Below, piece by piece: positions 1 through 64,000 of a stretch of 64,000 bases of DNA. Source of the DNA: an uncultured Clostridia bacterium (lineage in GTDB: Bacteria; Bacillota; Clostridia; TANB77; CAG-465). The notes below the pieces were generated by a model. It had not been told where the DNA came from. It did not search any database and was given only the letters and a program-made list of their open reading frames with translations. The stretch lies in the NCBI GenBank assembly GCA_947624625.1, contig CANQLD010000002.1, forward strand, positions 415 through 64,414. The letters are read 5' to 3'. The position numbers were made by a program, and so were the translations under genes. Numbering within the stretch: position 1 is the first letter of the stretch; every line of letters starts with the position of its first letter.

Positions 1-35
1 TTTTTTTGAAAAAAAAGAAAATTTGTTCTGTTTTT

Positions 36-69
36 TAAAAAATCACTTAAGAATAACTCCTAAGTGATT
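36..69 (-). terminator. Putative Rho-independent terminator after yigZ
   Basis: 9-bp inverted repeat AATCACTTA (41..49 and 61..69) overlaps the yigZ stop codon. A short T run follows on the minus strand. Confidence 0.4.
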
Positions 70-683
70 ATATATTTAAATATTTTATTTTTAAAATCGT
101 TTAACTCATCTTCTCTAATATCGAGAGATATTTCAATATTATCGTTAAAATTGCTACTAATATTTTTTATAACATTATTTTGTTTATATTCATTTATAAC
201 CGAATTAACTATATCATAATTTGAATATTTTATAATAAATTTTAAATTTGTATAATTATATATTTTATCAATAACACATTTATCCTTTGCCTCTTTATAT
301 GCTTTAAAATATGCTCTAAGTAAAGGACCAGCTCCAAGCAATATTCCTCCAAAGTATCTAACAATTATAACACAAATATTAGTTAGGTTATCTTTTTGCA
401 AATTCTCATATATAGCTTTTGTACCTGTTCCTTGTGGCTCACCATTATCACTAAATCTAATATTTACATTATTATTTTCTTTATACGAATATATATATAC
501 AACGTGCCTTGCTTGTTTATTACTCTTTTTTGTTTGTTCAATTAGAGAAATTGCCTCTTGCTCATTAGATATACTATATATATAACATATAAACTTAGAT
601 TTCTTTTCTTCATAAGTATATGTAGATAGATATGTATTTTCATTATTTTCTTTTTTAATTAAAGTATAATAATATTTATTCAT
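60..683 (-). CDS. yigZ: IMPACT/YigZ (UPF0029) family protein
   Basis: ORF 60..719 trimmed to the ATG at 683 (MNKYYY). Motifs DNGEPQGTGT and VRYFGGILLGAGPLLRAY are typical of the YigZ/IMPACT family. Confidence 0.8.
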   Translation of the reverse strand: MNKYYYTLIKKENNENTYLSTYTYEEKKSKFICYIYSISNEQEAISLIEQTKKSNKQARHVVYIYSYKENNNVNIRFSDNGEPQGTGTKAIYENLQKDNLTNICVIIVRYFGGILLGAGPLLRAYFKAYKEAKDKCVIDKIYNYTNLKFIIKYSNYDIVNSVINEYKQNNVIKNISSNFNDNIEISLDIREDELNDFKNKIFKYIIT

Positions 684-737
684 AACAAACTCCATAACAA
701 AAAGCACATTGCAAAACAAACTACAATGTGCCTTTTT

Positions 738-2019
738 TTAATTATATTCATATTTTGGTTTTGCGTTTTTTGTTACAACATCCTTAGTAATAATACATTT
801 TTTGATATTTTTATTAGATGGAACTTCATACATAGCATCCATCATAACTTTTTCAAGTACTGCTCTTAAGCCTCTTGCACCAGTTTTTCTTTCAAGTGCA
901 ATATTTACAATTTCTTCCATAGCCTCTTTTTTTATTTCAAGTTCTACATTGTCCATTTTAAATAATTTCTTGTATTGTTTTAATAAAGCATTTTTTGGTT
1001 TTGAAAGTATATCAATTAAGGCCTCTTTAGTTAAATTACTTAAGTATGTTATAATAGGAAGTCTACCAACAAGTTCAGGTATTAAACCATATTTAACTAT
1101 ATCGTGTGGTTGAACTTCAGAAAATATTTTTCCAATATCAATATCTTTTTTTTCTTCAACTTTTGCTCCAAATCCCATTGTTTTTGTGTGAACTCTAGAT
1201 TTAATAATTTTTTCAAGTCCATCAAAAGCACCACCACATATAAACAAAATATTAGTTGTATCAATTTTAATAAATTCTTGTTGTGGATGTTTTCTACCAC
1301 CTTGAGGAGGAACATTAGCAACAGTTCCTTCAATAATCTTAAGTAATGCTTGTTGAACACCCTCACCACTAACATCTCTTGTAATAGATGGATTTTCTGA
1401 TTTTCTTGATATCTTATCTAGCTCGTCAATATATATAATTCCACGTTCAGCTTTTTGTATGTCAAAATCTGCAGCTTGAATTAATCTTAGTAAAATATTT
1501 TCTACATCTTCTCCAACATATCCTGCTTCAGTTAATGTTGTAGCATCAGCTATAGCAAATGGAACGTGTAAAATCTTTGCAAGTGTTTGAGCAAGTAAAG
1601 TCTTTCCGACAACCTGTTGGACCTAAAAGTAGTATATTACTTTTTTGTATTTCAACATCATCCAGCTTATCCATATTCCTTATTCTTTTGTAATGATTAT
1701 ATACAGAAACGGCTAAAACTTTTTTTGCTTCTTCTTGCCCTATAACATATTGATCAAGTACATTTTTAATTTTTTCTGGAGAAGGAAGTTCTTTAGTTTC
1801 AATAAGCTCTTTTGTGCCATTTGTTTTATCACTTACTACATCTATATCTTCATCGTGCATTATTTTGTGACACATTTCAACACACTCGTCACATATTAAA
1901 ATTCCATCAGGTCCTTCAATTAGCTTATTAACTTCTTGTCTTAATCTACCACAAAAAGAACAAAATATCATATCTTCTGGAATATCAAAGCCACCGTTAT
2001 TATTTCCTTTTTTACCCAT
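738..2019 (-). pseudogene. clpX: ATP-dependent Clp protease ATP-binding subunit ClpX, interrupted by a 1-nt frame break inside Walker A
   Basis: N-part (2019..1609) has the zinc ribbon CSFCG...CDEC and LLLGPTGC. The zero frame then reads CGG (1606..1608) and stops at 1546. The +1 frame (1607..738) reads [42 protein letters not shown]...IYIDELDKI...FICGGAF. Removing one base in 1608..1611 gives a 426-aa ClpX. Gene order tig-clpP-clpX is canonical. Confidence 0.9.
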
Positions 2020-2028
2020 AAATAATTA

Positions 2029-2637
2029 TTACTCCTTAGTTATTTGTGATATATTTTCCATTATATCGTCAATAAGTCCATAATCTTTAGCTTCTTTTGC
2101 AGATAAGAAGTTATCTCTATCTGTATCTTTTTCAATTTGTTCTAGTGTTTGACCTGTTCTTTCACTTAATATTTTATTTAAAGTATCTTTTGTCCTTAAT
2201 ATAAAATCTGCGTGAATTTTCATATCACTTGCTTGACCTTGCATACCACCAAGTGGTTGATGTATCATTATTGTTGAATTAGGTAAAGCAAATCTTTTTC
2301 CCTTTGCTCCTGCAGCAAGTAAAAATGCTCCCATACTAGCAGCCATTCCAACACAAATAGTTGAAACATCTGATTTAATATATTGCATTGTATCGTAAAT
2401 ACCCATACCTGCAGTTACAGATCCACCAGGACTATTTATATATAGATAAATATCTTTTCCAGGATCTTCAGCATCCAAAAATAGAAGTTGTGCAACTACT
2501 AAAGAAGCAGTAACATCATTTACTTCGTCAGATAAGAATATTATTCTTTCTTTTAAAAGTCTTGAATAAATATCGTAAGATCTTTCGCCTTTACTTGTTT
2601 GTTCAATTACCATTGGTACTAAACTATCTTTAATCAT
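2029..2637 (-). CDS. clpP: ATP-dependent Clp protease proteolytic subunit
   Basis: 202 aa. ClpP motifs: [14 protein letters not shown], active-site context [30 protein letters not shown] lies 7 nt upstream. Confidence 0.95.
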
Positions 2638-2663
2638 ATTAAAACCTCCTCATTATATATTTA

Positions 2664-3950
2664 TTATTTTTCAATAACACTATTTACAATTACATCCATA
2701 GTTTTATCTTGAGCAATTTTTTCTTTCATATATTTTCTAGCACTTTCATTTTGTTTTAATGAAGAAGAATCATCTGTGCCATATTGTTTTGCAAGTTCGT
2801 CAATTTTTTCATCAATTTCACTTTCTTCAACTTTTACATCTTCATTTTTAGTTATATATTCAAGTGCAAGTCTTAATTTAATATCTTTAAGAGCATTTGG
2901 TTTTAAAGTCTCCTTGAAATCGTCAAGTTTTGTTTTAGTAAATTCAAGATATTGTTCTAATGTCATACCTTGGTATGATAAATTTTGACTAAATTGTTGA
3001 ATCATTTTTTCAACTTCATCTTCAATCATAGACTCAGGTATTGTTACTTCAACATTTTCTACTAATTTATCTATTGCTTTTGTTTCTCTTTCAGCTTTTG
3101 CTTGATTTTCTTTCTTTTCTTTTACTTTCTTTTCTAAATCTTTTTTGTATTCTTCTAAAGTTTCAAAATCAGAAACATCTTTTGCAAATTCATCATCAAG
3201 CTCAGGAAGTATTTTTTCTTTAATGCTAATTAATTTTACTTTAAAAGTAGCATCTTTTCCTGATAAACTTTCTTCGTGATAATTTTCAGGGAATTTTACT
3301 TTTATTTCTCTATCTTCACCAATATCCATACCAATTAATTGATCTTCAAATCCATCAATAAATTGTCCACTTCCAATAGTTAATTCAAAGTTTTCTCCTT
3401 TACCACCATCAAAAGCTACTCCATCAACAAATCCTTCAAAATCAATTGTTGATATGTCATTTTTTTGTAATTTTCTATTATCTACACTAACAAGATTTGC
3501 ATTTTTATCTCTAACAGACTCAAGTTCTGCGTCAACATCTTTTTTTGTTACTTTAGTACTATTTACCTTTTCAATTTCAAGTCCTTTATATTTTTTTACT
3601 TTTGCTTCAGGCTTAACATAGAAAGTTACAGTATATACAAAATCTTGATCTTTTCCTATTTGTTTAATATCCATATTTGGTCTTGAAACAACTTCAAGAT
3701 TATTTTCCTCAATTGCTTTTCTATATGCATCATCTACTGTATCTTCTATTACAGTTTCATATAATACACCATCACCATACATTTTCTCTACAACATTTCT
3801 TGGCACTTTACCATTTCTAAAGCCTGGTACTTTAAATTTTTTAGCATTCTTTTGAAATGCAACATCTAAAGCTTTGTTAAAATCCTCCTTTGGCATTGTA
3901 AATTCTACTTCAACTAGAGAATTTTCTTTTTTATCAATTTTTACATCCAT
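2664..3950 (-). CDS. tig: Trigger factor
   Basis: Ribosome-binding motif FRNGKVPR and a central FKBP-type block GFVDGVAFDGGKGENF. Start moved to the ATG at 3950, preceded by GGAGG; the track start at 3965 is a TTG inside the RBS. Confidence 0.9.
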   Translation of the reverse strand: MDVKIDKKENSLVEVEFTMPKEDFNKALDVAFQKNAKKFKVPGFRNGKVPRNVVEKMYGDGVLYETVIEDTVDDAYRKAIEENNLEVVSRPNMDIKQIGKDQDFVYTVTFYVKPEAKVKKYKGLEIEKVNSTKVTKKDVDAELESVRDKNANLVSVDNRKLQKNDISTIDFEGFVDGVAFDGGKGENFELTIGSGQFIDGFEDQLIGMDIGEDREIKVKFPENYHEESLSGKDATFKVKLISIKEKILPELDDEFAKDVSDFETLEEYKKDLEKKVKEKKENQAKAERETKAIDKLVENVEVTIPESMIEDEVEKMIQQFSQNLSYQGMTLEQYLEFTKTKLDDFKETLKPNALKDIKLRLALEYITKNEDVKVEESEIDEKIDELAKQYGTDDSSSLKQNESARKYMKEKIAQDKTMDVIVNSVIEK

Positions 3951-4080
3951 TTCTATTTCCTCCAATTTTTAATTATTTATGTTCAATAACTTCTTTATTA
4001 TATCACAAAATAATTAAAAATTCCACTAAATTTAGTAAATAGTTTAAATAAGTTAAACATTTATATAAAAATTTTAGATA

Positions 4081-4560
4081 TTAAATATTTAAACTATTAA
4101 CCCACTCTTTAAGTTCTTCTTCTAATACTGAACTTGCAAATCTTTTTCCTTCTATTATTGTTGCATTTTTTGCCGAAGGCTTTAACTCATTTACAGTATT
4201 ACCCATACCACTTGAACCTGAAGTTGCAAATGGAACTATTATTTTACCATCTAAATTATAACTTTCTAAAAAGCTATTTATAATTGTTGGAGCTACATAC
4301 CACCAAATAGGGAAACCAAGAAATATAACATCAAAATCCTCAATATTTTCTACTTTATTTGAAATTTTAGGTCTTGAAGATTTATTTCTCATTTCTATTG
4401 AACTTCTACTGTTTTTATCCATCCAATCTAAATCTGCATCTGTATATGGCTCCTCTGGTTTAATTTCAAAGATACTTGCATTTGTAACATTTGCAAGTTT
4501 AGTGGCAACATTTTTTGTTATGCCACTTGCACTAAAATATGCAACTAATACTTTATTCAT
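4081..4560 (-). CDS. Flavodoxin family protein
   Basis: MNKVLVAYFSASGITKNVA N-terminus and the FLGFPIWW motif. ATG at 4560 is preceded by AAGGAGG; the upstream extension to 4629 is rejected. Confidence 0.75.
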   Translation of the reverse strand: MNKVLVAYFSASGITKNVATKLANVTNASIFEIKPEEPYTDADLDWMDKNSRSSIEMRNKSSRPKISNKVENIEDFDVIFLGFPIWWYVAPTIINSFLESYNLDGKIIVPFATSGSSGMGNTVNELKPSAKNATIIEGKRFASSVLEEELKEWVNSLNI

Positions 4561-4597
4561 TTTAAATTCCTCCTTTATTTTATATATCAATATATAA

Positions 4598-5116
4598 TTA
4601 ATATGTATATTTTTCATTAAAAGTATCATTATACCATTTGTGTAATTTTTTTCTTGATTTAAATATATGAACTTTGCTACTATCTATTTTATCTAACAAA
4701 GCATATATTTTAGGTCGTTTTTCCTTATTCCATTTTAATACAAATTTAAGAAATTCGTAATCTAGTTTTTCTTTGCAACCAGGAATTTCAGGCCTTTCCT
4801 TGCCACGAATTTTTATGTACCTGTGTAAAACACTATTTACTCTAGTAAATGTAGAATAGTCTAGAAATATAACAAAATCAGATTTTTCTAATCGTGCATT
4901 CAATGTTGTTATATAATTTCCATCTATTACCCATTTATCCTCATTTGACTTAGAAATGATAATTTCGTCACGTTCTTTTTTATCTCTAAGCTGCCACTTT
5001 TCCAAATGATTTATTCCATCAATATGACATACTGGTAAATTTAGTTTTTTACCTAAATTATTAGCAAGTGTCGTTTTTCCAGACCCAGGTCCACCTATAA
5101 TACATATTCTTTTCAT
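4598..5116 (-). CDS. P-loop NTPase, adenylate-kinase-like (topology modulation FlaR-like family)
   Basis: Walker A IIGGPGSGKTTLA at the N-terminus. Its 172-aa length and overall pattern match small AAA/adenylate-kinase-like proteins. Confidence 0.65.
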   Translation of the reverse strand: MKRICIIGGPGSGKTTLANNLGKKLNLPVCHIDGINHLEKWQLRDKKERDEIIISKSNEDKWVIDGNYITTLNARLEKSDFVIFLDYSTFTRVNSVLHRYIKIRGKERPEIPGCKEKLDYEFLKFVLKWNKEKRPKIYALLDKIDSSKVHIFKSRKKLHKWYNDTFNEKYTY

Positions 5117-5234
5117 AAAATCACATCCAAAAAATTTTAAAACATAACAACTCTATAACTATATAATATCATAAAATTTAAGTAACTTCAATTTTTAAAG
5201 TTAAAGTTTATAAATAAAAAAGAAGCCTTGTAAG

Positions 5235-7292
5235 TTAAGACTTCTTTTTACCTAAATAATCTTCTATAACTTTATACATCCAAGCTGATGAACCTGTATA
5301 CCAAGTCCAACCTCCTCTTCCAATATGTTCAGGATTAGAATATATATCTGCTGCAACAACATATGGTTCAACTTTGTATATATCTGCTTTTTCCTTGGTA
5401 TCCGAGTGAGATATTGGATTAATCATATTAAGTATCTCTATTGCTTTTTTATCTTCCTTTAATTCAAAATATGCCATAGCAAGCCAGTTTGCTGCGTGAG
5501 TATATTGTCCACCATTTTCTCTAATTCCTGGAACATATGCTTTAATATATCCAGGATTATTCTTAGGTTTATCAAATGCTGGATAAAGTAGTTTAACTAT
5601 CATATTTTGTTTATCTACTAAATATTTTTCAGCACTTGCAATTGCAGTTTTAATTTCATCCTTTAAATCAGGATAATCTTTTAAAGCAATAACAGCCCAA
5701 GCTTGAGATATTAAATCAATTTTACACTCTTTATTTGAGTTAGCTCCAAGCACTTCTCCATTTTCAAAAAAAGCTCTAACAAAATGGTTTTCATCCCAAG
5801 CATAGTCAATAATACTATGTTTAAATATATGTCTATGCTTTTGACATAGAGAAATCATTTCTTCATCTTTCATATATTTAGCAATTTTTTCAAAATTTTG
5901 AAGTATATTCATCATAAAGAAAGTAAGCCAAACAGATTCTCCCCTAATATTACTAAATCCATCATTCCAATCGCCATCACCAATTTCTAAAAGTCCATTT
6001 GAAGGATTAATCCTTGATAAAGAATAAAGTATTGCTTTTTTTGCGTGATTATATACACTATCCTTTACATCTATATTATTAAATACATCATAAAGTTCTC
6101 TATTATTGCCCATTGGCTTATCTTCTAAATATGGAACTTCAACATCAAGTATAGAATAATCCTTTGTTTTTGTAATATATTCTACAAGGACATAAGGAAG
6201 CCATAAATAATCATCACTAAAATATGTCCTTATACCTGCATTATTATGGTCGTGCCACCAATGTAGTACGTCACCTTTTTCAAATTGTTTAGAAGAATTT
6301 AATATTATTTGGTTTCTTGTTTTTTCTGGCCAAGTTGAAATTAAAGCCATTGTATCTTGTAGTTGATCTCTATATCCAAGTGCACCACTTGACTGGTAAA
6401 GTCCACTTCTTGCAAATAACCTACACGCAATGGTTTGGTAAAGCAAGAATCCATTTGCCATTATATCTATATACTCATTTCCAGTTTTGAAATTTTTTAC
6501 TACTAGCTTTCTCCAGTATTTTTTTGTTTCTTCGTAAGTTTTTAATACTGCCTCTTTATCTATATATTTATCTTTAATAACATTTGCTTCTTGTTCATCA
6601 TCTGTTGCTCCAAGAATAATACAAAAACTAATTTTCTCACTTGGTTTAAGCTTGATATGAGCATTTACACTATATTCCTTTTCGTCATAAGTTACAACTA
6701 TATTATCAGAATATGGCAATAAAGTAATATATGCCATTAAATGAGAAAATTCTAAACTATATGGATTTTTAAATTTAAGCACAGAATCTTCTTTTTTGCA
6801 TAATATAAAATCTTCTGTTGTATCACGAGCTACACCAAGAACTGGCTCAATTATATATTTTATATCTATACTTTGTTTTTTGCTTTTTTCTTTATTTTCA
6901 ATTTCAATATATTGTATTTTAATATTTTCATTTGGTGGAACAAATATATCCATTCTTTTATTTAAAGTTTCTGTATCTTCAAGAACAACTGTATAACCAA
7001 AACCATATCTTAAATTGTAATCTTTCTCATAAATGCCTTCAAATCTTTCGCCTGGTTCAAAGCTAACCCAGTCATTACACCATTCACTTATTTTATACTC
7101 TCTACTATTCTTGAAGTATGAATAAACAGTACCATAACTTGAAACAATTGTTCCAAATTGTTCATTTGCCATTACATTACACCAAGGAAGAGGTGTATTA
7201 GTATTTAGAATATGATATTCATCTTTTGTAGCATTAAAGCCACCATATGAATTAAAAGCAATATATTCATTATTTGAATTATTCTTCTTCAT
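5235..7292 (-). CDS. GH94 glycoside phosphorylase module (C-terminal part of cyclic beta-1,2-glucan synthase), encoded as a separate ORF
   Basis: Motifs TPLPWCNVMAN, ALGYRDQLQD, HWWH, GDGDWNDG and ENGGQYTHAA are typical of the GH94 catalytic domain. The ATG overlaps the upstream ORF by 14 nt. Confidence 0.8.
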   Translation of the reverse strand: MKKNNSNNEYIAFNSYGGFNATKDEYHILNTNTPLPWCNVMANEQFGTIVSSYGTVYSYFKNSREYKISEWCNDWVSFEPGERFEGIYEKDYNLRYGFGYTVVLEDTETLNKRMDIFVPPNENIKIQYIEIENKEKSKKQSIDIKYIIEPVLGVARDTTEDFILCKKEDSVLKFKNPYSLEFSHLMAYITLLPYSDNIVVTYDEKEYSVNAHIKLKPSEKISFCIILGATDDEQEANVIKDKYIDKEAVLKTYEETKKYWRKLVVKNFKTGNEYIDIMANGFLLYQTIACRLFARSGLYQSSGALGYRDQLQDTMALISTWPEKTRNQIILNSSKQFEKGDVLHWWHDHNNAGIRTYFSDDYLWLPYVLVEYITKTKDYSILDVEVPYLEDKPMGNNRELYDVFNNIDVKDSVYNHAKKAILYSLSRINPSNGLLEIGDGDWNDGFSNIRGESVWLTFFMMNILQNFEKIAKYMKDEEMISLCQKHRHIFKHSIIDYAWDENHFVRAFFENGEVLGANSNKECKIDLISQAWAVIALKDYPDLKDEIKTAIASAEKYLVDKQNMIVKLLYPAFDKPKNNPGYIKAYVPGIRENGGQYTHAANWLAMAYFELKEDKKAIEILNMINPISHSDTKEKADIYKVEPYVVAADIYSNPEHIGRGGWTWYTGSSAWMYKVIEDYLGKKKS

Positions 7293-10200
7293 TAACTAAA
7301 GCCTCCTCCTTGTCTATAATCTCTTTTTCAAGAATTATACTTTCTTTATTACTTCCTTCAATTTCAGATGTTGTTAAGAAATCGTCAACATTTTGTATAT
7401 ATTTTTTAGCAAGGAAAGATAAAAGTTTAACTTCATTATCATCTAAAAATCTTACATTTAAAATAAATATGTTTCCTTTTGAATAGTCCATATATACTGC
7501 TCTATCAATTCTTGATTTTACAAAAGTATATAGTGGTCCATCTTTTTCTTGTTTCTCATTGATAAGTACAATAATATCTAAATCTATTTTTCTATTTTTT
7601 ACATAGTCCATAAATTTAATAACTTCACTAATAATTCCAGCATCTTCAATTTTATCTATGTATATAAGAAGAATTGGTAAATCTCCTGATATAGAATACT
7701 TCCAAAGCATTGACTGGCTTAATGATGTATCCCAGAATTTTGATGTATCAACTGTTATTCTATTAAATAATACTTCTTTTAAAATATTATTATATATTTC
7801 TGCTTTACCAGCTTCAAGTTGCAAATATCTAGATGTAACACTATTTAATTCACCTGTTAATTTAAACTGGTTAACTAGAGTTTTATTATCTAAATTTATT
7901 ACAGCATTAGATATTTTGTATTTACTATCACTAACACCTAAAACATAATAGAATTCTTGTCTTTCATATGCATCAAGTATAATTCTAGCTCTATATGAAA
8001 GCACTGGCCATAATGGATATCTATTAATTGTTTCGTTATATGCATTATCTATATCTTTAACTAATTTTTGTTTTTCTGTTTCCATTTCCTTTTCAAGGTC
8101 GATACCTATAAGTTTTGCATATACGAATAAATCTTCGTCATTTTCATTTTTCTTTCTTTTACTTGCAACTAGTATATCTAAATCTTCGTCATAATATGTT
8201 TCAATTTGCAAATTACTAAATGAAGGATGAACCACATTAGTCATATAATCTGTCATAGCCATTTCTATATATGTATTTATTATAATCTCTCTTCTAACAT
8301 TTGAATTGTTATATATACTTACCTTCTTTATTTCCATATTATATTCAGGCGACATATACATTGTTGTTGTTGTTTCAAGTTCATTACTTTCAAGATATGT
8401 TTCAATTTTATTAAGTGAAGCATTAAATAGTGATTTTTTCATATCCTTATTAATACTATGTGTAAGATTTGTATCCATTACAGAAATTGTTTTACCTGTT
8501 ACTTTATCTGTAAGATATATATAATTTCCACAGTTAGCTAAATTTGTATATCTTTGTTTGTTTATAATTTTATCTTTGTATTTTATAAACATATCTCCAG
8601 AATTTGTAACAATAGTTGAAAGATTTAAACCTTTTAACATTGCAATACAAGTTTCATCTTTAATTTCTGTATCAAGTTCTCTATCTTGAGATATATAATT
8701 TACAAATGTTGTATATTTTTGGATATTTTTCTGTTTGAATACATTTTCATTATCAATAGTAGATTTATTTATTGTTGCTCTTAGTTTTTCTCTTTCTTTA
8801 AGTAATATATCACAAGCTCTAATGTCAGGATTTTCGTGGAAACGTTCTTTAATAATTCCGTGATTTATATAATTATTAATTGATGCAAGTATCATACCTT
8901 GATGGTGAGCCATATATGTTTTTACGATTTCGAATTTTTCATTTTCTCCAATATGTTCTTTAGTATAATCAATTGCTTCATAGAAACCATAACTTGAATA
9001 TGCCCCTATCTTTTTTAATCTTTTTATATTTTTATATACACTATATGGATCATATTCTATTGTTAGAAGTGAAGCATATGGAGATACTACTAAGTAATCA
9101 TTAAGACCTCTTTTAAGTCCAAGCCAAGGAATTCCAAACTCTTGATATTGATAATTTAACTGATTATCCTTAACTGCAAATGCAGATTCAGATACTCCCC
9201 AAGGAACTTGGTTATCTCTTGCATATTTTAACTGACTAAATTTATTAAAGAATAATGATTGGTCAATTAGAGTATGTTCATATGATTTATTAAATATATA
9301 TGGCATAAAGTATTCAAATGATGTTCCTGCCCAAGATATAAGCCCCTTATAGCCATCAACTTTAACTAGATTTCTTGAAAGAGCAAACCAATGCTTTGAA
9401 GTTACCTGCCTTCTTGCAATAGCAATTAGACTTGTTGTTCTACTTTCAGACATTAACATATCATAGTAACTATCAATTAGCTTTCCACTTTCCTGAGCAT
9501 ATCCTACGTGGAATAAGTTTCTTGAAGTATCATATAACTCACTAAAATCAGTATCATTAATAAGTTGTTCATTTAAATCATATAAATAATCAAGTACTGT
9601 ATCATATTCTTCATTTTCTCTTTTACCATAAGAATTATTATCTTTAAGTTCATTTATAAACTGTCTTGCAACATAAAGGCAAGCTATAAAATTACCACTA
9701 TCTACTGTTGAAACAAATCTAGGTCTTAATGGTTCAAGTGTTTTTATATTATACCAGTTATATAAATGTCCTTTCCATTTTTCTAGTTTTTCTAAAGTTC
9801 CATATACATTTTTTAATTTAGTAATTGTTTCTTCTTTTGATATGAATTTTAAATCATATGCAGTTATTATTGCAAGTATTCCCATACCAATATTTGTAGA
9901 AGAAGTTCTATTTGCTATTTTGTATCTTCTATTTTCTTGATAGTTATCTGTTGGCAAATAGTTATTTACTTGTGTCATCATACTATCAAAGAAAAACCAA
10001 GTTCTTTTTGCAACTTCAAGCACTTCTTCTTCCTCTTTATCGTCAAGTCTTTTCCTTCTTCCAAGTAAATGGTCTTTTCCAAGTAAATATGCAAGAAATG
10101 GTGCGAATAAAAATGTAAATGCAATTATATATTTAACATTAAAATGTAATGCAGGGTATGTATTTATTGTTGGTATAATGAAAAGTAAAGCTGCAAATAT

Positions 10201-12885
10201 AACATTAACAAACATATTTATATAATAATAACTTAAAGTATTTTTTGCAGATTTTTCAAGCATTTCACCTGTTGTCCATTGAAGTAATTTTTTATGAGAT
10301 ATAAGCATCCTAAATAGTGAAAGTGTAAATGCACTTACACACATAAATGCTTTATATGGAATTGTGCAAAAGTTTAAACACATTGTAAGTAAGTCTGCCT
10401 GAAAACCGTGTATAATTGGTATATATTGTAAATCTTTACTATGTCTTACTTTACCAAATATAAGTCTATTAATTGTACCAAGTATTGTACCAAAATTTAC
10501 TGTTAAAAATGATACAAGAATACTAATTAAAAATGTTCTCATATCTGTAAATGCAGATAGTATTATAGCAATAGTTGCCATTACATCTAAAAGTGGTCTT
10601 CTTATATTATCAAAAATTTTCCACTTAGAAAGTATTGACAATTTTGATTTTGGAGATAATAACCATTTAATAATTTGCATATCTCCTCTATACCATCTAT
10701 GATTTCTTTTCATATATGATATATAGTTATTAGGGAAACCATCTTGAAGTTCAATATCACTTGCAAGGCCAGCTTTTAGGAAAGAGCCTTCAAGTAAATC
10801 GTGACTTAAAACTAAGTTTTCTGGTATTTCTTTACTTAGTAATTCATTAAATAGTTCAATATCATAAATTCCTTTTCCACAAAAAATAGCTTCCTCAAAA
10901 CAGTCCTGGTAAACATCTGCAACCGCATTTGTATATATATCAAGTCCACCAAAGCCACCAAATATTTTAGAAAAAATACTTTTATTTGCAGATTCTATAT
11001 CAAGTCCAACAGATGGCTGAATAAGTCCATATCCTTTTACAACTGTCTTTTTATCTTTTGAAAGTATTGGTTTATTAAGTGGATGTGCAATTATTGCTAC
11101 CAAATCTTTTGCAGTATTTAAAGAAAGCATTGTATCTTCGTCAACAGTAATTGCATACCTTGCATTTACTATATCATCATATGTTAAATATACAATGTTA
11201 TCTATTTCTTTTTTAGAAAGTTTACCTAAAATTATCTGGTTAAATTGTTGCAAGCCACCTCTTTTTCTTTCCCAACCCATATAGCAATTTTCACTTTTTG
11301 AGTATACACGTTTTCTGTACATAAAGTTAAACAAAACATGTTCAGAATTATACTTATTATTTAATTCATCAAGTTTTTCCTTTGCATAACTTACTATTTT
11401 ATTATCAATGTCTATAACTTGTTTATCACTTGCCATACAGTCGCCAAGCAACATATAATACATATTTTCACTTCTATTTGCAAGATATGTTACTTCCATT
11501 TTATTTATCATTGCGTCAAGTTTTTCAATTGAAGAAATTATGGTTGGCATAACAACATATGTTGGATATTTTTTGTCAACTGTTTTTGCAAAATCAAATC
11601 TAGGAAGTATATTTGGCTTAACAAATTTTCTTAATAAATAATCTACTAGTTTAATTGTAATTTCAAGTGCAAATGAAAATACAATAACAAGAGATATAAC
11701 ATTAAGTATAATGTTATCAAAAAAAGCTATATATGGACTAATAAGTATTGTAACTAAAGAGGCAATAAATATTATACCTACAATATATAATGCAGGTTTA
11801 ATCTTTTTAATTACATTATTATATACCATATCACTTAAATATGATTTACCAAGTTCCTTTTTTAATAGGTATTTTTCTTCTCCGATTAAGAAAAATCCGA
11901 CATGTTTTTTATACTTGATAGAACATTCAACTGCTTTTTTTGCTACATACACTTCTGATAAATTATATTTTTTTGCAAGTTTTATAATATATTTCCTATA
12001 CCTTGTTTTAGTTTTGTAATCACACTTTTTAAACTCATTAGTATAGTCACCTTTTAGAGTTTCATCTATTTTGTTTACCTTTTCAAATATTTCTCTAAAA
12101 TTAATTCCTTGTAACTGTTTGAAAGCAAGAATTGCACGACCTATATAGTTAGTAGTTTTAGAAATTTCCATATGTTCTTTAATTATTGCTTCTTCAACAG
12201 TAAATCCAATTTTTTCCGCTTCTTCATTTAATCTTTTATAATAATTTTCTCTTTTTTTACCTAATTGCTTGACTCTATATGCCATATATTCAACAAAAGC
12301 AGTATTAGTAGATTTAATTTTTGAAAAGTCACTCATATTATCTTTTAAGTTTCTAAAGTATCTAAATTCGTTATATAATTCTTTAAATACAGTATCTTTT
12401 CCTTCATCTGCTTCAAGCATTTTTTCTACTTCAATCTTTTTAAGTTGTGAATTTGAAATATTTAAACATATTCTTGAAATAAACTTTAAAAGAGACATTT
12501 GTAGCATTAATATAAACAAATCTAATTCTTCAGAAGTAAGATATGATAGCTTTTGATGTTCTTTTAAGCAATTAAGTATTATATTTTGGTCAATATATCC
12601 TTTATTTTCCTCAACTAGTTCATAAGCTAAAAAGAAAATACTTATATATTTATCTCCTTCACTTGTTTTTATAATAGGAAGTCTTTTGTTTTTTAAACCA
12701 CGTTTACTATCTTTTATCTTTTGGTATTCTTCCTCAATTATATACATATTATCAAGTAACCATTGTCCTGCTGAATGTATACTTATCTTTTTTTCATATG
12801 ATTTTTCCAATAATTTATATGTATCACTAATATTATTATAGTGAAATTCTGCATCTCTAAATAATTCATTTAGTGCATTTTTCAT
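7279..12885 (-). CDS. Cyclic beta-1,2-glucan synthase-like protein (GT84 glycosyltransferase, TM region and glucoamylase-like domain)
   Basis: Motifs ITVDEDTML, GYGLIQPSVG, AVADVYQDCFEEAIFCGKGIYD, LSHDLLEGSF and RNHRWYRGD, plus several hydrophobic helices. The RTSSTNIGM...STVDSGNF block is as in Cgs/ChvB/NdvB. Confidence 0.8.
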   Translation of the reverse strand: MKNALNELFRDAEFHYNNISDTYKLLEKSYEKKISIHSAGQWLLDNMYIIEEEYQKIKDSKRGLKNKRLPIIKTSEGDKYISIFFLAYELVEENKGYIDQNIILNCLKEHQKLSYLTSEELDLFILMLQMSLLKFISRICLNISNSQLKKIEVEKMLEADEGKDTVFKELYNEFRYFRNLKDNMSDFSKIKSTNTAFVEYMAYRVKQLGKKRENYYKRLNEEAEKIGFTVEEAIIKEHMEISKTTNYIGRAILAFKQLQGINFREIFEKVNKIDETLKGDYTNEFKKCDYKTKTRYRKYIIKLAKKYNLSEVYVAKKAVECSIKYKKHVGFFLIGEEKYLLKKELGKSYLSDMVYNNVIKKIKPALYIVGIIFIASLVTILISPYIAFFDNIILNVISLVIVFSFALEITIKLVDYLLRKFVKPNILPRFDFAKTVDKKYPTYVVMPTIISSIEKLDAMINKMEVTYLANRSENMYYMLLGDCMASDKQVIDIDNKIVSYAKEKLDELNNKYNSEHVLFNFMYRKRVYSKSENCYMGWERKRGGLQQFNQIILGKLSKKEIDNIVYLTYDDIVNARYAITVDEDTMLSLNTAKDLVAIIAHPLNKPILSKDKKTVVKGYGLIQPSVGLDIESANKSIFSKIFGGFGGLDIYTNAVADVYQDCFEEAIFCGKGIYDIELFNELLSKEIPENLVLSHDLLEGSFLKAGLASDIELQDGFPNNYISYMKRNHRWYRGDMQIIKWLLSPKSKLSILSKWKIFDNIRRPLLDVMATIAIILSAFTDMRTFLISILVSFLTVNFGTILGTINRLIFGKVRHSKDLQYIPIIHGFQADLLTMCLNFCTIPYKAFMCVSAFTLSLFRMLISHKKLLQWTTGEMLEKSAKNTLSYYYINMFVNVIFAALLFIIPTINTYPALHFNVKYIIAFTFLFAPFLAYLLGKDHLLGRRKRLDDKEEEEVLEVAKRTWFFFDSMMTQVNNYLPTDNYQENRRYKIANRTSSTNIGMGILAIITAYDLKFISKEETITKLKNVYGTLEKLEKWKGHLYNWYNIKTLEPLRPRFVSTVDSGNFIACLYVARQFINELKDNNSYGKRENEEYDTVLDYLYDLNEQLINDTDFSELYDTSRNLFHVGYAQESGKLIDSYYDMLMSESRTTSLIAIARRQVTSKHWFALSRNLVKVDGYKGLISWAGTSFEYFMPYIFNKSYEHTLIDQSLFFNKFSQLKYARDNQVPWGVSESAFAVKDNQLNYQYQEFGIPWLGLKRGLNDYLVVSPYASLLTIEYDPYSVYKNIKRLKKIGAYSSYGFYEAIDYTKEHIGENEKFEIVKTYMAHHQGMILASINNYINHGIIKERFHENPDIRACDILLKEREKLRATINKSTIDNENVFKQKNIQKYTTFVNYISQDRELDTEIKDETCIAMLKGLNLSTIVTNSGDMFIKYKDKIINKQRYTNLANCGNYIYLTDKVTGKTISVMDTNLTHSINKDMKKSLFNASLNKIETYLESNELETTTTMYMSPEYNMEIKKVSIYNNSNVRREIIINTYIEMAMTDYMTNVVHPSFSNLQIETYYDEDLDILVASKRKKNENDEDLFVYAKLIGIDLEKEMETEKQKLVKDIDNAYNETINRYPLWPVLSYRARIILDAYERQEFYYVLGVSDSKYKISNAVINLDNKTLVNQFKLTGELNSVTSRYLQLEAGKAEIYNNILKEVLFNRITVDTSKFWDTSLSQSMLWKYSISGDLPILLIYIDKIEDAGIISEVIKFMDYVKNRKIDLDIIVLINEKQEKDGPLYTFVKSRIDRAVYMDYSKGNIFILNVRFLDDNEVKLLSFLAKKYIQNVDDFLTTSEIEGSNKESIILEKEIIDKEEALVNEEE

Positions 12886-13035
12886 ATACTGTTCAACCCC
12901 AATCTTCGTTTTAAATAAAGTTCCAAATAAATTATATAATAAAGTTTAAAATATTGCAAGAAATAAACGTGTAAAATCTATAAACAAATTTAAAAAAAGA
13001 CCGACTACTTTTAAAATAGTTAGTCAGTTCTTTTT

Positions 13036-14850
13036 TTATTTATTCTTGTTTGTTCTAAATCTTTGTGTTGGGTCTAAAATTTTCTTTCTAATACGTATAT
13101 TTAAAGGTGTTATTTCAACTAGTTCATCATCTGATATAAACTCAATTGCTTGTTCAAGTGACATTATTTTAGGTGGTACAAGTTTTAGTGCGTCATCACT
13201 TCCTGAAGCTCTTGTATTAGTTAAATGTTTTTCTTTACATACATTTATTGTCAAATCATCACTTCTTGAGTTTTCTCCAACAACCATACCAATATATACT
13301 TCAGTTCCTGGTGTTATGAAAAGAGTAGACCTTTCTTGTGCATTAAAAAGTCCATAAGTTGTTGCTTTCCCATTTTCAAAAGCTACAACTGTTCCTCTTG
13401 TTCTTGTCATTACTTCACCCTTATCTTTTTCATAACCAGCAAAAGTATGATTCATTATGCCGTTTCCTTTTGTATCAGTCATAAATTCTCCTCTATAACC
13501 AATTAGTCCACGAGCTGGAATTGTAAATTCAAGCCTAGAGTATCCTGCTTGTGAAGTTGATGGTGCCATATTTGTCATTTCACCTTTTCTGTTTCCAATT
13601 TTTTCCATAACAACACCAACATATTCGTCAGGAACATCTATTACAAGATTTTCCATTGGTTCGCATTTAACTCCATCTATCATTTTATATATAACAGTTG
13701 GACGAGATACTAGTAATTCATACCCTTCTCTTCTCATATTTTCTATTAGAATTGATAAATGTAATTCTCCTCTTCCTGATACTTTAAAGCTATCAGCTGA
13801 GTCTGTTTCTTCAACTCTTAAAGATACATTTGTTTCAAGTTCCTTAAATAATCTATCTCTTAAATGTCTTGATGTGATAAACTTACCTTCTTTTCCTGCA
13901 AAAGGTCCATTATTTACACTAAAAGTCATAGATACAGTTGGCTCATCTATATCAACAAAGTCTACTTTTTCAGGTGTATTTACATCAGCAATTGTTTCAC
14001 CTATATTAATTCCCTCAACACCTGTTACTGCAACTATATCACCACAGTATGCTTCTTCTACTTCAACTCTATTAAGTCCAGAATAAGTATATAACTTTCC
14101 AATTTTTATATTTTTTATACTTCCATCACTTTTACATAGTGCTACTTGGTCACTTGCTTTAATTGTTCCTCTTTCAATTCTTCCTATACCAATTCTTCCA
14201 GTATAATCACTATAATCAATACTTGTAACTAAAAGTTGTAGAGGCTCATCTTTTGAACCTGCAGGCTCTGGTACTGTATTTATAATTGTTTCAAATAATG
14301 GTTTCATATCTTTGCTTTCATCATTTAAATCAAGTTTTGCATAACCATCTTTTCCAGAAGCATATACAACTTTAAAATCAAGTTGTTCGTCTGAGGCATT
14401 TAAGTCCATAAATAATTCTAAAACTTCGTCAACAACTTCTTTTGGTCTAGCACCCGGTCTATCAATTTTATTTACAACTACAATTGGTATAAGGTTTAAT
14501 TCTAAAGCTTTATTTAAAACAAATCTTGTTTGTGGCATAGGCCCGTCAAAAGCATCAACAAGAAGTATAACTGCATCAACCATTTTAAGTACACGTTCTA
14601 CTTCTCCACCAAAATCTGCGTGTCCTGGTGTATCAACTATGTTTATTTTTATACCATTATACATTACTGCAGTATTTTTAGATAATATTGTTATTCCTCT
14701 TTCTCTTTCAATATCATTAGAGTCCATAACACGTTCATTTACTTGCTCATTATCTCTAAATGTACCACTTTGTTTAAGAAGTGCATCTACCAAAGTTGTT
14801 TTACCGTGGTCAACGTGAGCAATAATTGCAACATTTCTTAAGTTTTTCAT
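13036..14850 (-). CDS. typA: Translational GTPase TypA/BipA
   Basis: 604 aa. G motifs [20 protein letters not shown] and NKIDR, with an EF-G-like domain order. Confidence 0.95.
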
Positions 14851-14924
14851 ATAAATTTCTTCCTTCCATAAAATATTTAAAGCTTATGTAGATTACATAA
14901 TTATTACGATTTATATACCATATT

Positions 14925-14954
14925 ATTATACCATTTTTTAGTTATAGTTGTCAA
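14925..14954 (-). promoter_or_regulatory. Putative sigma-A promoter of typA
   Basis: Minus strand reads TTGACA, an 18-nt spacer ending in TG, then TATAAT, about 70 nt upstream of the typA ATG. Confidence 0.5.
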
Positions 14955-15049
14955 CTATTTTACAGAAGTTTTCATAAGCATTTAGTTAAACTTTTCATAA
15001 ATTTATATATTAATTTTTCCTATTTTTAGTTTATTTAATAAAAATACAA

Positions 15050-15090
15050 AATATTACAAAAATAAAGAGGCAAAATTAATTACCTCTTTA
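15050..15090 (-). terminator. Rho-independent terminator ending the vWA-kinase operon
   Basis: 8-bp stem TAAAGAGG/CCTCTTTA (15063..15070 and 15083..15090), followed by a T-rich tract on the minus strand. It lies 10 nt after the stop at 15100. Confidence 0.6.
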
Positions 15091-15099
15091 CTTTACAAT

Positions 15100-18000
15100 T
15101 TAATTATTATTTAACTTAGTAAACTCAAATGTATATTTTGAGTATTGGTATACTCTAAAACCTTTCAAAATTATTTCAATTTTAGAGTTTTTTGTTACTC
15201 CATTACACAAATAACAAGTTTCTTCTCCATTATCTATATCTATTGCACATATTTTTTCTAAGTCGGGATAAAAAAGCTTTTTGTTAAAATATATAGCATT
15301 AGAAAGATAAATGTCCTTTCTTAAGTTAGTTATTTTTGAAAGAAAATCTGTACAAGTTACTTCATTACAAGTTTTGTCACTCATAGATAACAAAAATGCC
15401 TTACAAGTTTTTGGTTCAACAACAAGCCATTTTTGAGTTATTAAATCTGCAAAAATATATGGTGTTGTATGTTTACCAAAATTTTTAATTACAGTTTCTA
15501 TTGCATAAACATATGAAAATATAACTGATAAATCATTATGACCGTTAATAGAAGAGATATTTAAAACCAAATTATCTGGGTATGTTACATTGCCATCACA
15601 TTGCAAGTCAATATCCTTTAAGAATATTTGTTTTTCTTCTCTTTGAGCAGATAAGATATTTAACTTGCCATCAGGTGTTAAATAGCAACATAAAAAGACA
15701 TTTGTAAATGGAATTGCAAGCCCAGCTTTTGGATAGATTACTTTTCTTTTCAAAATTTCATCTTTATCTACTTCTAAATTATTAATAAACGGCTTTACTG
15801 AAAAGTACAGTTTATTTTCACATATTTTAATTATAAAATTATTGTTACACTCATAAAAAGAAGTTGCGTCTTCTAAATATTTTTTAGGTATACCTTTTTT
15901 TGAAAACTTACTTGGAATATTAGCTAAGTTACACTTCAATTTAGAAAAAGCATTTAATACAACGTTTTTTGTATCAGAGATTTCATCATCATTATCCTCT
16001 GTATCAGGATTTTTCTTCTCTTCTTTTTCTACTGGTATCTCAATATCTTCTAATTTGCTAATATAGTTTATTTTAGTATTATAAAGTCTAAAATATTCAT
16101 TAACTAAGTATTTGCCAATATTAAAACGTTTATCTTTTTCAAAAATGTCGAGAAAGGCATTTACAAGCTCATCAGACATCCAGCTCCAATCTTCAATAAT
16201 TGGAGGTACGATAACATCATAATCACCAAGTACAGAGATTCTTGAAACCATTCTTTCTCTTTGTTTTAACACTCTACCATTTTCATCCTTATATACACCA
16301 TTAAATGGATGCAAAAAAGTCAAAACGTAAAATGCCATTATAGCAAGAGAATAATAATCTCCTTCAAAAGAAGATACACAATATCCATAACCTTCTCTAC
16401 TTGTATCTGCTACAACAGACAGTGGGTCTAAGAAAGGCTCCGTATAAACAGTATACTGACCCGGTTTTATATTCGCACTATCTAAGTCAATAACAGATAC
16501 TTCTTTTGTAGATAGATTAAATAGAACGTTATTATGGCTTACATCACCAATATAAATACCATTTATATGGCAAAATTCAATTGCACTACAAAGATAAATA
16601 AGTATCTCTAACTTATCTTTAAGAGTTATATTATACTTTTCAACTTTAGAACGGTCTGTAAGTATTCTAAAAGGCTTACTATTTGTAATTTCCTCAATAA
16701 CAGGACCACAAAATTCGTCAGTTTCATCATCAAGAATTAGTCCAACTGTTTTAGGAATTTTAAAGTTGTACATTGAAGTATCTTGAGGATTAATTTTAGT
16801 AATTAATGTACTAATTACTCTTTTTTTATTTTCAAAGTTTTGTAAGTTCCTTGAAGATTCCTCATTATCATTTTCTCTGTAAATTTTACCCAAGAAACCA
16901 TTTTCTAAATCGTAAATAATTGCTTCACGCCCATCTTCAGAAAATATGGGTTTCTTTTCTACTACACTTCTTTTATATCCTTCTACTTTATATCCACACA
17001 AAGGACATTTTCCATATATTGTAGGAGAATAATAAATGTTATGGAAAATACAAAACTTATTTGTAGAATTTATATATTCTCCTAGAATAGCTATAGCATT
17101 TTCAAAATTTTCACAAATAATGTAAGTACTAAACAACTTTATACGTTCTTTATCAAAACCAATTGCAAGTTCAAAATATTTCTTAAGAAATGTCTTTACA
17201 TTTGGAGTTATAACACTACCTTCTTCTTTTGTAAGATAAATAATTTCATTAACATAAACTTTAAAAGAAGTAGAAAATGAAATAAGCTCTTCAACGTCAA
17301 AACCTTTAATAAGAGATAAATGATTTACTTTTAGCTTAATTAAAAACTTTACAAAACCACGAATACACTTTAAAATTTCTAAATTGCTAAGTGTATCAAT
17401 ATCAAGTAGTTTTCTTGATTTACTTTCATAAGAAAGATAACCAATACTTTCTTTGTCTGAGCCAAAGTCAAATACGTTTTTATAAACGATATTTTTTAAG
17501 TTTATACCTTTCAAATTTCTTGCAAAGTTTACAAAATCAACTTCATTTTTACTCTTTACATTAAGACATTTAAATTGCAAACCGTTTACAATATCAATAC
17601 TATAAAGATATGTGGTAAATAAATCGTTTGAAGAAATCCCTTCGTACTTCTTTGTAAATCCCCTTTTATTTACAAAGAAGTCATCTTTAAGAAAAGCTGG
17701 CGAAGGGGTAAAACTTGTAAGAGTTCCGACATCATTACGAAGTTTTGCTAAAAAATCATATATGCGTTTTGTTTCTTTGCACATAACACTACTTCCAGCA
17801 TACGGAATACCAACTCTAACATCCCTTACATCAAAATTTGCAAGTTTGTATAATTTATTTATAGCTTTAACATAGGTATTCATAATTTTATAACAAATTT
17901 CTTTTTCTTTATCTTCCTTATCTTCTATATAGTTAATCAATACATTTTGGTTTAAGTAGTTATCATTGTAAACACAGTTTGATATAATTCTTCTTAAATT

Positions 18001-20223
18001 TACATACGGTTTAAGTGTTTTGCTAAAACAAATTGAATTAATATCAATGTATACCATATACTTCATTGAGTGATTAATTATTTGTAATAGTAACATGATT
18101 ATATCAAATATTGCTCTTACACGGTCTTCATATTTAAGTTTTGCAATTAATTTATCAACATCTGATAAATACACATAATTTTTATAGCTTCTCGAAGGAA
18201 ATTTTAGACCATAAATCTCAAAATCATCAGATACTTTTACAGTTGAATAATAAACTATATTTTCAGGTGCACAAATTACAGAAAGCTTATAATTTGAACC
18301 ACTAGATATTTTAGATGCATACCTTTTTATTGAGCTTATATGCTTAAGTAATGAAGAAACTTCATCATAAGCAAGTCTATTTGTTTTTAAGATATTTACA
18401 TCATTTGTTGGTAAATCATCAACAAATACAGGTGGTAATTTTCTCGGAGAAACTACATATTTTGAATAAAAATTTAACCCATATATTGAATAATCTGCCA
18501 AAGTATTTTTAATAGCCCTAAAAAAGTAAAATTTATCAAAATCGCCACCAGTTATATAGCTCTCATAGTATTTTATAAAATAAGGTGACATTGAATATAC
18601 ATAATACTTACCTTCTATATACTCAATTTTCCCCTCTTTAATATTATAACTAACAAGTTGATTAAAAAAGCTAATAAAGCTTTTTACTATAAAATCAATA
18701 AATTCTTCAGAAAGCTTATTATTAGACTCTTTTTTTACAATTTCCATATTTTCAATATTTCTAAAAATTAAACTATTATTTGGAATATCAACTATAATAT
18801 CATCAAGTGTTAATTCCTTGTTAAAGTTTAGTACACCAACTCCATCAATTAAATTATATAAATCCTTTGAGTAAAATTCAAGAATCTTACTATAAAGCTC
18901 TTTAAAAGTTTTTAACATATTGCTACAATTTATATACTTTGAAAGTGGAACTATATCTTCACTAGAATCACCAGTAAAAACACCGTAATCTTCAATCATA
19001 AAACCAATTGGATGTTCTTGTCCATCTTGATATATAAGTTTAAATATTTTGTAGTCATTATCAAACCTACTACTAGAATACAATTTCATAAAATTCTTTA
19101 AAAAACAACAAAGAACTTTCATATTACTTAGTGATTCTTCATCATCTTTTTTATAAATTATATAACTTGTTCCCTTATAGGTTATAACATCATACAAGCA
19201 TGTCGAATATTTTACATCACCATTTTTAATAATCGCTCTATATGTATCTTCAGTAACATATGAAAGCACGTCACTTGCATAAGGAGATACTAAAAGCCGT
19301 TTCCGATTGTATACATTATTTCCAAATATCGCTAAGTTTTCAAATTCTTCAGTTACTACCTTAGCAAAATATGCTAAATCAACATTTTCATTTAACTTAA
19401 AAACTCTTTTATATAAATCAATAAACTGGGTAGATAAGTAATGAAAACATTCGTCTTCTAATACTTTACTATAGTAGTATTCACCAAAATTTTGAGTTGA
19501 AAAGTCACAAAAGTGCAGTTTAGTTGCGACATACTTTAAATAGCATTTTAAATTAAATGAATAATTTAACTTTTTATTTTCATTCAAAACCTTCAACTCA
19601 TGTATATTATTCATTGTAAGATATGGTATACCAGCTACATCATTAATTTCACTTGTTTCCACAATTTCATTAAAAAATGGGGCTTCTGAGATTAAAATAC
19701 CATTTGAAGATAAAAATACTATAAAATTTAAAAGTGCCATTAGATATTTGTATACGTTGTTTTCTTTAAAAGTCTCAATGTTGGTACCAGAATTAAATCT
19801 TAACTCTAAATGCTTGAAGTTACGAATTTTAACGACATTATTCCGACGTAATATTCCTAAATTTATATAGCGTTCATAGCCTATTTTTATTGAGTCAAGA
19901 TTTTCTTGTTTTTCTGGAATTTCATATCCAATAATTGCTTTTTTAGAATCATTATCCTCGTAAATACATACAAGTTTAGCTACATTAAATTTAATAAGAG
20001 ACGAATCATCATATGATTTTAAAATCTGAATAATTTTTTCAAAATTTTCTTTATCTGTTATTGGATTTTTAGGAATAACAATCTTACGAAAAGTCCCTAA
20101 ATCATAGTAATAATTTACTGCAGAACCATTTGGAGATTTAACATCATTATTTTGTAAATTCGCAGATAAAAATCTCGATTTAAGTCCCAAAGAAAAATTT
20201 TTTATACCAGCTTTTATGTTCAT
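15100..20223 (-). CDS. 1707-aa multi-domain protein: about four degenerate kinase-like modules, a zinc ribbon, one apparently active Ser/Thr-kinase-like core and an unknown C-terminal domain
   Basis: Uninterrupted ORF. Kinase signatures in one segment: GFLGKIY, CHINGIYIGDVSHNNVLF (D-x4-N), VSVIDLDSA, YTEPFLDP and DYYSLAIMAFYVLTFLHPFNG. A CxxH...CPLC ribbon lies just upstream. The context is vWA + PP2C neighbours. Confidence 0.75.
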   Translation of the reverse strand: MNIKAGIKNFSLGLKSRFLSANLQNNDVKSPNGSAVNYYYDLGTFRKIVIPKNPITDKENFEKIIQILKSYDDSSLIKFNVAKLVCIYEDNDSKKAIIGYEIPEKQENLDSIKIGYERYINLGILRRNNVVKIRNFKHLELRFNSGTNIETFKENNVYKYLMALLNFIVFLSSNGILISEAPFFNEIVETSEINDVAGIPYLTMNNIHELKVLNENKKLNYSFNLKCYLKYVATKLHFCDFSTQNFGEYYYSKVLEDECFHYLSTQFIDLYKRVFKLNENVDLAYFAKVVTEEFENLAIFGNNVYNRKRLLVSPYASDVLSYVTEDTYRAIIKNGDVKYSTCLYDVITYKGTSYIIYKKDDEESLSNMKVLCCFLKNFMKLYSSSRFDNDYKIFKLIYQDGQEHPIGFMIEDYGVFTGDSSEDIVPLSKYINCSNMLKTFKELYSKILEFYSKDLYNLIDGVGVLNFNKELTLDDIIVDIPNNSLIFRNIENMEIVKKESNNKLSEEFIDFIVKSFISFFNQLVSYNIKEGKIEYIEGKYYVYSMSPYFIKYYESYITGGDFDKFYFFRAIKNTLADYSIYGLNFYSKYVVSPRKLPPVFVDDLPTNDVNILKTNRLAYDEVSSLLKHISSIKRYASKISSGSNYKLSVICAPENIVYYSTVKVSDDFEIYGLKFPSRSYKNYVYLSDVDKLIAKLKYEDRVRAIFDIIMLLLQIINHSMKYMVYIDINSICFSKTLKPYVNLRRIISNCVYNDNYLNQNVLINYIEDKEDKEKEICYKIMNTYVKAINKLYKLANFDVRDVRVGIPYAGSSVMCKETKRIYDFLAKLRNDVGTLTSFTPSPAFLKDDFFVNKRGFTKKYEGISSNDLFTTYLYSIDIVNGLQFKCLNVKSKNEVDFVNFARNLKGINLKNIVYKNVFDFGSDKESIGYLSYESKSRKLLDIDTLSNLEILKCIRGFVKFLIKLKVNHLSLIKGFDVEELISFSTSFKVYVNEIIYLTKEEGSVITPNVKTFLKKYFELAIGFDKERIKLFSTYIICENFENAIAILGEYINSTNKFCIFHNIYYSPTIYGKCPLCGYKVEGYKRSVVEKKPIFSEDGREAIIYDLENGFLGKIYRENDNEESSRNLQNFENKKRVISTLITKINPQDTSMYNFKIPKTVGLILDDETDEFCGPVIEEITNSKPFRILTDRSKVEKYNITLKDKLEILIYLCSAIEFCHINGIYIGDVSHNNVLFNLSTKEVSVIDLDSANIKPGQYTVYTEPFLDPLSVVADTSREGYGYCVSSFEGDYYSLAIMAFYVLTFLHPFNGVYKDENGRVLKQRERMVSRISVLGDYDVIVPPIIEDWSWMSDELVNAFLDIFEKDKRFNIGKYLVNEYFRLYNTKINYISKLEDIEIPVEKEEKKNPDTEDNDDEISDTKNVVLNAFSKLKCNLANIPSKFSKKGIPKKYLEDATSFYECNNNFIIKICENKLYFSVKPFINNLEVDKDEILKRKVIYPKAGLAIPFTNVFLCCYLTPDGKLNILSAQREEKQIFLKDIDLQCDGNVTYPDNLVLNISSINGHNDLSVIFSYVYAIETVIKNFGKHTTPYIFADLITQKWLVVEPKTCKAFLLSMSDKTCNEVTCTDFLSKITNLRKDIYLSNAIYFNKKLFYPDLEKICAIDIDNGEETCYLCNGVTKNSKIEIILKGFRVYQYSKYTFEFTKLNNN
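16110..16950 (-). other. Predicted catalytic protein-kinase core within the 1707-aa protein
   Basis: The catalytic-loop Asp codon is at 16543..16545 (IGDVSHNN). The DLD (DFG-equivalent) is at 16480..16488. Domain boundaries are approximate. Confidence 0.6.
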
Positions 20224-20241
20224 AAAATCTGCCTCCTTATC

Positions 20242-20874
20242 TTAAACGTTTGAAAATAAATCGATTCCTTCAATCATACTCTTAGAACATTGTTTAATAG
20301 TATCAAACATATCCGTTAAACCTTTGCTATCTCTTTTGAATTTATGGATATGTTCATATCCAAGACTTAAAATCTCCTTGTTTCTGTGGCCAAAAAGAAG
20401 TAAGTGTGTCTCAACATTATTTTGTTTTAAATACCTTATTGCATTTTGTGCCTCGTTTAGATAGTAGCCACTTTCTTTGCTACCTTCATCTTTACCATCA
20501 GTTATAGTAAAGAAAATTGTTTTTAAGTTATATCCACTATTTTGAGCTTTTTTTATATAACCTTCATTAGGAAAAAGCAAACTTTCAGTTATTCTACAAA
20601 TAGAATAATAAAGAATACTTTTCCCACCAGTTATATAGCTTGAAGAAAAATCACTTGGCTTGCAAACATCTTTTTCTTCATAATTACCTGAAAAATCAGC
20701 TCTAAGTATTAATACAACTGAACTATCTTCTATACCGTTTAAAAAGCCTTTAATGTCCTCAAACTCACTTGATACCTGTTCTTCCCATTTTTTCATTGAT
20801 GATGACTTATCAATCAAAAAAACAAGCAACGTTGTATTGTCCGATTTTACAACTTGGTCGTAATTTAGTAACAT
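20242..20874 (-). CDS. von Willebrand factor A domain protein (TerY-like), copy B
   Basis: MIDAS elements LVFLIDKSSSM (DxSxS) and FFTITDGKDEG. ATG at 20874 is preceded by GGGAGG. The stop lies 18 nt before the kinase gene start. Confidence 0.75.
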   Translation of the reverse strand: MLLNYDQVVKSDNTTLLVFLIDKSSSMKKWEEQVSSEFEDIKGFLNGIEDSSVVLILRADFSGNYEEKDVCKPSDFSSSYITGGKSILYYSICRITESLLFPNEGYIKKAQNSGYNLKTIFFTITDGKDEGSKESGYYLNEAQNAIRYLKQNNVETHLLLFGHRNKEILSLGYEHIHKFKRDSKGLTDMFDTIKQCSKSMIEGIDLFSNV

Positions 20875-20934
20875 TTCAATTCCTCCCATTTTTACATTAA
20901 ATTATTTTTGTAATAAAACAGATTTTACAGGCTA

Positions 20935-20963
20935 ATTATATCAAAATATTATGTAAAAGTCAA
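20935..20963 (-). promoter_or_regulatory. Sigma-A consensus promoter of the vWA-B/kinase operon
   Basis: Minus strand reads TTGACT (20958..20963), a 17-nt spacer, then TATAAT (20935..20940). Confidence 0.6.
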
Positions 20964-21011
20964 TAATTATGTTAATTATAAATATATATAATATCAAATA
21001 ATTACTAATTA

Positions 21012-21051
21012 TTCAAAAAATAAAAGACTAAGAAATTATTCTTAATCTTTT
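21012..21051 (-). terminator. Rho-independent terminator ending the TelA-PP2C-vWA-A operon
   Basis: 13-bp stem AAAAGACTAAGAA/TTCTTAATCTTTT (one G-U pair) at 21022..21051, followed by TTTTTT on the minus strand. Confidence 0.65.
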
Positions 21052-21064
21052 ATTTTTATACTAG

Positions 21065-21745
21065 TTAGAAATTCTCAAGCCAATTGTCAACATTTACAAT
21101 TTCCATCTTGCTTTGACTGATAGTTGTTTGAGTTATAGCATCCATTATTTGAACCAAAGCATCTTCGCTATTTTCTGGATCATATATCGAAGTAAAGCCG
21201 AGCTTTCTTGGAATGCTTCCATTACGTCCACCAAAATCGATAAAAATCATTGTGATGTCATTTTCAAGTGCCTCTGTCACACTATTCATTGCATCATCAA
21301 AATCATATCCAGAACCTTCTTCATCAAGACAATGCTCCCCATCTGAAAAATAGATGTTAAAAAGTGTAGGTGTATACCCTTGTTCAATTAGGGACTTTTT
21401 GGTTTGAATTGAAGAGTTTACAGAAGAAACAATTGCTCCATAAAGATCTGTCCAACCGTTTGCAGTATAATTTGTTGAAATATTCCTTATGTTAAGGTAT
21501 TTGCTATCGTTGTAATAATCTGCAAAATCAACCCTCGAAACAAAAATCCGTGATGCTTCTTCAGATGAAGAAATCTTTCTTTTGTATTCTTCAAGACATT
21601 CTCTCATAATTGATTCGTAACTATGCATTGAACTTGAACAGTCAAGTACTAATTTATAGAAATGCCCATCCATTGTACTTGGTGTTTCAAATAGGGTATC
21701 ATCCCCTTTAACACTGAATTCTTTCATCTTTTTTAAAACTGACAT
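21065..21745 (-). CDS. von Willebrand factor A domain protein (TerY-like), copy A
   Basis: MIDAS elements LVLDCSSSM, NGWTDLYGAI and IYFSDGEH. ATG at 21745 is preceded by GGAGGA. Confidence 0.75.
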   Translation of the reverse strand: MSVLKKMKEFSVKGDDTLFETPSTMDGHFYKLVLDCSSSMHSYESIMRECLEEYKRKISSSEEASRIFVSRVDFADYYNDSKYLNIRNISTNYTANGWTDLYGAIVSSVNSSIQTKKSLIEQGYTPTLFNIYFSDGEHCLDEEGSGYDFDDAMNSVTEALENDITMIFIDFGGRNGSIPRKLGFTSIYDPENSEDALVQIMDAITQTTISQSKMEIVNVDNWLENF

Positions 21746-21772
21746 TTTAAATCCTCCATTCATTTTTGTTTT

Positions 21773-22816
21773 TTATTCGTCGTCATTATTTAAAAAATTT
21801 AAAAGTTCTTCTTGCTTATTTTTCAAAGCTAAAGTATCAAAGCTTTTTTCAGCTTCTACAATCAAATCTTCAATACTAAAAAGTACAATAAAAAAATCAC
21901 CATTACTTAAAAAAGCTACTAAATTAGATATGTTCATTGTTTTAATCTTACTAAATTTTTCTCGTAACTCATCATAATATGTAGATTTTTTCAAACCTTC
22001 AATTTGTTCCTCTAGATTATTTAAATCGTGCATAAGAGGTACTAAATATTCAGATTTAAAATCCTCTTGATAGTTATACGACAAGTTATGAACTTTAGAA
22101 TATCTAATTGTACACTTTTCCAAAATATAGAAAAGTGTTGTGTATATATCTTTTAAGTTATTTGTATTAATTAAGTCATTAATTGAACTTTTAGAGAGTG
22201 TTTCTTCACCAAATACCCTTATTAAAATTTCTGAGATTTTTGATCTTGCCTGTGAAATACACTCCCTAAAACTTCCTTTATACTTTCCACGAATATACTG
22301 ATTATAATACTTAGATATTTCAGTATACAACTTAGTAAATCTATCTAAAAGAATTTTAGATAATGCTTCAAAGGTTATAAAATCATCAATCTCAGCCTGA
22401 ACTTTTCTAATTTTGTCAAGTAGTTCCTTGTTATATAATGGATTACAAGTAAAAACTAACTCATTACTTGTCATTGCTTTTACATATGCTTCATACTCTT
22501 GCTTACACTCTTTTTCAAGTTTATCAAGTTTTAAATTGAATTCTACGAACTCATTAGGACTTACAATTTCAATTCTTGAAAGTTTAGTTCTAAGAGAGTT
22601 AATATCGTCAATTAAAGTATTGCTTGCAACAAAAGGAAAATCAACTTTACTACCTTCCTCTTTAGAAGTACTTTCTGCCTCTTTAACAGCTTCTTCATCA
22701 TTTTGTTCATTAGATGTAGATTGATTTTTAAAAGAAAAATTAAAACTATCTTTTTTACTCAAAAGTTTCTCAAGAATCATTTTGTATAAATAGTTTAATT
22801 TATCTAGTAACTTCAC
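21773..22816 (-). CDS. Hypothetical protein, predicted mostly helical, with an acidic Ser/Glu-rich N-terminal region
   Basis: 347-aa ORF with a GTG start 8 nt after GAGGGGAG. It sits inside the TelA-PP2C-vWA operon. I recognise no family. Confidence 0.55.
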   Translation of the reverse strand: MKLLDKLNYLYKMILEKLLSKKDSFNFSFKNQSTSNEQNDEEAVKEAESTSKEEGSKVDFPFVASNTLIDDINSLRTKLSRIEIVSPNEFVEFNLKLDKLEKECKQEYEAYVKAMTSNELVFTCNPLYNKELLDKIRKVQAEIDDFITFEALSKILLDRFTKLYTEISKYYNQYIRGKYKGSFRECISQARSKISEILIRVFGEETLSKSSINDLINTNNLKDIYTTLFYILEKCTIRYSKVHNLSYNYQEDFKSEYLVPLMHDLNNLEEQIEGLKKSTYYDELREKFSKIKTMNISNLVAFLSNGDFFIVLFSIEDLIVEAEKSFDTLALKNKQEELLNFLNNDDE

Positions 22817-22833
22817 ATATTTTCTCTCCCCTC

Positions 22834-23775
22834 TTATGAGTAATTTTCATACTCAAGTTCAATACTATCTGCACCAAGCATAGCTAAAACTTCAACGTTT
22901 TCTTTATCAAGTACGTAAAATGTTAAGTTTATATCTCTTCCTTTAAAAGATTTAATGCAGCTTTGAGCAATACTTATTGAAGAGGAAGTTATATCATATA
23001 ACATATCTTTACCGTTACAAACAACACATATATTTTTTACCTTTGGAATAAAATAATCTCTACTTAACCTAAAAGTTGTAAAATATCTTCTAGAAATTGG
23101 TGTATGAATACCACTATCTAGCATCTTTAAGCAAGATTCCTTTTCCTTAATGGCGACCTCTAAGCAGCGGTCTAAATAATTCTTTTTCTCAATTTCAAAT
23201 TCTTTAGCTGTAATACAATTAGGCAGTTCAATATTTAAAGACTTTTCGTCAATCATTTTAATTAAATCAGCAATATTTAGACTTTGACTTGGAAAATCGC
23301 CACTATAAAAAGCCTTTTGTATTTCAGAAATATATTCTTCTGTTTCAGAAATTTTACTTACTTCAAGAATAGCAGTTGCCGAAAGCAATGTGTCATTTCT
23401 AAAAAAGAAACAATAATCACTTGTTAAATTTTTAGGTAATAATTTTTCTGCAACCCTCAAAAATTCTTCCTCAGTTATCCGTATATCAAAAACAAATATG
23501 GTAACAGTTTTTGTAAGTTGGGTTCTGTAGTTGTTTGGAAAAACGAAAGGTGCATAATATGGATAGTATTTATCATTTTTAAGTAATTCCCTTTCTTTTT
23601 TTTCGTCTACATAAACAACAGTTGCCGAGTTTTTGGAATTATTATCCCAATAGTCTCCTTGATATGGATAAGGATAAGAGCCTCCGTAATTTACTTGCTG
23701 CTTATTTACTGGAGGTTCATAATCAACAAAGCCATCAACGATTTCTTTTAAAATTTTAGTTACCTTTTTACCCAT
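22834..23775 (-). CDS. Hypothetical protein with a Tyr/Pro-rich N-terminus
   Basis: 313-aa ORF whose ATG overlaps the PP2C stop (ATGGGTAA). Contains GGSYPYPYQGDYWDNN. An alternating strand/helix pattern (TIFVFDIRITEEE, ICVVCNGKD) could be a MIDAS-less vWA-like fold, but this is unverified. Confidence 0.55.
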   Translation of the reverse strand: MGKKVTKILKEIVDGFVDYEPPVNKQQVNYGGSYPYPYQGDYWDNNSKNSATVVYVDEKKERELLKNDKYYPYYAPFVFPNNYRTQLTKTVTIFVFDIRITEEEFLRVAEKLLPKNLTSDYCFFFRNDTLLSATAILEVSKISETEEYISEIQKAFYSGDFPSQSLNIADLIKMIDEKSLNIELPNCITAKEFEIEKKNYLDRCLEVAIKEKESCLKMLDSGIHTPISRRYFTTFRLSRDYFIPKVKNICVVCNGKDMLYDITSSSISIAQSCIKSFKGRDINLTFYVLDKENVEVLAMLGADSIELEYENYS

Positions 23776-24493
23776 TTTGATTACCTCCTAAAAGTAAAAT
23801 TGTAGTATCGTCACAAAGATAATTTTTAAAAGACTTTATATAATTGTTTAATCTAGTATTTGCTTTATCTTCACTTAAGAAGTCAGAATTAGAAAGATAA
23901 AATTCTAGCTTTTCTTTCCCTTCTTTTCCTATACCATTAATTTTTTTTACAAAAGGATCAATACCATCGCTGGCAATACCTACAGCTTTAAAATATTCTT
24001 TCTTAAAGACATATTTTTTAAACTTAAGTTTAGGCTTGTCACTCATACAATAGTTGTATACAAGATAAGGTGGTTTGTTATGGTCATACGAAAAATGTAT
24101 ATACGAAAACATTCCACGTTTGTTTTGAGTAATTATATACCCGTCACCAAGTATATATACAATAAAATCGTCCTTTGTTTCAAAACAAGAAAGTAACGTA
24201 AAAAAGAGATTGTTTACAAGTAAATCAGTTGTATAGTTTCCGTCATTACAAATTTGCTTGTTATACTTTTGAAGCAAGCTTATTAACATCTCCATTATAT
24301 AGGTTATGTTTTCTTCAAATTTTTCTTCCTCATTACAAGTAGGAATTCCACCAAAAAGTTGAAGAATAAGCCTTGTACCAACTTCGCTATATTTACTTCT
24401 ACTGCAACCATCTGCTAACACACCAAAATTTTTGCCTGTTAAACAGAAATCTTGATTTGCATTGTGCTCTTTTCCTATAACTGATGCATACAT
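23768..24493 (-). CDS. PP2C-family Ser/Thr protein phosphatase-like protein
   Basis: N-terminal SVIGKEHNANQDF...GVLADGCS pattern and a later ILGDGYII/IASDGI pattern, as in bacterial PP2C_2-type phosphatases. ATG at 24493 is preceded by GGAGTG. Confidence 0.65.
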   Translation of the reverse strand: MYASVIGKEHNANQDFCLTGKNFGVLADGCSRSKYSEVGTRLILQLFGGIPTCNEEEKFEENITYIMEMLISLLQKYNKQICNDGNYTTDLLVNNLFFTLLSCFETKDDFIVYILGDGYIITQNKRGMFSYIHFSYDHNKPPYLVYNYCMSDKPKLKFKKYVFKKEYFKAVGIASDGIDPFVKKINGIGKEGKEKLEFYLSNSDFLSEDKANTRLNNYIKSFKNYLCDDTTILLLGGNQNG

Positions 24494-24519
24494 ATAGTTC
24501 ACTCCATTCCGTAACAATT

Positions 24520-25776
24520 TTACCACTCAAGTTTGTTTCCACTACCAGTTTTCTTGGTGGAAGTAGAAGTTTTTAGTCTGTCATATACAGTTTCTTCATC
24601 GTCAGCTTCTCCCTCACCAAGTAATGTAGCATTAAACTTACTTGATTTTTCAATAGCCTTTGCACGTCCGTGTTGTTCACTTTCTGCTTCTCTTACGCAT
24701 TTTTCAAACATTTCCTTACCTTCGTTAAATGCTTTTACTAAAACGTCAATGCACTGATTAACAACTTCTGCATCAACGTCACCCTTAGTAAGCAAACCAA
24801 CAATGTCAACAAAATTTGCCGCATGTGTATTTGCATTTTCAATCATAAGATTTTTGTTAAGCTCATTAAGCCCTTTGTAGCCATCAACCATTGAACGAAC
24901 CTTTTCAGCAAAAATAGCATTTCTTGCATTTTGACTGAAAATATTAAGGATTGTATCTTTAGCTGTGGTATACAAAAATTCCATTGCATTAAGCTCACCT
25001 ATTGTTGAGTTAATGAAGTTAGAAGAAAGATAAGTCGACTCTCTTTCCTCATCACGTTTTTTAAGTACAAGACTCATAATATTTAGTCCATTTTTTATAT
25101 CTTGAAATCTAAATAATTCATCCGTACTTAAAGCCACTGAATCTCCGTTTTCTTTCAACTGTTCTGCCTCTTCTTTAAAATGTTCCATAGCTATCAAACC
25201 CGCAATAATGTAGTCAGTAAGACTATCAATTGTCTCCTTATCCATTAAAGAAAGTTCTTTAGCTCTAGTATTTAAATTTTTGCACATACTTGCTTGTTTA
25301 TCCAAAGCAAGACCTAATTCTTCAAGAATTTCAGCAGAATTTTTCGCCTTTAAACTCATATCCTCTTTTTCCTTGTTACCAATAAACAAAGAAATCATTT
25401 TTTGGATAAAATTCTTTTCCTTTTGAACAATTTGCAGCTGACTAATTTCATCCTTCGACTTTGCAGAAAGTTCTGCAATTCGTTTAACCAGTTCTTCATC
25501 CTCTTTTTCTCCTGCCATTTCCTTCAAAAAATCCATATTTGCATTAGTGGATTTAACCGAAACATTTGAAGCATAGGCCATAACCTTATCCGTTGATGTA
25601 ACATCAATTTGCTCTGCAAGAGCTAAAACAGCTTCCCGTCTTTCGACTGGTAAAAGCCCGGCAGACTTTGCAGTAAGCATTGGCAGTGATGGAACATCAC
25701 TTTCATTTACTTCCACTATACTTGTTGTTTCTTCCGTCAATTCTTCCACCGTGTTTACGTTTTTCTCTTCAACCAT
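24520..25776 (-). CDS. telA: TelA-like (toxic anion resistance) family protein
   Basis: 418 aa. Shows the TelA-like N-terminal pattern LPVERREAVLALAEQIDVTSTDKVMAYASNV and a long helical body. ATG at 25776 is preceded by AGGAGG. Confidence 0.65.
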   Translation of the reverse strand: MVEEKNVNTVEELTEETTSIVEVNESDVPSLPMLTAKSAGLLPVERREAVLALAEQIDVTSTDKVMAYASNVSVKSTNANMDFLKEMAGEKEDEELVKRIAELSAKSKDEISQLQIVQKEKNFIQKMISLFIGNKEKEDMSLKAKNSAEILEELGLALDKQASMCKNLNTRAKELSLMDKETIDSLTDYIIAGLIAMEHFKEEAEQLKENGDSVALSTDELFRFQDIKNGLNIMSLVLKKRDEERESTYLSSNFINSTIGELNAMEFLYTTAKDTILNIFSQNARNAIFAEKVRSMVDGYKGLNELNKNLMIENANTHAANFVDIVGLLTKGDVDAEVVNQCIDVLVKAFNEGKEMFEKCVREAESEQHGRAKAIEKSSKFNATLLGEGEADDEETVYDRLKTSTSTKKTGSGNKLEW

Positions 25777-25847
25777 TTTCAAATCCTCCTTGTAATTTTT
25801 AATTAACTTCCTTACTATAGAAAGTATAGATATAATTATGTAAAGAC

Positions 25848-25876
25848 ATTATATCATTTTATGTCCACAAAGTCAA
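25848..25876 (-). promoter_or_regulatory. Sigma-A consensus promoter of the telA operon
   Basis: Minus strand reads TTGACT (25871..25876), a 17-nt spacer, then TATAAT (25848..25853). Confidence 0.6.
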
Positions 25877-25911
25877 TATTTATACTGTATTTTTACACAA
25901 ATCTAAATTCT

Positions 25912-25951
25912 CAAACAAAAAATAGTGGTCTAAAATTTAGACCACTATTTT
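25912..25951 (-). terminator. Rho-independent terminator after the Clp_N-AAA-M41 gene
   Basis: Perfect 12-bp stem AATAGTGGTCTA/TAGACCACTATT (25921..25949), followed by TTTTTG on the minus strand. Confidence 0.8.
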
Positions 25952-25984
25952 AATAATAAAATTAATTAAAAATAACAAATTAAA

Positions 25985-28120
25985 TTAACAAGATGCTACA
26001 TTTGCACAATTGCAATTTTGATAAATTTTATCTAAGTCAGATTTAACCAAAATACAATTTTTTACTAAGGCATTTGCAACTACATTCAAAAATTCTGAGT
26101 TATCAGCAAGTATTTCTTTTGCTCGTTTATATTGCTCAGCCAAAATTTGATTAATCTTAGAATTAATCATATTAATACATTCATTACTCGAATCAAGAAT
26201 ATTACTTTCAGCTCCATAAGAAGCAATACCAATATCTTTATCCATACCAAAAACTGAGATATAATTTTTAGCAATACTTGTTGCTTGTTCAAGATCATTT
26301 GTTGGACCAGTTGTCACAATACCAAATCTCATCTCTTCAATTGCCTTTCCAGCTAACAAAGTTGCAATTTCGTCAAGACAATACTTGCTATCAAAATTTA
26401 CAAAAAAATCATTTTTTTCAGTTACATTAACACCTAAATACGTTGATGTAGGTAAAATTGATATTGCTATTACATCATCTTTTTTTATAGAGCTAGTCAT
26501 TTTAGCAACAACATAATGTGCTGCTTCGTGGTATGCAATTTGCAAAACATCTTCTTTAGCCATACCATTAAATAGCTCTATACTATTTAAAAATACTTGT
26601 TTTACGTGTTGTTTTGTAACTTTGTCACTACCAGCAAGTTTTGCAACTACCATAGCTCTATCACATAAATCAAGTGTTTTATCAGGATTAGACGAATCAA
26701 TGTTAAAACACGAAGAAGCAGTTATAATAAACTTCAAAACACCATTTGCAAGACTTACATTATGGAATTTTTTAAGTGCTTCAACTTTTTTACTTATCAT
26801 TTGTTCTACTTTGTCATATTTAGGTTCTTTAACTTCAATTACTTCAAACCTTCTTTTATATGCTTTATCTGACTCAATAAAGTATTTATATTCTTCAAAA
26901 GTTGTTGTACCAATTACAATTGTATCATCTCTTGAAAGAATTGGTTTTAAAGCACCACTTAAATCACTTGTTCCTCCTTCAGATGTACCAGCACCTCTAG
27001 TTCTATGTATTTCATCAATAAAGAGAATTACATTATGAGTCATATTGATAAACTCTTTAAAAAGAACGATTTTTTCTTCAAACTCGCCTCTATATTTAGT
27101 ACCTGCAACAAGAGAGTCAATATCAAAGTTTACAACTAAATAATTTTCAAATTCTTTAGGGCACTCCTTATTTACAATTTGTTGAGTAAGAGCTTCAACA
27201 ATTGCTGTTTTACCAACACCTGGCTTACCAACAAGAATCGAATTTCGTTTAGTTTTCTTTGAAATAATACTCCAAAGTTGTGCAATCTCTTTATCTCTAC
27301 AAAGAATTTCGCATTTTTGACCTTTTTTATATTTATTATTTAAGACTTCACAACAATTCTCAAGTGCAGAAGGTATAAGCAGTGAATTTTTACTGCCACC
27401 TTTAGTTTTAAAGATATTTGAATTATTTTCAATATACCTTATAAAATCGTCAATTGTAACATTATTCATTACATCATCAATTATCATCTTCATAAGCTTA
27501 TATGCACTTGATTCTGGTATTTTAAGAAGATAATAAATGATAGGGTCAATCACTAAAACTTTAGAATTAGTTTTTTTGCACTGAACAGAGGCTTTTTCTA
27601 ATGCCTCATAAAGTGAAACTGAAAACTTTATTGTAATATCTGTTAAATACTCTTGTTCCTTTAACATCTCAGTTTGTTCATTTATTACGTCTTCTACGTA
27701 TTTTTCAACGTTTTCTTTAATTATTGCTTTAGCATCAATAAACTTGCCATCACCATTTTCGTCACTTGCACCCGAATCATTTTCTTCGTCACTTTCATTA
27801 GCTTCTTCTTCGTTTTCGTCTGAATTTTCTTCTTCTTCATCACCAAAAAAGTAATCACAAAATTCGTCATCAAATACACTTGCAAAAACAGAAGGATTGG
27901 TTACGATAGTGTTAATTATATCCGAAGCGTCAAGTGCTAACCCATTCTCAATGAAAAACTTTTCAATTACTGTTTCCTTTTGTGCTATTGCCCCAATAAG
28001 GAAGTAAGCCGACCGTATAGCTTGATCTTCAAATTTAGTTTGCAAAATAGTTGCTTGTTGCAAAGCATTTCTAACAACTGAACTAACCGGAATGTTAGTA
28101 TAATCTGTAAATTTTTTCAT
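25985..28120 (-). CDS. Soluble chimeric AAA+ metalloprotease: Clp_N-like repeats + ClpA/B/C D1-type AAA module + FtsH-type M41 peptidase domain
   Basis: Walker A ILVGKPGVGKTAIVEAL, then AGTKYRGEFEEK, Walker B ILFIDEIH, KRRFEVIEV and PDKTLDLCDRA (Clp D1 signatures). These are followed by AYHEAAHYVVA (HExxH, 26516..26530) and TTGPTNDLEQAT as in FtsH. No TM helix is evident. ATG at 28120 is preceded by AAGGAGG. Confidence 0.8.
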   Translation of the reverse strand: MKKFTDYTNIPVSSVVRNALQQATILQTKFEDQAIRSAYFLIGAIAQKETVIEKFFIENGLALDASDIINTIVTNPSVFASVFDDEFCDYFFGDEEEENSDENEEEANESDEENDSGASDENGDGKFIDAKAIIKENVEKYVEDVINEQTEMLKEQEYLTDITIKFSVSLYEALEKASVQCKKTNSKVLVIDPIIYYLLKIPESSAYKLMKMIIDDVMNNVTIDDFIRYIENNSNIFKTKGGSKNSLLIPSALENCCEVLNNKYKKGQKCEILCRDKEIAQLWSIISKKTKRNSILVGKPGVGKTAIVEALTQQIVNKECPKEFENYLVVNFDIDSLVAGTKYRGEFEEKIVLFKEFINMTHNVILFIDEIHRTRGAGTSEGGTSDLSGALKPILSRDDTIVIGTTTFEEYKYFIESDKAYKRRFEVIEVKEPKYDKVEQMISKKVEALKKFHNVSLANGVLKFIITASSCFNIDSSNPDKTLDLCDRAMVVAKLAGSDKVTKQHVKQVFLNSIELFNGMAKEDVLQIAYHEAAHYVVAKMTSSIKKDDVIAISILPTSTYLGVNVTEKNDFFVNFDSKYCLDEIATLLAGKAIEEMRFGIVTTGPTNDLEQATSIAKNYISVFGMDKDIGIASYGAESNILDSSNECINMINSKINQILAEQYKRAKEILADNSEFLNVVANALVKNCILVKSDLDKIYQNCNCANVASC

Positions 28121-28169
28121 TAAAGACTCCTCCTTTAATATAAGTAAGTATAATATATTATTTAAACAA

Positions 28170-28198
28170 ATTATACCTTCCGAATTTCGAATTGTCAA
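28170..28198 (-). promoter_or_regulatory. Sigma-A consensus promoter of the Clp_N-AAA-M41 gene
   Basis: Minus strand reads TTGACA (28193..28198), a 17-nt spacer, then TATAAT (28170..28175). Confidence 0.6.
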
Positions 28199-28242
28199 TA
28201 AAAATGAAAAAATACCACAATTTTTATCAAAAAGTGGCATTA

Positions 28243-28731
28243 TTAAAATAAATAACGATATATTTTATCTTTCCAATAATTATACAATTTTTCAAAACTA
28301 TAACAAGCATTTGTTGGAGAAGTTGATGGCAAGACCTCACATTCAATTTTAATATTTTCTTTATTATACTTACAAAATAATTCATAAGCTTTTTTACCAT
28401 TAAAAAAGATTTTTCTAATATTACTTTTATCTATAATGTATTTTAATTCATTAACTTCAACGTTTTTTATATTACTATCAAGTGAGCCCTCTATATCACA
28501 TTTTTTTATAACATCATATATCGCTATGTTATTTTTAAGTAACATTTCTTTTTTTTGTGATATAGTTTCAATATTATTCTCATTTAAAATTTTAGACATA
28601 AGTTTCCAAAATCTATTTTGTGGATGAGCATAATAGAAATTATTTTCTCTTGATTTAACAGACGGAAAACTTCCAAGTATTAAAATTTTACTATTTTTAT
28701 CATAAATTGGTTTAAATGTATGTTCTAACAT
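28243..28731 (-). CDS. UDG-superfamily DNA glycosylase (DNA-deoxyinosine glycosylase-like)
   Basis: 162 aa. Motifs ILILGSFPSVKS, FYYAHPQNRFW and LPSTSPTNA. Confidence 0.7.
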   Translation of the reverse strand: MLEHTFKPIYDKNSKILILGSFPSVKSRENNFYYAHPQNRFWKLMSKILNENNIETISQKKEMLLKNNIAIYDVIKKCDIEGSLDSNIKNVEVNELKYIIDKSNIRKIFFNGKKAYELFCKYNKENIKIECEVLPSTSPTNACYSFEKLYNYWKDKIYRYLF

Positions 28732-28744
28732 AAAATACTACCTA

Positions 28745-29617
28745 TTATTCAATATAATTCTCTTTGTCTTCAATATTCTTTTGTAAATTTGGTTCTTCAT
28801 TACTTTTTATATTCTCTATTTCCTCATTACTTTTTACCATACCTTGTAAATCCTTACTAAAATCTGAAGTGTCAGCTATAACATTTTCATTACTATTGCT
28901 TAAATTAGATAAATCATTATTAGGTGGATTAAGCATTTTTGTATTTTTATTCCTAGTAAACATATCTTTAAATTTAGAAAATACTTTTAGGAAAGTTTCT
29001 TTTACCTCAACTGGATAAGATTTTAATGAATTTAATTTAGTATTATTAGTTAATTTGTGCAAATTTAGTTTATCTACTAATTCTTGTGAAGGTACATACT
29101 CTCCTTTTTCTATTTCTTCTTCTGTTTTTTCTCTTGAAATAATATTTCCTTTTTCATCTAAATCAAGTACCATTTGCACTTTTGTAGCACAACTATTATT
29201 TAGTTCATACTTACCTTTATATACAATTGCGTCATCATTAAATGAACGTTGTTTAAAGTTTGACAAAATTTCTCTTGCTTTCTCAGTTGGTACTTCGTTA
29301 TTTTGTGCGTCCTTTTTTAAGTCTATTTTTACTGCACTAAATTCATAACTTGTTGAACTACTTGAAACGTTTCTAAGTAAATCGTTATATGAAGGCTTTC
29401 CTGCAAAGAAAAAACATTTTTTACTACCCATTGAAATAAAATTACTACTTGGTTTTATATACCCACTTTCTAAAATTTTATCTGCATTTTCTGGAGTAGT
29501 TACGTGGTATAATCCATTATTAATAATTTCATTATTCATTTTTTCATCAACTTTTGTATAAATCATTTTAGTTGCAAGAATACCAGAATTTATAGCAATA
29601 AAAGTTCCTAATATCAT
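28745..29617 (-). CDS. Hypothetical N-terminally membrane-anchored protein
   Basis: 290-aa ORF with a 4-nt overlap (ATGA) with the plsC stop. It has an N-terminal hydrophobic helix and a low-complexity Asn/Glu-rich C-terminus. No family assigned. Confidence 0.5.
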   Translation of the reverse strand: MILGTFIAINSGILATKMIYTKVDEKMNNEIINNGLYHVTTPENADKILESGYIKPSSNFISMGSKKCFFFAGKPSYNDLLRNVSSSSTSYEFSAVKIDLKKDAQNNEVPTEKAREILSNFKQRSFNDDAIVYKGKYELNNSCATKVQMVLDLDEKGNIISREKTEEEIEKGEYVPSQELVDKLNLHKLTNNTKLNSLKSYPVEVKETFLKVFSKFKDMFTRNKNTKMLNPPNNDLSNLSNSNENVIADTSDFSKDLQGMVKSNEEIENIKSNEEPNLQKNIEDKENYIE

Positions 29618-30210
29618 TTGTTTTCACCCTTTTCATCATTTAAATCGTAACACTTTTTTAGTAATTCCTTTGAAAAATCTTCAATTTTTTTCTTATCACT
29701 TGCTATTTCCTTGGTAACATATACAGGGTCGCCATATATAATTTTTACTTTTGAAAATACTTTAGCATTTTTAGTAATGTATACAGGTACAATTGGTACA
29801 TTTGCTTTATATGCAATATATGCAGGTCCTACCTTAGCATTTCCCATTTCTCTATCTTTACCAATTCTTTCACCTTCAGGAAATACGAGTAACTTTCTTT
29901 TATCTACTCCTTTAAATAGATTAATAGCATGAATTAAACTTCTTACGTCGTGTTCTCCTCTTTTAATTGGAAAAACACCAAGATATTTATATATACTTGC
30001 AATAACTTTATTTCTAAATAGCTCAGCTTTTGCCATAATGCAAATCTTTTTAGTCCTTGAATAAATCCAAGCTGGTTCAAAATAATTTGAGTGATTTGGA
30101 CATATAAGGCACTTATCTAATTTTTCTTCATTTTCTTTATTTATAAACTTTACTCTATAAAAAATATTACAAAAAAGTATTCTAATTATCCATTTAACAA
30201 GTAATTTCAT
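29614..30210 (-). CDS. plsC: 1-acyl-sn-glycerol-3-phosphate acyltransferase family protein
   Basis: Acyltransferase motifs NHSNYFEP (NHxxxxD/E-type) and VFPEGER. Confidence 0.75.
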   Translation of the reverse strand: MKLLVKWIIRILFCNIFYRVKFINKENEEKLDKCLICPNHSNYFEPAWIYSRTKKICIMAKAELFRNKVIASIYKYLGVFPIKRGEHDVRSLIHAINLFKGVDKRKLLVFPEGERIGKDREMGNAKVGPAYIAYKANVPIVPVYITKNAKVFSKVKIIYGDPVYVTKEIASDKKKIEDFSKELLKKCYDLNDEKGENK

Positions 30211-30894
30211 TTATAACGTTACCCTTTCTTTTAATAAATTAATTACAAATTCTACAGTTTCTGATTTTGACAAATTAGTAGTATCAACCTCTATTGCATC
30301 TTCTACTTTTATTAATGGAGATTCTTTTCTTGTGCTATCTTGCAAATCCCTTTTTTGAAGAGATGCCTTTATTTCTTCAATACTTAAAATCTGACCTTTT
30401 TTTTCTAAATCTTTTTGTCTCCTTAATGCTCTTACATCAGGAGAAGCAACTAAATATATTTTTAAATCTGCATTTGGAAAAACAACAGATGTAGTATCTC
30501 TTCCTTCCAAAACTACACTTTCTTTACCTGCCATTTCTCTTTGCATTTTTACAAGTCTTTGTCTTACATTTTTATTTTTAGAAACATCAGAGGCTGCCAT
30601 TGATACTTCTTCAGTACGTATTTTGTCTGTTATATCCTCATTATTTAAATATACTTTAACCTCTAAATTTACATACTCAAGTTTTATATCAAGTGTGTCA
30701 AGATATTTTTCTATATTTTCATCAGTTAAACTAATATTATTTGATACAAAGAAATAACCTAGTGCTCTATACATTGCACCAGTATCAATATATAGTATAT
30801 TAAGCCTTTTTGCAAGCTCTTTTGCAAGAAATGATTTACCAGTTGCTGCAAAGCCATCAATTGCAATTATATATTTTTTGTCTATTTTATCCAT
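30211..30894 (-). CDS. cmk: Cytidylate kinase
   Basis: IAIDGFAATGKS P-loop and IDTGAMYRA motif. ATG at 30894 is preceded by AGGAGG. Confidence 0.9.
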   Translation of the reverse strand: MDKIDKKYIIAIDGFAATGKSFLAKELAKRLNILYIDTGAMYRALGYFFVSNNISLTDENIEKYLDTLDIKLEYVNLEVKVYLNNEDITDKIRTEEVSMAASDVSKNKNVRQRLVKMQREMAGKESVVLEGRDTTSVVFPNADLKIYLVASPDVRALRRQKDLEKKGQILSIEEIKASLQKRDLQDSTRKESPLIKVEDAIEVDTTNLSKSETVEFVINLLKERVTL

Positions 30895-30988
30895 TTTTTT
30901 TAGCCTCCTATTTATTTTTACTAGAAAATATGATATCATATATATGAAATTTTGTAAAGAAAAATAAAATAGAAAGTTGGTTAAAATA

Positions 30989-31525
30989 ATGTCAAAAGAT
31001 ATAGAAATATTTGATAATAGATTAATAATACTCTATATATTACAAAATGCCAAAAGACCACTAACTATAAATCAAATTGTTACATTTTGTGAAGAATTTG
31101 ACGATATTACCTACATTGACATATGTAGTTATATAGACAGTCTAAAAAAAAGTAATTATATTTATGAAATTTACGAAGATGAAAATGTGCTTTACTCTCC
31201 TACAGAGACTGGAATTAATACATTAAATGAGCTTCTTGAACTAATACCTGGTGTCGATTTATATAATATAAAAAAAATAATTAATAAAAATGATGTTGAG
31301 GTAAAAACCGAATATTCAATTAACACAAATATTATACCTATTAAATCTGATGAATATAAGGTTTCTTGCTATATTAAAGATGGAAATGATGAAATGATTA
31401 ATATTACAATGTACGCAGGTACAAAAGAGCAAGCTAAAAATATTTCGGTACATTGGAGTGAAAATGCTGAAGAGATATACACTAAACTACTTAAACTTAT
31501 GACAAGTGATAAAGATAATGATTAG
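30989..31525 (+). CDS. DUF4364-like putative winged-helix regulator
   Basis: Size and the N-terminal pattern (RLIILYILQNAKRPLTINQI) resemble the clostridial DUF4364 family. ATG at 30989 is preferred over the TTG at 30977. Confidence 0.5.
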   Translation: MSKDIEIFDNRLIILYILQNAKRPLTINQIVTFCEEFDDITYIDICSYIDSLKKSNYIYEIYEDENVLYSPTETGINTLNELLELIPGVDLYNIKKIINKNDVEVKTEYSINTNIIPIKSDEYKVSCYIKDGNDEMINITMYAGTKEQAKNISVHWSENAEEIYTKLLKLMTSDKDND

Positions 31526-31615
31526 TAAAGGGTGTTTAGAAATATAAATTTCTAGACATCCTCTTATTTATATTTTTTGACTCTTAATTTTAAAATAATA
31601 AGTTCAATTAATTAT

Positions 31616-31644
31616 TTGACTAAAAAAAATTTATATGGTAAAAT
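31616..31644 (+). promoter_or_regulatory. Putative promoter of small membrane-protein paralogue 1
   Basis: TTGACT, a 17-nt spacer ending in TGG, then TAAAAT (extended -10). Confidence 0.5.
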
Positions 31645-31671
31645 TTTTTACATAAGAGAGGTGTTTTATAT

Positions 31672-32133
31672 ATGAAGAAAAAAAGCATAATTATTATTGT
31701 AATAGTAGGAATTATAGTAGTAATATTAGGAATTGTTTTATTTGATTTATTATTTCCAAGAGAAAAGAGACTAGATGAAATAAATTATAAAATTAATGGC
31801 CCATTTAAAGCATATAATGTTCAAGAAGAAGGTAATGATATAATTGTTACCGAGTATTTAGTTAATCCTTTTAGAAAAACTCTTCATTATCAATTTTCTG
31901 ATGATGATAATTTAGAAAAAAATGTTATAACAGAATATTATGAAAATAAATTAACTGCAATATGTAATTATTTTAAACATAAAAATGTATATGCAGATGA
32001 TGTTCAGTTAAAAAATAATACAATTACATATACAGATAAGACAATGCCAACTCCAATTCAACATTATACAAAAAATGATATACAAAACCATATAGATAAT
32101 CTTTATAGTGGTACACCTAAAGTTAATAATTAA
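31672..32133 (+). CDS. Small N-terminally anchored protein, paralogue 1
   Basis: 153 aa. The MKKKSIIIIVIVGIIV... TM anchor is nearly identical to that of the next gene. RBS GAGAGGTG. Confidence 0.6.
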   Translation: MKKKSIIIIVIVGIIVVILGIVLFDLLFPREKRLDEINYKINGPFKAYNVQEEGNDIIVTEYLVNPFRKTLHYQFSDDDNLEKNVITEYYENKLTAICNYFKHKNVYADDVQLKNNTITYTDKTMPTPIQHYTKNDIQNHIDNLYSGTPKVNN

Positions 32134-32260
32134 CTAAAAAAATAAAGTAATTAACATTACATACTTCATTACTTTATTTTAATCACACAATTGTAAGCTA
32201 TTACAATCAACACTATTCAAATATGTTTTCTATATCTTTAATTAATTTAAACATAACAAA

Positions 32261-32289
32261 TTGACTACAAAATTTTTATATGGTACAAT
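32261..32289 (+). promoter_or_regulatory. Putative promoter of small membrane-protein paralogue 2
   Basis: TTGACT, a 17-nt spacer ending in TGG, then TACAAT. It has the same layout as 31616..31644. Confidence 0.5.
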
Positions 32290-32317
32290 CCTTTTATATA
32301 AGTGAGGTGTTTTTTAT

Positions 32318-32770
32318 ATGAAGAAAAAAAGCATAATTATTATTGTAATAGTAGGAATTATAGTAATATTAGGAATTGTTTTATTTGATTTATACTTTCC
32401 AAGAGAAAAGAGATTAGGTGAAGTAGATTATAATTATTCTAAGCCTATTAAAGCATATAATTTTCTAAAAGAGGAAAATGACATAATTGTTACTTATTAT
32501 TTAGATGATCCTTTTAGAAGAGTTCTTCATTATCAATTTTCTAATGATGATTTTTTAGAAAAAACTATTGTAACAGACTATTTTGAAAATAAATTTAGTG
32601 CTATATTTAATTATATATATAATTATAAAGAAAAATATAAATATAATGATGTTAAGTTAAAAGGTAATGCAATTATATATACACAAGAGGCAAATTACAA
32701 TGAAACAAAAAATGATATTCAAGAATCTATAGAATATCTTTCTGAGGGCAGTCAAGAAATTAATTTATAA
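32318..32770 (+). CDS. Small N-terminally anchored protein, paralogue 2
   Basis: 150 aa. Shares the N-terminal ~33 aa and the HYQFS(D/N)DD block with 31672..32133. Confidence 0.6.
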   Translation: MKKKSIIIIVIVGIIVILGIVLFDLYFPREKRLGEVDYNYSKPIKAYNFLKEENDIIVTYYLDDPFRRVLHYQFSNDDFLEKTIVTDYFENKFSAIFNYIYNYKEKYKYNDVKLKGNAIIYTQEANYNETKNDIQESIEYLSEGSQEINL

Positions 32771-32932
32771 AAATTATTACCAAACTAATAAAAATAAAGT
32801 GATGAATATATTATTAATATTATCCTACTTCATCACTTTATTATTTTTTTACAAAAAAACATATATGATACCACTATATATATATTATGTAAATATATTC
32901 TCTATATTTTTGATTAATTTTAACATATATAC

Positions 32933-32961
32933 TTGAAATTATTTAATATATATAATATAAT
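32933..32961 (+). promoter_or_regulatory. Putative serS promoter
   Basis: TTGAAA, a 17-nt spacer, then TATAAT, about 35 nt upstream of the serS ATG. Such matches are frequent in AT-rich DNA. Confidence 0.4.
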
Positions 32962-32994
32962 TAGTGTGTTATAAATTTAAGGGGGAATTGTTTT

Positions 32995-34275
32995 ATGTTA
33001 GATATTAAATTTATAAGAGAAAATAGTGAATTAGTTAAAAAAGCAGCTGCCGACAAATTAATGGAGGTAGATATTGATAAATTACTTAGTATAGATAAAA
33101 AAATACGTGATATTAGTGCAAATCTTGATTTAATGAAAGAACAAAGAAATAAATTATCTAAAGAGATTCCTTCACTTTCAAATGAACAACGTGAAATTAA
33201 AGTAAATGAAGTAAAAAATCTAAAAAATGAAATAGCAAATCTTGAAGAGACACTTACTCCTCTAAAAGCTGAGTATAAAGATTTAATGTATAGAGTTCCT
33301 AGTGTACCACTTGAGGAAGTACCTATTGGAAAAACAGATGATGATAATGTTGAAATAAAAAGAGTTGGTGAAATTCCAAAATTTGATTTTCCACTTAAAG
33401 ACCACGTTGAACTTGCTGAAGAACTTGATTTAATTGATATTCCTAGAGGTGTTAAAGTAGCAGGCTCTCGTTCTTATTTCTTAAAAAATGAAGGTGCTCT
33501 ACTTGAAATGGCTATTTGTAGATTTGTAATTGATAAACTTGTTAAAAAAGGCTTTACACCTATGATAGTACCTACTCTTGTTAAAGATACACCAATGTTT
33601 GGGACAGGCTATTTCCCTATTGGAAAAGAACAATCATATGAAATAAATGAAGATAATCTATATCTTGTTGGAACATCAGAAGTATCTTTAGTTTCATATC
33701 ATAGTGATGAAACATTTGAAAGTGAGACTACTCTTCCAAAGATGTATTGTGGCTATTCAACTTGCTACAGAAGAGAAGCAGGAACTTACGGAAAAGATAC
33801 TAGAGGCCTTTATAGAGTACATCAATTTTCAAAAATAGAACAAGTTATAATTTGTGAAGCAGATTTTGAAAAACAAACTGAACTTCATAATTTCTTATTA
33901 AATAATGCTGAGGAAATTATGCAAGATTTAAAAATACCATATAGAGTTGTTAAAGTTTGCACTGGAGATATGGGAATTGGACAAGTTAGAAAACACGATA
34001 TTGAAGCTTGGATGCCAAGTCGTAATAAATATAGTGAAACACACTCTTGTTCTTCATTTAATGATTTCCAAACAAGAAGAAGCAATATAAAATATAAAGA
34101 TAAAGACGGAAACACAAAATATTGTTTCACACTAAATAATACTGCCATTGCTTCACCAAGAATTTTAATTCCAATACTTGAACTTAATCAAAATGAAGAC
34201 GGTAGCATAAATATTCCAGAAGTACTTATTCCTTATATGAACGGTATGACAAAAATTGAAAAGAAAAATAAATAA
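32995..34275 (+). CDS. serS: Seryl-tRNA synthetase
   Basis: 426 aa. It has an N-terminal coiled-coil arm and class II motifs YCGYSTCYRREAG, RVHQF and TLNNTAIASPR. Confidence 0.95.
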   Translation: MLDIKFIRENSELVKKAAADKLMEVDIDKLLSIDKKIRDISANLDLMKEQRNKLSKEIPSLSNEQREIKVNEVKNLKNEIANLEETLTPLKAEYKDLMYRVPSVPLEEVPIGKTDDDNVEIKRVGEIPKFDFPLKDHVELAEELDLIDIPRGVKVAGSRSYFLKNEGALLEMAICRFVIDKLVKKGFTPMIVPTLVKDTPMFGTGYFPIGKEQSYEINEDNLYLVGTSEVSLVSYHSDETFESETTLPKMYCGYSTCYRREAGTYGKDTRGLYRVHQFSKIEQVIICEADFEKQTELHNFLLNNAEEIMQDLKIPYRVVKVCTGDMGIGQVRKHDIEAWMPSRNKYSETHSCSSFNDFQTRRSNIKYKDKDGNTKYCFTLNNTAIASPRILIPILELNQNEDGSINIPEVLIPYMNGMTKIEKKNK

Positions 34276-34280
34276 AAATT

Positions 34281-34313
34281 AAAAAACCTAGTAAATTAAT
34301 ACTAGGCTTTTTT
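34281..34313. terminator. Bidirectional terminator between serS and the Spo0A_C-like gene
   Basis: 7-bp stem CCTAGTA/TACTAGG flanked by an A run and a T run. Confidence 0.55.
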
Positions 34314-34318
34314 AATGC

Positions 34319-34711
34319 TTAATTTAAATCTTCGATAAAATGAACAAGCGAGCTTATAAAAGTCGAATTAATCATTTTATTGTTTGGTTCAAGTGCGTTT
34401 TTACCAAAAACATAGACAAGTTCGTCGTTATTATTTGAACCAACCATACAACACTCAACTGCGTGACGAATTGACCTTTCTACTCTAGACCTTGTTGTGT
34501 CGAATTTTTTAGCAAGCTCTTCATACAAGCCACCTACAATGTTACGCAAATACCCGTGGTCGGATAAGCCAAGAATCACAGCCTCTTTGATGTAGTCATA
34601 CCCCTGAATTCCTTGAGGCACTCCGATATACTTTAAAAGCAAACCTGTTTTCCGAGATAATGATACCTCTTCCCTCATTTTTTCTTCCAACCTGTCCAAA
34701 CCGTCTTTCAT
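34319..34711 (-). CDS. Stand-alone Spo0A C-terminal (DNA-binding) domain protein, no receiver domain
   Basis: The segment IGVPQGIQGYDYIKEAV...LYEELAKKFDTTRSRVERSIRHAVE aligns with B. subtilis Spo0A IGVPAHIKGYLYLREAI...[25 protein letters not shown]. ATG at 34711 is preceded by GAGGAGG. Confidence 0.8.
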   Translation of the reverse strand: MKDGLDRLEEKMREEVSLSRKTGLLLKYIGVPQGIQGYDYIKEAVILGLSDHGYLRNIVGGLYEELAKKFDTTRSRVERSIRHAVECCMVGSNNNDELVYVFGKNALEPNNKMINSTFISSLVHFIEDLN

Positions 34712-34885
34712 TTTGTTTCCTCCTCTATTAAGATAAGATATTTTTTCCAACAAAAAGTAATAGTTGGAAAATGTAAGTTTACAGTAATATTTTATCAAAT
34801 TATTTATGAAATGTCAAGTTTTATGTAAAATACTATTGATATTTTTAATATAATTATGATATAATACTAAAAAAGGAGTAAGAAT

Positions 34886-35458
34886 ATGTTAAAGAATATG
34901 AAATTTGAAACATCTGCATTTAATACAAAACAATTAATTGATACAGACTTAAATCAAATTGTTATGGTAGGAAAATCAAATGTAGGAAAATCTTCGTTTA
35001 TAAACACACTTGCAAATCAAAAAAATCTTGCAAAAGTTGGACAAACACCTGGAAAGACAAAAAGCATAAATTATTATAACGTAAATAACGAATATTACAT
35101 TGTTGACTTACCTGGATACGGTTATTCTAAAATGACGAAAGTAGAACAAGAAAATACTTCAAAACTTGTAAATAAATATATAAATAATAATAAAAATATA
35201 TCATATATATTTTTTCTTGTTGATATTCGCCACAAGCCAACTGAAAATGATAGAATAATGTATGAATGGCTTCTTGATAAAAATATACCATTTACAATTA
35301 TAGCTACTAAAGCTGATAAAGTTGCTAAAACTAAAATACCAGATTATTTAAAAGACATCACAAAAACACTATTTGCAAAGGAAGATATAATTGCTATATC
35401 TTGCCAAACAAAATATAATATTGATTTAATAGAAAATATAATCAATAAATATATATAA
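34886..35458 (+). CDS. engB: Ribosome biogenesis GTPase YsxC/EngB
   Basis: G motifs GKSNVGKSS and DLPGYGY. 190 aa. Confidence 0.9.
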   Translation: MLKNMKFETSAFNTKQLIDTDLNQIVMVGKSNVGKSSFINTLANQKNLAKVGQTPGKTKSINYYNVNNEYYIVDLPGYGYSKMTKVEQENTSKLVNKYINNNKNISYIFFLVDIRHKPTENDRIMYEWLLDKNIPFTIIATKADKVAKTKIPDYLKDITKTLFAKEDIIAISCQTKYNIDLIENIINKYI

Positions 35459-35488
35459 AAAAGTAAATAACTAACCTTTATATAAAAG

Positions 35489-36238
35489 TTAGATATTTAC
35501 TTTTTCGTTTTTCTCTTCTTCTTCCTCTTCTTCCTTTTCCATTTTTTCTCTTTGGAAATTTCCCCACCTATAACCAATTAATCCAATTATTAAAAATACT
35601 CCTACAAAAATTGCAGTGATAAGGAAACTTCCTTCAGACAATTTATTACCCGCATACACAGTTAAAAACAGTCCAGGAATCCTTGCAAATGTTGCAATTG
35701 CTAAAAATCTTTTTGGCCTTACAGGACTTATACCTCCTAAGTATATGAATATATCTTTTGGAAGTAATGGTATAACAAACATAATAAACATTAAAATTTC
35801 AAACTTAGCTGGATTTTTAAATAATTTCATATTCTTTATTTCATCAATTTTTTTGTTTGAGAAAAAAAGAAGCATAATATCAGTACCTATTCTTCTAACT
35901 AAAAAGAATACAAGAGCAGTACCAATAAATATCCCAACTAAACATAGAGCTATTCCTCCCCAAGTTCCATATAACATACCTGAAACTATTTCCATAGGTT
36001 GACCCGGAATAACTGCCACAACAATTTGTAATATTTGTAAGCCAAGAACAATTAAGACACCTTTAAATCCCATTCTAGAAATCTCATTTTTAAATTCTAT
36101 TCTAGACTCTTCATTTGCAAGTTTAGAAATCAAAGGTATACTTTTTATTGTAAAATAAGCCATTAGCAATATTACAAACAGTACTATAAATGTTCTTACT
36201 ATCATTAACACTTTGTCTTTATGACTTAACTTATTCAT
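35489..36238 (-). CDS. TVP38/TMEM64 (DedA-related) family membrane protein
   Basis: Multiple TM helices and the IPGQPMEIVSGMLYG motif. ATG at 36238 is preceded by AGAGGGA. Confidence 0.7.
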   Translation of the reverse strand: MNKLSHKDKVLMIVRTFIVLFVILLMAYFTIKSIPLISKLANEESRIEFKNEISRMGFKGVLIVLGLQILQIVVAVIPGQPMEIVSGMLYGTWGGIALCLVGIFIGTALVFFLVRRIGTDIMLLFFSNKKIDEIKNMKLFKNPAKFEILMFIMFVIPLLPKDIFIYLGGISPVRPKRFLAIATFARIPGLFLTVYAGNKLSEGSFLITAIFVGVFLIIGLIGYRWGNFQREKMEKEEEEEEEKNEKVNI

Positions 36239-36367
36239 ATATTTCCCTCTTATCAGAATGATTATATCATATAATAAAAAAATAGACAATATTTTTAGAA
36301 AATATATTTAAATTGGTATTTTAAAAAATATAAATAAATATAATTTAAATATAGGTGGTGATAATAT

Positions 36368-37246
36368 ATGTTTAAAGGCTCAGGTGTTGCACTTATAACA
36401 CCATTTGATGAAAATAATAATGTAAATTATGATGTACTTTCAAAGTTAATAGATTTTCAAATTGAAAATGATACTGATGCAATTATTATATGCGGTACGA
36501 CAGGTGAAAGTTCAACACTTTCTCTTGAGGAAAAAAAAGAAGTAATAAAATTTACAGTTGAAAAAACTAAAAAAAGAATCCCTGTAATTGCAGGAACAGG
36601 CTCTAACTCAACAAGTGATGCAATCTATATTTCTAAATATGCTCAAAGTGTTGGTGCAGATGGTTTACTTTTGGTTACTCCATATTATAACAAATGCACG
36701 CAAGATGGACTATATTTGCATTATGAAGCTATTGCAAAAAATGTTAATATTCCTATAATATTATATAACGTACCAAGTAGAACAGGTGTAAATATTGAAA
36801 CGGAAACACTGACTAAACTTTCAAAAATTGATAATATAGTTGGTATTAAAGAGGCAAGTTCAAACATATCACAAATTGCAAGTATTTTTTCAAAAGTTAG
36901 AAATGATTTCCTTGTTTATTCAGGAAATGACGACCAAATACTTCCTATACTATCTCTTGGAGGAGCTGGCATAATTTCTGTTCTTGCAAATATATTCCCA
37001 AAAGATACTCATAAAATTTGTGAGAATTTTTTTGAAGGAAATATTGATGAAGCAAGAAAACTACAACTTAAATATTTTGATGTTATAAAAGGTCTTTTCT
37101 GTGAGGTAAATCCAATTCCTGTTAAAGAGGCTTTAAACTATCTAGGATATAATGTTGGTAAATGCAGACTTCCTCTATGTGATATGAAAAAAGAAAATAA
37201 AGAATATCTATTAAAAAATATTGAAAATATAAAAGACATACTATGA
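36368..37246 (+). CDS. dapA: 4-hydroxy-tetrahydrodipicolinate synthase
   Basis: 292 aa. Motifs GTTGESSTL, YNVPSRTG and the IVGIKEAS active-site Lys context. Confidence 0.95.
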   Translation: MFKGSGVALITPFDENNNVNYDVLSKLIDFQIENDTDAIIICGTTGESSTLSLEEKKEVIKFTVEKTKKRIPVIAGTGSNSTSDAIYISKYAQSVGADGLLLVTPYYNKCTQDGLYLHYEAIAKNVNIPIILYNVPSRTGVNIETETLTKLSKIDNIVGIKEASSNISQIASIFSKVRNDFLVYSGNDDQILPILSLGGAGIISVLANIFPKDTHKICENFFEGNIDEARKLQLKYFDVIKGLFCEVNPIPVKEALNYLGYNVGKCRLPLCDMKKENKEYLLKNIENIKDIL

Positions 37247-37266
37247 TAAAATTTCATAGTATGTCT
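37234..37266. terminator. Bidirectional terminator shared by dapA and paralogue P1
   Basis: 13-bp perfect stem AGACATACTATGA/TCATAGTATGTCT. The same CATACTATGA...TCATAGTATG core recurs after P2, P3 and P4. Confidence 0.75.
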
Positions 37267-37273
37267 ATATAAT

Positions 37274-38323
37274 TTATTCTTTTAGCGATTCAAGGAATTC
37301 CCTTTCCTTTTTATTTGTTGAAGTATTTAGCAGGTAATTATAAGACTCAAATAAAGCCTTACAATGATTATGTGACTCAGGGCCATGTACATAATCTTTA
37401 AACATTTTTACTAATTTAAACAAATCAATATTTGTATTCTTAACTAAGAATATAAATAATTTGTCCGCAAAAAAAGGTTGACTAGTGCTAATCTTTACAA
37501 GTAAATTTGAGAAATACTTTAAAATTTTAGCTTCATCATTATTAAAGTAATATTCAATAATACTACTGTAGTCAAATAACCCATACAAAAAAATCAAAAT
37601 ATCATAAAAGCTAGTTAAAGTGTTAATATAAAAGAAAATAAACTCACTACTAGTTCTTATGAAATAAGGCTTTTTATACAATGTTATTATATCATCTACC
37701 GAGTAATTTAAATTAATATATTTTGCAAAAACTTCATAATACTCAATGCCAAACTTTGGTATATAATTGGCCAAAAGCAAGCTTAACTTTTCCATATTAC
37801 TTAAATTACGTTCTTTAAGTGCAGATTCAAAAGCAAGTATTTTTTCAACTACATCATCTTTGCTTTTGGCAAATCTACTTAAATACTCTTTTGCCGAATA
37901 ATAAATAAAAAAATCGCTTTTACATAAAAGACTTTTATATTTTATTATATATTCAGTTGGTAACATAGCAAATACTTCATATAACTTATCTTGCAATTTA
38001 GCATCATATTTTAAATTGTCAATATAAGCTATATTACTTATAATTTGTTTAAATAAATCCTCACTTATAGGGTGCTTTACTATTTTTATAAATGCCTCTA
38101 TGTTAATTACAAATACACGTGTTAAAAAATTTTCCGAAACGAATACATTGTCAATATATTCTGTTGCTTGCAAATAGTTAGTTAAGGATGCCAATATCAC
38201 TTCTGGATTAAACCGAAGCGGATATGGTAATTCTTCGATAAGTTTGCCATTATTCTTTAATTCTGTAGTTAATTCCTTTAAATTATCAAACCCTGCCGAC
38301 TTAATTTCTCTGTTTACATTCAT
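37274..38323 (-). CDS. Paralogue P1 of unknown cytosolic protein family
   Basis: Family blocks present: FDNLKEL...LKNNGKLIEELPYPLRFNPEVIL, EKILAFESA and FESYNYLL...EFLESLKE. RBS GGAGG. Confidence 0.7.
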   Translation of the reverse strand: MNVNREIKSAGFDNLKELTTELKNNGKLIEELPYPLRFNPEVILASLTNYLQATEYIDNVFVSENFLTRVFVINIEAFIKIVKHPISEDLFKQIISNIAYIDNLKYDAKLQDKLYEVFAMLPTEYIIKYKSLLCKSDFFIYYSAKEYLSRFAKSKDDVVEKILAFESALKERNLSNMEKLSLLLANYIPKFGIEYYEVFAKYINLNYSVDDIITLYKKPYFIRTSSEFIFFYINTLTSFYDILIFLYGLFDYSSIIEYYFNNDEAKILKYFSNLLVKISTSQPFFADKLFIFLVKNTNIDLFKLVKMFKDYVHGPESHNHCKALFESYNYLLNTSTNKKEREFLESLKE

Positions 38324-38386
38324 TGTATTGTCCTCCTTCTAATTTTTTTGTGATTACACATAAAATTCTTAATCATTTTCGAACTC

Positions 38387-38415
38387 ATTTTATCACAGCA
38401 ATTTATTTATGTCAA
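38387..38415 (-). promoter_or_regulatory. Promoter of P1
   Basis: TTGACA (38410..38415), a 17-nt spacer ending in TGA, then TAAAAT (38387..38392). The -35 box is bracketed by a 10-bp inverted repeat. Confidence 0.55.
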
Positions 38416-38456
38416 TAATAAATTGCTTTTTGTAAGTTTTTTTACCTTTAATAAAC

Positions 38457-38494
38457 AAAACATACTATGAAATAAAAATCTCATAGTATGTTTT
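38457..38494 (-). terminator. Terminator after P2
   Basis: 14-bp stem AAAACATACTATGA/TCATAGTATGTTTT. Confidence 0.75.
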
Positions 38495-38500
38495 GTTAAG

Positions 38501-39568
38501 TTACTTTTTTAAAGATTCAAGATAATTTCTTTCTTCATTATCAGTTACACTACTTAATAAATAATTATATGACTCAATAATAGTTTTACACTCATCACAT
38601 GATAAAACATATTTAAAATCTATAATTAAGTCAAACATCTCAATTAAGTTATATACATCAATATTTGTATATTTAAGTAGGAATGCGAATAAATCATCTG
38701 CCAAACTATATCTATTCACTTTATCTCTTTCAATTAGTAATATAATATAATCTTTAATTTTATAAATTTTTTTACAAAAATATGATTCAAAATCGTTACT
38801 ATTATTGCCAAAAAATCTATTTAAAACCAATTTAATTTCAAAACTTCTAGATAACCTAGTAATATAATAAAGTATAAATTCACCAGTTTTAGTTGTTATA
38901 TATGTTCTTTTATAAATAGTTAATAATTCACCAGCCGAATAATTACTGCTTATATAATCATAAAAAATTTCAAAGTAATCTCTACCAAATTTAGGTATAA
39001 GCACTTCAAAAAGAAGACTTATTTTAACCTCATCAGTAAAATCGCTTTCTTCAAAGGCGGATTCAAAAGCAAGTATTTTTTCAACTACATCATCATTATC
39101 AGCATTACTTTTTGCAAATCTATTCATATATACTTTACTAGAATAATATTTAAAAAAGTCAATTCTACATAAAAGATTTCTATATTTAACAATGTATTCA
39201 ACTGGCATTTCAAAAAATACATCATATAATTTATCTTGTATGTTTTTATCACTATCTATATTCTCAATCTTTCCTATATTATTTATAATTACTTTAAATT
39301 TACTTTCATTTATCCTACCTAATTTTAAAAAAGCCTCTAAACTATTTAAAAAAATCTGCGTTAAAAAAGATTCTGAGATATCATTGCCTACTATATCGAT
39401 ATATTTTACTGCATAAGGATAAGTGCGTATTGCCTCTAAAATTACCTCTTCATTAAGCCGAAGTGGATATGGCAGTTTATCAATAAGACTTCCATCAGAT
39501 TTAAGTGCTTTTAATAATTCATTAAAATTTTTGAATCCCATTGAATCAACAAACCTACTAACATACAT
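38501..39568 (-). CDS. Paralogue P2
   Basis: 355 aa. Roughly two-thirds of positions match P3 by eye. Confidence 0.7.
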   Translation of the reverse strand: MYVSRFVDSMGFKNFNELLKALKSDGSLIDKLPYPLRLNEEVILEAIRTYPYAVKYIDIVGNDISESFLTQIFLNSLEAFLKLGRINESKFKVIINNIGKIENIDSDKNIQDKLYDVFFEMPVEYIVKYRNLLCRIDFFKYYSSKVYMNRFAKSNADNDDVVEKILAFESAFEESDFTDEVKISLLFEVLIPKFGRDYFEIFYDYISSNYSAGELLTIYKRTYITTKTGEFILYYITRLSRSFEIKLVLNRFFGNNSNDFESYFCKKIYKIKDYIILLIERDKVNRYSLADDLFAFLLKYTNIDVYNLIEMFDLIIDFKYVLSCDECKTIIESYNYLLSSVTDNEERNYLESLKK

Positions 39569-39631
39569 TATATAGTCCTCCTTTAAATTTTTTTGTGATT
39601 ACACATAAAATTCTTAATTATTTTCAAGTTT

Positions 39632-39660
39632 ATTTTATCATAGCAATTTATTTATGTCAA
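39632..39660 (-). promoter_or_regulatory. Promoter of P2
   Basis: TTGACA, 17 nt, then TAAAAT, with the same layout as P1. Confidence 0.55.
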
Positions 39661-39694
39661 TAATAATTTTTTTTTATAAGTTTTTACCTTAAAA

Positions 39695-39733
39695 AAACAT
39701 ACTATGAAATAAAAATCTCATAGTATGTTTTTT
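39695..39733 (-). terminator. Terminator after P3
   Basis: 13-bp stem AAACATACTATGA/TCATAGTATGTTT plus a T run. Confidence 0.75.
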
Positions 39734-39735
39734 AA

Positions 39736-40788
39736 TTACTGTTTTAAAGATTCAAGATAATTTCTTTCTTCATTATCAGTTACACTACTTAATAAATAAT
39801 TATATGTTTCAATTATAGTTCTACATTCATTAATAGATAAAGCATATACAAATTTTATAACTATATCAAACATCTCGATTAAGTTAAATACATCAATGTT
39901 TGTATTTTTTAGTAGAAATGCAAATAATTCATCTGCAAAGATATATTTATTAATTTTTTCCTTTTCAACTAATGATATGATATACTCTTTAATTTGATTA
40001 AGGTTATTAAAAAAATACGATTCAAAATCATTGGTATTATTGCCAAAAAATTGATATAAAACATCTAAAATTTCAAAGCTTTTAGTTAACCTATTAATAT
40101 AATAAAGTATAAAATAACCAGTTGTATTTGTTACGTATGTTCTTTTGTATATAGTTAATAATTTATTAACCGAATAATGTGAAATGATATATTTAGCAAA
40201 GACTCCAAAATAATTTCTGCCAAATTTAGGTATAAGAACTTCAAAAAGAAGACTTATTTTATCCTCATCAGTAAAGTCACTTTCTTCAAAGGCAGATTCA
40301 AAAGCAAGTATTTTTCCAACTACACTTTTACTATTCTTAAATCTATCCATAAATTTTGTACTAGAATAATATTTGAAAAAATCACTTTTACATAAAAGAC
40401 TTTTATATCTTATTATATATTTAGTTGGTATTTTAAAAAATACATGATATAATTTATCTTCCGTGCTATTATCATTATATAAATCATAAATCTTTCCTGT
40501 ATTATTAATTATTACTTTAAATTTTCTTTCATCTATAGGACCTAATTTCATAAATGCATCTATATTATTTAAAAAAATCTGTGCTAAAAATGAATCTGAA
40601 ATATCGTGATTTCTATCAATATACTCTACTGCATTTGGATAAGTACGTATCGAATCTAATATTACTTCTTTGTTAAGCCGAAGTGGATATGGCAGTTTAT
40701 CAATAAGACTTCCATCAGATTTAAGTGCTTTTAATAATTCATTAAAATTTTTGAATCCCATTGAATCAACAAACCTACTAACATTCAC
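39736..40788 (-). CDS. Paralogue P3
   Basis: 350 aa. GTG start 8 nt after GGAGG. Confidence 0.7.
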   Translation of the reverse strand: MNVSRFVDSMGFKNFNELLKALKSDGSLIDKLPYPLRLNKEVILDSIRTYPNAVEYIDRNHDISDSFLAQIFLNNIDAFMKLGPIDERKFKVIINNTGKIYDLYNDNSTEDKLYHVFFKIPTKYIIRYKSLLCKSDFFKYYSSTKFMDRFKNSKSVVGKILAFESAFEESDFTDEDKISLLFEVLIPKFGRNYFGVFAKYIISHYSVNKLLTIYKRTYVTNTTGYFILYYINRLTKSFEILDVLYQFFGNNTNDFESYFFNNLNQIKEYIISLVEKEKINKYIFADELFAFLLKNTNIDVFNLIEMFDIVIKFVYALSINECRTIIETYNYLLSSVTDNEERNYLESLKQ

Positions 40789-40850
40789 TATATATTCCTC
40801 CTTTAATTTTTTTTGTGATTACACATAGAATACATATTATTTTCAAACTA

Positions 40851-40879
40851 ATTTTATCATAGTAATTTTTTTATGTCAA
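40851..40879 (-). promoter_or_regulatory. Promoter of P3
   Basis: TTGACA, 17 nt, then TAAAAT. Confidence 0.55.
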
Positions 40880-40930
40880 TAATAAATTGCTTTTTGCAAG
40901 TTTTTTTAACTTTAAAATTTATATAATAGA

Positions 40931-40968
40931 AAAACATACTATGAAATTTTTTCATAGTATGTTTTTTA
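40931..40968 (-). terminator. Terminator after P4
   Basis: 15-bp stem AAAACATACTATGAA/TTCATAGTATGTTTT plus a T run. Confidence 0.75.
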
Positions 40969-40973
40969 TTTAC

Positions 40974-42029
40974 TTACTTAACTATAGATTCAAGAAATTT
41001 TCTATCCTCAACATCTGTTACACTATCTAATAAATAATTATATGACTCAATTAAAGCATCGCACTTATCTTGTAAAATAACTGTAGAATGTATCTCATTC
41101 TTGAACATCTTTACTAGTTTAAATACATCTATATTTGTATTTTTAACTAAAAATTTAAATAATTCATTTGCAAAAGAATTTCTCTTACCATATACATTTC
41201 CTAACAATAATGAAAAATAATTTATAATACTATTTTCATTATAATCAAAGAGTCTTTCAATTTTACCAGTATTATCAAAGTAACAATATAATATCTTTAT
41301 AACTCTAAAAGTATCAAAAAAATTTTTAATATAATATAATATAAACTCGTCAAAACCAGAATTTATAAAAGACGGCTTTTTATTAATATTTATTATGTCA
41401 TTAACTGAATAATTAGATTCAATATATTTAGCAAAGATTTCAAAATAATTTTTACCAAGTACAGGTATAAAATATTCTACAATAATTCTCAACTTATTCT
41501 TTTTATTAAATTCGTAATTCTCAATCGAACATTCAAAAGCAAGAAGTTTTTCAATTACATTTTCATCCATATAAACATATTTTTCCACATACGTTTCCGA
41601 AGAATAATATTTATCAAAATCATATTTACGTAAAAGTTCTCCATTTTTTAATATAAAATTAATTGGCATAATATAGAAAAAGCTATATAATCCATCTTGC
41701 AAATCAGGATCGCTTTCTAAATTTTTTATACTTGGTATTTGTCGTATAGCTTGTTTAAAAAACTCATCATCAAGCTTACAATTTACAAATCTTGTAAATG
41801 CCTTCATATTGTTTATAAAAACATCTACTAAGAAATCATTAGAAGCATAGTTCATATCAATATACTTAATTGCTTTAGGATAGGTTTTTACTGCCTCTAA
41901 TATTACTTCTTGGTTTAGCCGAAGTGGATAAGGCAATTCTTCAATAAATTCTCCGTTACTCTCCAGTTTCTTTAATAATCTCTCAAAAGTTTCATAACCT
42001 GTTGATTTGAGCATTCTTTCTAAATTCAT
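40974..42029 (-). CDS. Paralogue P4
   Basis: 351 aa. Only 52 nt separate it from the P5 stop, with no -35 box or terminator between them, so it is probably co-transcribed with P5. Confidence 0.7.
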   Translation of the reverse strand: MNLERMLKSTGYETFERLLKKLESNGEFIEELPYPLRLNQEVILEAVKTYPKAIKYIDMNYASNDFLVDVFINNMKAFTRFVNCKLDDEFFKQAIRQIPSIKNLESDPDLQDGLYSFFYIMPINFILKNGELLRKYDFDKYYSSETYVEKYVYMDENVIEKLLAFECSIENYEFNKKNKLRIIVEYFIPVLGKNYFEIFAKYIESNYSVNDIININKKPSFINSGFDEFILYYIKNFFDTFRVIKILYCYFDNTGKIERLFDYNENSIINYFSLLLGNVYGKRNSFANELFKFLVKNTNIDVFKLVKMFKNEIHSTVILQDKCDALIESYNYLLDSVTDVEDRKFLESIVK

Positions 42030-42081
42030 TATATTTTCCTCCTTTAAATTTTTTTCATAAAAATCATATGAATTTTTAAGC

Positions 42082-43176
42082 TCATTTTATTAAAGTTTCA
42101 AGAAACTCAATTTCCTCTTTATCAGTTGTAATATAGACTAAATTATCATATATTTCATCAATATGTTTGCAAGACTTTCCAGATAATTCATCTGTATAAT
42201 GAATATAGTCTTTAAACATTTCAAGCAACTTAAAAATCTCAATAGGTAAACCATTTTTAAGTATGAATATAAACAATTTATCAGCAAATAAAGCTATATC
42301 TAATGTTTTATCTTCAGCTACATTATCAAGTAACATTGCAAAATAATCTACCACTCTTTCTTCTTTATGAAAATATGAATTAAATCTTTCAGAAGAGTCA
42401 AATACAGAATAAAGCACATTTAATACATCTAAAACATTAGTAGATTTTGTTAATAATATAATATAATTTAGCATAAAGTGCATTATTTTATTATCTTTAT
42501 ATCTACTATCAGTACTACAATATACATCTAATACTTCTTCAACCGAATAATTAAAAATAAGATACTTAGCAAAAAAATTATAATAATCAAAGCCTAAATC
42601 CCTTACAAATGAAAAGATTATGATACTAATACTCCCAACATTATTGCTTGGAAAATTATCAGGATAACAACCTACAATTTCAAATGCTATAGCTCTTTGC
42701 ATTACATCTTCTGTTTTATTAATAAATTTTTTTAAGTAAGTTATATTATCGTAATAACCATAAAATTTACTATTTCTTAATTCGTCACTAAATTCATATA
42801 TATATTCTATTGGAAACATATTCCAAATCTCACATAAATTATCTTTTATCTTATCATTCTCAATTTTTAGCGATATATTTACTATATTTTTTAAAATTAT
42901 TTTAAATAACGTTTTAGTAATTCGTGGCTTTAGTTCTATAAAAGTCTCCAAATTTGTAAGTAAAACTTTTTCTAAGAAAGCATCTGAACAAAAATCCTTG
43001 TCGATATATTTTATCGCTTGTGGATAATTACATAATGCTGCAAGTATTACTTCAGAATTGTACCGAAGTGAATATGGTAATTCGTCAATAAGTTCACCAT
43101 TTAACTTAAGTGCTTTTAGTAATTCAATAAAATTTTCAAATCCTGCTAAATTTACTTCTCTTTTAAAATTCTTCAT
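42082..43176 (-). CDS. Paralogue P5 (most divergent)
   Basis: 364 aa. Retains FENFIELLKALKLNGELIDELPYSLRYNSEVIL and the C-terminal EFLETLIK. Confidence 0.7.
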   Translation of the reverse strand: MKNFKREVNLAGFENFIELLKALKLNGELIDELPYSLRYNSEVILAALCNYPQAIKYIDKDFCSDAFLEKVLLTNLETFIELKPRITKTLFKIILKNIVNISLKIENDKIKDNLCEIWNMFPIEYIYEFSDELRNSKFYGYYDNITYLKKFINKTEDVMQRAIAFEIVGCYPDNFPSNNVGSISIIIFSFVRDLGFDYYNFFAKYLIFNYSVEEVLDVYCSTDSRYKDNKIMHFMLNYIILLTKSTNVLDVLNVLYSVFDSSERFNSYFHKEERVVDYFAMLLDNVAEDKTLDIALFADKLFIFILKNGLPIEIFKLLEMFKDYIHYTDELSGKSCKHIDEIYDNLVYITTDKEEIEFLETLIK

Positions 43177-43237
43177 TTTAAATTCCTCCTATTAATTATG
43201 GTAATTACTCATATTATACACAAACATTTGCAGACTC

Positions 43238-43266
43238 ATTTTATCACGGGAAATTACTGATGTCAA
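43238..43266 (-). promoter_or_regulatory. Promoter of P5 (and probably P4)
   Basis: TTGACA (43261..43266), 17 nt, then TAAAAT (43238..43243). Confidence 0.5.
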
Positions 43267-43268
43267 TA

Positions 43269-43652
43269 TCAAAAAATATTTTCACATATTATTTTCTGCC
43301 TATCTACCACCATAATTAGATTTGCTCTTAATCTTTGTATATGTACATAACTTTCTTCATAATTTTCTTTATTTATATATGCTTTGAGTTCTACTAAACT
43401 ATCATCTATTTGATCAATTAAATCATTTTGTACAAATATATTCCAAGCATCTTTTACATTTTTCCAAGAGTTTTCAAGTTCTTTTATGCTTTCCTTAGCT
43501 TTTTCTATATTTTTGTTATTTAACATATTTTCAGTATAATTTAAATCTGCAAGGACAAAGTTAGAACTATTATTTAAATAATATGTTTCTCCTATTCCCC
43601 CTAAAACAACTAATGCAATACTTACTATTAATATAAAAATCTGTCTTGTCAT
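43269..43652 (-). CDS. DUF4363-like small membrane-anchored protein
   Basis: 127 aa with an N-terminal TM helix and a helical body. It has a 4-nt overlap with the upstream DUF421 gene, a pairing typical for this family. Confidence 0.55.
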   Translation of the reverse strand: MTRQIFILIVSIALVVLGGIGETYYLNNSSNFVLADLNYTENMLNNKNIEKAKESIKELENSWKNVKDAWNIFVQNDLIDQIDDSLVELKAYINKENYEESYVHIQRLRANLIMVVDRQKIICENIF

Positions 43653-44302
43653 TTACTACTCACCTCTTGTTTTAATTGATATATAAACTTTTTATTGTCA
43701 TCAATAGTACCAACTAATATATCTTCTATATTTAATTTTTCTTTCTTTACAATTTTGTTTACTTCCTCTTCTGTTATATTTAAAATCTTTATATTAATCT
43801 CAGATATTTTTCCATCTTCAATAATATTTAGAGGTAAATTATTTATATTATCACTATATTTTATAACACTTAAATTTCCATTTGTTTCTACAATTGCAAA
43901 CTTTACATCTTGTATCTTAAATACATTACACTCTCTTAATTGTGACATTAAATCAGGTATAGTATATTGAAGTCTTTTAAATTCATCTTCAAGTATTTTT
44001 CCGTCTTTTATAATAGGAGATATAGTTCCACAAACTACATCTTGAGCTTTATTACTTGACTGAATAATTAATGTAAATATTATATATGCAATAAGTAAAG
44101 TAACTATAGGAATTATTCCATCAAATATGGAAATACCTCTTGACGACATTGGAGCTGACGCAAGGTCTGCTATTAAAATTATTATTGCAAGTTCAAAAGG
44201 TTGTACTTTTGAAAGTTCTCTTTTTCCCATAAGTCTGATTACTAAAAAAACTATTGCATATAGAATTAATGCTCTAAAAAAAACAATTAACATTTTTATC
44301 AC
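43649..44302 (-). CDS. DUF421/YetF-family membrane protein
   Basis: Motifs RLMGKRELSKVQPFELAIIILIADLA and a C-terminal soluble domain, as in YetF/YrbG-type proteins. Confidence 0.7.
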   Translation of the reverse strand: MIKMLIVFFRALILYAIVFLVIRLMGKRELSKVQPFELAIIILIADLASAPMSSRGISIFDGIIPIVTLLIAYIIFTLIIQSSNKAQDVVCGTISPIIKDGKILEDEFKRLQYTIPDLMSQLRECNVFKIQDVKFAIVETNGNLSVIKYSDNINNLPLNIIEDGKISEINIKILNITEEEVNKIVKKEKLNIEDILVGTIDDNKKFIYQLKQEVSSK

Positions 44303-44381
44303 CTAAAAACTATTTTTTGCATAAATTAATTAATTATACAAATAATACTACTAAATAAAATTAAAAAATGAGGAGGAAAAT

Positions 44382-44750
44382 ATGGACGAAATTCAAACAT
44401 TAAAAAATAACACAGATACATTAAGACTTTCACAAATGTTTCTAAGGTTTATAACATCTGTTTCAATATTTGCAGTAACAGTCTTTTTTACACCAAATTT
44501 TAATATATCTTCATTTCCAATATTAGTTCTTAGTGCAATTACAATAACTTTATTTGATTATCTTGTTTCAATAATAACAGGTATTCACGATATTCCTCTT
44601 GGAAGAGGATTTGTTGGGTTTACTTCTGCAGCAATTATTATATATATAACGCAGTTTTTTGTTGATGGCTATTATATATCAGTTATAAGTAGTTTAATTG
44701 CAGCAGCAATTTATGGAATAATTGATAGTATGCTTCCAAATAGAAGTTAA
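44382..44750 (+). CDS. Small integral membrane protein (3-4 TM helices; possibly DUF2512/YndM-like)
   Basis: 122-aa hydrophobic ORF with RBS GAGGAGG. The family call is tentative. Confidence 0.5.
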   Translation: MDEIQTLKNNTDTLRLSQMFLRFITSVSIFAVTVFFTPNFNISSFPILVLSAITITLFDYLVSIITGIHDIPLGRGFVGFTSAAIIIYITQFFVDGYYISVISSLIAAAIYGIIDSMLPNRS

Positions 44751-44786
44751 AAAGAAACCGAAGTATCTTACTTCGATTTCTTTTTT
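44749..44786. terminator. Bidirectional terminator
   Basis: 15-bp stem AAAGAAACCGAAGTA/TACTTCGATTTCTTT (one mismatch) with a flanking T run. It abuts the frame-corrected U32 stop at 44792. Confidence 0.65.
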
Positions 44787-44791
44787 AAAAA

Positions 44792-47099
44792 CTATTCTTT
44801 TTCTAAAATACAATGTCTAACATTACAGTCACTTAAATTTTTCTTTCTATATTTAACTATTCTCATTATACAGTCTATATTATCACATACAATATAATAT
44901 TTAGCACCGGTGCAAATCTTTTAAATAGTACATATTTTTACAAGGCCTTTTGCAACTTTCCTCCTCGCCTTCTCTTCCTATAAAACTACCAAGAATACAG
45001 TATCTTGATGTCATTACGGTTATGATATCATTTACACACTCAATATTAAAATATTTACTAAAATTATCATACTCTGTGCCACTTAATTCAACAGAAGGAG
45101 TTATTTTATCAAAGCCAAGCATTGTTAAAAAATATGCACTATACAAATTTGTCACATTAAATGAATAATCAGCATAAAGTAAAAAATTATATTTTTCTTT
45201 TAATTTAATTAGCATATCAAAATATGCAAAGCTACCAAGAAGTACACCACTTATTCCCTCACTTAAGTAGCCTTCAATATTTTTGGTTATAATATTATCT
45301 AAATTTTTACCAACAAAATTATGAATATACAAAAATAACTTTACTTTACCTTTATACTTATTTATAATTTCATTTTTAAATTTTAAAAAATCAGCTATAT
45401 TTATATATAAAATATCAAGACTTAAATTAAATTTATTTTTAAACTCTTTTATATAATCTATATTGTTTGAGAATTTATATACAAAATATGTATTTTCTTT
45501 TTTATTGCAATTATTTAATTTTGATATTTTATTATCTAAATCTTTAATTACATCTTTTTCTTTATTTATAAACTCACAAGTATCTAATAATATTTTTTCA
45601 CTATCTTTTATCTTTTGAGTTAAATCTCTTCTAATACTGTTAAGCACAGAAATTGGAATAAATAAATTCTTATCAAGTATAACCTCTATATTACTAAAAA
45701 GATAAGGTTCATCTTTTGTTTTTGAAAATGCTTTTATAACATCCTCTTTAGTTATCTCTTTAGTTTTAGCAATCTCAGGTACATAATCATATTCGTAATT
45801 TATATTCTTTTCTTTAACTTCCAAACTAATCTTTTTATTACTTTTTATTATTATTTGCAAACTTAAATTCTTGGTTTTATTACCTGTATTAAATTCTTGT
45901 GCAAGCATTTTATTTAGTTTGCTTGAAGAAGTTCTATACACACTACTTTTTTCTTTTATATTTTCGTTAAAATCTCCGATATATACATAATTTCCTTTTT
46001 TAACATCAGAGTTTAAAATATTTCCATTTTCATCTTTAATACAAGTAATAATATTTGATATAACTTTTCCCTCTGAATATATTTCAATACCGTCGTGCAT
46101 AGAAATATCTTCTGCAAGTTTTACTTTTACATATTTTTTATACTTTTTAATTACTTCACCAATGTATATACCTTTATTTTTAGGTGTTAAAAGTGATATA
46201 GATTCTTTATATCTTACTTTTTTTAAATAACCATCAGATAAACCGTCTCTATTAAATAATTGTTTTAGTATATATTTATCATTTTCTAAAACATCCATTT
46301 TTTTATCTATATACTTTCTATATGTCTTTGTTACACCTAAAACATATTCAAAAGATTTGTTTCTACCTTCTATTTTTAAAGAAGTAACTCCAATATTTTT
46401 TAACTCGTTTACATACTCAAGTCCATATATATCTTTTTTACTAAGTAAATACTTTTCTTTTATAACCTCTTTATTATTAGTATCAAATAAACTATATTTC
46501 ATCCTACAAGGTTGTGCACAAGCACCTCTATTTGCACTTCTACTACCTATAACACTACTAAGTAAACATTGACCTGACATAGAAACACATAGTGCTCCGT
46601 GAATAAACACTTCTGTTTCCATATTTGTACTTTCACATATTTCTTTGATTTCTTGAATAGTTAATTCACGTGCAAGTACAACTCTACTAAAACCAATACT
46701 TTCAAGAAATTTAACTTGTGATTTTGAGTACACACTCATTTGAGTACTTGCGTGAAGATGTAAATCAGGTAGTATTTTATGTAAAATATATGCTAGTCCA
46801 ATATCTTGAATAATAACTGCGTCAAGTCCTCTTGAATATAACTTAATAACTAAATCAATTGCCTCTTTAATTTCAGAGTCATATAACAAAGTATTTAATG
46901 TTAAATAAACTTTTATTCCCCTATAATGAGCATATTCAATGCACTCAATATATTTTTCCACATCAAAGTTTTCTGCCATTTGTCTTGCATTAAATTTTGA
47001 AAGCCCCATATAAATAGCATCTGCACCACCAATACAAGCAGCTTTAAAAGAAGCAAGATTTCCTGCAGGAGATAAAAGTTCAATTTTTTTATTTACCAT
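44792..47099 (-). pseudogene. Peptidase U32 family protein with a 1-nt frame break near the 3' end
   Basis: N-terminus ELLSPAGN...GADAIY and U32 core E(V)FIHGALC...CRM. The zero frame ends ...KDLHRC* at 44901. The +1 frame from 44908 continues GAKYYIVCDNIDCIMRIVKYRKKNLSDCNVRHCILEKE* to 44792, immediately before a terminator. Confidence 0.8.
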
Positions 47100-47103
47100 A
47101 TTT

Positions 47104-47832
47104 TTACCTCATATTTTTTTGCTTTGCTACTTCATAAATACATATTGCTGCACTAACGGAAGCATTAAATGAATTTATATTTCCATACATTGGAATATTA
47201 ACCATAAAATCACAATTTTCTTTTACTAGTCTTGATATACCTGTTCCTTCATTTCCAACAACTATACCAAGAGCTGAGTCAAATTTAGTATCATATATTT
47301 TACTTGAGCCTTCCATATCAAGACCATATATCCATAGTCCATACTCTTTTAACTTTTTTATGCTTTCAGTTATATTAGCAACTCTTGCAACCCTCATATA
47401 TGAACAAGCACCTGCAGATACTTTTTCAACTACATCAGTTACTGGTGTTTGATTTCTTTTTTGTATAATTATTCCGTGTACTCCAAGACACTCAGCAGTT
47501 CTAATTATTGCACCTAAATTGTGTGGATCTTCAATTTTATCAAGTATTACAACAAATGGTGGCTCATTTTTGCTTTTAGCATAGTCAATTATATCTTCTA
47601 TTTGACAATATTCAAAGTCAGTTATATTTGCTACAATACCTTGCGAATTTTTTTGATTAATCATTTTGTCAAGTTTAGATTTCTCACTTTCAACAACAAC
47701 AATCTTTTTTTGCCTTGCAAGTTTTACAACATCATACAAATCTTTATTTTGTTTTTGTATATATATTTTATTAATAGTTTTATTTGAATTTATCGCTTCA
47801 ATTACTGGATTTTTTCCATAAATTAAACCCAT
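47104..47832 (-). CDS. rlmB: 23S rRNA (guanosine-2'-O)-methyltransferase RlmB (SpoU/TrmH family)
   Basis: 242 aa with motifs DKIEDPHNLGAIIRTAE, VVGNEGTGIS and NASVSAAI. Confidence 0.85.
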   Translation of the reverse strand: MGLIYGKNPVIEAINSNKTINKIYIQKQNKDLYDVVKLARQKKIVVVESEKSKLDKMINQKNSQGIVANITDFEYCQIEDIIDYAKSKNEPPFVVILDKIEDPHNLGAIIRTAECLGVHGIIIQKRNQTPVTDVVEKVSAGACSYMRVARVANITESIKKLKEYGLWIYGLDMEGSSKIYDTKFDSALGIVVGNEGTGISRLVKENCDFMVNIPMYGNINSFNASVSAAICIYEVAKQKNMR

Positions 47833-47855
47833 ATTATTTTATCCTTTCTATTTTA

Positions 47856-64000: not shown

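Follow-up and report, generated by a model that had tools for sequence, protein, structure and literature searches.

In Escherichia coli, the Ser/Thr kinase YegI is active and phosphorylates itself, and the gene next to it encodes PphC (YegK), a PP2C-like phosphatase (bioRxiv 10.1101/819920, 10.1101/303594). It has been proposed that TerY-P triads are phospho-switches that sense metals, and variants with an OB fold protect against T7-like phages (PMC11090510, PMC7699616). A preliminary description of a 64,000-nucleotide stretch of DNA from an uncultured Clostridia bacterium (the window) had likened an island of genes to TerY-P and to yegI/yegK/yegL, and profile comparison by hhalign upholds this: the kinase family found here is homologous to E. 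coli YegI (95.9%, E 5e-9, 238 columns) and the vWA family to E. coli YegL (90.6%, E 1.3e-6). The comparison of the PP2C with E. coli PphC by hhalign was not significant. Remoter members of the same PP2C subfamily occur in compact triads of vWA, PP2C and a ~570-aa kinase, whereas the locus described here adds ~1,000 N-terminal residues to the kinase and places TelA in the operon. We favour, with moderate confidence, a joint reading in which the genes from 25776 to 15100 (TelA, PP2C, unkA, unkB, vWA1, vWA2 and the giant kinase) form one functional cassette, act as a phospho-switch and represent an expanded form, specific to this lineage, of the TerY-P triad of vWA, PP2C and Ser/Thr kinase (archetype: E. 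coli YegL–PphC–YegI), coupled to TelA. The combination had been put forward as new; the exact architecture was not found described, but it builds on a triad already known and does not amount to a novel type of system.

The island has eight ORFs, all co-oriented on the minus strand in three predicted transcription units. As first described, it is flanked by a typA gene, supported by the sequence motifs of a TypA-like GTPase, and a UDG-family gene, confirmed by a Pfam match.

28170..28198, minus strand: promoter-like site of the protease gene, TTGACA-17-TATAAT, 12/12 consensus, 50 nt upstream of the ATG
25985-28120, minus strand: Clp/M41 protease, 711 aa, starting at the ATG at 28120, which has a ribosome-binding site
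25919..25951, minus strand: intrinsic terminator 3' of the protease gene, 15-bp stem then U-tract, -17.8 kcal/mol, z -5.7
25848..25876, minus strand: promoter-like site of the TelA–PP2C–unkA–unkB–vWA1 unit, TTGACT-17-TATAAT with extended TG, 11/12 consensus
24520-25776, minus strand: TelA-family protein, first cassette gene, 418 aa from an ATG with a ribosome-binding site
23768-24493, minus strand: PP2C-type Ser/Thr phosphatase, 241 aa
22834-23775, minus strand: unkA, 313 aa
21773-22816, minus strand: unkB, 347 aa
21065-21763, minus strand: vWA protein 1 (vWA1)
21018..21055, minus strand: AT-rich intrinsic terminator in the vWA1/vWA2 gap, 17-bp hairpin then U-tract, -16.4 kcal/mol, z -5.7
20935..20963, minus strand: promoter-like site of the vWA2–kinase unit, TTGACT-17-TATAAT with extended TG, 11/12 consensus
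20242-20889, minus strand: vWA protein 2 (vWA2), the likelier start being the ATG at 20874
15100-20223, minus strand: giant kinase, 1707 aa
15059..15094, minus strand: intrinsic terminator 3' of the kinase gene, 15-bp stem then U-tract, -17.0 kcal/mol, z -6.2

Matches to the promoter consensus, which is sigma-70-type, are frequent across this AT-rich DNA (95 found versus 85 expected), so only their quality and intergenic position carry weight. A perfect promoter had been claimed for each unit; one site does score 12/12, but the other two score 11/12, and the 12/12 site is that of the protease gene, outside the conserved cassette. The hairpin and T-tract terminator noted for each unit was recovered in all three cases (z -5.7 to -6.2), and the terminator at 21018..21055 was skipped by the consensus scan because it has fewer than three GC pairs.

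The TelA–PP2C–unkA–unkB–vWA–giant kinase block is intact in 26 further species-level Clostridia metagenome-assembled genomes (MAGs) and in metagenome contigs, so the co-conservation of the genes from TelA to the kinase is borne out. The MAGs that carry it belong to uncultured (gut) Clostridia. In about 25 divergent genomes the six genes follow one order although the flanks differ, and the housekeeping sites occupied include secA|prfB, rpsT|yabG, rpsR|patatin and GH94|tig. The loci differ in how many vWA genes they have, in the order of the genes and in domain content, and in one of them (L017) TelA is split and unkA truncated. This locus, together with the several window components that score under curated thresholds, could be taken to indicate that unrelated genes lie together by chance, or that the genes are decaying remnants without joint function; however, the shared order of the six genes despite changing flanks, reading frames intact at 1.5-1.7 kaa and invariant catalytic and MIDAS residues refute such an explanation, and we give it practically no credence.

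The TelA and vWA assignments rest on the orthologue families because the window proteins fall below Pfam thresholds. For the TelA-like protein of the window a Pfam search gave no match at threshold, though 23 of 24 orthologues match PF05816 TelA (best E 1.4e-29), in keeping with the original call, and it shares 29% identity over 378 aa with the TelA of locus L004 (E 4e-43). The window PP2C itself matches PF13672 PP2C_2 with 33.7 bits, above the cut-off of 24, as expected from its first annotation; its metal-binding motifs NQD, DGCS, GDG, SDG and DD are invariant in the family alignment, and a search of 1.84 billion representatives at E<=1e-30 puts 33 clusters in its subfamily. Neither window vWA protein reaches the Pfam threshold individually, though 15 of 28 family members match VWA and DxSxS, T and DG are invariant, which sustains both MIDAS vWA calls. 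The MIDAS residues of vWA1 are DCSSS…T…SDGE, with D41, S43, S45, T105, D141 and G142 invariant or nearly so in its family, and those of vWA2 are DKSSS…TDG. By its sequence vWA2 is a paralogue of vWA1 (50% identity to L004 vWA2 and 26-27% to vWA1 orthologues), with a ribosome-binding site, GGGAGGA, 5' of its second ATG; among the loci compared, a second vWA gene is confined to the window and L004-L006.

The 313-aa protein unkA had been listed as unknown. It has a variable N-terminal region and, after it, a domain that resembles a degenerate vWA without the MIDAS motif: hhalign gave 58.6% probability with the vWA family profile and 90.5% (E 1.4e-6, 154 columns) with an enlarged vWA profile. The same gene is the fastest-evolving one, with 39% identity to its counterpart in L001 compared with 61-78% for the neighbouring genes and 63-90% for the flanks. 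The position of unkB is conserved across 27 loci in the alignment, and the protein, 347 aa in the window, reaches about 500 aa in most orthologues. No match to it was found in Pfam or the PDB, nor by Foldseek with its AlphaFold2 model, which is all-helical at pLDDT 54; unkB is thus predicted to be an all-alpha protein of a fold not recognised in these searches.

The giant protein can be read as a standard ~570-residue triad kinase with ~1,000 residues added in front. Over their full length, metagenomic ~570-aa kinases from compact triads match the final ~580 positions of the HMM built for the giant family (positions 970-1550, E 1e-64 to 1e-75). The following parts were distinguished.

17794..20223, minus strand: residues 1-810, N-terminal array in which 2-3 kinase-like modules (M1-M3), weak but collinear, are seen
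17227..17793, minus strand: residues ~811-999, zinc-ribbon remnant and pseudokinase module M4
16996..17052, minus strand: CHCC zinc ribbon 2 (C1058, H1061, C1073, C1076)
16114..16956, minus strand: residues ~1090-1370, YegI-like Ser/Thr kinase domain
15103..16026, minus strand: residues ~1400-1707, beta-rich C-terminal domain common to the ~570-aa triad kinases

The kinase domain is predicted to be catalytically intact, with a G-loop, K1113, the catalytic loop IGDVSHNN (catalytic Asp D1227, N1232) and D1246, and its catalytic residues are invariant across orthologues. The family profile matches S6K and PknB in the PDB, and Pfam Pkinase is matched by the window protein (31.8 bits) and by 20 of 24 orthologues, in support of the kinase call. 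In front of this domain, all four residues of zinc ribbon 2 are invariant in 24 orthologues. The preliminary description had seen several kinase-like modules, which holds for M4 but less firmly for the rest; Pfam detects one kinase module only. The M4 region matches its own family's zinc-ribbon and kinase region by hhalign (96.9%, E 1.6e-10, 174 columns), and throughout the family other residues stand in place of the catalytic D and N and of the DFG Asp, which marks it as a clear predicted pseudokinase module; the CHCC of its zinc ribbon is kept in at least 90% of orthologues and degenerate in the window protein. Ahead of M4 there are probably 2-3 further degenerate kinase-like modules. A kinase-domain profile aligned in register with each of them (M3 E 8.4e-4, M2 E 4.6e-3, M1 E 0.13), but these matches are sub-significant, residues 1-810 have no match in Pfam or the PDB, and structure prediction gave no usable model (pLDDT 30). 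The C-terminal domain, presumed to be a sensor or partner-binding module, shows a weak internal repeat (E 4.6e-4) and has no match in the PDB or Pfam.

The product of the remaining unit is solidly predicted to be a soluble chimera of Clp_N, a ClpA/B D1-type AAA+ domain and an M41 (HEAAH) metalloprotease, as had been proposed: Pfam matches Peptidase_M41 (1.5e-32), AAA (9e-12) and AAA_lid_9, NCBIfam matches ClpA over residues 134-508 (3.8e-69) and FtsH over 519-695 only, and no transmembrane segment was predicted. It had also been taken as part of an eight-gene, three-operon system and a possible effector. AAA+ proteases are plausible as effectors, the gene is co-oriented with and adjacent to the cassette in the window and in its 78%-identical relative L001/L009, its GC3 is slightly raised (0.164) and it has one CGG codon. 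However, the protease adjoins the cassette in these loci only; in 25 of 26 other species-level loci, and likewise in L004-L006 and L036, the cassette has no Clp/M41 homologue within 10 kb, and the protease gene is equipped with a strong promoter and a terminator of its own. The adjacency is accounted for by ordinary synteny of close relatives, in which cmk–plsC–UDG is kept likewise. The neighbourhood data largely refute the eight-gene system, which we consider very improbable, and the protease is an independent neighbour in a separate transcription unit, not a member of the cassette.

No transmembrane segment was found in any of the cassette proteins, and all seven are predicted to be cytoplasmic. 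Beyond an active kinase, a PP2C and MIDAS vWA proteins, we infer the following steps of the switch. A signal would be read by the kinase C-terminal domain and/or the pseudokinase array and lead to trans-autophosphorylation of the single active kinase domain, which could then phosphorylate cassette partners, the candidates being the MIDAS-type vWA proteins, the MIDAS-less unkA, the helical unkB and TelA. The vWA proteins may serve as adaptors that depend on metal and bring these partners together or let them go, the PP2C would reset the switch, and the output may pass through TelA/unkB at the cell envelope. No recognisable toxic effector (nuclease, pore former, NADase) was found among the cassette products.

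Evolution is much more rapid in the cassette genes than in the genes on either side; compared with L004, the proteins are 23-50% identical and the flanking GH94 genes 68%. The island also has a clearly higher GC3 (0.206 versus 0.137, Mann-Whitney p=1e-5). Foreign origin had been argued from CGG codons, and the local count stands (7 in the island, 0 in the seven nearest flanking genes), but against the whole window the excess is marginal (7/4187 versus 9/15612, Fisher p=0.058), and no att-like repeats, tRNA genes or mobility genes were found around the island; the data are thus weakly supportive of such an origin. In our judgement an invader-sensing (anti-phage, abortive-type) role is somewhat likelier than a housekeeping envelope/metal-stress role, since the divergence beyond the flanks, the raised GC3 and the variation between loci in the number of vWA genes, in gene order and in domain content would all favour a role in conflict.

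The same cassette and biochemistry could instead serve lineage-core envelope/metal-stress (or developmental) signalling, with TelA as a regulated stress protein, and would then not be an immune system. A lineage-core physiological role is quite possible because the cassette was not found in the viral contigs, plasmids or phage records searched, and it agrees with the housekeeping flanks, with positions that are syntenic within subclades (for example, 8 loci have secA upstream, and tmk–thyA–folA/rpsT marks another group) and with neighbourhoods in which no defence genes, integrases or att-like repeats were found. TelA family members are linked with tolerance of tellurite and of envelope-acting antimicrobials, which points the same way. 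E. coli yegI/pphC/yegL, too, is chromosomal and has no shown defence role (10.1101/819920). We nevertheless regard housekeeping signalling as the less likely role, given the rapid divergence and elevated GC3 of the cassette, its varying copy number and gene order, its several unrelated insertion points, including one inside the usually tight secA–prfB pair, and the validation of a related triad as anti-phage (PMC7699616).

The preliminary description had placed eight co-oriented genes in an island at positions 15050-28198 of the window, and ORF calls confirmed eight reading frames there, all on the minus strand:

25985-28120, minus strand: Clp/M41 protease, 711 aa from an ATG with a ribosome-binding site
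24520-25776, minus strand: TelA-like protein
23768-24493, minus strand: PP2C phosphatase
22834-23775, minus strand: unkA, 313 aa
21773-22816, minus strand: unkB, 347 aa
21065-21763, minus strand: first vWA protein (vWA1)
20242-20889, minus strand: second vWA protein (vWA2), start probably at 20874
15100-20223, minus strand: giant kinase, 1707 aa

Promoter-like sites were located at 28198 (12/12 match) and at 25876 and 20963 (11/12 match plus an extended TG); these are the top matches of the region and all fall in intergenic gaps, while the frequency of weaker matches is not above that of shuffled sequence. Hairpins followed by a U-tract lie 3' of the protease, vWA1 and kinase genes, with energies of -16.4 to -17.8 kcal/mol (z of -5.7 to -6.2). 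The promoter matches and hairpin energies bear out the proposal of three units, each with its own promoter and terminator, and the genes from TelA to the kinase, which we call the cassette, are divided between two of them. A foreign origin had also been proposed from codon usage, and the seven CGG codons of the island do stand against none in the seven nearest flanking genes; compared with all other ORFs of the window, however, the difference is marginal (p=0.058), and we rejected the count as a strong sign of foreign origin. GC3 is 0.206 in the island against 0.137 (p=1e-5). The surroundings are ordinary chromosome, with a TypA-like gene, UDG, plsC, cmk, serS, PriA, a class A PBP and a GH94 pair, and a search around the island for marks of a mobile element yielded neither tRNA genes nor Rfam families nor direct repeats at its borders.

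Among the window proteins, the Pfam cut-offs were reached by PP2C_2, Pkinase, Peptidase_M41 and AAA families only. The PP2C matched PF13672 with 33.7 bits against a cut-off of 24, and the giant kinase matched Pkinase with 31.8 bits, which is exactly the cut-off. The TelA-like protein gave nothing at E<0.1 with the TelA model, the two vWA proteins were at or below noise in Pfam, and PDB sequence searches with these three proteins returned no match. As the window TelA and vWA proteins fell below the Pfam thresholds, orthologues were collected and whole families tested. PF05816 (TelA) was then matched by 23 of 24 orthologues, with a best E of 1.4e-29, and the window protein aligned with those orthologues over 378 aa (E 4e-43). 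Pfam VWA was matched by 15 of 28 family members, and all 28 keep the MIDAS residues DxSxS, T and DG with little or no variation. For the giant kinase, 20 of 24 orthologues matched Pkinase, and its family profile found S6K, PKA and PknB in the PDB. Its catalytic K, D, N and D do not vary among the orthologues, nor do the metal-binding motifs within the PP2C family. The TelA, PP2C, vWA and kinase assignments, made at first from the bare sequence, thus hold at family level. No transmembrane segments were found in the cassette proteins or the protease.

A single-sequence, word-indexed search with the giant kinase found only the protein itself and no close relatives. The same type of search with the PP2C gave five close relatives, whose contigs revealed the neighbourhood. 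A relative with 78% identity (loci L001-L003) has the whole arrangement in common with the window, UDG and protease included, whereas a 47%-identical one (L004-L006) has TelA, PP2C, proteins of 355 aa and 342 aa and a vWA, then a second vWA and a 1605-aa kinase; its cassette adjoins the GH94 pair and is without the protease. Scanning one genome per species with a PP2C alignment gave 27 loci (L009 being the same contig as L001), all in MAGs of uncultured Clostridia from animal guts. Conservation of the gene neighbourhood was borne out, the block being found almost everywhere among these loci in a near-constant form: TelA (~405-420 aa), PP2C (~220-240), unkA (~250-330), unkB (~495-505), one vWA (~235-250) and the giant kinase (~1520-1660). 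In the window and in the L004 lineage the vWA is present as two paralogues, which are 26% identical. Among annotated loci there are two exceptions, one rearranged and one apparently decaying. In the former (L023:6267-11413) the order is TelA, unkA, unkB, PP2C, vWA; in the latter (L017:8566-11008) TelA is in pieces of 77 aa and 279 aa and unkA is cut to 121 aa; decay or an assembly error may lie behind this.

The same TelA-to-kinase block recurs across the loci, and a Clp/M41 homologue occurs within 10 kb of it only in the window and L001/L009; the unit of conservation is therefore the cassette. The preliminary description had counted the protease as part of the system, and the neighbourhood data speak against this: the protease is a neighbour, common to the window and L001 by ordinary synteny, and an eight-gene system including it is very improbable. 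Its tblastn search against 50,697 phage and 72,556 plasmid records gave no match covering at least 80% of the protein. The ATPase is of the ClpA/B/V D1 type in NCBIfam (ClpA, 233.7 bits), with query residues ~134-508 covering the D1 halves only, and the FtsH model TIGR01241 matches only residues 519-695; a Clp_N match was faint and seen only in the orthologue. Like FtsH, the protein has an M41 zinc-peptidase with HEAAH, and like ClpA/B/C it has a D1-type AAA+ module with Walker A and B. Unlike FtsH, it lacks a transmembrane anchor and the FtsH-type AAA module, and unlike Clp/Hsp100 its D2 ring is replaced by M41. This soluble Clp-D1/M41 chimera merits separate study.

The flanks of the cassette vary by subclade. 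Besides GH94 neighbours, three types were found. In one, SecA precedes the block and RF2 follows it, so that the cassette interrupts secA–prfB, a gene pair that is usually tight. In the second the block comes after tmk–thyA–folA/rpsT and before a YabG-type peptidase, and in the third rpsF–ssb–rpsR lies on its upstream side and a patatin-like gene on its downstream side. In a comparison of the window with L004, identity is 68% for the flanking GH94 proteins and only 23-50% for the cassette proteins; in the comparison with L001 the flanks are 63-90% identical, whereas unkA is at 39% and unkB and the protease are at 61%. A scan of viral contigs for the cassette was negative, as was a PHROGs search with its proteins, and tblastn found no cassette in plasmids or phages, the latter giving only kinase-domain fragments. 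We place a role in conflict or defence tentatively, and somewhat ahead of one in stress, in view of the fast divergence, the varying vWA copy number and gene order, the several insertion sites and the raised GC3, all of which resemble conflict systems; the housekeeping flanks, free of defence or mobility neighbours, and the absence of the cassette from the viral, plasmid and phage collections weigh on the other side. YegI-like kinase domains that share 28-31% identity with a triad kinase are encoded by uncultured phages, 460-595 kb in size (LR745208.1, 214180-214893; LR756511.1, 120853-121563; LR756500.1, 71434-72213).

The preliminary description had likened the island to TerY-P and to E. coli yegI/yegK/yegL, and profile comparison upheld this. 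By hhalign, the giant family matched E. coli YegI with 95.9% probability (E 5e-9, 238 columns) over the whole catalytic domain, extending to subfamily-specific motifs beyond the Hanks core, and the vWA family matched YegL with 90.6% (E 1.3e-6) across the MIDAS region. The comparison of the cassette PP2C with PphC was not significant, and PP2C_2 is present. The same three enzyme and adaptor types are thus found as in YegL–PphC–YegI. YegI has 648 aa and two membrane spans (10.1101/819920), whereas the cassette kinase is soluble and has 1,707 aa, with about 1,000 extra N-terminal residues that hold pseudokinase modules and zinc ribbons. The cassette also differs from the E. coli triad in its gene order, in the two extra genes (unkA and unkB) between PP2C and vWA, in having two MIDAS-type vWA proteins and one MIDAS-less vWA-like protein, and in having TelA within the operon; unlike the compact three-gene TerY-P operon, it has vWA2 and the kinase in a separate transcription unit in the window. 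The MIDAS-less protein is unkA, which had been described as unknown. Its C-terminal ~190 residues matched the vWA family with 58.6% probability and an enlarged vWA profile with 90.5% (E 1.4e-6), and it is without the DxSxS and SDG motifs.

The cassette begins with a member of the TelA/KlaA toxic-anion-resistance family (PF05816), of which the window protein is too divergent a copy to match the Pfam model. TerB, TerC, TerD and TerZ were absent from the cassette proteins (Pfam) and from the annotated neighbours in L001-L006 and L036. The unkB profile had no match in Pfam, the PDB or the TelA family; its AF2 model is all-helical (pLDDT 54), and Foldseek returned generic helical matches only. An AF2 model of giant kinase residues 801-1707 reached a pLDDT of 30.5. 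The models are poor because the alignments were shallow, the concatenated alignment used for structure prediction holding only six proteins.

A HMMER search of 1.84 billion representatives showed the PP2C subfamily to be small, with 33 clusters at E<=1e-30 and 227 at E<=1e-10. Metagenome loci retrieved for remoter members of the subfamily (L040-L117) yielded more than 50 compact triads composed of a vWA (~224 aa), a PP2C (~210-228) and a kinase (~565-580), in backgrounds from gut and other metagenomes with a GC of 0.24-0.50. They have the same PP2C subfamily as the cassette, and their vWA proteins match the cassette vWA profile, but they are without TelA, unkA, unkB and the N-terminal extension, and their order is vWA–PP2C–kinase. 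Along their full length the triad kinases correspond to positions 970-1550 of the HMM for the giant family (E 1e-64 to 1e-75), which indicates that the giant is a standard triad kinase, catalytic plus C-terminal domain, with about 1,000 residues in front. The compact triads (for example L040:8343-12397 and L064:8294-12339) often lie amid many small co-directional ORFs with a phage- or prophage-like look. A conserved ~302-aa protein usually stands upstream of them; from its motifs we take it to be a candidate isochorismatase/nicotinamidase-like protein. Neither this protein nor unkA could be accepted as an equivalent of TelA or unkB, as no similarity was found.

Within the extension, residues ~811-999 of the giant matched the zinc-ribbon and kinase region of the same family with 96.9% probability (E 1.6e-10) in profile comparison. 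This module has kept neither the G-loop nor the catalytic Asp and Asn nor the Asp of DFG, other residues standing in their place, and is therefore a pseudokinase. With a broader kinase profile built from 24 giants and 55 triad kinases, collinear matches were obtained further upstream (E 8.4e-4, 4.6e-3 and 0.13) at a spacing of ~250-280 residues, and their pattern suggests two to three additional degenerate kinase-like modules. Each of the last two modules has a CHCC zinc ribbon in front of it; the second ribbon is invariant in orthologues and the first is kept in at least 90% of them and degenerate in the window protein. The distinct, beta-rich C-terminal domain of about 270-300 aa had no match in Pfam or the PDB.

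Modules of vWA, PP2C and Ser/Thr kinase, proposed to act as phosphorylation switches, have been described in the TerY-P form of Gao et al. 2020 and in Type II/III-A CoCoNuT systems (PMC7699616, PMC11090510), and the C-terminus of TerY-P kinases is an OB-fold in the defence form and a zinc ribbon in the CoCoNuT form (PMC11090510). In the cassette, by contrast, the zinc ribbons lie N-terminal to the kinase, whose C-terminus is another type of module, rich in beta structure; nuclease partners such as McrBC or HEPN were absent. PADLOC gave no TerY-P match for the cassette proteins, which is uninformative since the E. coli YegL/PphC/YegI control was likewise negative. With an intact YegI-like kinase, an intact PP2C, one or more MIDAS vWA proteins, the MIDAS-less vWA-like unkA, a helical protein and a TelA-family protein as its established contents, the cassette is very probably an enlarged TerY-P-type system. 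The triad itself and TelA in Ter-type neighbourhoods are already known. In the searchable literature we found no description of the six-gene architecture, of TelA in an operon with a giant kinase, of a multi-pseudokinase giant kinase, of the MIDAS-less vWA paralogue or of restriction to one gut-Clostridia clade.

TerY-P triads are widespread and one form is validated as anti-phage, yet their mechanism is opaque; to our knowledge neither the signal nor the substrate nor the effector has been identified for any of them, E. coli YegI/PphC/YegL included. The cassette can be seen as the triad elaborated by nature, with candidate partners (TelA, the helical protein, MIDAS and MIDAS-less vWA) in one operon, and these partners, together with the pseudokinase array on the kinase, lead to concrete hypotheses on what the switch binds and what it controls. 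On the basis of YegI/PphC biochemistry (10.1101/819920, 10.1101/303594) and the TerY-P literature (PMC11090510, PMC7699616), we consider it rather probable that the cassette would work as a reversible phosphorylation switch, in which the signal would be received by the kinase C-terminal domain and the pseudokinase array, the vWA proteins would serve as metal-dependent adaptors, and TelA and unkB would form an envelope-proximal output.

Plant immunity offers a parallel in tandem kinase–pseudokinase proteins, which fuse an active kinase to one or more degenerate kinase-like domains. By analogy, the giant likewise has one active and degenerate kinase-like domains in a single polypeptide; unlike the plant proteins it is bacterial, its zinc ribbons are interleaved and the homology is that of the kinase fold alone. 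A more daring and, in our estimate, unlikely proposal is that the giant is a bacterial tandem-kinase immune receptor, in which the dead modules and zinc ribbons would act as decoys or sensors for phage factors that target kinases. Their engagement would switch on the one live YegI-like kinase, whose signal would pass by way of both kinds of vWA adaptor, with and without MIDAS, to TelA/unkB as an effector at the envelope, and infection would be aborted. The decoy function of the degenerate modules is pure speculation. If true, such a receptor would be a prokaryotic counterpart of plant tandem-kinase resistance proteins, and interest would climb sharply if the pseudokinase array proved to be a sensor. 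Independently of this, a poorly known clade of animal-gut Clostridia has, as a conserved trait, a protein of over 1,500 residues with multiple kinase folds.

Further features were seen in the surroundings of the cassette. The GH94-family pair of the window (1868 aa and 685 aa; 5235-12885, minus strand) is 68% identical to the pair at L004:387-8046, which directly abuts the cassette; in the window typA sits between pair and cassette, indicating a local rearrangement around the cassette. A 290-aa protein (28745-29617, minus strand), encoded between plsC and UDG, matches nothing in Pfam and is conserved at the same position in L001 with 63% identity. By its syntenic position, the ORF at 34319-34798 (minus strand) is the counterpart of the gene with a Spo0A_C domain in L001; its GC3, at 0.35, is the highest of the window, where the mean is 0.137. 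At 37274-43176 (minus strand) stand five tandem ORFs, each ~350 aa long and with DUF4116 in two of the three tested; they carry exactly one CGG codon apiece, a codon that is otherwise rare in the window.

Follow-up and report, generated by a model that had tools for sequence, protein, structure and literature searches.

A giant Clostridia kinase, probably with four pseudokinase modules, encoded in a TerY-P-like gene cassette

What fills the first 1050 residues of a 1707-aa kinase-like protein encoded by an uncultured Clostridia bacterium of the gut, and what might such a protein do for its host? The question arises from an intact open reading frame at positions 15100-20223 (minus strand) of the window, the 64,000-nucleotide stretch of DNA analysed here. 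A strong Shine-Dalgarno sequence, AAGGAGG, lies 8 nt 5' of its ATG at 20223, and a terminator-like hairpin (15059..15094, minus strand), located directly after its stop codon, closes the operon. A preliminary description of this DNA had read the protein as one apparently active kinase core preceded by about four degenerate kinase-like modules, and all of the motifs that it quoted were found in place. Those of the kinase core are GFLGKIY (residues 1109-1115), FCGPVIEEI (1171-1179), CHINGIYIGDVSHNNVLF (1218-1235), VSVIDLDSA (1242-1250), the APE-like YTEPFLDP (1260-1267) and DYYSLAIMAFYVLTFLHPFNG (1289-1309). Upstream lie a zinc-ribbon-like pair, CIFH (1058-1061) and CPLC (1073-1076), and four hinge-like motifs starting at residues 96, 405, 670 and 926, each followed by a helix.

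The length of the reading frame is not an assembly artefact, because six independent assemblies contain intact homologues of 1346-1688 aa. Public data yielded only about seven family members, all from AT-rich MAGs or metagenomes. These relatives surfaced in an exhaustive search; word-indexed searches, whether started from the whole protein, the family alignment or the alignment of the kinases, recovered nothing beyond the query itself or a single irrelevant fragment.

The claim of an active core is well borne out. Residues 1090-1385 (16069..16956, minus strand) were identified as a Hanks-type Ser/Thr kinase domain of the non-RD (IGD) kind by Pfam Pkinase, alignment with PknB and Foldseek. Pfam Pkinase (PF00069) scored 31.8 bits with the whole protein and 34.2-34.7 bits with the excised domain, above the gathering score of 31.7, and it was matched by all five family kinases examined (best E 2.5e-12). 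The two-lobed model of residues 1041-1707 gave 1664 PDB matches at E<=1e-3 in Foldseek and resembles IRAK4, ErbB4 and phosphorylase kinase. Since these matches extend over about 320 columns and cover whole kinase domains at a TM of about 0.6, the ATP-binding lobe, on which the preliminary description had made its active core depend, is present. K1113, D1227, N1232 and D1246 (as DLD) are invariant in all family members, and the RDxKxxN and DFG motifs of PknB align with the catalytic loop and DLD of the core. Also invariant are the T, D and P of the APE-like motif, D1289 and R1324, and 70 of the 104 family-invariant residues fall within 1058-1369. The glycine-rich loop reads DGREAIIY, with one Gly only compared with GxGxxG, and the alphaC Glu of the relatives is replaced by R1135 in the 1707-aa protein, with E1131 one helical turn earlier. 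Because of R1135 and the single-Gly loop, we regard activity of this catalytically competent-looking sequence as plausible rather than certain. The motifs GKEA and GDxSxxN, which we take to be reminiscent of RIO kinases, suggested a RIO-type enzyme; this was rejected as only Pkinase-type profiles match.

For the four degenerate modules, several lines of evidence, individually modest, converge (Foldseek, hhalign, an alignment of module 4 and motif loss) and the proposal stands. Module 1 (M1) spans residues 1-296 (19336..20223), with alphaE at 152-173, alphaF at 222-235 and a poorly modelled N-lobe. M2, the best-modelled pseudokinase, extends over residues 297-579 (18487..19335), and M3, for which the evidence is weakest of the four, over residues 580-830 (17734..18486), with beta4-5 at 667-676 and alphaE at 698-721. 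M4 comprises residues 831-1050 (17074..17733), with beta5 at 926-930, alphaE at 947-966 and alphaF at 1007-1020; all four lie on the minus strand. In the structure model, M2 shows the order beta1-3, alphaC, beta4-5 (PIGF, 405-408), alphaD, alphaE (436-451), four short strands and alphaF (506-523), mostly at pLDDT 65-90, and the spacing of these elements is within a few residues of that of the real kinase domain of the same protein. The secondary-structure pattern recurs across the modules of the model, which rests on an alignment of only five sequences. Its pLDDT is below 50 at residues 1-155 and at 579-938, and its confidence is low in the N-lobes of M1, M3 and M4.

When the model of residues 1-1050 was compared with the PDB using Foldseek, the top 50 matches were all protein kinases, at E 0.04-0.2, with none at E<=1e-3 and every E value above 0.01. 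Against the BFVD viral library, of which kinases constitute a minority, the matches were again mostly kinases (best E 5.6e-4, probability 1.0). Residues 1-1050 were queried as a whole and the output does not resolve the matching module; judging from the model, M2 is most likely the source of the kinase matches in both libraries. Residues 1-1050 could have some other fold, an alpha/beta repeat or a helical region whose hydrophobic helices, weakly modelled, yield kinase matches. The modest PDB E values and the pLDDT below 50 for half of the model are consistent with this, as is the M2 profile, which gave no kinase signal against PDB sequences in an HMM search or against a kinase profile in hhalign. 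Moreover, no kinase or other family was detected in M1-M4 or the C-terminal domain with Pfam, NCBIfam or PHROGs, and control pairs in Smith-Waterman comparisons reach z values of about 4. We nevertheless consider a different fold very unlikely, given the exclusively kinase top matches in the PDB, the BFVD result, the kinase-like spacing of M2, and the profile alignments and the colinearity of M4 with the zinc ribbon-kinase unit described below.

In hhalign comparisons of module profiles, alphaE fell on alphaE in eight of the ten pairs, with P values down to 0.001. The offsets of these eight independent alignments are mutually consistent and share one transitive register, whereas reversed controls failed (P>=0.14). 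M1 aligned in register with M2 (P 0.0057), M4 (P 0.0011) and the kinase core (P 0.058), and M4 did so with the core (P 0.0042). M3 aligned in register with M4 (P 0.018), a pair that also gave a Smith-Waterman z of 5.3. In plain Smith-Waterman comparisons between modules, only M3-M4 and M4-kinase core stand out, and z-scores of 4-5 for module pairs were left uncounted because control pairs in which the C-terminal domain takes part reach the same range. The clearest case is provided by the relatives P0006 and P0007, where M4 and a second, preceding zinc ribbon are colinear with the zinc ribbon-kinase unit at z=8.9-10.3, a value attained by none of 300 shuffles.

The pattern D-x4-N...D[FL][GD] is conserved solely at residues 1227-1248 and in none of M1-M4, and this loss of catalytic residues is why we call the modules pseudokinases: they have probably retained the kinase fold while their catalytic residues have gone. 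Some of them might instead be alive, binding nucleotides or employing non-canonical catalysis in the manner of WNK, CASK and the SelO-type 'pseudokinases', which would make the protein a multi-enzyme. The M2 residue K358, where the beta3-like strand ends, pointed in that direction when it appeared conserved in the first five-sequence alignment, but it was no longer among the invariant residues after L001 and L007 had been added. In M2 the position of the catalytic-loop Asn holds a conserved D or N, and D716/N718 (DINS) are partly conserved in M3; yet in none of the modules are the catalytic-base and metal-binding positions both occupied by conserved acidic residues, and conservation within 1-1050 is confined almost entirely to hydrophobic or structural residues. 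Live upstream modules are accordingly judged highly improbable.

Between M4 and the active kinase lies a zinc-ribbon-like motif, C1058-x2-H1061 ... C1073-x2-C1076 (16969..17073, minus strand), three of whose residues, C1058, C1073 and C1076, do not vary across the family. The preliminary description was right about its motif and its place ahead of the core, but the ribbon is better read as a C-terminal appendage of M4, since the same motif, FCxxHxxYYS...CPxC, comes after the kinase domain of L008, a compact relative. Beyond the kinase, an acidic linker leads into a beta-rich C-terminal domain (residues 1441-1707; 15103..15903, minus strand) with about 20 predicted strands, low pLDDT and no Pfam match, a domain that is missing from P0004. 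This region had been described as Cys-rich, a label that does not hold as a family feature because only about two of its 13 Cys in the 1707-aa protein are conserved in the relatives. Homology with the C-terminal domain of L008 was rejected; the two are colinear but not significantly so (P 0.048), and in another register.

The kinase is encoded by the last gene of a seven-gene operon, in the order TelA-like protein, PP2C, two unassigned proteins, two vWA proteins and kinase, and none of the cassette proteins carries a transmembrane segment. A promoter-like site, TTGACT-17-TATAAT with an upstream TG (25848..25876, minus strand), precedes the cassette, and a terminator-like hairpin (25951-25919) separates that site from the upstream gene, which encodes a soluble AAA-M41 (FtsH-like) protease. 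The first gene (24520..25782) encodes a 420-aa protein which is 38% identical (E 1e-66) to its orthologue in L004; it falls below the Pfam TelA threshold itself and is labelled TelA-like solely because the L004 orthologue has a precomputed Pfam TelA match. It is followed by a 252-aa PP2C-type phosphatase (23768..24526; Pfam PP2C_2, E 3.5e-8, 33.7 bits, gathering score 24), by a 313-aa protein (22834..23775) with no family match, whose positional counterpart in L004 has 211 aa and 29% identity, and by a 347-aa helical protein (21773..22816) with no Pfam family, which is matched in position by an L004 orthologue of 45% identity.

Two small vWA-like paralogues complete the cassette, one of 232 aa (21065..21763) and one of 215 aa (20242..20889), which are 25% identical (E 5e-14); like the other cassette genes, they lie on the minus strand. 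The MIDAS residues of the latter read DxSxS ... T ... DG, and the DxSxS and DG are invariant in the two proteins. The stop codon of the 215-aa gene lies 18 nt 5' of the kinase start, and a homologue of it is found directly 5' of the kinase in six of six loci. In five of the seven members of this family the VWA matches are below the Pfam threshold; the family profile aligns with the L008 vWA protein, which passes Pfam VWA, at an hhalign probability of 98.8% (E 4e-17), an assignment made at the vWA level.

This gene content recalls the TerY-P triad, which consists of a TerY-like vWA protein, a PP2C and a Ser/Thr kinase with a C-terminal zinc ribbon (Anantharaman et al. 2012, as recounted in PMC11090510 and PMC4978471), and a variant of which is, according to the same two accounts, a stand-alone anti-phage system (Gao et al. 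2020). As in the triad, vWA, PP2C and kinase share one operon, here with a TelA-like 'Ter' protein in addition, and a zinc ribbon occurs in the kinase family. In L008 the layout is exactly PP2C, vWA and a 624-aa kinase-zinc ribbon protein, all three homologous to those of the window (E 4e-19 for the PP2C). Unlike TerY-P, the window encodes a 1707-aa kinase with four N-terminal pseudokinase copies and a beta-rich tail, as well as two vWA paralogues and two extra genes. Its zinc ribbon is placed between M4 and the active kinase and not C-terminal to the latter, and the cassette has no associated nuclease or restriction genes and no defence-HMM match. PADLOC returned only generic kinase matches (PD-T4-6, MkoA, mad6), and neither the vWA proteins nor the PP2C were matched by it. 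Cassette content also differs among close relatives, with seven genes in some and two in others: L004 carries the same cassette, while L002 and L003 have a minimal pair of vWA and kinase, without PP2C. The cassette is thus probably best seen as a derived TerY-P-like triad in which the kinase arm has been enlarged.

Wherever a locus has flanks, the genes lie at one fixed place (cmk, acyltransferase, UDG, ..., FtsH-like, ..., typA), a conserved chromosomal position amid housekeeping genes which forms no obvious mobile island. A mobile or phage origin was considered and rejected, with no relative on viral contigs and no PHROG match. Comparison of the window with the syntenic locus L001 revealed very uneven divergence. 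Amino acid identity amounts to 95% for TypA, 92% for a neighbouring 1868-aa protein, 77% for the vWA protein and 69% for the kinase core, and falls to 34-46% for the modules; at the nucleotide level, the flanks are about 87% identical and the modules 45-57%. The dN values of the modules (0.46-0.62) are 10- to 25-fold those of the flanking genes (0.02-0.07), and dN/dS inside the kinase gene is about 0.4, not >1. Proteins in conflict with viruses often evolve fast, and the extreme divergence is the one datum that fits the scaffold or decoy idea put forward in the preliminary description; relaxed constraint could lie behind part of it.

The same architecture could also serve a housekeeping role, as a lineage-specific signalling scaffold, e.g. 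for sporulation, for protein quality control or for the cell envelope, with the modules as structural spacers under relaxed constraint and no part played by conflict with phages. The fixed slot, the dN/dS value and the locus itself, at which neither integrase or mobile-element genes nor any defence-specific HMM match was seen, are all compatible with this. Speaking against it are the module dN, given that reading frames of 1350-1700 codons have remained intact in all lineages, the variable cassette content among close relatives, and the documentation of vWA, PP2C and kinase modules as conflict or stress modules (PMC11090510). A housekeeping role is possible, but we hold it to be clearly the less probable.

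The combination that we favour, and consider probable on balance, is that of a cytosolic giant Ser/Thr kinase with four pseudokinase copies, acting within a derived TerY-P-type cassette and using the copies as regulatory or recognition modules; we infer that the cassette most likely has a stress or anti-invader role. A unit of kinase and zinc ribbon would have been duplicated serially toward the N-terminus, copies M1-M4 would have lost catalysis, and the fifth (1090-1385), followed by the beta-rich domain, would be left as the sole enzyme. The fast-evolving modules and the C-terminal domain may then provide binding or regulatory surfaces, the modules either holding the kinase off or recruiting the adjacent vWA protein or foreign, e.g. 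phage, proteins. On a trigger, the kinase would phosphorylate its targets, and the PP2C would set the system back. Should the modules prove to be sensors or decoys, the protein offers a compact model for pseudokinases gaining recognition functions and extends the TerY-P-type systems; if they are not, it is still a clear natural case of domain duplication followed by catalytic decay.

Pseudokinase-kinase tandems are known as regulatory or immune devices in eukaryotes, e.g. the Janus kinases (JAKs) and the tandem-kinase resistance proteins of plants. In JAKs and GCN2 a pseudokinase domain regulates the adjacent kinase domain, and the shared arrangement, with the pseudokinase N-terminal to the active kinase in one chain, suggests by analogy that regulation could be intramolecular here, although those proteins are eukaryotic, have a single pseudokinase and other partner domains, and lack a vWA/PP2C operon. 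No bacterial protein in which four pseudokinases precede one kinase was described in the literature that was searched, which is not proof of absence.

Plant tandem kinase proteins such as Yr15/WTK1 and RWT4 are kinase-pseudokinase immune receptors, and in Lr9 and Pm57 a vWA domain is present as well (PMC6170490, PMC10260399, PMC11153570). They share with the window's kinase a live kinase joined to degenerate copies, a vWA link (here a separate, coupled gene) and rapid divergence of the non-catalytic parts. The likeness is one of functional analogy, between kingdoms and with four pseudokinases against one or two, and binding of effectors by the bacterial modules is purely conjectural. A true bacterial counterpart would have hypervariable modules that act as decoys, mimicking host kinases and binding kinase-targeting phage proteins; the live kinase would be released and, with its MIDAS/vWA partner and possibly the fast-evolving AAA-M41 protease encoded upstream, would cause growth arrest, the PP2C resetting the system. 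We consider this rather doubtful; if true, 'kinase + pseudokinase decoy + vWA' would be a recurrent immune design across kingdoms.

A final comparison was made with the MoxR-vWA-beta-propeller ternary conflict systems described by the Aravind group (PMC13622651). The upstream AAA+ gene, the vWA proteins, the Ser/Thr kinase and a beta-rich domain that could be propeller-like are all reminiscent of them. Assignment to this type was rejected, as the AAA+ protein carries Peptidase_M41 and its bpMoxR match is faint and below threshold (E 0.0078); moreover, unlike in those systems, the terminator-like site parts the AAA+ gene from the cassette.

The 1707-aa protein encoded at 15100-20223 on the minus strand carries one live kinase, whose activity is predicted from conserved residues and structural modelling. 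Pfam Pkinase matches residues 1193-1354 with 31.8 bits in the whole protein, against a gathering score of 31.7, and with 34.2-34.7 bits when the kinase domain (K, residues ~1090-1385) is excised, and phmmer against the PDB pairs its 'IYIGDVSHNNVLF ... VIDLDSA' with 'IIHRDVKPANILI ... VVDFGIA' of PknB. For residues 1041-1707, AlphaFold2 gave a model with a mean pLDDT of 57 and values of 70-94 across much of the kinase; it yielded 1664 Foldseek matches in the PDB at E<=1e-3. The best of these, to IRAK4, ErbB4 and phosphorylase kinase, extend over about 320 aligned columns at a target-based TM of about 0.6, which indicates that both kinase lobes are present. The active core proposed in the preliminary description was thus borne out by the Pfam score and the model-based matches, an ATP-binding lobe included, and every motif quoted in that description was found at its assigned residues. 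Family-invariant residues are G1098, K1113 (beta3), D1227, N1232, D1246, D1248, T1261, D1266, P1267, D1289, H1305, P1306, F1307 and R1324. The window kinase is non-RD (IGD) and its glycine-rich loop has a single Gly; R1135 occupies the alphaC Glu position of the relatives, with E1131 lying one turn earlier.

Four degenerate kinase-like modules had been suggested upstream of this core, here M1-M4 (residues 1-296, 297-579, 580-830 and 831-1050). Pfam detected no kinase within residues 1-1050, and an M2 profile matched neither kinases among PDB sequences nor a kinase profile. A model of this region, resting on a five-sequence alignment, has a mean pLDDT of 53 and is confident at 160-578 and 940-1050. 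Within it M2 shows the full order of kinase elements, spaced as in the real kinase to within a few residues: three strands (336-357), alphaC (362-374), beta4 (393-399), beta5 with an invariant PIG (407-410), alphaD, alphaE (436-451), four short strands and alphaF (506-523). M1, M3 and M4 share the modelled pattern of beta-hairpin, long alphaE, strands and alphaF. The best 50 Foldseek matches of the model in the PDB were all protein kinases, including the pseudokinase STK40 (E 0.04-0.2, probability up to 0.99), and top matches in the viral BFVD, where kinases are rare, were again mostly kinases (best E 5.6e-4, probability 1.0; an ABC1-like kinase at TM 0.47).

Profile-profile alignments, with profiles from seven family members, placed alphaE on alphaE in eight of ten module pairs: M1-M4 (P 0.0011), M4-K (P 0.0042), M1-M2 (P 0.0057), M3-M4 (P 0.018), M1-K (P 0.058) and M2-M4 (P 0.081), and, with P not significant, M1-M3 and M2-K. 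The offsets are transitive, M1 to M2 (279) plus M2 to M4 (512) approximating M1 to M4 (793). Reversed-template controls gave P>=0.14, and pairs of modules or K with the C-terminal domain were not significant and lacked a comparable register, the closest being K with that domain (P 0.075). The relatives P0006, P0007 and L007 carry a second Cys motif ahead of M4; in P0007 'KCSKHNFWYNDEDCCSIC' at this position mirrors 'YCKRHNHYYLDGECCLEC' ahead of the kinase, and in P0006 and P0007 helix-zinc ribbon-M4 is colinear with helix-zinc ribbon-kinase (z=8.9-10.3, a score reached by 0 of 300 shuffles). Of 104 family-invariant positions, 70 lie within 1058-1369 and those in 1-1050 are structural residues; the D-x4-N...D motif is conserved at 1227-1248 only, in agreement with the earlier view that the modules have lost their catalytic residues. 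From the Foldseek matches, the registers and the M4 colinearity we conclude that M1-M4 are probably degenerate copies of the kinase unit. We are surest of M4 and M2, and least sure of M3 and of the N-lobes of M1 and M3.

The zinc-ribbon-like motif described ahead of the core is present, and C1058, C1073 and C1076 are invariant in the family, but its assignment has changed. In the compact, distant locus L008, the 624-aa kinase carries 'FCxxHxxYYS...CPxC' directly after the kinase domain, followed by a ~300-aa beta-rich domain. The duplicated unit would therefore be a kinase with a C-terminal ribbon, so that 1058-1076 would be the ribbon of M4, the active copy no longer having one. In the giant proteins the C-terminal domain (residues 1441-1707 in the window protein) and its L008 counterpart are colinear, without significant similarity. 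An acidic, low-complexity linker rich in Lys, Glu and Asp (residues ~1400-1440; 16024-16100, minus strand) joins kinase to C-terminal domain; its length and sequence differ among relatives, and both are absent from P0004.

The window is AT-rich (GC about 27%), with nearly all genes on the minus strand. The kinase gene, preceded by AAGGAGG 8 nt ahead of its ATG on that strand, ends an operon that extends from a promoter-like site (25876-25848, minus) to a terminator-like hairpin directly 3' of the kinase stop (15094-15059, minus) and encodes, in order, TelA-like, PP2C, 313-aa, 347-aa, 232-aa vWA, 215-aa vWA and kinase proteins. Hydropathy revealed no transmembrane segments in the kinase or any neighbouring cassette protein. 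The TelA-like protein has an orthologue in L004 (38% identical) that matches Pfam TelA, and the 313-aa and 347-aa proteins have no assigned family. L004 carries the same seven genes, L002 the vWA and kinase only, and the short contig L003 shows just these two. Coupling of the vWA protein to the kinase is obligate: a 210-215-aa protein with invariant DxSxS...DG MIDAS residues ends 6-18 nt ahead of the kinase start in all six loci, and its profile aligns with the L008 vWA, which passes Pfam VWA, at an hhalign probability of 98.8%. The two vWA genes are 176 nt apart, and the interval (20890-21064, minus) holds a second good promoter-like site (20963-20935, TTGACT-17-TATAAT with TG), so the 215-aa vWA and kinase, the minimal pair kept in relatives, may also be transcribed alone.

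The L008 cassette (2691-9853), upstream of ribosomal protein L3/L4 genes, encodes two PP2C proteins, a 791-aa TPR-like protein, the vWA and the kinase-zinc ribbon-beta domain protein; its PP2C and STK are homologous to those of the window (E 4e-19 and 1e-25), and the cassette looks like an unexpanded, ancestor-type form. TerY-P triads are defined by a TerY-like vWA, a PP2C and an STK that carries a zinc ribbon at its C-terminus, and have been proposed as a metal-sensing phospho-switch, one variant being reported as anti-phage (PMC11090510; PMC4978471). The cassette layout, seen in compact form in L008, fits this definition, and we read the giant protein as a kinase of TerY-P type that has grown into an array of pseudokinases. 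The architecture given in the preliminary description is supported. PADLOC gave only generic kinase matches, and our literature search found no earlier description of such a bacterial array.

In the window, as in L002 and L004, the gene immediately upstream of the cassette encodes an AAA and Peptidase_M41 (FtsH-like) protein. The window protein (751 aa; 25985-28240, minus) has an intact HEAAH motif, and a terminator-like hairpin (25951-25919) separates its gene from the cassette. Its acidic low-complexity insert and lack of a transmembrane segment set it apart from a canonical membrane FtsH, and by eye its Walker A/B regions look ClpA/B/C D1-like. Its evolution keeps pace with that of the kinase (34% identical to its L002 orthologue, compared with 88% for TypA and 71% for Cmk), and it may be part of the system, pairing AAA+ with vWA.

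The family is rare. Only four relatives emerged when residues 1-1200 were run exhaustively with HMMER against 1.84 billion representative proteins. GTDB genome and JGI metagenome scans added L001 (an uncultured Clostridia bacterium, as a MAG from rabbit gut), L007 and the distant L008, and none was found on viral contigs. Between window and syntenic L001, flanking genes are conserved at ~87% nt identity: TypA (95% aa, dN 0.024), the 1868-aa neighbour (92%, dN 0.05) and the GH94 neighbour (88.5%, dN 0.072). The 215-aa vWA follows (77% aa, 75-78% nt, dN 0.145), then zinc ribbon and kinase core (68-69% aa, 70-79% nt, dN 0.195), C-terminal domain (37% aa, 56-57% nt, dN 0.57) and M1-M4 (34-46% aa, 44-59% nt, up to 67% in M4, dN 0.46-0.62). 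Along 15100-20889 against L001 173-5878, nt identity falls sharply between the flanks and the two terminal parts of the kinase gene. Inside this gene dS reaches ~1.2-1.4, close to saturation, against 0.63-0.97 in the flanks, so that dN/dS is not above 1. The kinase ORFs are nevertheless intact across 1350-1700 codons. All this is consistent with binding surfaces that diversify, or are exchanged by allele replacement, around a conserved enzyme; relaxed constraint is a possible cause of the hyper-divergence. The fall in identity, together with the higher synonymous divergence, could also reflect old alleles swapped by recombination rather than fast evolution alone.

Beside the findings of a single live kinase, four dead modules probably of kinase origin, zinc ribbon, beta-rich tail, TerY-P-like operon, obligate vWA coupling, rarity and hyper-divergence, we infer, as leading hypothesis, a conflict or stress role for the cassette. 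Modules and tail would offer surfaces for regulation or recognition, the kinase would phosphorylate its targets (the vWA protein or others), PP2C would undo this, and the system would answer stress or invaders. Functionally, the closest analogies are regulation by pseudokinases as in JAKs and the tandem-kinase immune receptors of plants, some with vWA domains; no homology is claimed.

Elsewhere in the window, five tandem ORFs of ~350 aa (349, 355, 350, 351 and 364 aa; 37274-43176, minus) are possibly a paralogous family, an N-terminal DUF4116 repeat occurring in two of three scanned. The 1868-aa protein combines GH94 supersandwich and glycoamylase matches with a weak MdoH-like glucosyltransferase match, and its gene overlaps by 14 nt that of a 685-aa GH94 catalytic-domain protein; the pair (5235-12885, minus) resembles a cyclic beta-1,2-glucan synthase/phosphorylase in two genes and is kept in L001 at 89-92% identity.

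What the first reader, a model, noticed from the sequence alone, without database searches (positions are those of the whole stretch)
25985..28120. Soluble chimera of a Clp/Hsp100 D1-type AAA+ module with an FtsH-type M41 zinc peptidase
**Seen in sequence.**
- The N-terminus has two Clp_N-like helical repeats split by an acidic linker (DEEEENSDENEEEANESDEEND).
- The AAA module carries ClpA/B/C D1 signatures rather than FtsH ones: GKPGVGKTAIVEAL, AGTKYRGEFEEK, ILFIDEIH, KRRFEVIEV and PDKTLDLCDRA.
- It is fused directly to a domain that aligns with the FtsH protease: AYHEAAHYVVA, ISILPTSTYLGV, LLAGKAIEEMRFG and TTGPTNDLEQAT.
- No transmembrane segment is visible.

**Established knowledge.** Canonical M41 proteases (FtsH) are membrane-anchored and use their own AAA subtype. 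Clp ATPases normally hand substrates to the separate ClpP protease.

**Inference.** A self-contained cytosolic unfoldase-metalloprotease with a Clp_N substrate/adaptor-binding domain, encoded next to a kinase/phosphatase/vWA module, is a plausible regulated effector.
Basis: partly seen in the sequence, partly recalled or inferred. Interest (0 to 1): 0.7.

Follow-up and report, generated by a model that had tools for sequence, protein, structure and literature searches.

The report
Soluble Clp-type ATPase fused to FtsH-type protease
This gene encodes a membrane-free, single-chain ATP-driven protein shredder that joins the front half of a Clp unfoldase to the zinc protease of FtsH; it belongs to a real, widespread family in low-GC gut bacteria for which I found no study, and it looks like a stand-alone housekeeping enzyme, not a part of the neighbouring kinase module.

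Summary
Window 25985-28120 (minus strand) encodes a 711-aa protein. It has a divergent double-repeat Clp N-domain split by a disordered acidic insert, a Clp/Hsp100 D1-type AAA+ module with a Clp D1 lid, and a complete M41 zinc peptidase (HEAAH plus Asp609). No transmembrane segment is present and there is no room upstream for one.

It is not a one-off. An exhaustive profile search finds about 110 clusters at 50% identity, and 219 sequences carry both near-complete domains. HExxH is present in 218 of 219. All sampled loci have 24-30% GC.

The AAA module groups with Clp D1 (bootstrap 79) and never with FtsH/p97 (0).

The gene has its own perfect sigma-A promoter and its own terminator. A relative with the same flanking genes lacks the module, and five other lineages lack any conserved partner. 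Near-perfect TTGACA-17-TATAAT promoters precede the gene in all nine lineages sampled.

Most likely it is an autonomous cytosolic hexameric ATP-dependent metalloprotease. I found no curated family model and no paper describing it. Verdict: a new variant of a known kind, moderately to highly interesting. Activity is inferred, not shown.

The parts
28170..28198 (-). Sigma-A type promoter, TTGACA-17 nt-TATAAT, 12 of 12 matches
   Evidence: An equivalent promoter (0-1 mismatch) lies 63-117 nt upstream of the start codon in all 9 lineages examined.
28127..28136 (-). Ribosome-binding site AAAGGAGGAG, 6 nt before ATG 28120
   Evidence: Sequence read directly.
25985..28120 (-). Coding sequence of the 711-aa Clp_N / D1-AAA+ / M41 protein, stop codon included
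27845..28096 (-). Clp N-domain repeat 1 (residues 9-92)
   Evidence: HHalign against Clp N-domains, probability 97.9%. Helices with pLDDT 81-91.
27734..27844 (-). Disordered acidic insert (residues 93-129). A 40-residue window starting at residue 82 has net charge -21.
   Evidence: pLDDT below 50 for residues 96-129. Charge computed. Forms an insertion relative to Clp N-domains.
27401..27733 (-). Long helix plus Clp N-domain repeat 2 (residues 130-240)
   Evidence: ClpC structures align from residue 128.
26822..27358 (-). Clp D1-type AAA+ large subdomain (residues 255-433)
   Evidence: Foldseek to ClpC1 D1 (8yd1_E): TM 0.87, rmsd 2.4 A, 33% identity.
27206..27229 (-). Walker A motif GKPGVGKT (residues 298-305)
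   Evidence: G298, G301, V302, G303 and K304 are invariant in 35 family members.
27086..27106 (-). Clp D1 pore-1 loop AGTKYRG (residues 339-345)
   Evidence: At least 90% conserved. The same motif used as a scan pattern retrieved Clp genes across bacterial phyla.
27005..27028 (-). Walker B motif ILFIDEIH (D369, E370)
   Evidence: Invariant.
26849..26854 (-). R423 and R424 of the KRRFE motif. The putative arginine finger R397 lies at 26930-26932.
   Evidence: R423 and R424 are invariant and R397 is at least 90% conserved. Their roles are assigned by analogy with ClpB/ClpA D1 from general knowledge.
26591..26821 (-). Clp D1 lid (AAA_lid_9, model positions 5-70 of 104) plus connecting helices (residues 434-510)
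   Evidence: AAA_lid_9 is found in 35 of 35 members and AAA_lid_3 in none.
26021..26563 (-). M41 zinc peptidase domain (residues 520-700)
   Evidence: Pfam 1.5e-32 with full-length model coverage. FtsH structures match at 3.5e-21.
26516..26530 (-). Zinc-binding and catalytic motif HEAAH (residues 531-535)
   Evidence: H531, E532 and H535 are invariant. HExxH is present in 218 of 219 family proteins.
26294..26296 (-). Asp609 in TGPTNDL, the predicted third zinc ligand
   Evidence: Invariant. Its role is assigned by analogy with the GASND Asp of FtsH, from general knowledge.
25919..25951 (-). Intrinsic terminator: 15-bp stem, 3-nt loop and T-run, 34 nt after the stop codon

Best explanation
The gene encodes an autonomous, cytosolic, single-chain AAA+ protease.

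Proposed mechanism (inferred, by analogy with FtsH and Clp machines):
- Six subunits form a two-tier ring.
- The flexible Clp-type N-domain, with its acidic disordered insert, selects substrates or adaptors.
- The Clp D1-type ATPase ring grips polypeptides with its KYRG tyrosine pore loops and threads them, using ATP, into a chamber formed by the M41 ring.
- There the HEAAH/Asp609 zinc site cuts them.
- In effect the M41 ring occupies the place that D2 plus ClpP hold in ClpAP/ClpCP, and the Clp N-domain plus D1 occupy the place of FtsH's membrane anchor and its own AAA module.

Shown here: the domain composition, absence of transmembrane segments, conservation of all catalytic residues across a diverse family, Clp-D1 ancestry of the ATPase, a monocistronic unit with a conserved consensus sigma-A promoter, and the lack of any conserved gene partner.

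Inferred: hexamer formation, ATP-dependent proteolysis, a housekeeping or regulatory role in low-GC Firmicutes, and a modest unfolding power typical of a lone D1 ring.
For: - Architecture: (35 of 35 members carry M41, AAA and AAA_lid_9).
- Catalytic residues: Walker A and B, R423/R424, H531/E532/H535 and D609 are invariant in 35 members that are 29-70% identical to the window protein. HExxH is present in 218 of 219.
- Structure: the model has pLDDT 80.8. The AAA-plus-M41 part superposes on the AFG3L2 protomer (6nyy_F) and an FtsH protomer (3kds_F), both with target-normalised TM 0.68. D1 alone superposes on ClpC1 D1 with TM 0.87.
- Solubility: maximum hydropathy 1.19. Among the 10 highest of the 19 family windows above 1.6 (the ones listed), most lie inside the AAA or M41 folds and two (P0162, P0214) lie near the N-terminus.
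- Family size: about 110 clusters at 50% identity give full-length matches among 1.84 billion representatives.
- ATPase ancestry: the family is monophyletic in 99 of 100 bootstraps, groups with Clp D1 in 79, and with FtsH/p97 in 0. Its sister group is a set of compact two-ring Clp ATPases.
- Independent expression: own promoter and terminator, with a near-perfect sigma-A promoter in all nine lineages examined and no CtsR or CIRCE operator.
- Location: chromosomal housekeeping neighbourhoods. None of the matches on 72,556 plasmids or 50,697 phage records covers 80% of the protein.
Against: - There are no biochemical data. Hexamer formation and coupling between a Clp D1 ring and an M41 ring are untested.
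- The D1 lid is shortened: it matches Pfam model positions 5-70 of 104.
- A lone D1 ring may be a weak motor.
- The N-domain is very divergent. Pfam Clp_N reaches significance in only 1 of 35 members, so its ligand cannot be predicted.
- Adjacency to the TelA-like/PP2C/vWA/kinase module is kept in two species, so a lineage-specific functional link cannot be excluded.
- The organisms could not be named, and co-occurrence with ClpP, ClpC, Lon or FtsH was not examined.
Confidence: 0.7

Rival explanations
1. Regulated effector of the adjacent signalling module. On this reading the protease is switched on or off, or given substrates, by the downstream TelA-like, PP2C phosphatase, two vWA proteins and the 1707-aa Ser/Thr kinase. 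This would be a TerY-P-like stress or defence system.
For: - The module lies directly downstream on the same strand.
- The adjacency is kept in the closest relative, which is 61% identical.
- TerY-P-type triads are known to pair with varied effectors (PMC10542128, read).
Against: - A terminator and a separate promoter lie between the two units.
- A relative with the same flanking genes lacks the whole module.
- Five other lineages have no kinase, PP2C or vWA gene nearby.
- The TelA-like protein has only two homologues in a database of 5.8 billion proteins, whereas the protease family is broad.
- PADLOC gives no TerY-P match, and only a weak AAA-level IetA match (1e-6) for the protease.
Confidence: 0.12
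2. Chaperone or disaggregase with a scaffolding pseudo-protease. The M41 ring would serve only to hold the hexamer together, as in plant FtsHi proteins, and the protein would unfold or remodel clients without cutting them.
For: - Inactive M41 domains exist elsewhere, for example FtsHi (PMC8197885, seen only as a title and abstract in the listings).
- Clp D1 rings occur in non-proteolytic ClpB.
Against: - H531, E532, H535 and D609 are invariant.
- HExxH is retained in 218 of 219 members spread over about 110 clusters at 50% identity. This indicates selection on catalysis.
Confidence: 0.08
3. Artefact: an assembly or gene-calling fusion of separate clp-like and ftsH-like genes, or a decaying pseudogene.
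For: - One locus has a second copy split into 569-576 aa plus 113 aa.
- The mechanical ORF list extends the gene to 751 aa.
Against: - The same uninterrupted architecture is found in hundreds of independent assemblies from NCBI, ENA, JGI and Logan.
- Length is consistent, with a median of 677 aa.
- The junction and the motifs are conserved.
Confidence: 0.01

Closest known systems
FtsH / AAA proteases of MEROPS family M41 (FtsH, AFG3L2, YME1)
   Same: - One chain carries an AAA+ module followed by an M41 zinc peptidase with HExxH plus a downstream Asp.
- The Pfam M41 model is covered end to end.
- The predicted protomer superposes on FtsH and AFG3L2 protomers with TM 0.68.
   Different: - There are no transmembrane helices and no periplasmic domain.
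- The ATPase is not the FtsH-type classical AAA. It groups with Clp D1 and has AAA_lid_9 rather than AAA_lid_3.
- It has a Clp N-domain.
- It scores 108 bits against a cut-off of 600 for TIGR01241.
Class I Clp/Hsp100 ATPases (ClpA, ClpC, ClpE, ClpB), and especially compact two-ring Clp ATPases such as P0290 and P0291
   Same: - It has a double-repeat N-domain.
- Its D1 module has GVGKTA, the KYRG pore loop, DE Walker B, RRF and the D1 lid.
- ClpC is the best-matching solved structure by sequence (1.9e-51).
- Its sister clade in the tree is a set of two-ring Clp ATPases.
   Different: - It has no D2 (AAA_2) module, no D2-small domain, no M-domain, and therefore no ClpP-docking loop.
- A metalloprotease is covalently attached instead.
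- The N-domain carries a long acidic insert.
- It scores 234 bits against a cut-off of 993 for the ClpA model.
Lon protease
   Same: The same working logic: a soluble single-chain AAA+ protease with an N-terminal substrate-recognition domain, forming a self-compartmentalised ring (general knowledge).
   Different: It is unrelated in its parts. Lon has an HCLR-clade ATPase and a Ser-Lys peptidase. The only Lon-related match was a weak hit to the P-loop.
TerY-P triad (vWA, PP2C, Ser/Thr kinase) signalling and defence modules
   Same: The neighbouring genes include two vWA-like proteins, a PP2C and a protein kinase.
   Different: The protease is not part of that module in most lineages. PADLOC TerY-P models do not match the neighbours. 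The kinase here is a 1707-aa giant.

Membership tests
FtsH (TIGR01241 / M41 AAA protease) | N-terminal transmembrane helices flanking an extracytoplasmic domain | tested here: not met
   Maximum KD19 is 1.19. FtsH_ext is absent in 35 of 35 members. There is no upstream coding space.
FtsH (TIGR01241 / M41 AAA protease) | FtsH-type classical AAA module with AAA_lid_3 | tested here: not met
   The FtsH model aligns only at positions 412-597. Family plus classical AAA has bootstrap support 0 of 100. AAA_lid_3 is absent and AAA_lid_9 is present in 35 of 35.
FtsH (TIGR01241 / M41 AAA protease) | M41 peptidase domain with HExxH and a third Asp zinc ligand | tested here: met
   Pfam 1.5e-32 with full model coverage. 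H531, E532, H535 and D609 are invariant.
FtsH (TIGR01241 / M41 AAA protease) | Whole-protein score above the curated cut-off | tested here: not met
   108.2 bits against a cut-off of 600.
Class I Clp/Hsp100 (ClpA/ClpC/ClpB) | Double-repeat Clp N-domain | tested here: met
   HHalign probability 97.9%, E 3.8e-13, both repeats aligned. Pfam Clp_N reaches significance in only 1 of 35 members, so the domain is divergent.
Class I Clp/Hsp100 (ClpA/ClpC/ClpB) | D1 AAA+ module with D1 lid | tested here: met
Class I Clp/Hsp100 (ClpA/ClpC/ClpB) | Second AAA+ module D2 (AAA_2) with D2-small domain and ClpP-binding loop | tested here: not met
   No AAA_2 or ClpB_D2-small match in 35 of 35 members. M41 follows the D1 lid directly.
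Class I Clp/Hsp100 (ClpA/ClpC/ClpB) | Whole-protein score above the curated cut-off (ClpA, ClpB, ClpV models) | tested here: not met
   233.7 against 993, 209.5 against 1232 and 200.1 against 885 bits.
Active AAA+ unfoldase (generic) | Walker A Lys, Walker B Asp-Glu, arginine finger and aromatic pore loop conserved | tested here: met
   K304, D369, E370, R423 and R424 are invariant. R397 and Y343 are at least 90% conserved.
Active AAA+ unfoldase (generic) | Hexameric ring and ATP-dependent substrate translocation | not testable with these tools
   Only a monomer model could be made.
TerY-P type module (as an effector component) | Conserved co-occurrence and co-transcription with a vWA/PP2C/kinase triad | tested here: not met
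   Present in 2 of 8 lineages only. A terminator and a separate promoter intervene. No PADLOC TerY-P matches.

The most novel reading that the evidence does not exclude
This family would be a previously unrecognised class of bacterial cytosolic AAA+ protease. A Clp D1 ring would feed an FtsH-type zinc-protease chamber directly, with no membrane anchor, no D2 ring and no ClpP. It would have arisen inside the Clp radiation when an M41 domain replaced D2, and it would be constitutively expressed in many low-GC gut Firmicutes. That would add a further type to the textbook set of ClpXP, ClpAP/ClpCP, HslUV, Lon and FtsH.
Probability: 0.55. Interest if true: 0.7.

Novelty: new variant of a known kind. 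Interest (0 to 1): 0.6.

Why it matters
Bacterial ATP-dependent proteolysis is usually taught as a small fixed set of machines, and M41 proteases are treated as membrane enzymes by definition. This family breaks both habits.

- **A natural module swap.** A soluble M41 protease driven by a Clp D1 ring and addressed by a Clp N-domain shows that AAA+ rings and protease chambers can be exchanged between families.
- **A test of D1 power.** It offers a way to ask whether a lone D1 ring can drive degradation.
- **An easier M41 system.** A soluble enzyme would be more tractable for M41 mechanism and structure work than membrane-bound FtsH.
- **An unstudied proteostasis component.** The sampled loci come largely from metagenome assemblies, some from the human gut, and all have 24-30% GC. 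The conserved consensus promoter suggests the gene is well expressed.

Tried and rejected
1. **Genome-collection scan wasted.** These are shared by all Clp ATPases, so all 80 loci returned were ordinary clpC/clpB/clpA genes. No organism names were obtained for the family. The result does show that these motifs are Clp D1 signatures.
2. **Exact look-ups failed.** The 711-aa window protein and the neighbouring TelA-like protein P0293 are not in the gene-position index. The source assembly could not be identified.
3. **Literature.** Seven full-text searches on Clp/M41/FtsH fusion wording, TerY-P and soluble FtsH and three papers read found no description of this architecture. The Anantharaman 2012 Ter paper (PMC4104200) is not held. 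The FtsH ternary systems of Kaur et al. 2020 are a different thing: a double FtsH-type AAA with MoxR and vWA.
4. **Defence-system reading.** PADLOC gave only weak AAA-level matches (IetA 1e-6, TRIP13 at 0.002). Rejected.
5. **Mobile-element origin.** No match on plasmids or phages covers 80% of the protein. Rejected.
6. **RNA elements and heat-shock operators.** There are no Rfam hits in the window and no CtsR or CIRCE boxes upstream in nine lineages.
7. **First tree attempt.** It used a distance formula that produced invalid values at high divergence. It was redone with a cap. Only one bacterial FtsH AAA sequence (from L070), plus p97 and Cdc48 modules, was available as the classical-AAA reference.
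8. **Motif regular expressions.** My patterns for Walker B, the pore loop and the Asp ligand were too strict for the wider set. I cite only the HExxH count from that call and rely on alignment A1 for the other residues.
9. **One script call returned no answer** and was repeated.
Full report
**1. What is at the coordinates**

The finding maps to one ORF on the minus strand. The mechanical ORF list gives 25985-28240 (751 aa). The real start is ATG 28120, which gives 711 aa.
- It is preceded by AAAGGAGGAG, 6 nt upstream.
- A perfect TTGACA-17-TATAAT promoter lies at 28198-28170.
- The extra 40 codons run through that promoter.
- The upstream UDG-family gene ends at 28243, so nothing upstream can supply transmembrane helices.

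**2. Domain composition**

Pfam finds a complete Peptidase_M41 (1.5e-32, residues 522-699, model 5-191 of 191), AAA (9e-12) and AAA_lid_9, the Clp D1 lid (3.5e-6).

NCBIfam's best matches are:
- ClpA at 3.8e-69, residues 134-508 on model positions 53-422, which is the N-domain plus D1 only;
- ClpB and ClpV1 next;
- the FtsH model, which aligns only through its protease part (model 412-597).

All of these scores are far below the curated cut-offs, so the protein belongs to no curated family in NCBIfam release 20.

Against solved structures, the first 44 matches are Clp/Hsp100 proteins matched through D1 (ClpC 1.9e-51). FtsH follows through residues 520-700 (3.5e-21).

The N-terminal 250 residues are too divergent for Pfam Clp_N, which is significant in only 1 of 35 relatives. 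A profile-profile comparison with genuine Clp N-domains gives probability 97.9%, E 3.8e-13 and 135 aligned columns. Both repeats are covered, and residues about 90-160 form an insertion.

AlphaFold2, run with the family alignment, gives mean pLDDT 80.8. Residues 96-129, the acidic stretch, are disordered.

Hydropathy peaks at 1.19 over 19 residues, so there is no transmembrane segment.

**3. It is a family, not a singleton**

A word-indexed search of 5.8 billion proteins returned 106 clusters at 90% identity with the same architecture, all 450-800 aa and none usefully named.

An exhaustive HMMER search of 1.84 billion representatives with the family profile returned about 110 representatives at 50% identity that match end to end.

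Among all sequences fetched, 219 carry near-complete AAA and M41 modules, with a median length of 677 aa. Of these, 218 keep HExxH.

In an alignment of 35 members that are 29-70% identical to the window protein, the following are invariant:
- Walker A residues G298, G301, V302, G303 and K304;
- Walker B residues D369 and E370;
- R423 and R424;
- H531, E532 and H535;
- D609.

The KYRG pore loop and R397 are at least 90% conserved. All 35 carry M41, AAA and AAA_lid_9. None carries AAA_lid_3, FtsH_ext, AAA_2 or ClpB_D2-small.

The sampled loci have 24-30% GC. Several lie near genes typical of spore-forming Firmicutes, such as Spo0A_C and DUF4364 proteins. The organisms could not be named.

**4. 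Origin of the ATPase**

I built a neighbour-joining tree of 71 AAA modules over 256 columns with 100 bootstraps. It contained:
- 30 family modules;
- 28 Clp D1 modules;
- 8 Clp D2 modules;
- one bacterial FtsH module;
- the D1 and D2 modules of p97 and Cdc48.

Results:
- The family is monophyletic in 99 of 100 replicates.
- Family plus Clp D1 form a split in 79.
- Family plus classical AAA (FtsH/p97) form a split in 0.
- Clp D1 without the family is never monophyletic, so the family nests inside the D1 radiation.
- Its sister group is a pair of compact two-ring Clp ATPases with the architecture Clp_N, AAA, lid_9, AAA_2.

Mean BLOSUM62 distances agree: family to D1 0.68, family to FtsH 0.89, family to D2 0.88.

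Structurally, D1 superposes on ClpC1 D1 with TM 0.87 and rmsd 2.4 A. The AAA-plus-M41 part superposes on AFG3L2 and FtsH protomers with TM 0.68.

Alignments to ClpC and ClpA end at about residue 500, which corresponds to ClpC residue 404-416. M41 begins at about residue 520. The simplest history is that an M41 domain replaced D2 in a Clp-type ancestor. This is an inference.

**5. Relation to the neighbouring kinase/phosphatase/vWA genes**

Downstream on the same strand lie, in order:
- a TelA-like protein;
- a PP2C phosphatase;
- two proteins with no family match;
- two vWA-like proteins;
- a 1707-aa protein with a kinase domain.

Three lines of evidence argue against a functional unit with the protease.
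1. A 15-bp-stem terminator follows the protease stop codon (25951-25919), and the TelA-like gene has its own 11/12 promoter with a TG extension (25876-25848).
2. Only the closest relative (61% identity) has the module. A 42%-identical orthologue keeps the flanking order cmk, plsC, UDG, protease, then bipA and GH94, but has an unrelated pilin-like gene in place of the module. In the window's lineage the module is therefore an insertion between the protease gene and bipA.
3. Five further lineages place the gene among unrelated housekeeping genes, with no kinase, PP2C or vWA gene and no conserved neighbour of any kind.

The TelA-like protein has only two homologues in the large database, whereas the protease family is broad. 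PADLOC models for TerY-P do not match the neighbours.

**6. Expression signals**

In all nine lineages examined, the gene is preceded, 63-117 nt before the start codon, by TTGACA-17-TATAAT. Seven have no mismatch and two have one. Eight of the nine also have a GGAGG-type ribosome-binding site; L004 does not. No CtsR or CIRCE operator was found.

In the 3.3 kb around the window gene, only one 12/12 site exists on either strand. The gene thus looks like an independently transcribed unit read by the housekeeping sigma factor. It does not look like a member of the classical clp heat-shock regulons.

**7. Mechanism proposed**

By analogy with FtsH and Clp machines (general knowledge), six subunits would form an ATPase ring stacked on an M41 ring.
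- The mobile N-domain recruits substrates or adaptors.
- The D1 pore-loop tyrosines translocate the chain.
- The HEAAH/Asp609 zinc sites cleave it inside the chamber.

An acidic, disordered insert between the two N-domain repeats is common in the family. A 40-residue window of net charge -8 or lower occurs in 177 of 208 N-regions. The window copy, at -21, is the most acidic of the members printed. The insert might bind basic clients or act as an autoinhibitory pseudo-substrate. This is speculation.

A lone D1 ring may give limited unfolding force, which would suit unfolded or disordered substrates. This is inference from ClpA work, recalled from memory.

**8. Comparison and novelty**

The protein works like FtsH or Lon, as a single-chain AAA+ protease, but it fails the membership tests for both parent families.
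- For FtsH it lacks the membrane anchor and the FtsH-type AAA module, and it scores below the cut-off.
- For class I Clp it lacks D2 and the ClpP loop, and it scores below the cut-off.

No dedicated Pfam or NCBIfam model exists. No family member is on plasmids or phages. Seven literature searches found no description. The family members are present in public sequence collections, so the architecture has surely been seen by automated pipelines. As far as I could determine, it is unstudied.

I rate it a new variant of a known kind, with interest 0.6. The rating would be higher if activity is shown. It would be lower if a publication outside the searchable library already covers the family.

Noticed in passing
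window 15100-25782, minus strand: A seven-gene block sits between the protease gene and bipA. It encodes a TelA-like protein (420 aa), a PP2C (252 aa), two proteins with no family match (313 and 347 aa), two vWA-like proteins (232 and 215 aa) and a 1707-aa protein with a kinase domain at residues about 1190-1355. It resembles a TerY-P triad plus TelA, but no PADLOC model matches. It is absent from a relative with the same flanking genes. The TelA-like protein has only two homologues among 5.8 billion proteins.
   Followed up: partly
L096 8001-10772 (protein P0154): A 923-aa family variant has two tandem D1-type AAA modules before the M41 domain (Clp_N, AAA, AAA, lid_9, M41). The identical protein is seen on at least 5 contigs from different samples, so it is unlikely to be an assembly error.
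   Followed up: partly
L094 and L095, 8001-10019 and 10871-12902: Two paralogues of the family flank a PAP2 phosphatase gene. The second is called as two overlapping ORFs (569 or 576 aa, plus 113 aa carrying the end of M41). This could be a frameshifted pseudogene or a sequencing error that recurs in two samples.
   Followed up: no
window 28243-28731; L001 9376-9876; L004 9354-9851; L096 10885-11145: A small UDG-superfamily glycosylase gene lies immediately next to the protease gene in four lineages. It is upstream in three and appears as a downstream fragment in the fourth, which is otherwise not syntenic. This may be residual synteny or a weak conserved linkage.
   Followed up: no
upstream of the family gene in the window and in L001, L004, L006, L008, L090, L092, L094, L096: All nine lineages have a near-perfect TTGACA-17-TATAAT promoter, and eight of the nine (not L004) a GGAGG-type ribosome-binding site. 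This is an unusually strict conservation of consensus signals for one gene across proteins only 30-60% identical.
   Followed up: yes
plasmid NZ_CP139695.1 (Limimaricola variabilis), 88039-90216, hit H1: An 'AAA family ATPase' gene lies directly next to an ftsH gene, and together they cover residues 240-671 of the query in two pieces. This is an unfused Clp-like plus FtsH pair on a plasmid. It is reminiscent of heat-resistance or protein-quality-control islands (that resemblance is from memory).
   Followed up: no
window 28745-29617, minus strand: A 290-aa protein with an N-terminal hydrophobic segment (KD 1.57) and no Pfam match lies between plsC and the UDG gene. It is conserved at 63% identity in L001 and absent from L004.
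   Followed up: no
window 7279-12885, minus strand: A very large (1868 aa) protein carries Glycoamylase and GH94 supersandwich domains. It is conserved next to bipA in the related L004 contig.
   Followed up: no

Follow-up and report, generated by a model that had tools for sequence, protein, structure and literature searches.

The 64,000-nucleotide stretch of DNA from an uncultured Clostridia bacterium analysed here (the window) contains, between dapA and a gene for a DUF4363 protein, five consecutive genes for related proteins of some 350 residues. The locus raises three linked questions: how such an array came about, whether all of its members are maintained, and what several versions of one protein might do for a cell. 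Our reading of its history, namely amplification of a whole transcription unit, upkeep of all copies and fast evolution, is very probable when these parts are taken jointly. The best explanation as a whole, in which the amplified unit encodes fast-evolving helical binding modules, stands at a little better than an even chance.

Layout of the array and origin of its repeat unit

The five genes are co-oriented on the minus strand and span 37274-43176, all open reading frames (ORFs) being intact and encoding 349-364 aa, much as the initial annotation had described. They are transcribed in the order A, B, C, D, E (P5, P4, P3, P2 and P1 of that annotation). A (42082-43176, minus strand, 364 aa) is the most divergent copy; B (40974-42029, 351 aa), C (39736-40788, 350 aa, with a GTG start), D (38501-39568, 355 aa) and E (37274-38323, 349 aa) follow on the same strand. 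All align over their full length, with pairwise amino acid identities of 35-50% and of 72% for C and D. The alignment contains the three shared blocks recognized earlier, together with two further conserved ones, IPKFG..Y.E.FAKYI..NYS and FAD.LF.FL.KNTNID.F.L..MF.

Since the source is a MAG contig, the five copies might be an assembly artefact, for example strain variants placed in tandem, and low-coverage contigs from other samples (L006 and L008) do have differing C/D junctions. The copies, at 35-72% identity, nevertheless lie far outside strain variation, and contigs from separate samples repeat parts of the array. The gene order is independently supported by L007 (99.8% identity; A-B and the 3' portion of the B-C spacer) and by L002 (99.96%; the tail of C, D and the head of E), and L006 carries the A-B-C-upstream region from another sample. 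An artefact is thus extremely improbable. L006 and L008 suggest four-copy variants, these being assemblies of ~3x coverage and possibly chimeras.

The fixed left-hand boundary of the array is the DUF4363 gene (43269-43652, minus strand); the right-hand boundary, fixed in both species compared, is dapA (DHDPS; 36368-37246, plus strand). In the sister species the locus (L001) consists of DUF421, DUF4363, a single 353-aa copy and convergent dapA, and the promoter, leader box and hairpin of the single copy are the same as those of the array. A single copy at the same site with the same signals implies that the array in the window represents a one-to-five amplification, which would be lineage-specific and tandem and would have multiplied a complete transcription unit of ~1.24 kb. 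The unit would begin with the final ~35 nt of DUF4363, which seem to recur at every repeat junction, and would continue with a strong promoter of sigma-A type, a leader containing TGTG-N4-CACA, the SD and the CDS, to end in a hairpin overlapping the dapA stop codon. The junction spacers indeed align with the promoter and with the DUF4363 3' end.

At the other end of the unit stands the CATACTATGA..TCATAGTATG hairpin, found exactly four times in the 64 kb, always within the array, against 0 expected. The ancestral one (37234-37266), after E, is common to convergent dapA, and its U-tract is good on the minus strand and poor on the plus strand; the others are terminator hairpins on the minus strand after D (38461-38490), C (39698-39727) and B (40930-40966). 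The arms show no variation in six of six copies. On the plus strand, the 5' arm coincides with the last codons of dapA (GAC ATA CTA TGA, or D I L stop), so the internal hairpins are copies of the dapA 3' end, a result that supports the earlier proposal of a duplication unit seeded, or bounded, at the dapA terminator. A terminator had also been assigned to P5, but none is present there: the hairpins stand after P4, P3, P2 and P1.

A is without a terminator, and B is without a promoter. The spacer between them (42030-42081, minus strand), at 52 nt the only operon-like one, has a hairpin reduced to its 5' arm and loop, then the 3' end of the leader with its SD; the hairpin's 3' arm is missing, as are the TGTGTAATCAC box and the -35/-10 promoter. 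The remaining spacers measure 167-185 nt, each with hairpin and promoter. Read from the sequence as a deletion scar, the A-B junction would record the loss of ~125 nt, later than the amplification, that joined A (as first gene) and B into one operon.

Near-consensus promoters with a TG extension (TTGACA-17-TGnTAAAAT) precede A, C, D and E, and make up four of the six top-scoring sites (11/12) in a 9-kb scan, the remaining two lying on the plus strand. That of A (TTGACA-17-TGATAAAAT; 43238-43266, minus strand) begins 2 nt past the DUF4363 stop codon and is the ancestral promoter of the locus, the same promoter preceding the single copy of the sister species. Those of C (also TTGACA-17-TGATAAAAT; 40851-40879), D (39632-39660) and E (38387-38415) were located on the same strand by the promoter scan. 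While these sites agree with the private promoters previously claimed for P1, P2, P3 and P5, the conserved leader claimed with them takes a different form in A. The leaders of C, D and E share the conserved box ATGTGTAATCAC (TGTG-N4-CACA), a candidate operator, at 40815-40826, 39595-39606 and 38350-38361 (minus strand), whereas in A the box is ATGAGTAATTAC and the A-run is missing. A stable RNA fold was sought for the conserved box and none was found. As far as the promoters allow, A to E are probably transcribed independently. Because the whole unit already surrounds the single copy of the sister species, the private promoters are a by-product of copying a transcription unit and no sign of special regulation.

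Homology of unit length would permit unequal recombination between adjacent units. C and D have exact tracts in common (a 5' tract of 112 nt and a 3' tract of 65 nt), and L006 and L008 change between C and D precisely within these tracts, a pattern that would support concerted evolution.

The encoded protein and its family

A likeness of the N-terminal block to DUF4116 had been suspected, and the Pfam HMM PF13475 confirms it in four of the five copies (A, 31.9; B, 33.1; C, 28.4; D, 31.4 bits; gathering score, 24.9); E, at 15.2 bits, falls under the gathering score and is clearly homologous to A-D by alignment. The match takes in residues ~19-60 (..LxxxGxxIxxLPxxLRxNxEVILxAxxxYxxAxxYI). Each protein has one such stretch; tandem ~49-aa repeats making up the bulk of the protein are not seen, and comparison of the N-terminal unit with residues 63-355 by hhalign gave no internal repeat (probability 0.1%). 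Beyond this head, ~290 aa give no match to DUF4116, nor do they match the N-terminal part of the same protein. The sequences show no evident signal peptide or TM helix, in keeping with the intracellular location first proposed (top 19-residue Kyte-Doolittle mean, 1.0-1.7; pI, 4.9-6.4).

The AF2 model of D, the copy chosen for structure prediction, is all-alpha (pLDDT 89.1, pTM 0.81), with ~25 helices of irregular length, including one of 31 residues at 179-209, and the sequence lacks periodicity. Its best Foldseek matches are designed armadillo/helical-repeat proteins, importins and PP2A-A-type scaffolds, all non-enzymatic binding platforms, and giant-virus DUF4116 proteins are the top matches in a viral structure library. 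None of the structural matches is significant at E <= 0.001 (TM <= 0.34, rmsd 10-25 A). Superposition on a solved ARM/HEAT member is likewise not significant (top PDB match E = 0.01, TM <= 0.32), a PDB sequence-profile search returned nothing below E = 0.25, and a characterised housekeeping family, a match to which the initial annotation would have taken as a refutation, was not matched in the searches run. Columns invariant in nine family members are nearly all hydrophobic or aromatic. In the reading favoured here, the gene product is taken to be a soluble, acidic protein without enzymatic activity, with one DUF4116 unit joined to ~290 aa of a predicted, unclassified all-alpha fold. Membership of DUF4116 says nothing of its role, and DUF4116 itself is functionally uncharacterised.

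The family is extremely rare. Apart from this locus type, one distant three-gene array was found among ~15 billion proteins, and there are about three locus types in the databases searched. Of 79 matches in an exhaustive profile search, 70 were to other proteins, mostly multi-repeat and of DUF4116 type, that match the N-terminal segment only. The distant relatives form a tightly spaced tandem array of three copies, apparently a single-promoter operon, that adjoins rpmB without DUF421 or DUF4363; L003 has a frameshift in one copy, and in L004 a different copy is cut short.

Rate of change and upkeep of the copies

Flanking orthologues are 80-96% identical between the window and the sister species, with dN/dS of 0.03-0.22. 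E, the copy nearest to the sister species' single gene, is 54% identical to it (dN/dS 0.30), and dN/dS among the paralogues is 0.35-0.80, synonymous sites being close to saturation for most pairs. In a family sample of two species and one distant array, the array proteins have a rate of change, measured against synonymous change, 3-10 times that of adjacent genes, and to this extent their description as diversifying holds. No stretch has a dN/dS clearly above 1 (the highest, ~1.0, is in codons 100-150 of the C-D pair), and relaxed constraint explains these rates no less well than diversifying selection.

The duplicates could, then, be redundant and heading for loss under relaxed constraint, the amplification having been dosage-selected or neutral and the divergence being drift. 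High dN/dS yet below 1, a GC content (22.8-23.3%) below that of most of the window, the single copy of the sister species and the damaged copies of the distant array would all suit such a history. It fits poorly, however, with the state of the genes: a neutral simulation (dS 0.36-1.15) predicts more than 12 stops per copy and 0 are observed, which disposes, as far as decay is concerned, of the notion that most copies are untranscribed, decaying duplicates; the other five reading frames contain 14-88 stops. The expression signals, which comprise four promoters, three leader boxes and four hairpins, also exceed synonymous sites in conservation by a wide margin, across species too: among C, D and E the promoter and leader show 85-88% identity, and with those of the other species 75-79%, whereas synonymous sites differ by 45-59%. 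Finally, E and the sister-species copy, presumably orthologous, evolve fast as well, so the speed is a property of the family and not a result of redundancy. We regard redundancy as quite improbable.

The same rates bear on the possibility that the array protein works with the DUF421 (YetF-like) and DUF4363 membrane proteins, for instance as an adaptor in the cytosol for some spore- or envelope-related process. DUF421, DUF4363 and the family gene follow one another on one strand in both species, and the promoter of A almost touches the DUF4363 gene. Yet the family gene has its own strong sigma-A-type promoter, its distant relatives do without either neighbour, and conservation between the species reaches 96% for DUF421 and 91% for DUF4363 against 54% for the family gene. 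Closely interacting partners are not expected to differ so much in rate, which makes a tight interaction unlikely and this partnership very doubtful.

Possible functions and comparison with known systems

What the maintained variants do is approached here through their pattern of conservation. The copies may be paralogous binding modules, in which the fold, and perhaps a shared partner, would be held by the parts that stay constant (hydrophobic core, N- and C-terminal blocks), while variable helices would give each copy its own specificity. Such a function is put forward tentatively, at less than an even chance; the role would most plausibly be of conflict type, as inhibitor, immunity protein or sensor.

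The initial annotation went further towards immunity or anti-effector proteins. In its explicit form, the array would be a homogeneous polyimmunity locus, each copy an orphan immunity protein against a different polymorphic toxin of gut competitors. At ~350 aa the array proteins seem large beside most immunity proteins. None matches an Imm-type Pfam, PADLOC or PHROG family, and no family among the PADLOC-DB v2 defence models was hit by any of the five at E <= 1. As had been remarked of the neighbourhood, toxin and secretion genes are absent; neither these nor defence, recombinase or mobile genes were found in the 64-kb window or the related loci (L001, L003-L008), so that the toxin adjacency that establishes immunity is seen in no available locus. 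Homogeneous polyimmunity loci comprise tandem paralogues with short spacers, read as one polycistronic message and often near an XerC/D-type recombinase (Zhang et al. 2012, PMC3482391). The distant array, tight in L003, appears to be such an operon; here only A-B has a short spacer, and the other units, with their own promoters and terminators, are not polycistronic. All-alpha repeat immunity proteins (HEAT, ankyrin) are described in the same paper, and the array shares with these loci uninterrupted, co-oriented, diverged and cytosolic paralogues of one family, rapid evolution, a copy number that varies between relatives (1 vs 5 between species, possibly also between strains) and, as far as visible, one locus per genome. 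It differs from them in having no toxin link, no XerC/D-type recombinase among the neighbours scanned, and a fixed site among syntenic housekeeping genes in place of a variable island. On balance an immunity array is not supported, and we consider it unlikely.

A still bolder proposal is that gut Clostridia have amplified, as separately transcribed specificity variants, a new all-alpha family of immunity proteins, inhibitors or sensors whose members join a DUF4116 head to a variable body of helices; the result would be a polyimmunity-like locus, new both in fold and in array architecture. On this view, the separate occurrence of tandem arrays in two lineages far apart would suggest that selection has repeatedly favoured multiple variants. 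The proposal is improbable; if true, it would provide the first functional handle on DUF4116.

Returning to the reading of the copies as helical binding modules, two protein groups offer comparisons. DUF4116 proteins, predicted alpha-solenoids (PMC8078820), share the N-terminal segment and an all-alpha build but are mostly multi-repeat, in contrast to the single detectable unit here. ARM/HEAT/importin-like alpha-solenoids are generic best matches of the D model, from which the array protein departs in its low TM, irregular helices and lack of periodicity. As for the locus, ordinary tandem amplification by unequal crossing-over and gene conversion yields the same unit-length repeats with the same bounding sequence, exact tracts like those of C and D, and register switches between contigs. 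The array is set apart by a unit that is a complete transcription unit, by regulatory parts kept through synonymous divergence of ~0.6-1.0, and by the intactness of every copy.

Composition and rarity of the array

The locus is an array of tandem paralogues of an orphan protein with a DUF4116 head. Its five intact ORFs, all on the minus strand, are designated A to E in order of transcription: A (42082-43176, 364 aa), B (40974-42029, 351 aa), C (39736-40788, 350 aa, with a GTG start), D (38501-39568, 355 aa) and E (37274-38323, 349 aa). The array is real and lies where the initial annotation, whose numbering follows the plus strand (P1 is E and P5 is A), had placed it. GC content over 38001-44000, the array region, is 22.8-23.3%; most of the window lies at 24-33%, with a mean of about 27%. 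The five proteins can be aligned over their full length at a pairwise identity of 35-50% (72% for C and D), and the alignment contains the three conserved blocks originally described together with two more, IPKFG..Y.E.FAKYI..NYS and FAD.LF.FL.KNTNID.F.L..MF.

The suspected resemblance of the N-terminus to DUF4116 (Pfam PF13475) was confirmed at residues ~19-60, where A to D score above the Pfam gathering score and E below it. Nothing meaningful beyond DUF4116 was found for A to E in Pfam, NCBIfam, PADLOC or PHROGs, a PDB sequence-profile search gave no match below E = 0.25, and an internal-repeat test of the ~290 remaining residues against the N-terminal unit (hhalign) returned a probability of 0.1%. 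An AlphaFold2 model of D, built from eight sequences only, is confidently all-alpha (pLDDT 89.1, pTM 0.81), with about 25 helices, one of them of 31 residues. Foldseek with this model yielded nothing at E <= 0.001 in the PDB or BFVD. The PDB list was headed by designed armadillo/helical-repeat proteins, importins and similar scaffolds (TM <= 0.32), and the BFVD list by giant-virus proteins, several annotated as DUF4116 (TM <= 0.34); with TM at most 0.34, these generic solenoid matches were not considered meaningful. Across nine family members, the invariant columns are nearly all hydrophobic or aromatic, the exceptions being one Cys and one Glu, and there is thus no catalytic-looking constellation. 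The proteins are acidic (pI 4.9-6.4) and, as first reported, carry no signal peptide or transmembrane segment. We infer that the family protein is soluble and has a binding or scaffold role rather than an enzymatic one.

Searching 5.8 billion cluster representatives (about 15 billion proteins) by word index retrieved only the window genes, the copy from a sister species (P0004, to which P0002 is 90% identical) and fragments. The five-copy profile, run as an exhaustive HMM search against 1.84 billion representatives, picked up four full-length clusters, all of this locus type, together with a single full-length relative at a greater distance, P0026 (327 aa, E = 3.6e-6). P0038 (317 aa) and P0010 (a 112-aa fragment), both of the P0026 group, were matched at the N-terminus only, P0038 later proving alignable over its full length; the other 70 hits were confined to residues ~15-65, the DUF4116 unit. 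An AlphaFold2 model of P0038 was too poor for use (pLDDT 62.6, pTM 0.38). The distant relatives likewise occur in tandem, as three paralogues (327, ~325 and 317 aa) that form a tight operon convergent with rpmB, apparently with a single promoter. In one sample (L003, 188-3194) copy 2 is frameshifted and split into 113 + 220 aa, and in another (L004, 163-2759) copy 1 is truncated to 164 aa, sample-specific damage representing either real pseudogenization or low-coverage assembly errors. JGI metagenome contigs, IMG/VR, GenBank phages and PLSDB plasmids contained no relatives.

Origin and expression signals of the copies

In a scan of one genome per species, the sole relative was a MAG of an uncultured Clostridia bacterium (locus L001), whose isolate name, Lapin-003-2, suggests a rabbit source. 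This sister-species locus is syntenic with the window, comprising DUF421/YetF, DUF4363, one 353-aa family copy and a convergent dapA, and the single copy has a promoter, a leader box (ATGTGTAATCAC), an SD sequence and a hairpin overlapping the dapA stop, all as in the array. As the single copy already carries the full signal set, the window represents a one-to-five amplification of a complete transcription unit. On the plus strand, the hairpin's 5' arm coincides with the end of dapA itself (GAC ATA CTA TGA, that is, D I L stop), so that each internal hairpin is a copied dapA 3' end, in agreement with the earlier proposal that the duplication unit was tied to the dapA terminator. The spacer from hairpin to -35 element can be aligned with the final ~35 nt of the DUF4363 gene, a similarity that is suggestive only in such AT-rich DNA. 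This organization shows the private promoters to be a by-product of the duplication unit rather than a special regulatory design. A neighbour-joining tree places the sister-species copy beside E and has A branching deepest.

A, C, D and E are each preceded by a TTGACA-17-TGnTAAAAT promoter (n = 4). In a scan of 9 kb these make up four of the six sites that reach a score of 11 of 12, and the remaining two are on the plus strand. Within the 64 kb, the palindrome CATACTATGA..TCATAGTATG is found at four places, every one of them in the array, with 0 expected. The initial annotation had given P1, P2, P3 and P5 both a private promoter and a terminator; the promoters stand (at E, D, C and A, respectively), but the hairpins are found 3' of B, C, D and E, with none 3' of A (P5). 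B has no promoter of its own, and the 52-nt A-B spacer keeps the hairpin's 5' arm and loop, followed directly by the 3' end of the leader. We read this as a ~125-nt deletion that would have taken out the 3' arm, promoter and leader box between A and B, making an A-B operon.

The promoter-to-ATG segments of C, D and E are 85-88% identical to each other and 75-79% identical to that of the sister species, and the hairpin arms are unchanged in 6/6 copies. Regulatory DNA is thereby much better conserved than synonymous sites, which differ by 45-59%. Gene conversion was ruled out as the sole cause, since the same elements are conserved in the sister species; as conversion is impossible from one species to another, purifying selection on the expression signals accounts for at least some of the conservation. 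The leader contains a conserved box, TGTGTAATCACA, of the form TGTG-N4-CACA. A structured RNA was rejected on fold z-scores of +1.06 to -2.43, four of the five weaker than -1.6; the consensus fold consists of just a 3-bp stem with zero covariation, and Rfam gave no match in the array at E <= 1. Given a leader with no stable or covarying fold, the box is better read as a candidate protein-binding site. The window also encodes a 159-aa protein (34319-34798, minus strand) made up of the Spo0A C-terminal DNA-binding domain only (Pfam Spo0A_C, E = 1e-23), which has no receiver domain and is 59% identical to its sister-species orthologue versus 80-96% for its neighbours. This protein could be a regulator acting at the leader box.

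Integrity, probable exchange and evolutionary rates of the copies

Contigs from other samples support the arrangement. L007, 99.8% identical, carries A-B with the 3' portion of the B-C spacer. L006 extends from DUF421 and DUF4363 through A and B into the upstream region of C, with three differences across those four genes and their spacers. L002, 99.96% identical, spans the tail of C, the whole of D and the first part of E. An assembly artefact was rejected on the strength of these independent contigs, and strain variants laid in tandem were rejected because the paralogues are far too different. L006 deviates further on, running from the upstream region and first codons of C into the body of D, as does L008, which runs from the body of C into the downstream region of D and E. 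C and D share exact identity tracts of 112 nt at the 5' end and 65 nt at the 3' end, and both switches fall inside them. The two contigs are either four-copy arrays produced by unequal crossing-over or chimeras (the assemblies have ~3x coverage). In genes that are otherwise 83% identical, such tracts bear the signature of gene conversion.

Between the two species, flanking proteins are 80-96% identical, with dS of 0.63-1.0 and dN/dS of 0.03-0.22. E is 54% identical to the sister-species copy with dN/dS of 0.30, and A, B, C and D give 0.53-0.66 against it. This large difference in rate speaks against a role for the family protein together with its neighbours DUF421 and DUF4363, as does the fact that the distant array sits in another context. 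Paralogue pairs within the array show dN/dS of 0.35-0.80, with dS at 0.36 for C-D and 0.6-1.15 for other pairs, which implies that most duplications date from roughly the time of the species split and that C/D is younger. Nei-Gojobori sliding windows on C-D, the only unsaturated pair, peaked at about 1.0, which falls short of demonstrating positive selection. At these depths neutral substitution predicts more than 12 stops per copy; all five ORFs are intact, which excludes decay, and the other five frames contain 14-88 stops each. Redundant copies drifting under relaxed constraint would be compatible with the dN/dS values but at odds with the intact state of the ORFs and the conservation of the promoters. 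We conclude with high confidence that this is a lineage-specific amplification of the whole transcription unit of a very rare, fast-evolving, all-alpha protein with one DUF4116 unit at its head, and that all copies are maintained.

Genomic surroundings and comparison with known systems

The window is ordinary chromosome throughout, with serS, engB, dapA, lepA and typA and genes for a VTT-domain membrane protein, a U32 peptidase, a SpoU methyltransferase, an FtsH-like protease and GH94 enzymes. A T-box leader might be expected ahead of serS in a Firmicute; Rfam at gathering scores returned nothing across the whole 64 kb, including the region ahead of serS (32995). Two adjoining GH94-type genes (5235-12885, minus strand, 14-nt overlap) comprise a 1868-aa ORF (Glycoamylase + GH94 supersandwich) and a 685-aa ORF (GH94 catalytic domain), and could form a split or two-part cyclic-glucan or phosphorylase-type enzyme. 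The sole Pfam match of a 1707-aa ORF (15100-20223, minus strand) is a marginal protein-kinase domain at residues 1193-1354 (31.8 bits, cut-off 31.7), the rest being unannotated. A second tandem pair of paralogues, of ~150 aa (31672-32133 and 32318-32770, plus strand, 53% identical), shares an identical hydrophobic N-terminus, MKKKSIIIIVIVGIIV.., has no Pfam match and is missing where the sister species is syntenic. An AAA_14 + DUF4143 ATPase gene (50289-51644, minus strand, 451 aa) likewise has no counterpart in the syntenic sister-species region, where its flanking genes lie only ~145 nt apart, and looks like a lineage-specific insertion or deletion. A Phage_holin_4_2 family membrane protein (44382-44750, plus strand, 122 aa), divergent from the DUF421-DUF4363 operon, is kept in the sister species at 90% identity, and because of this conservation it is probably not prophage-derived.

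We hold, with moderate to low confidence, that the copies are binding-specificity variants with a conflict-type role. If so, the locus would bring a new family into the repertoire of bacterial conflict and provide the first functional context for the uncharacterized DUF4116 repeat. At present this is a well-documented orphan family from an uncultured organism, without a phenotype, and its significance stays modest unless a partner or a phenotype comes to light. The array is, moreover, a clean natural example of whole-transcription-unit amplification, with a history still legible in the dapA and DUF4363 fragments at the unit edges, the gene-conversion tracts and the promoter-deleting fusion that led to an operon. 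The initial annotation had likened the paralogues to immunity or anti-effector arrays, a reasonable but unsupported reading; its remark that no toxin or secretion gene lies nearby was correct and extends to recombinase, phage and defence genes across the window. Among described concepts the homogeneous polyimmunity locus (PMC3482391) comes closest, and its key criterion is a documented toxin link for the family; the present array lacks that link and differs further in having no recombinase and in being built of separate transcription units.
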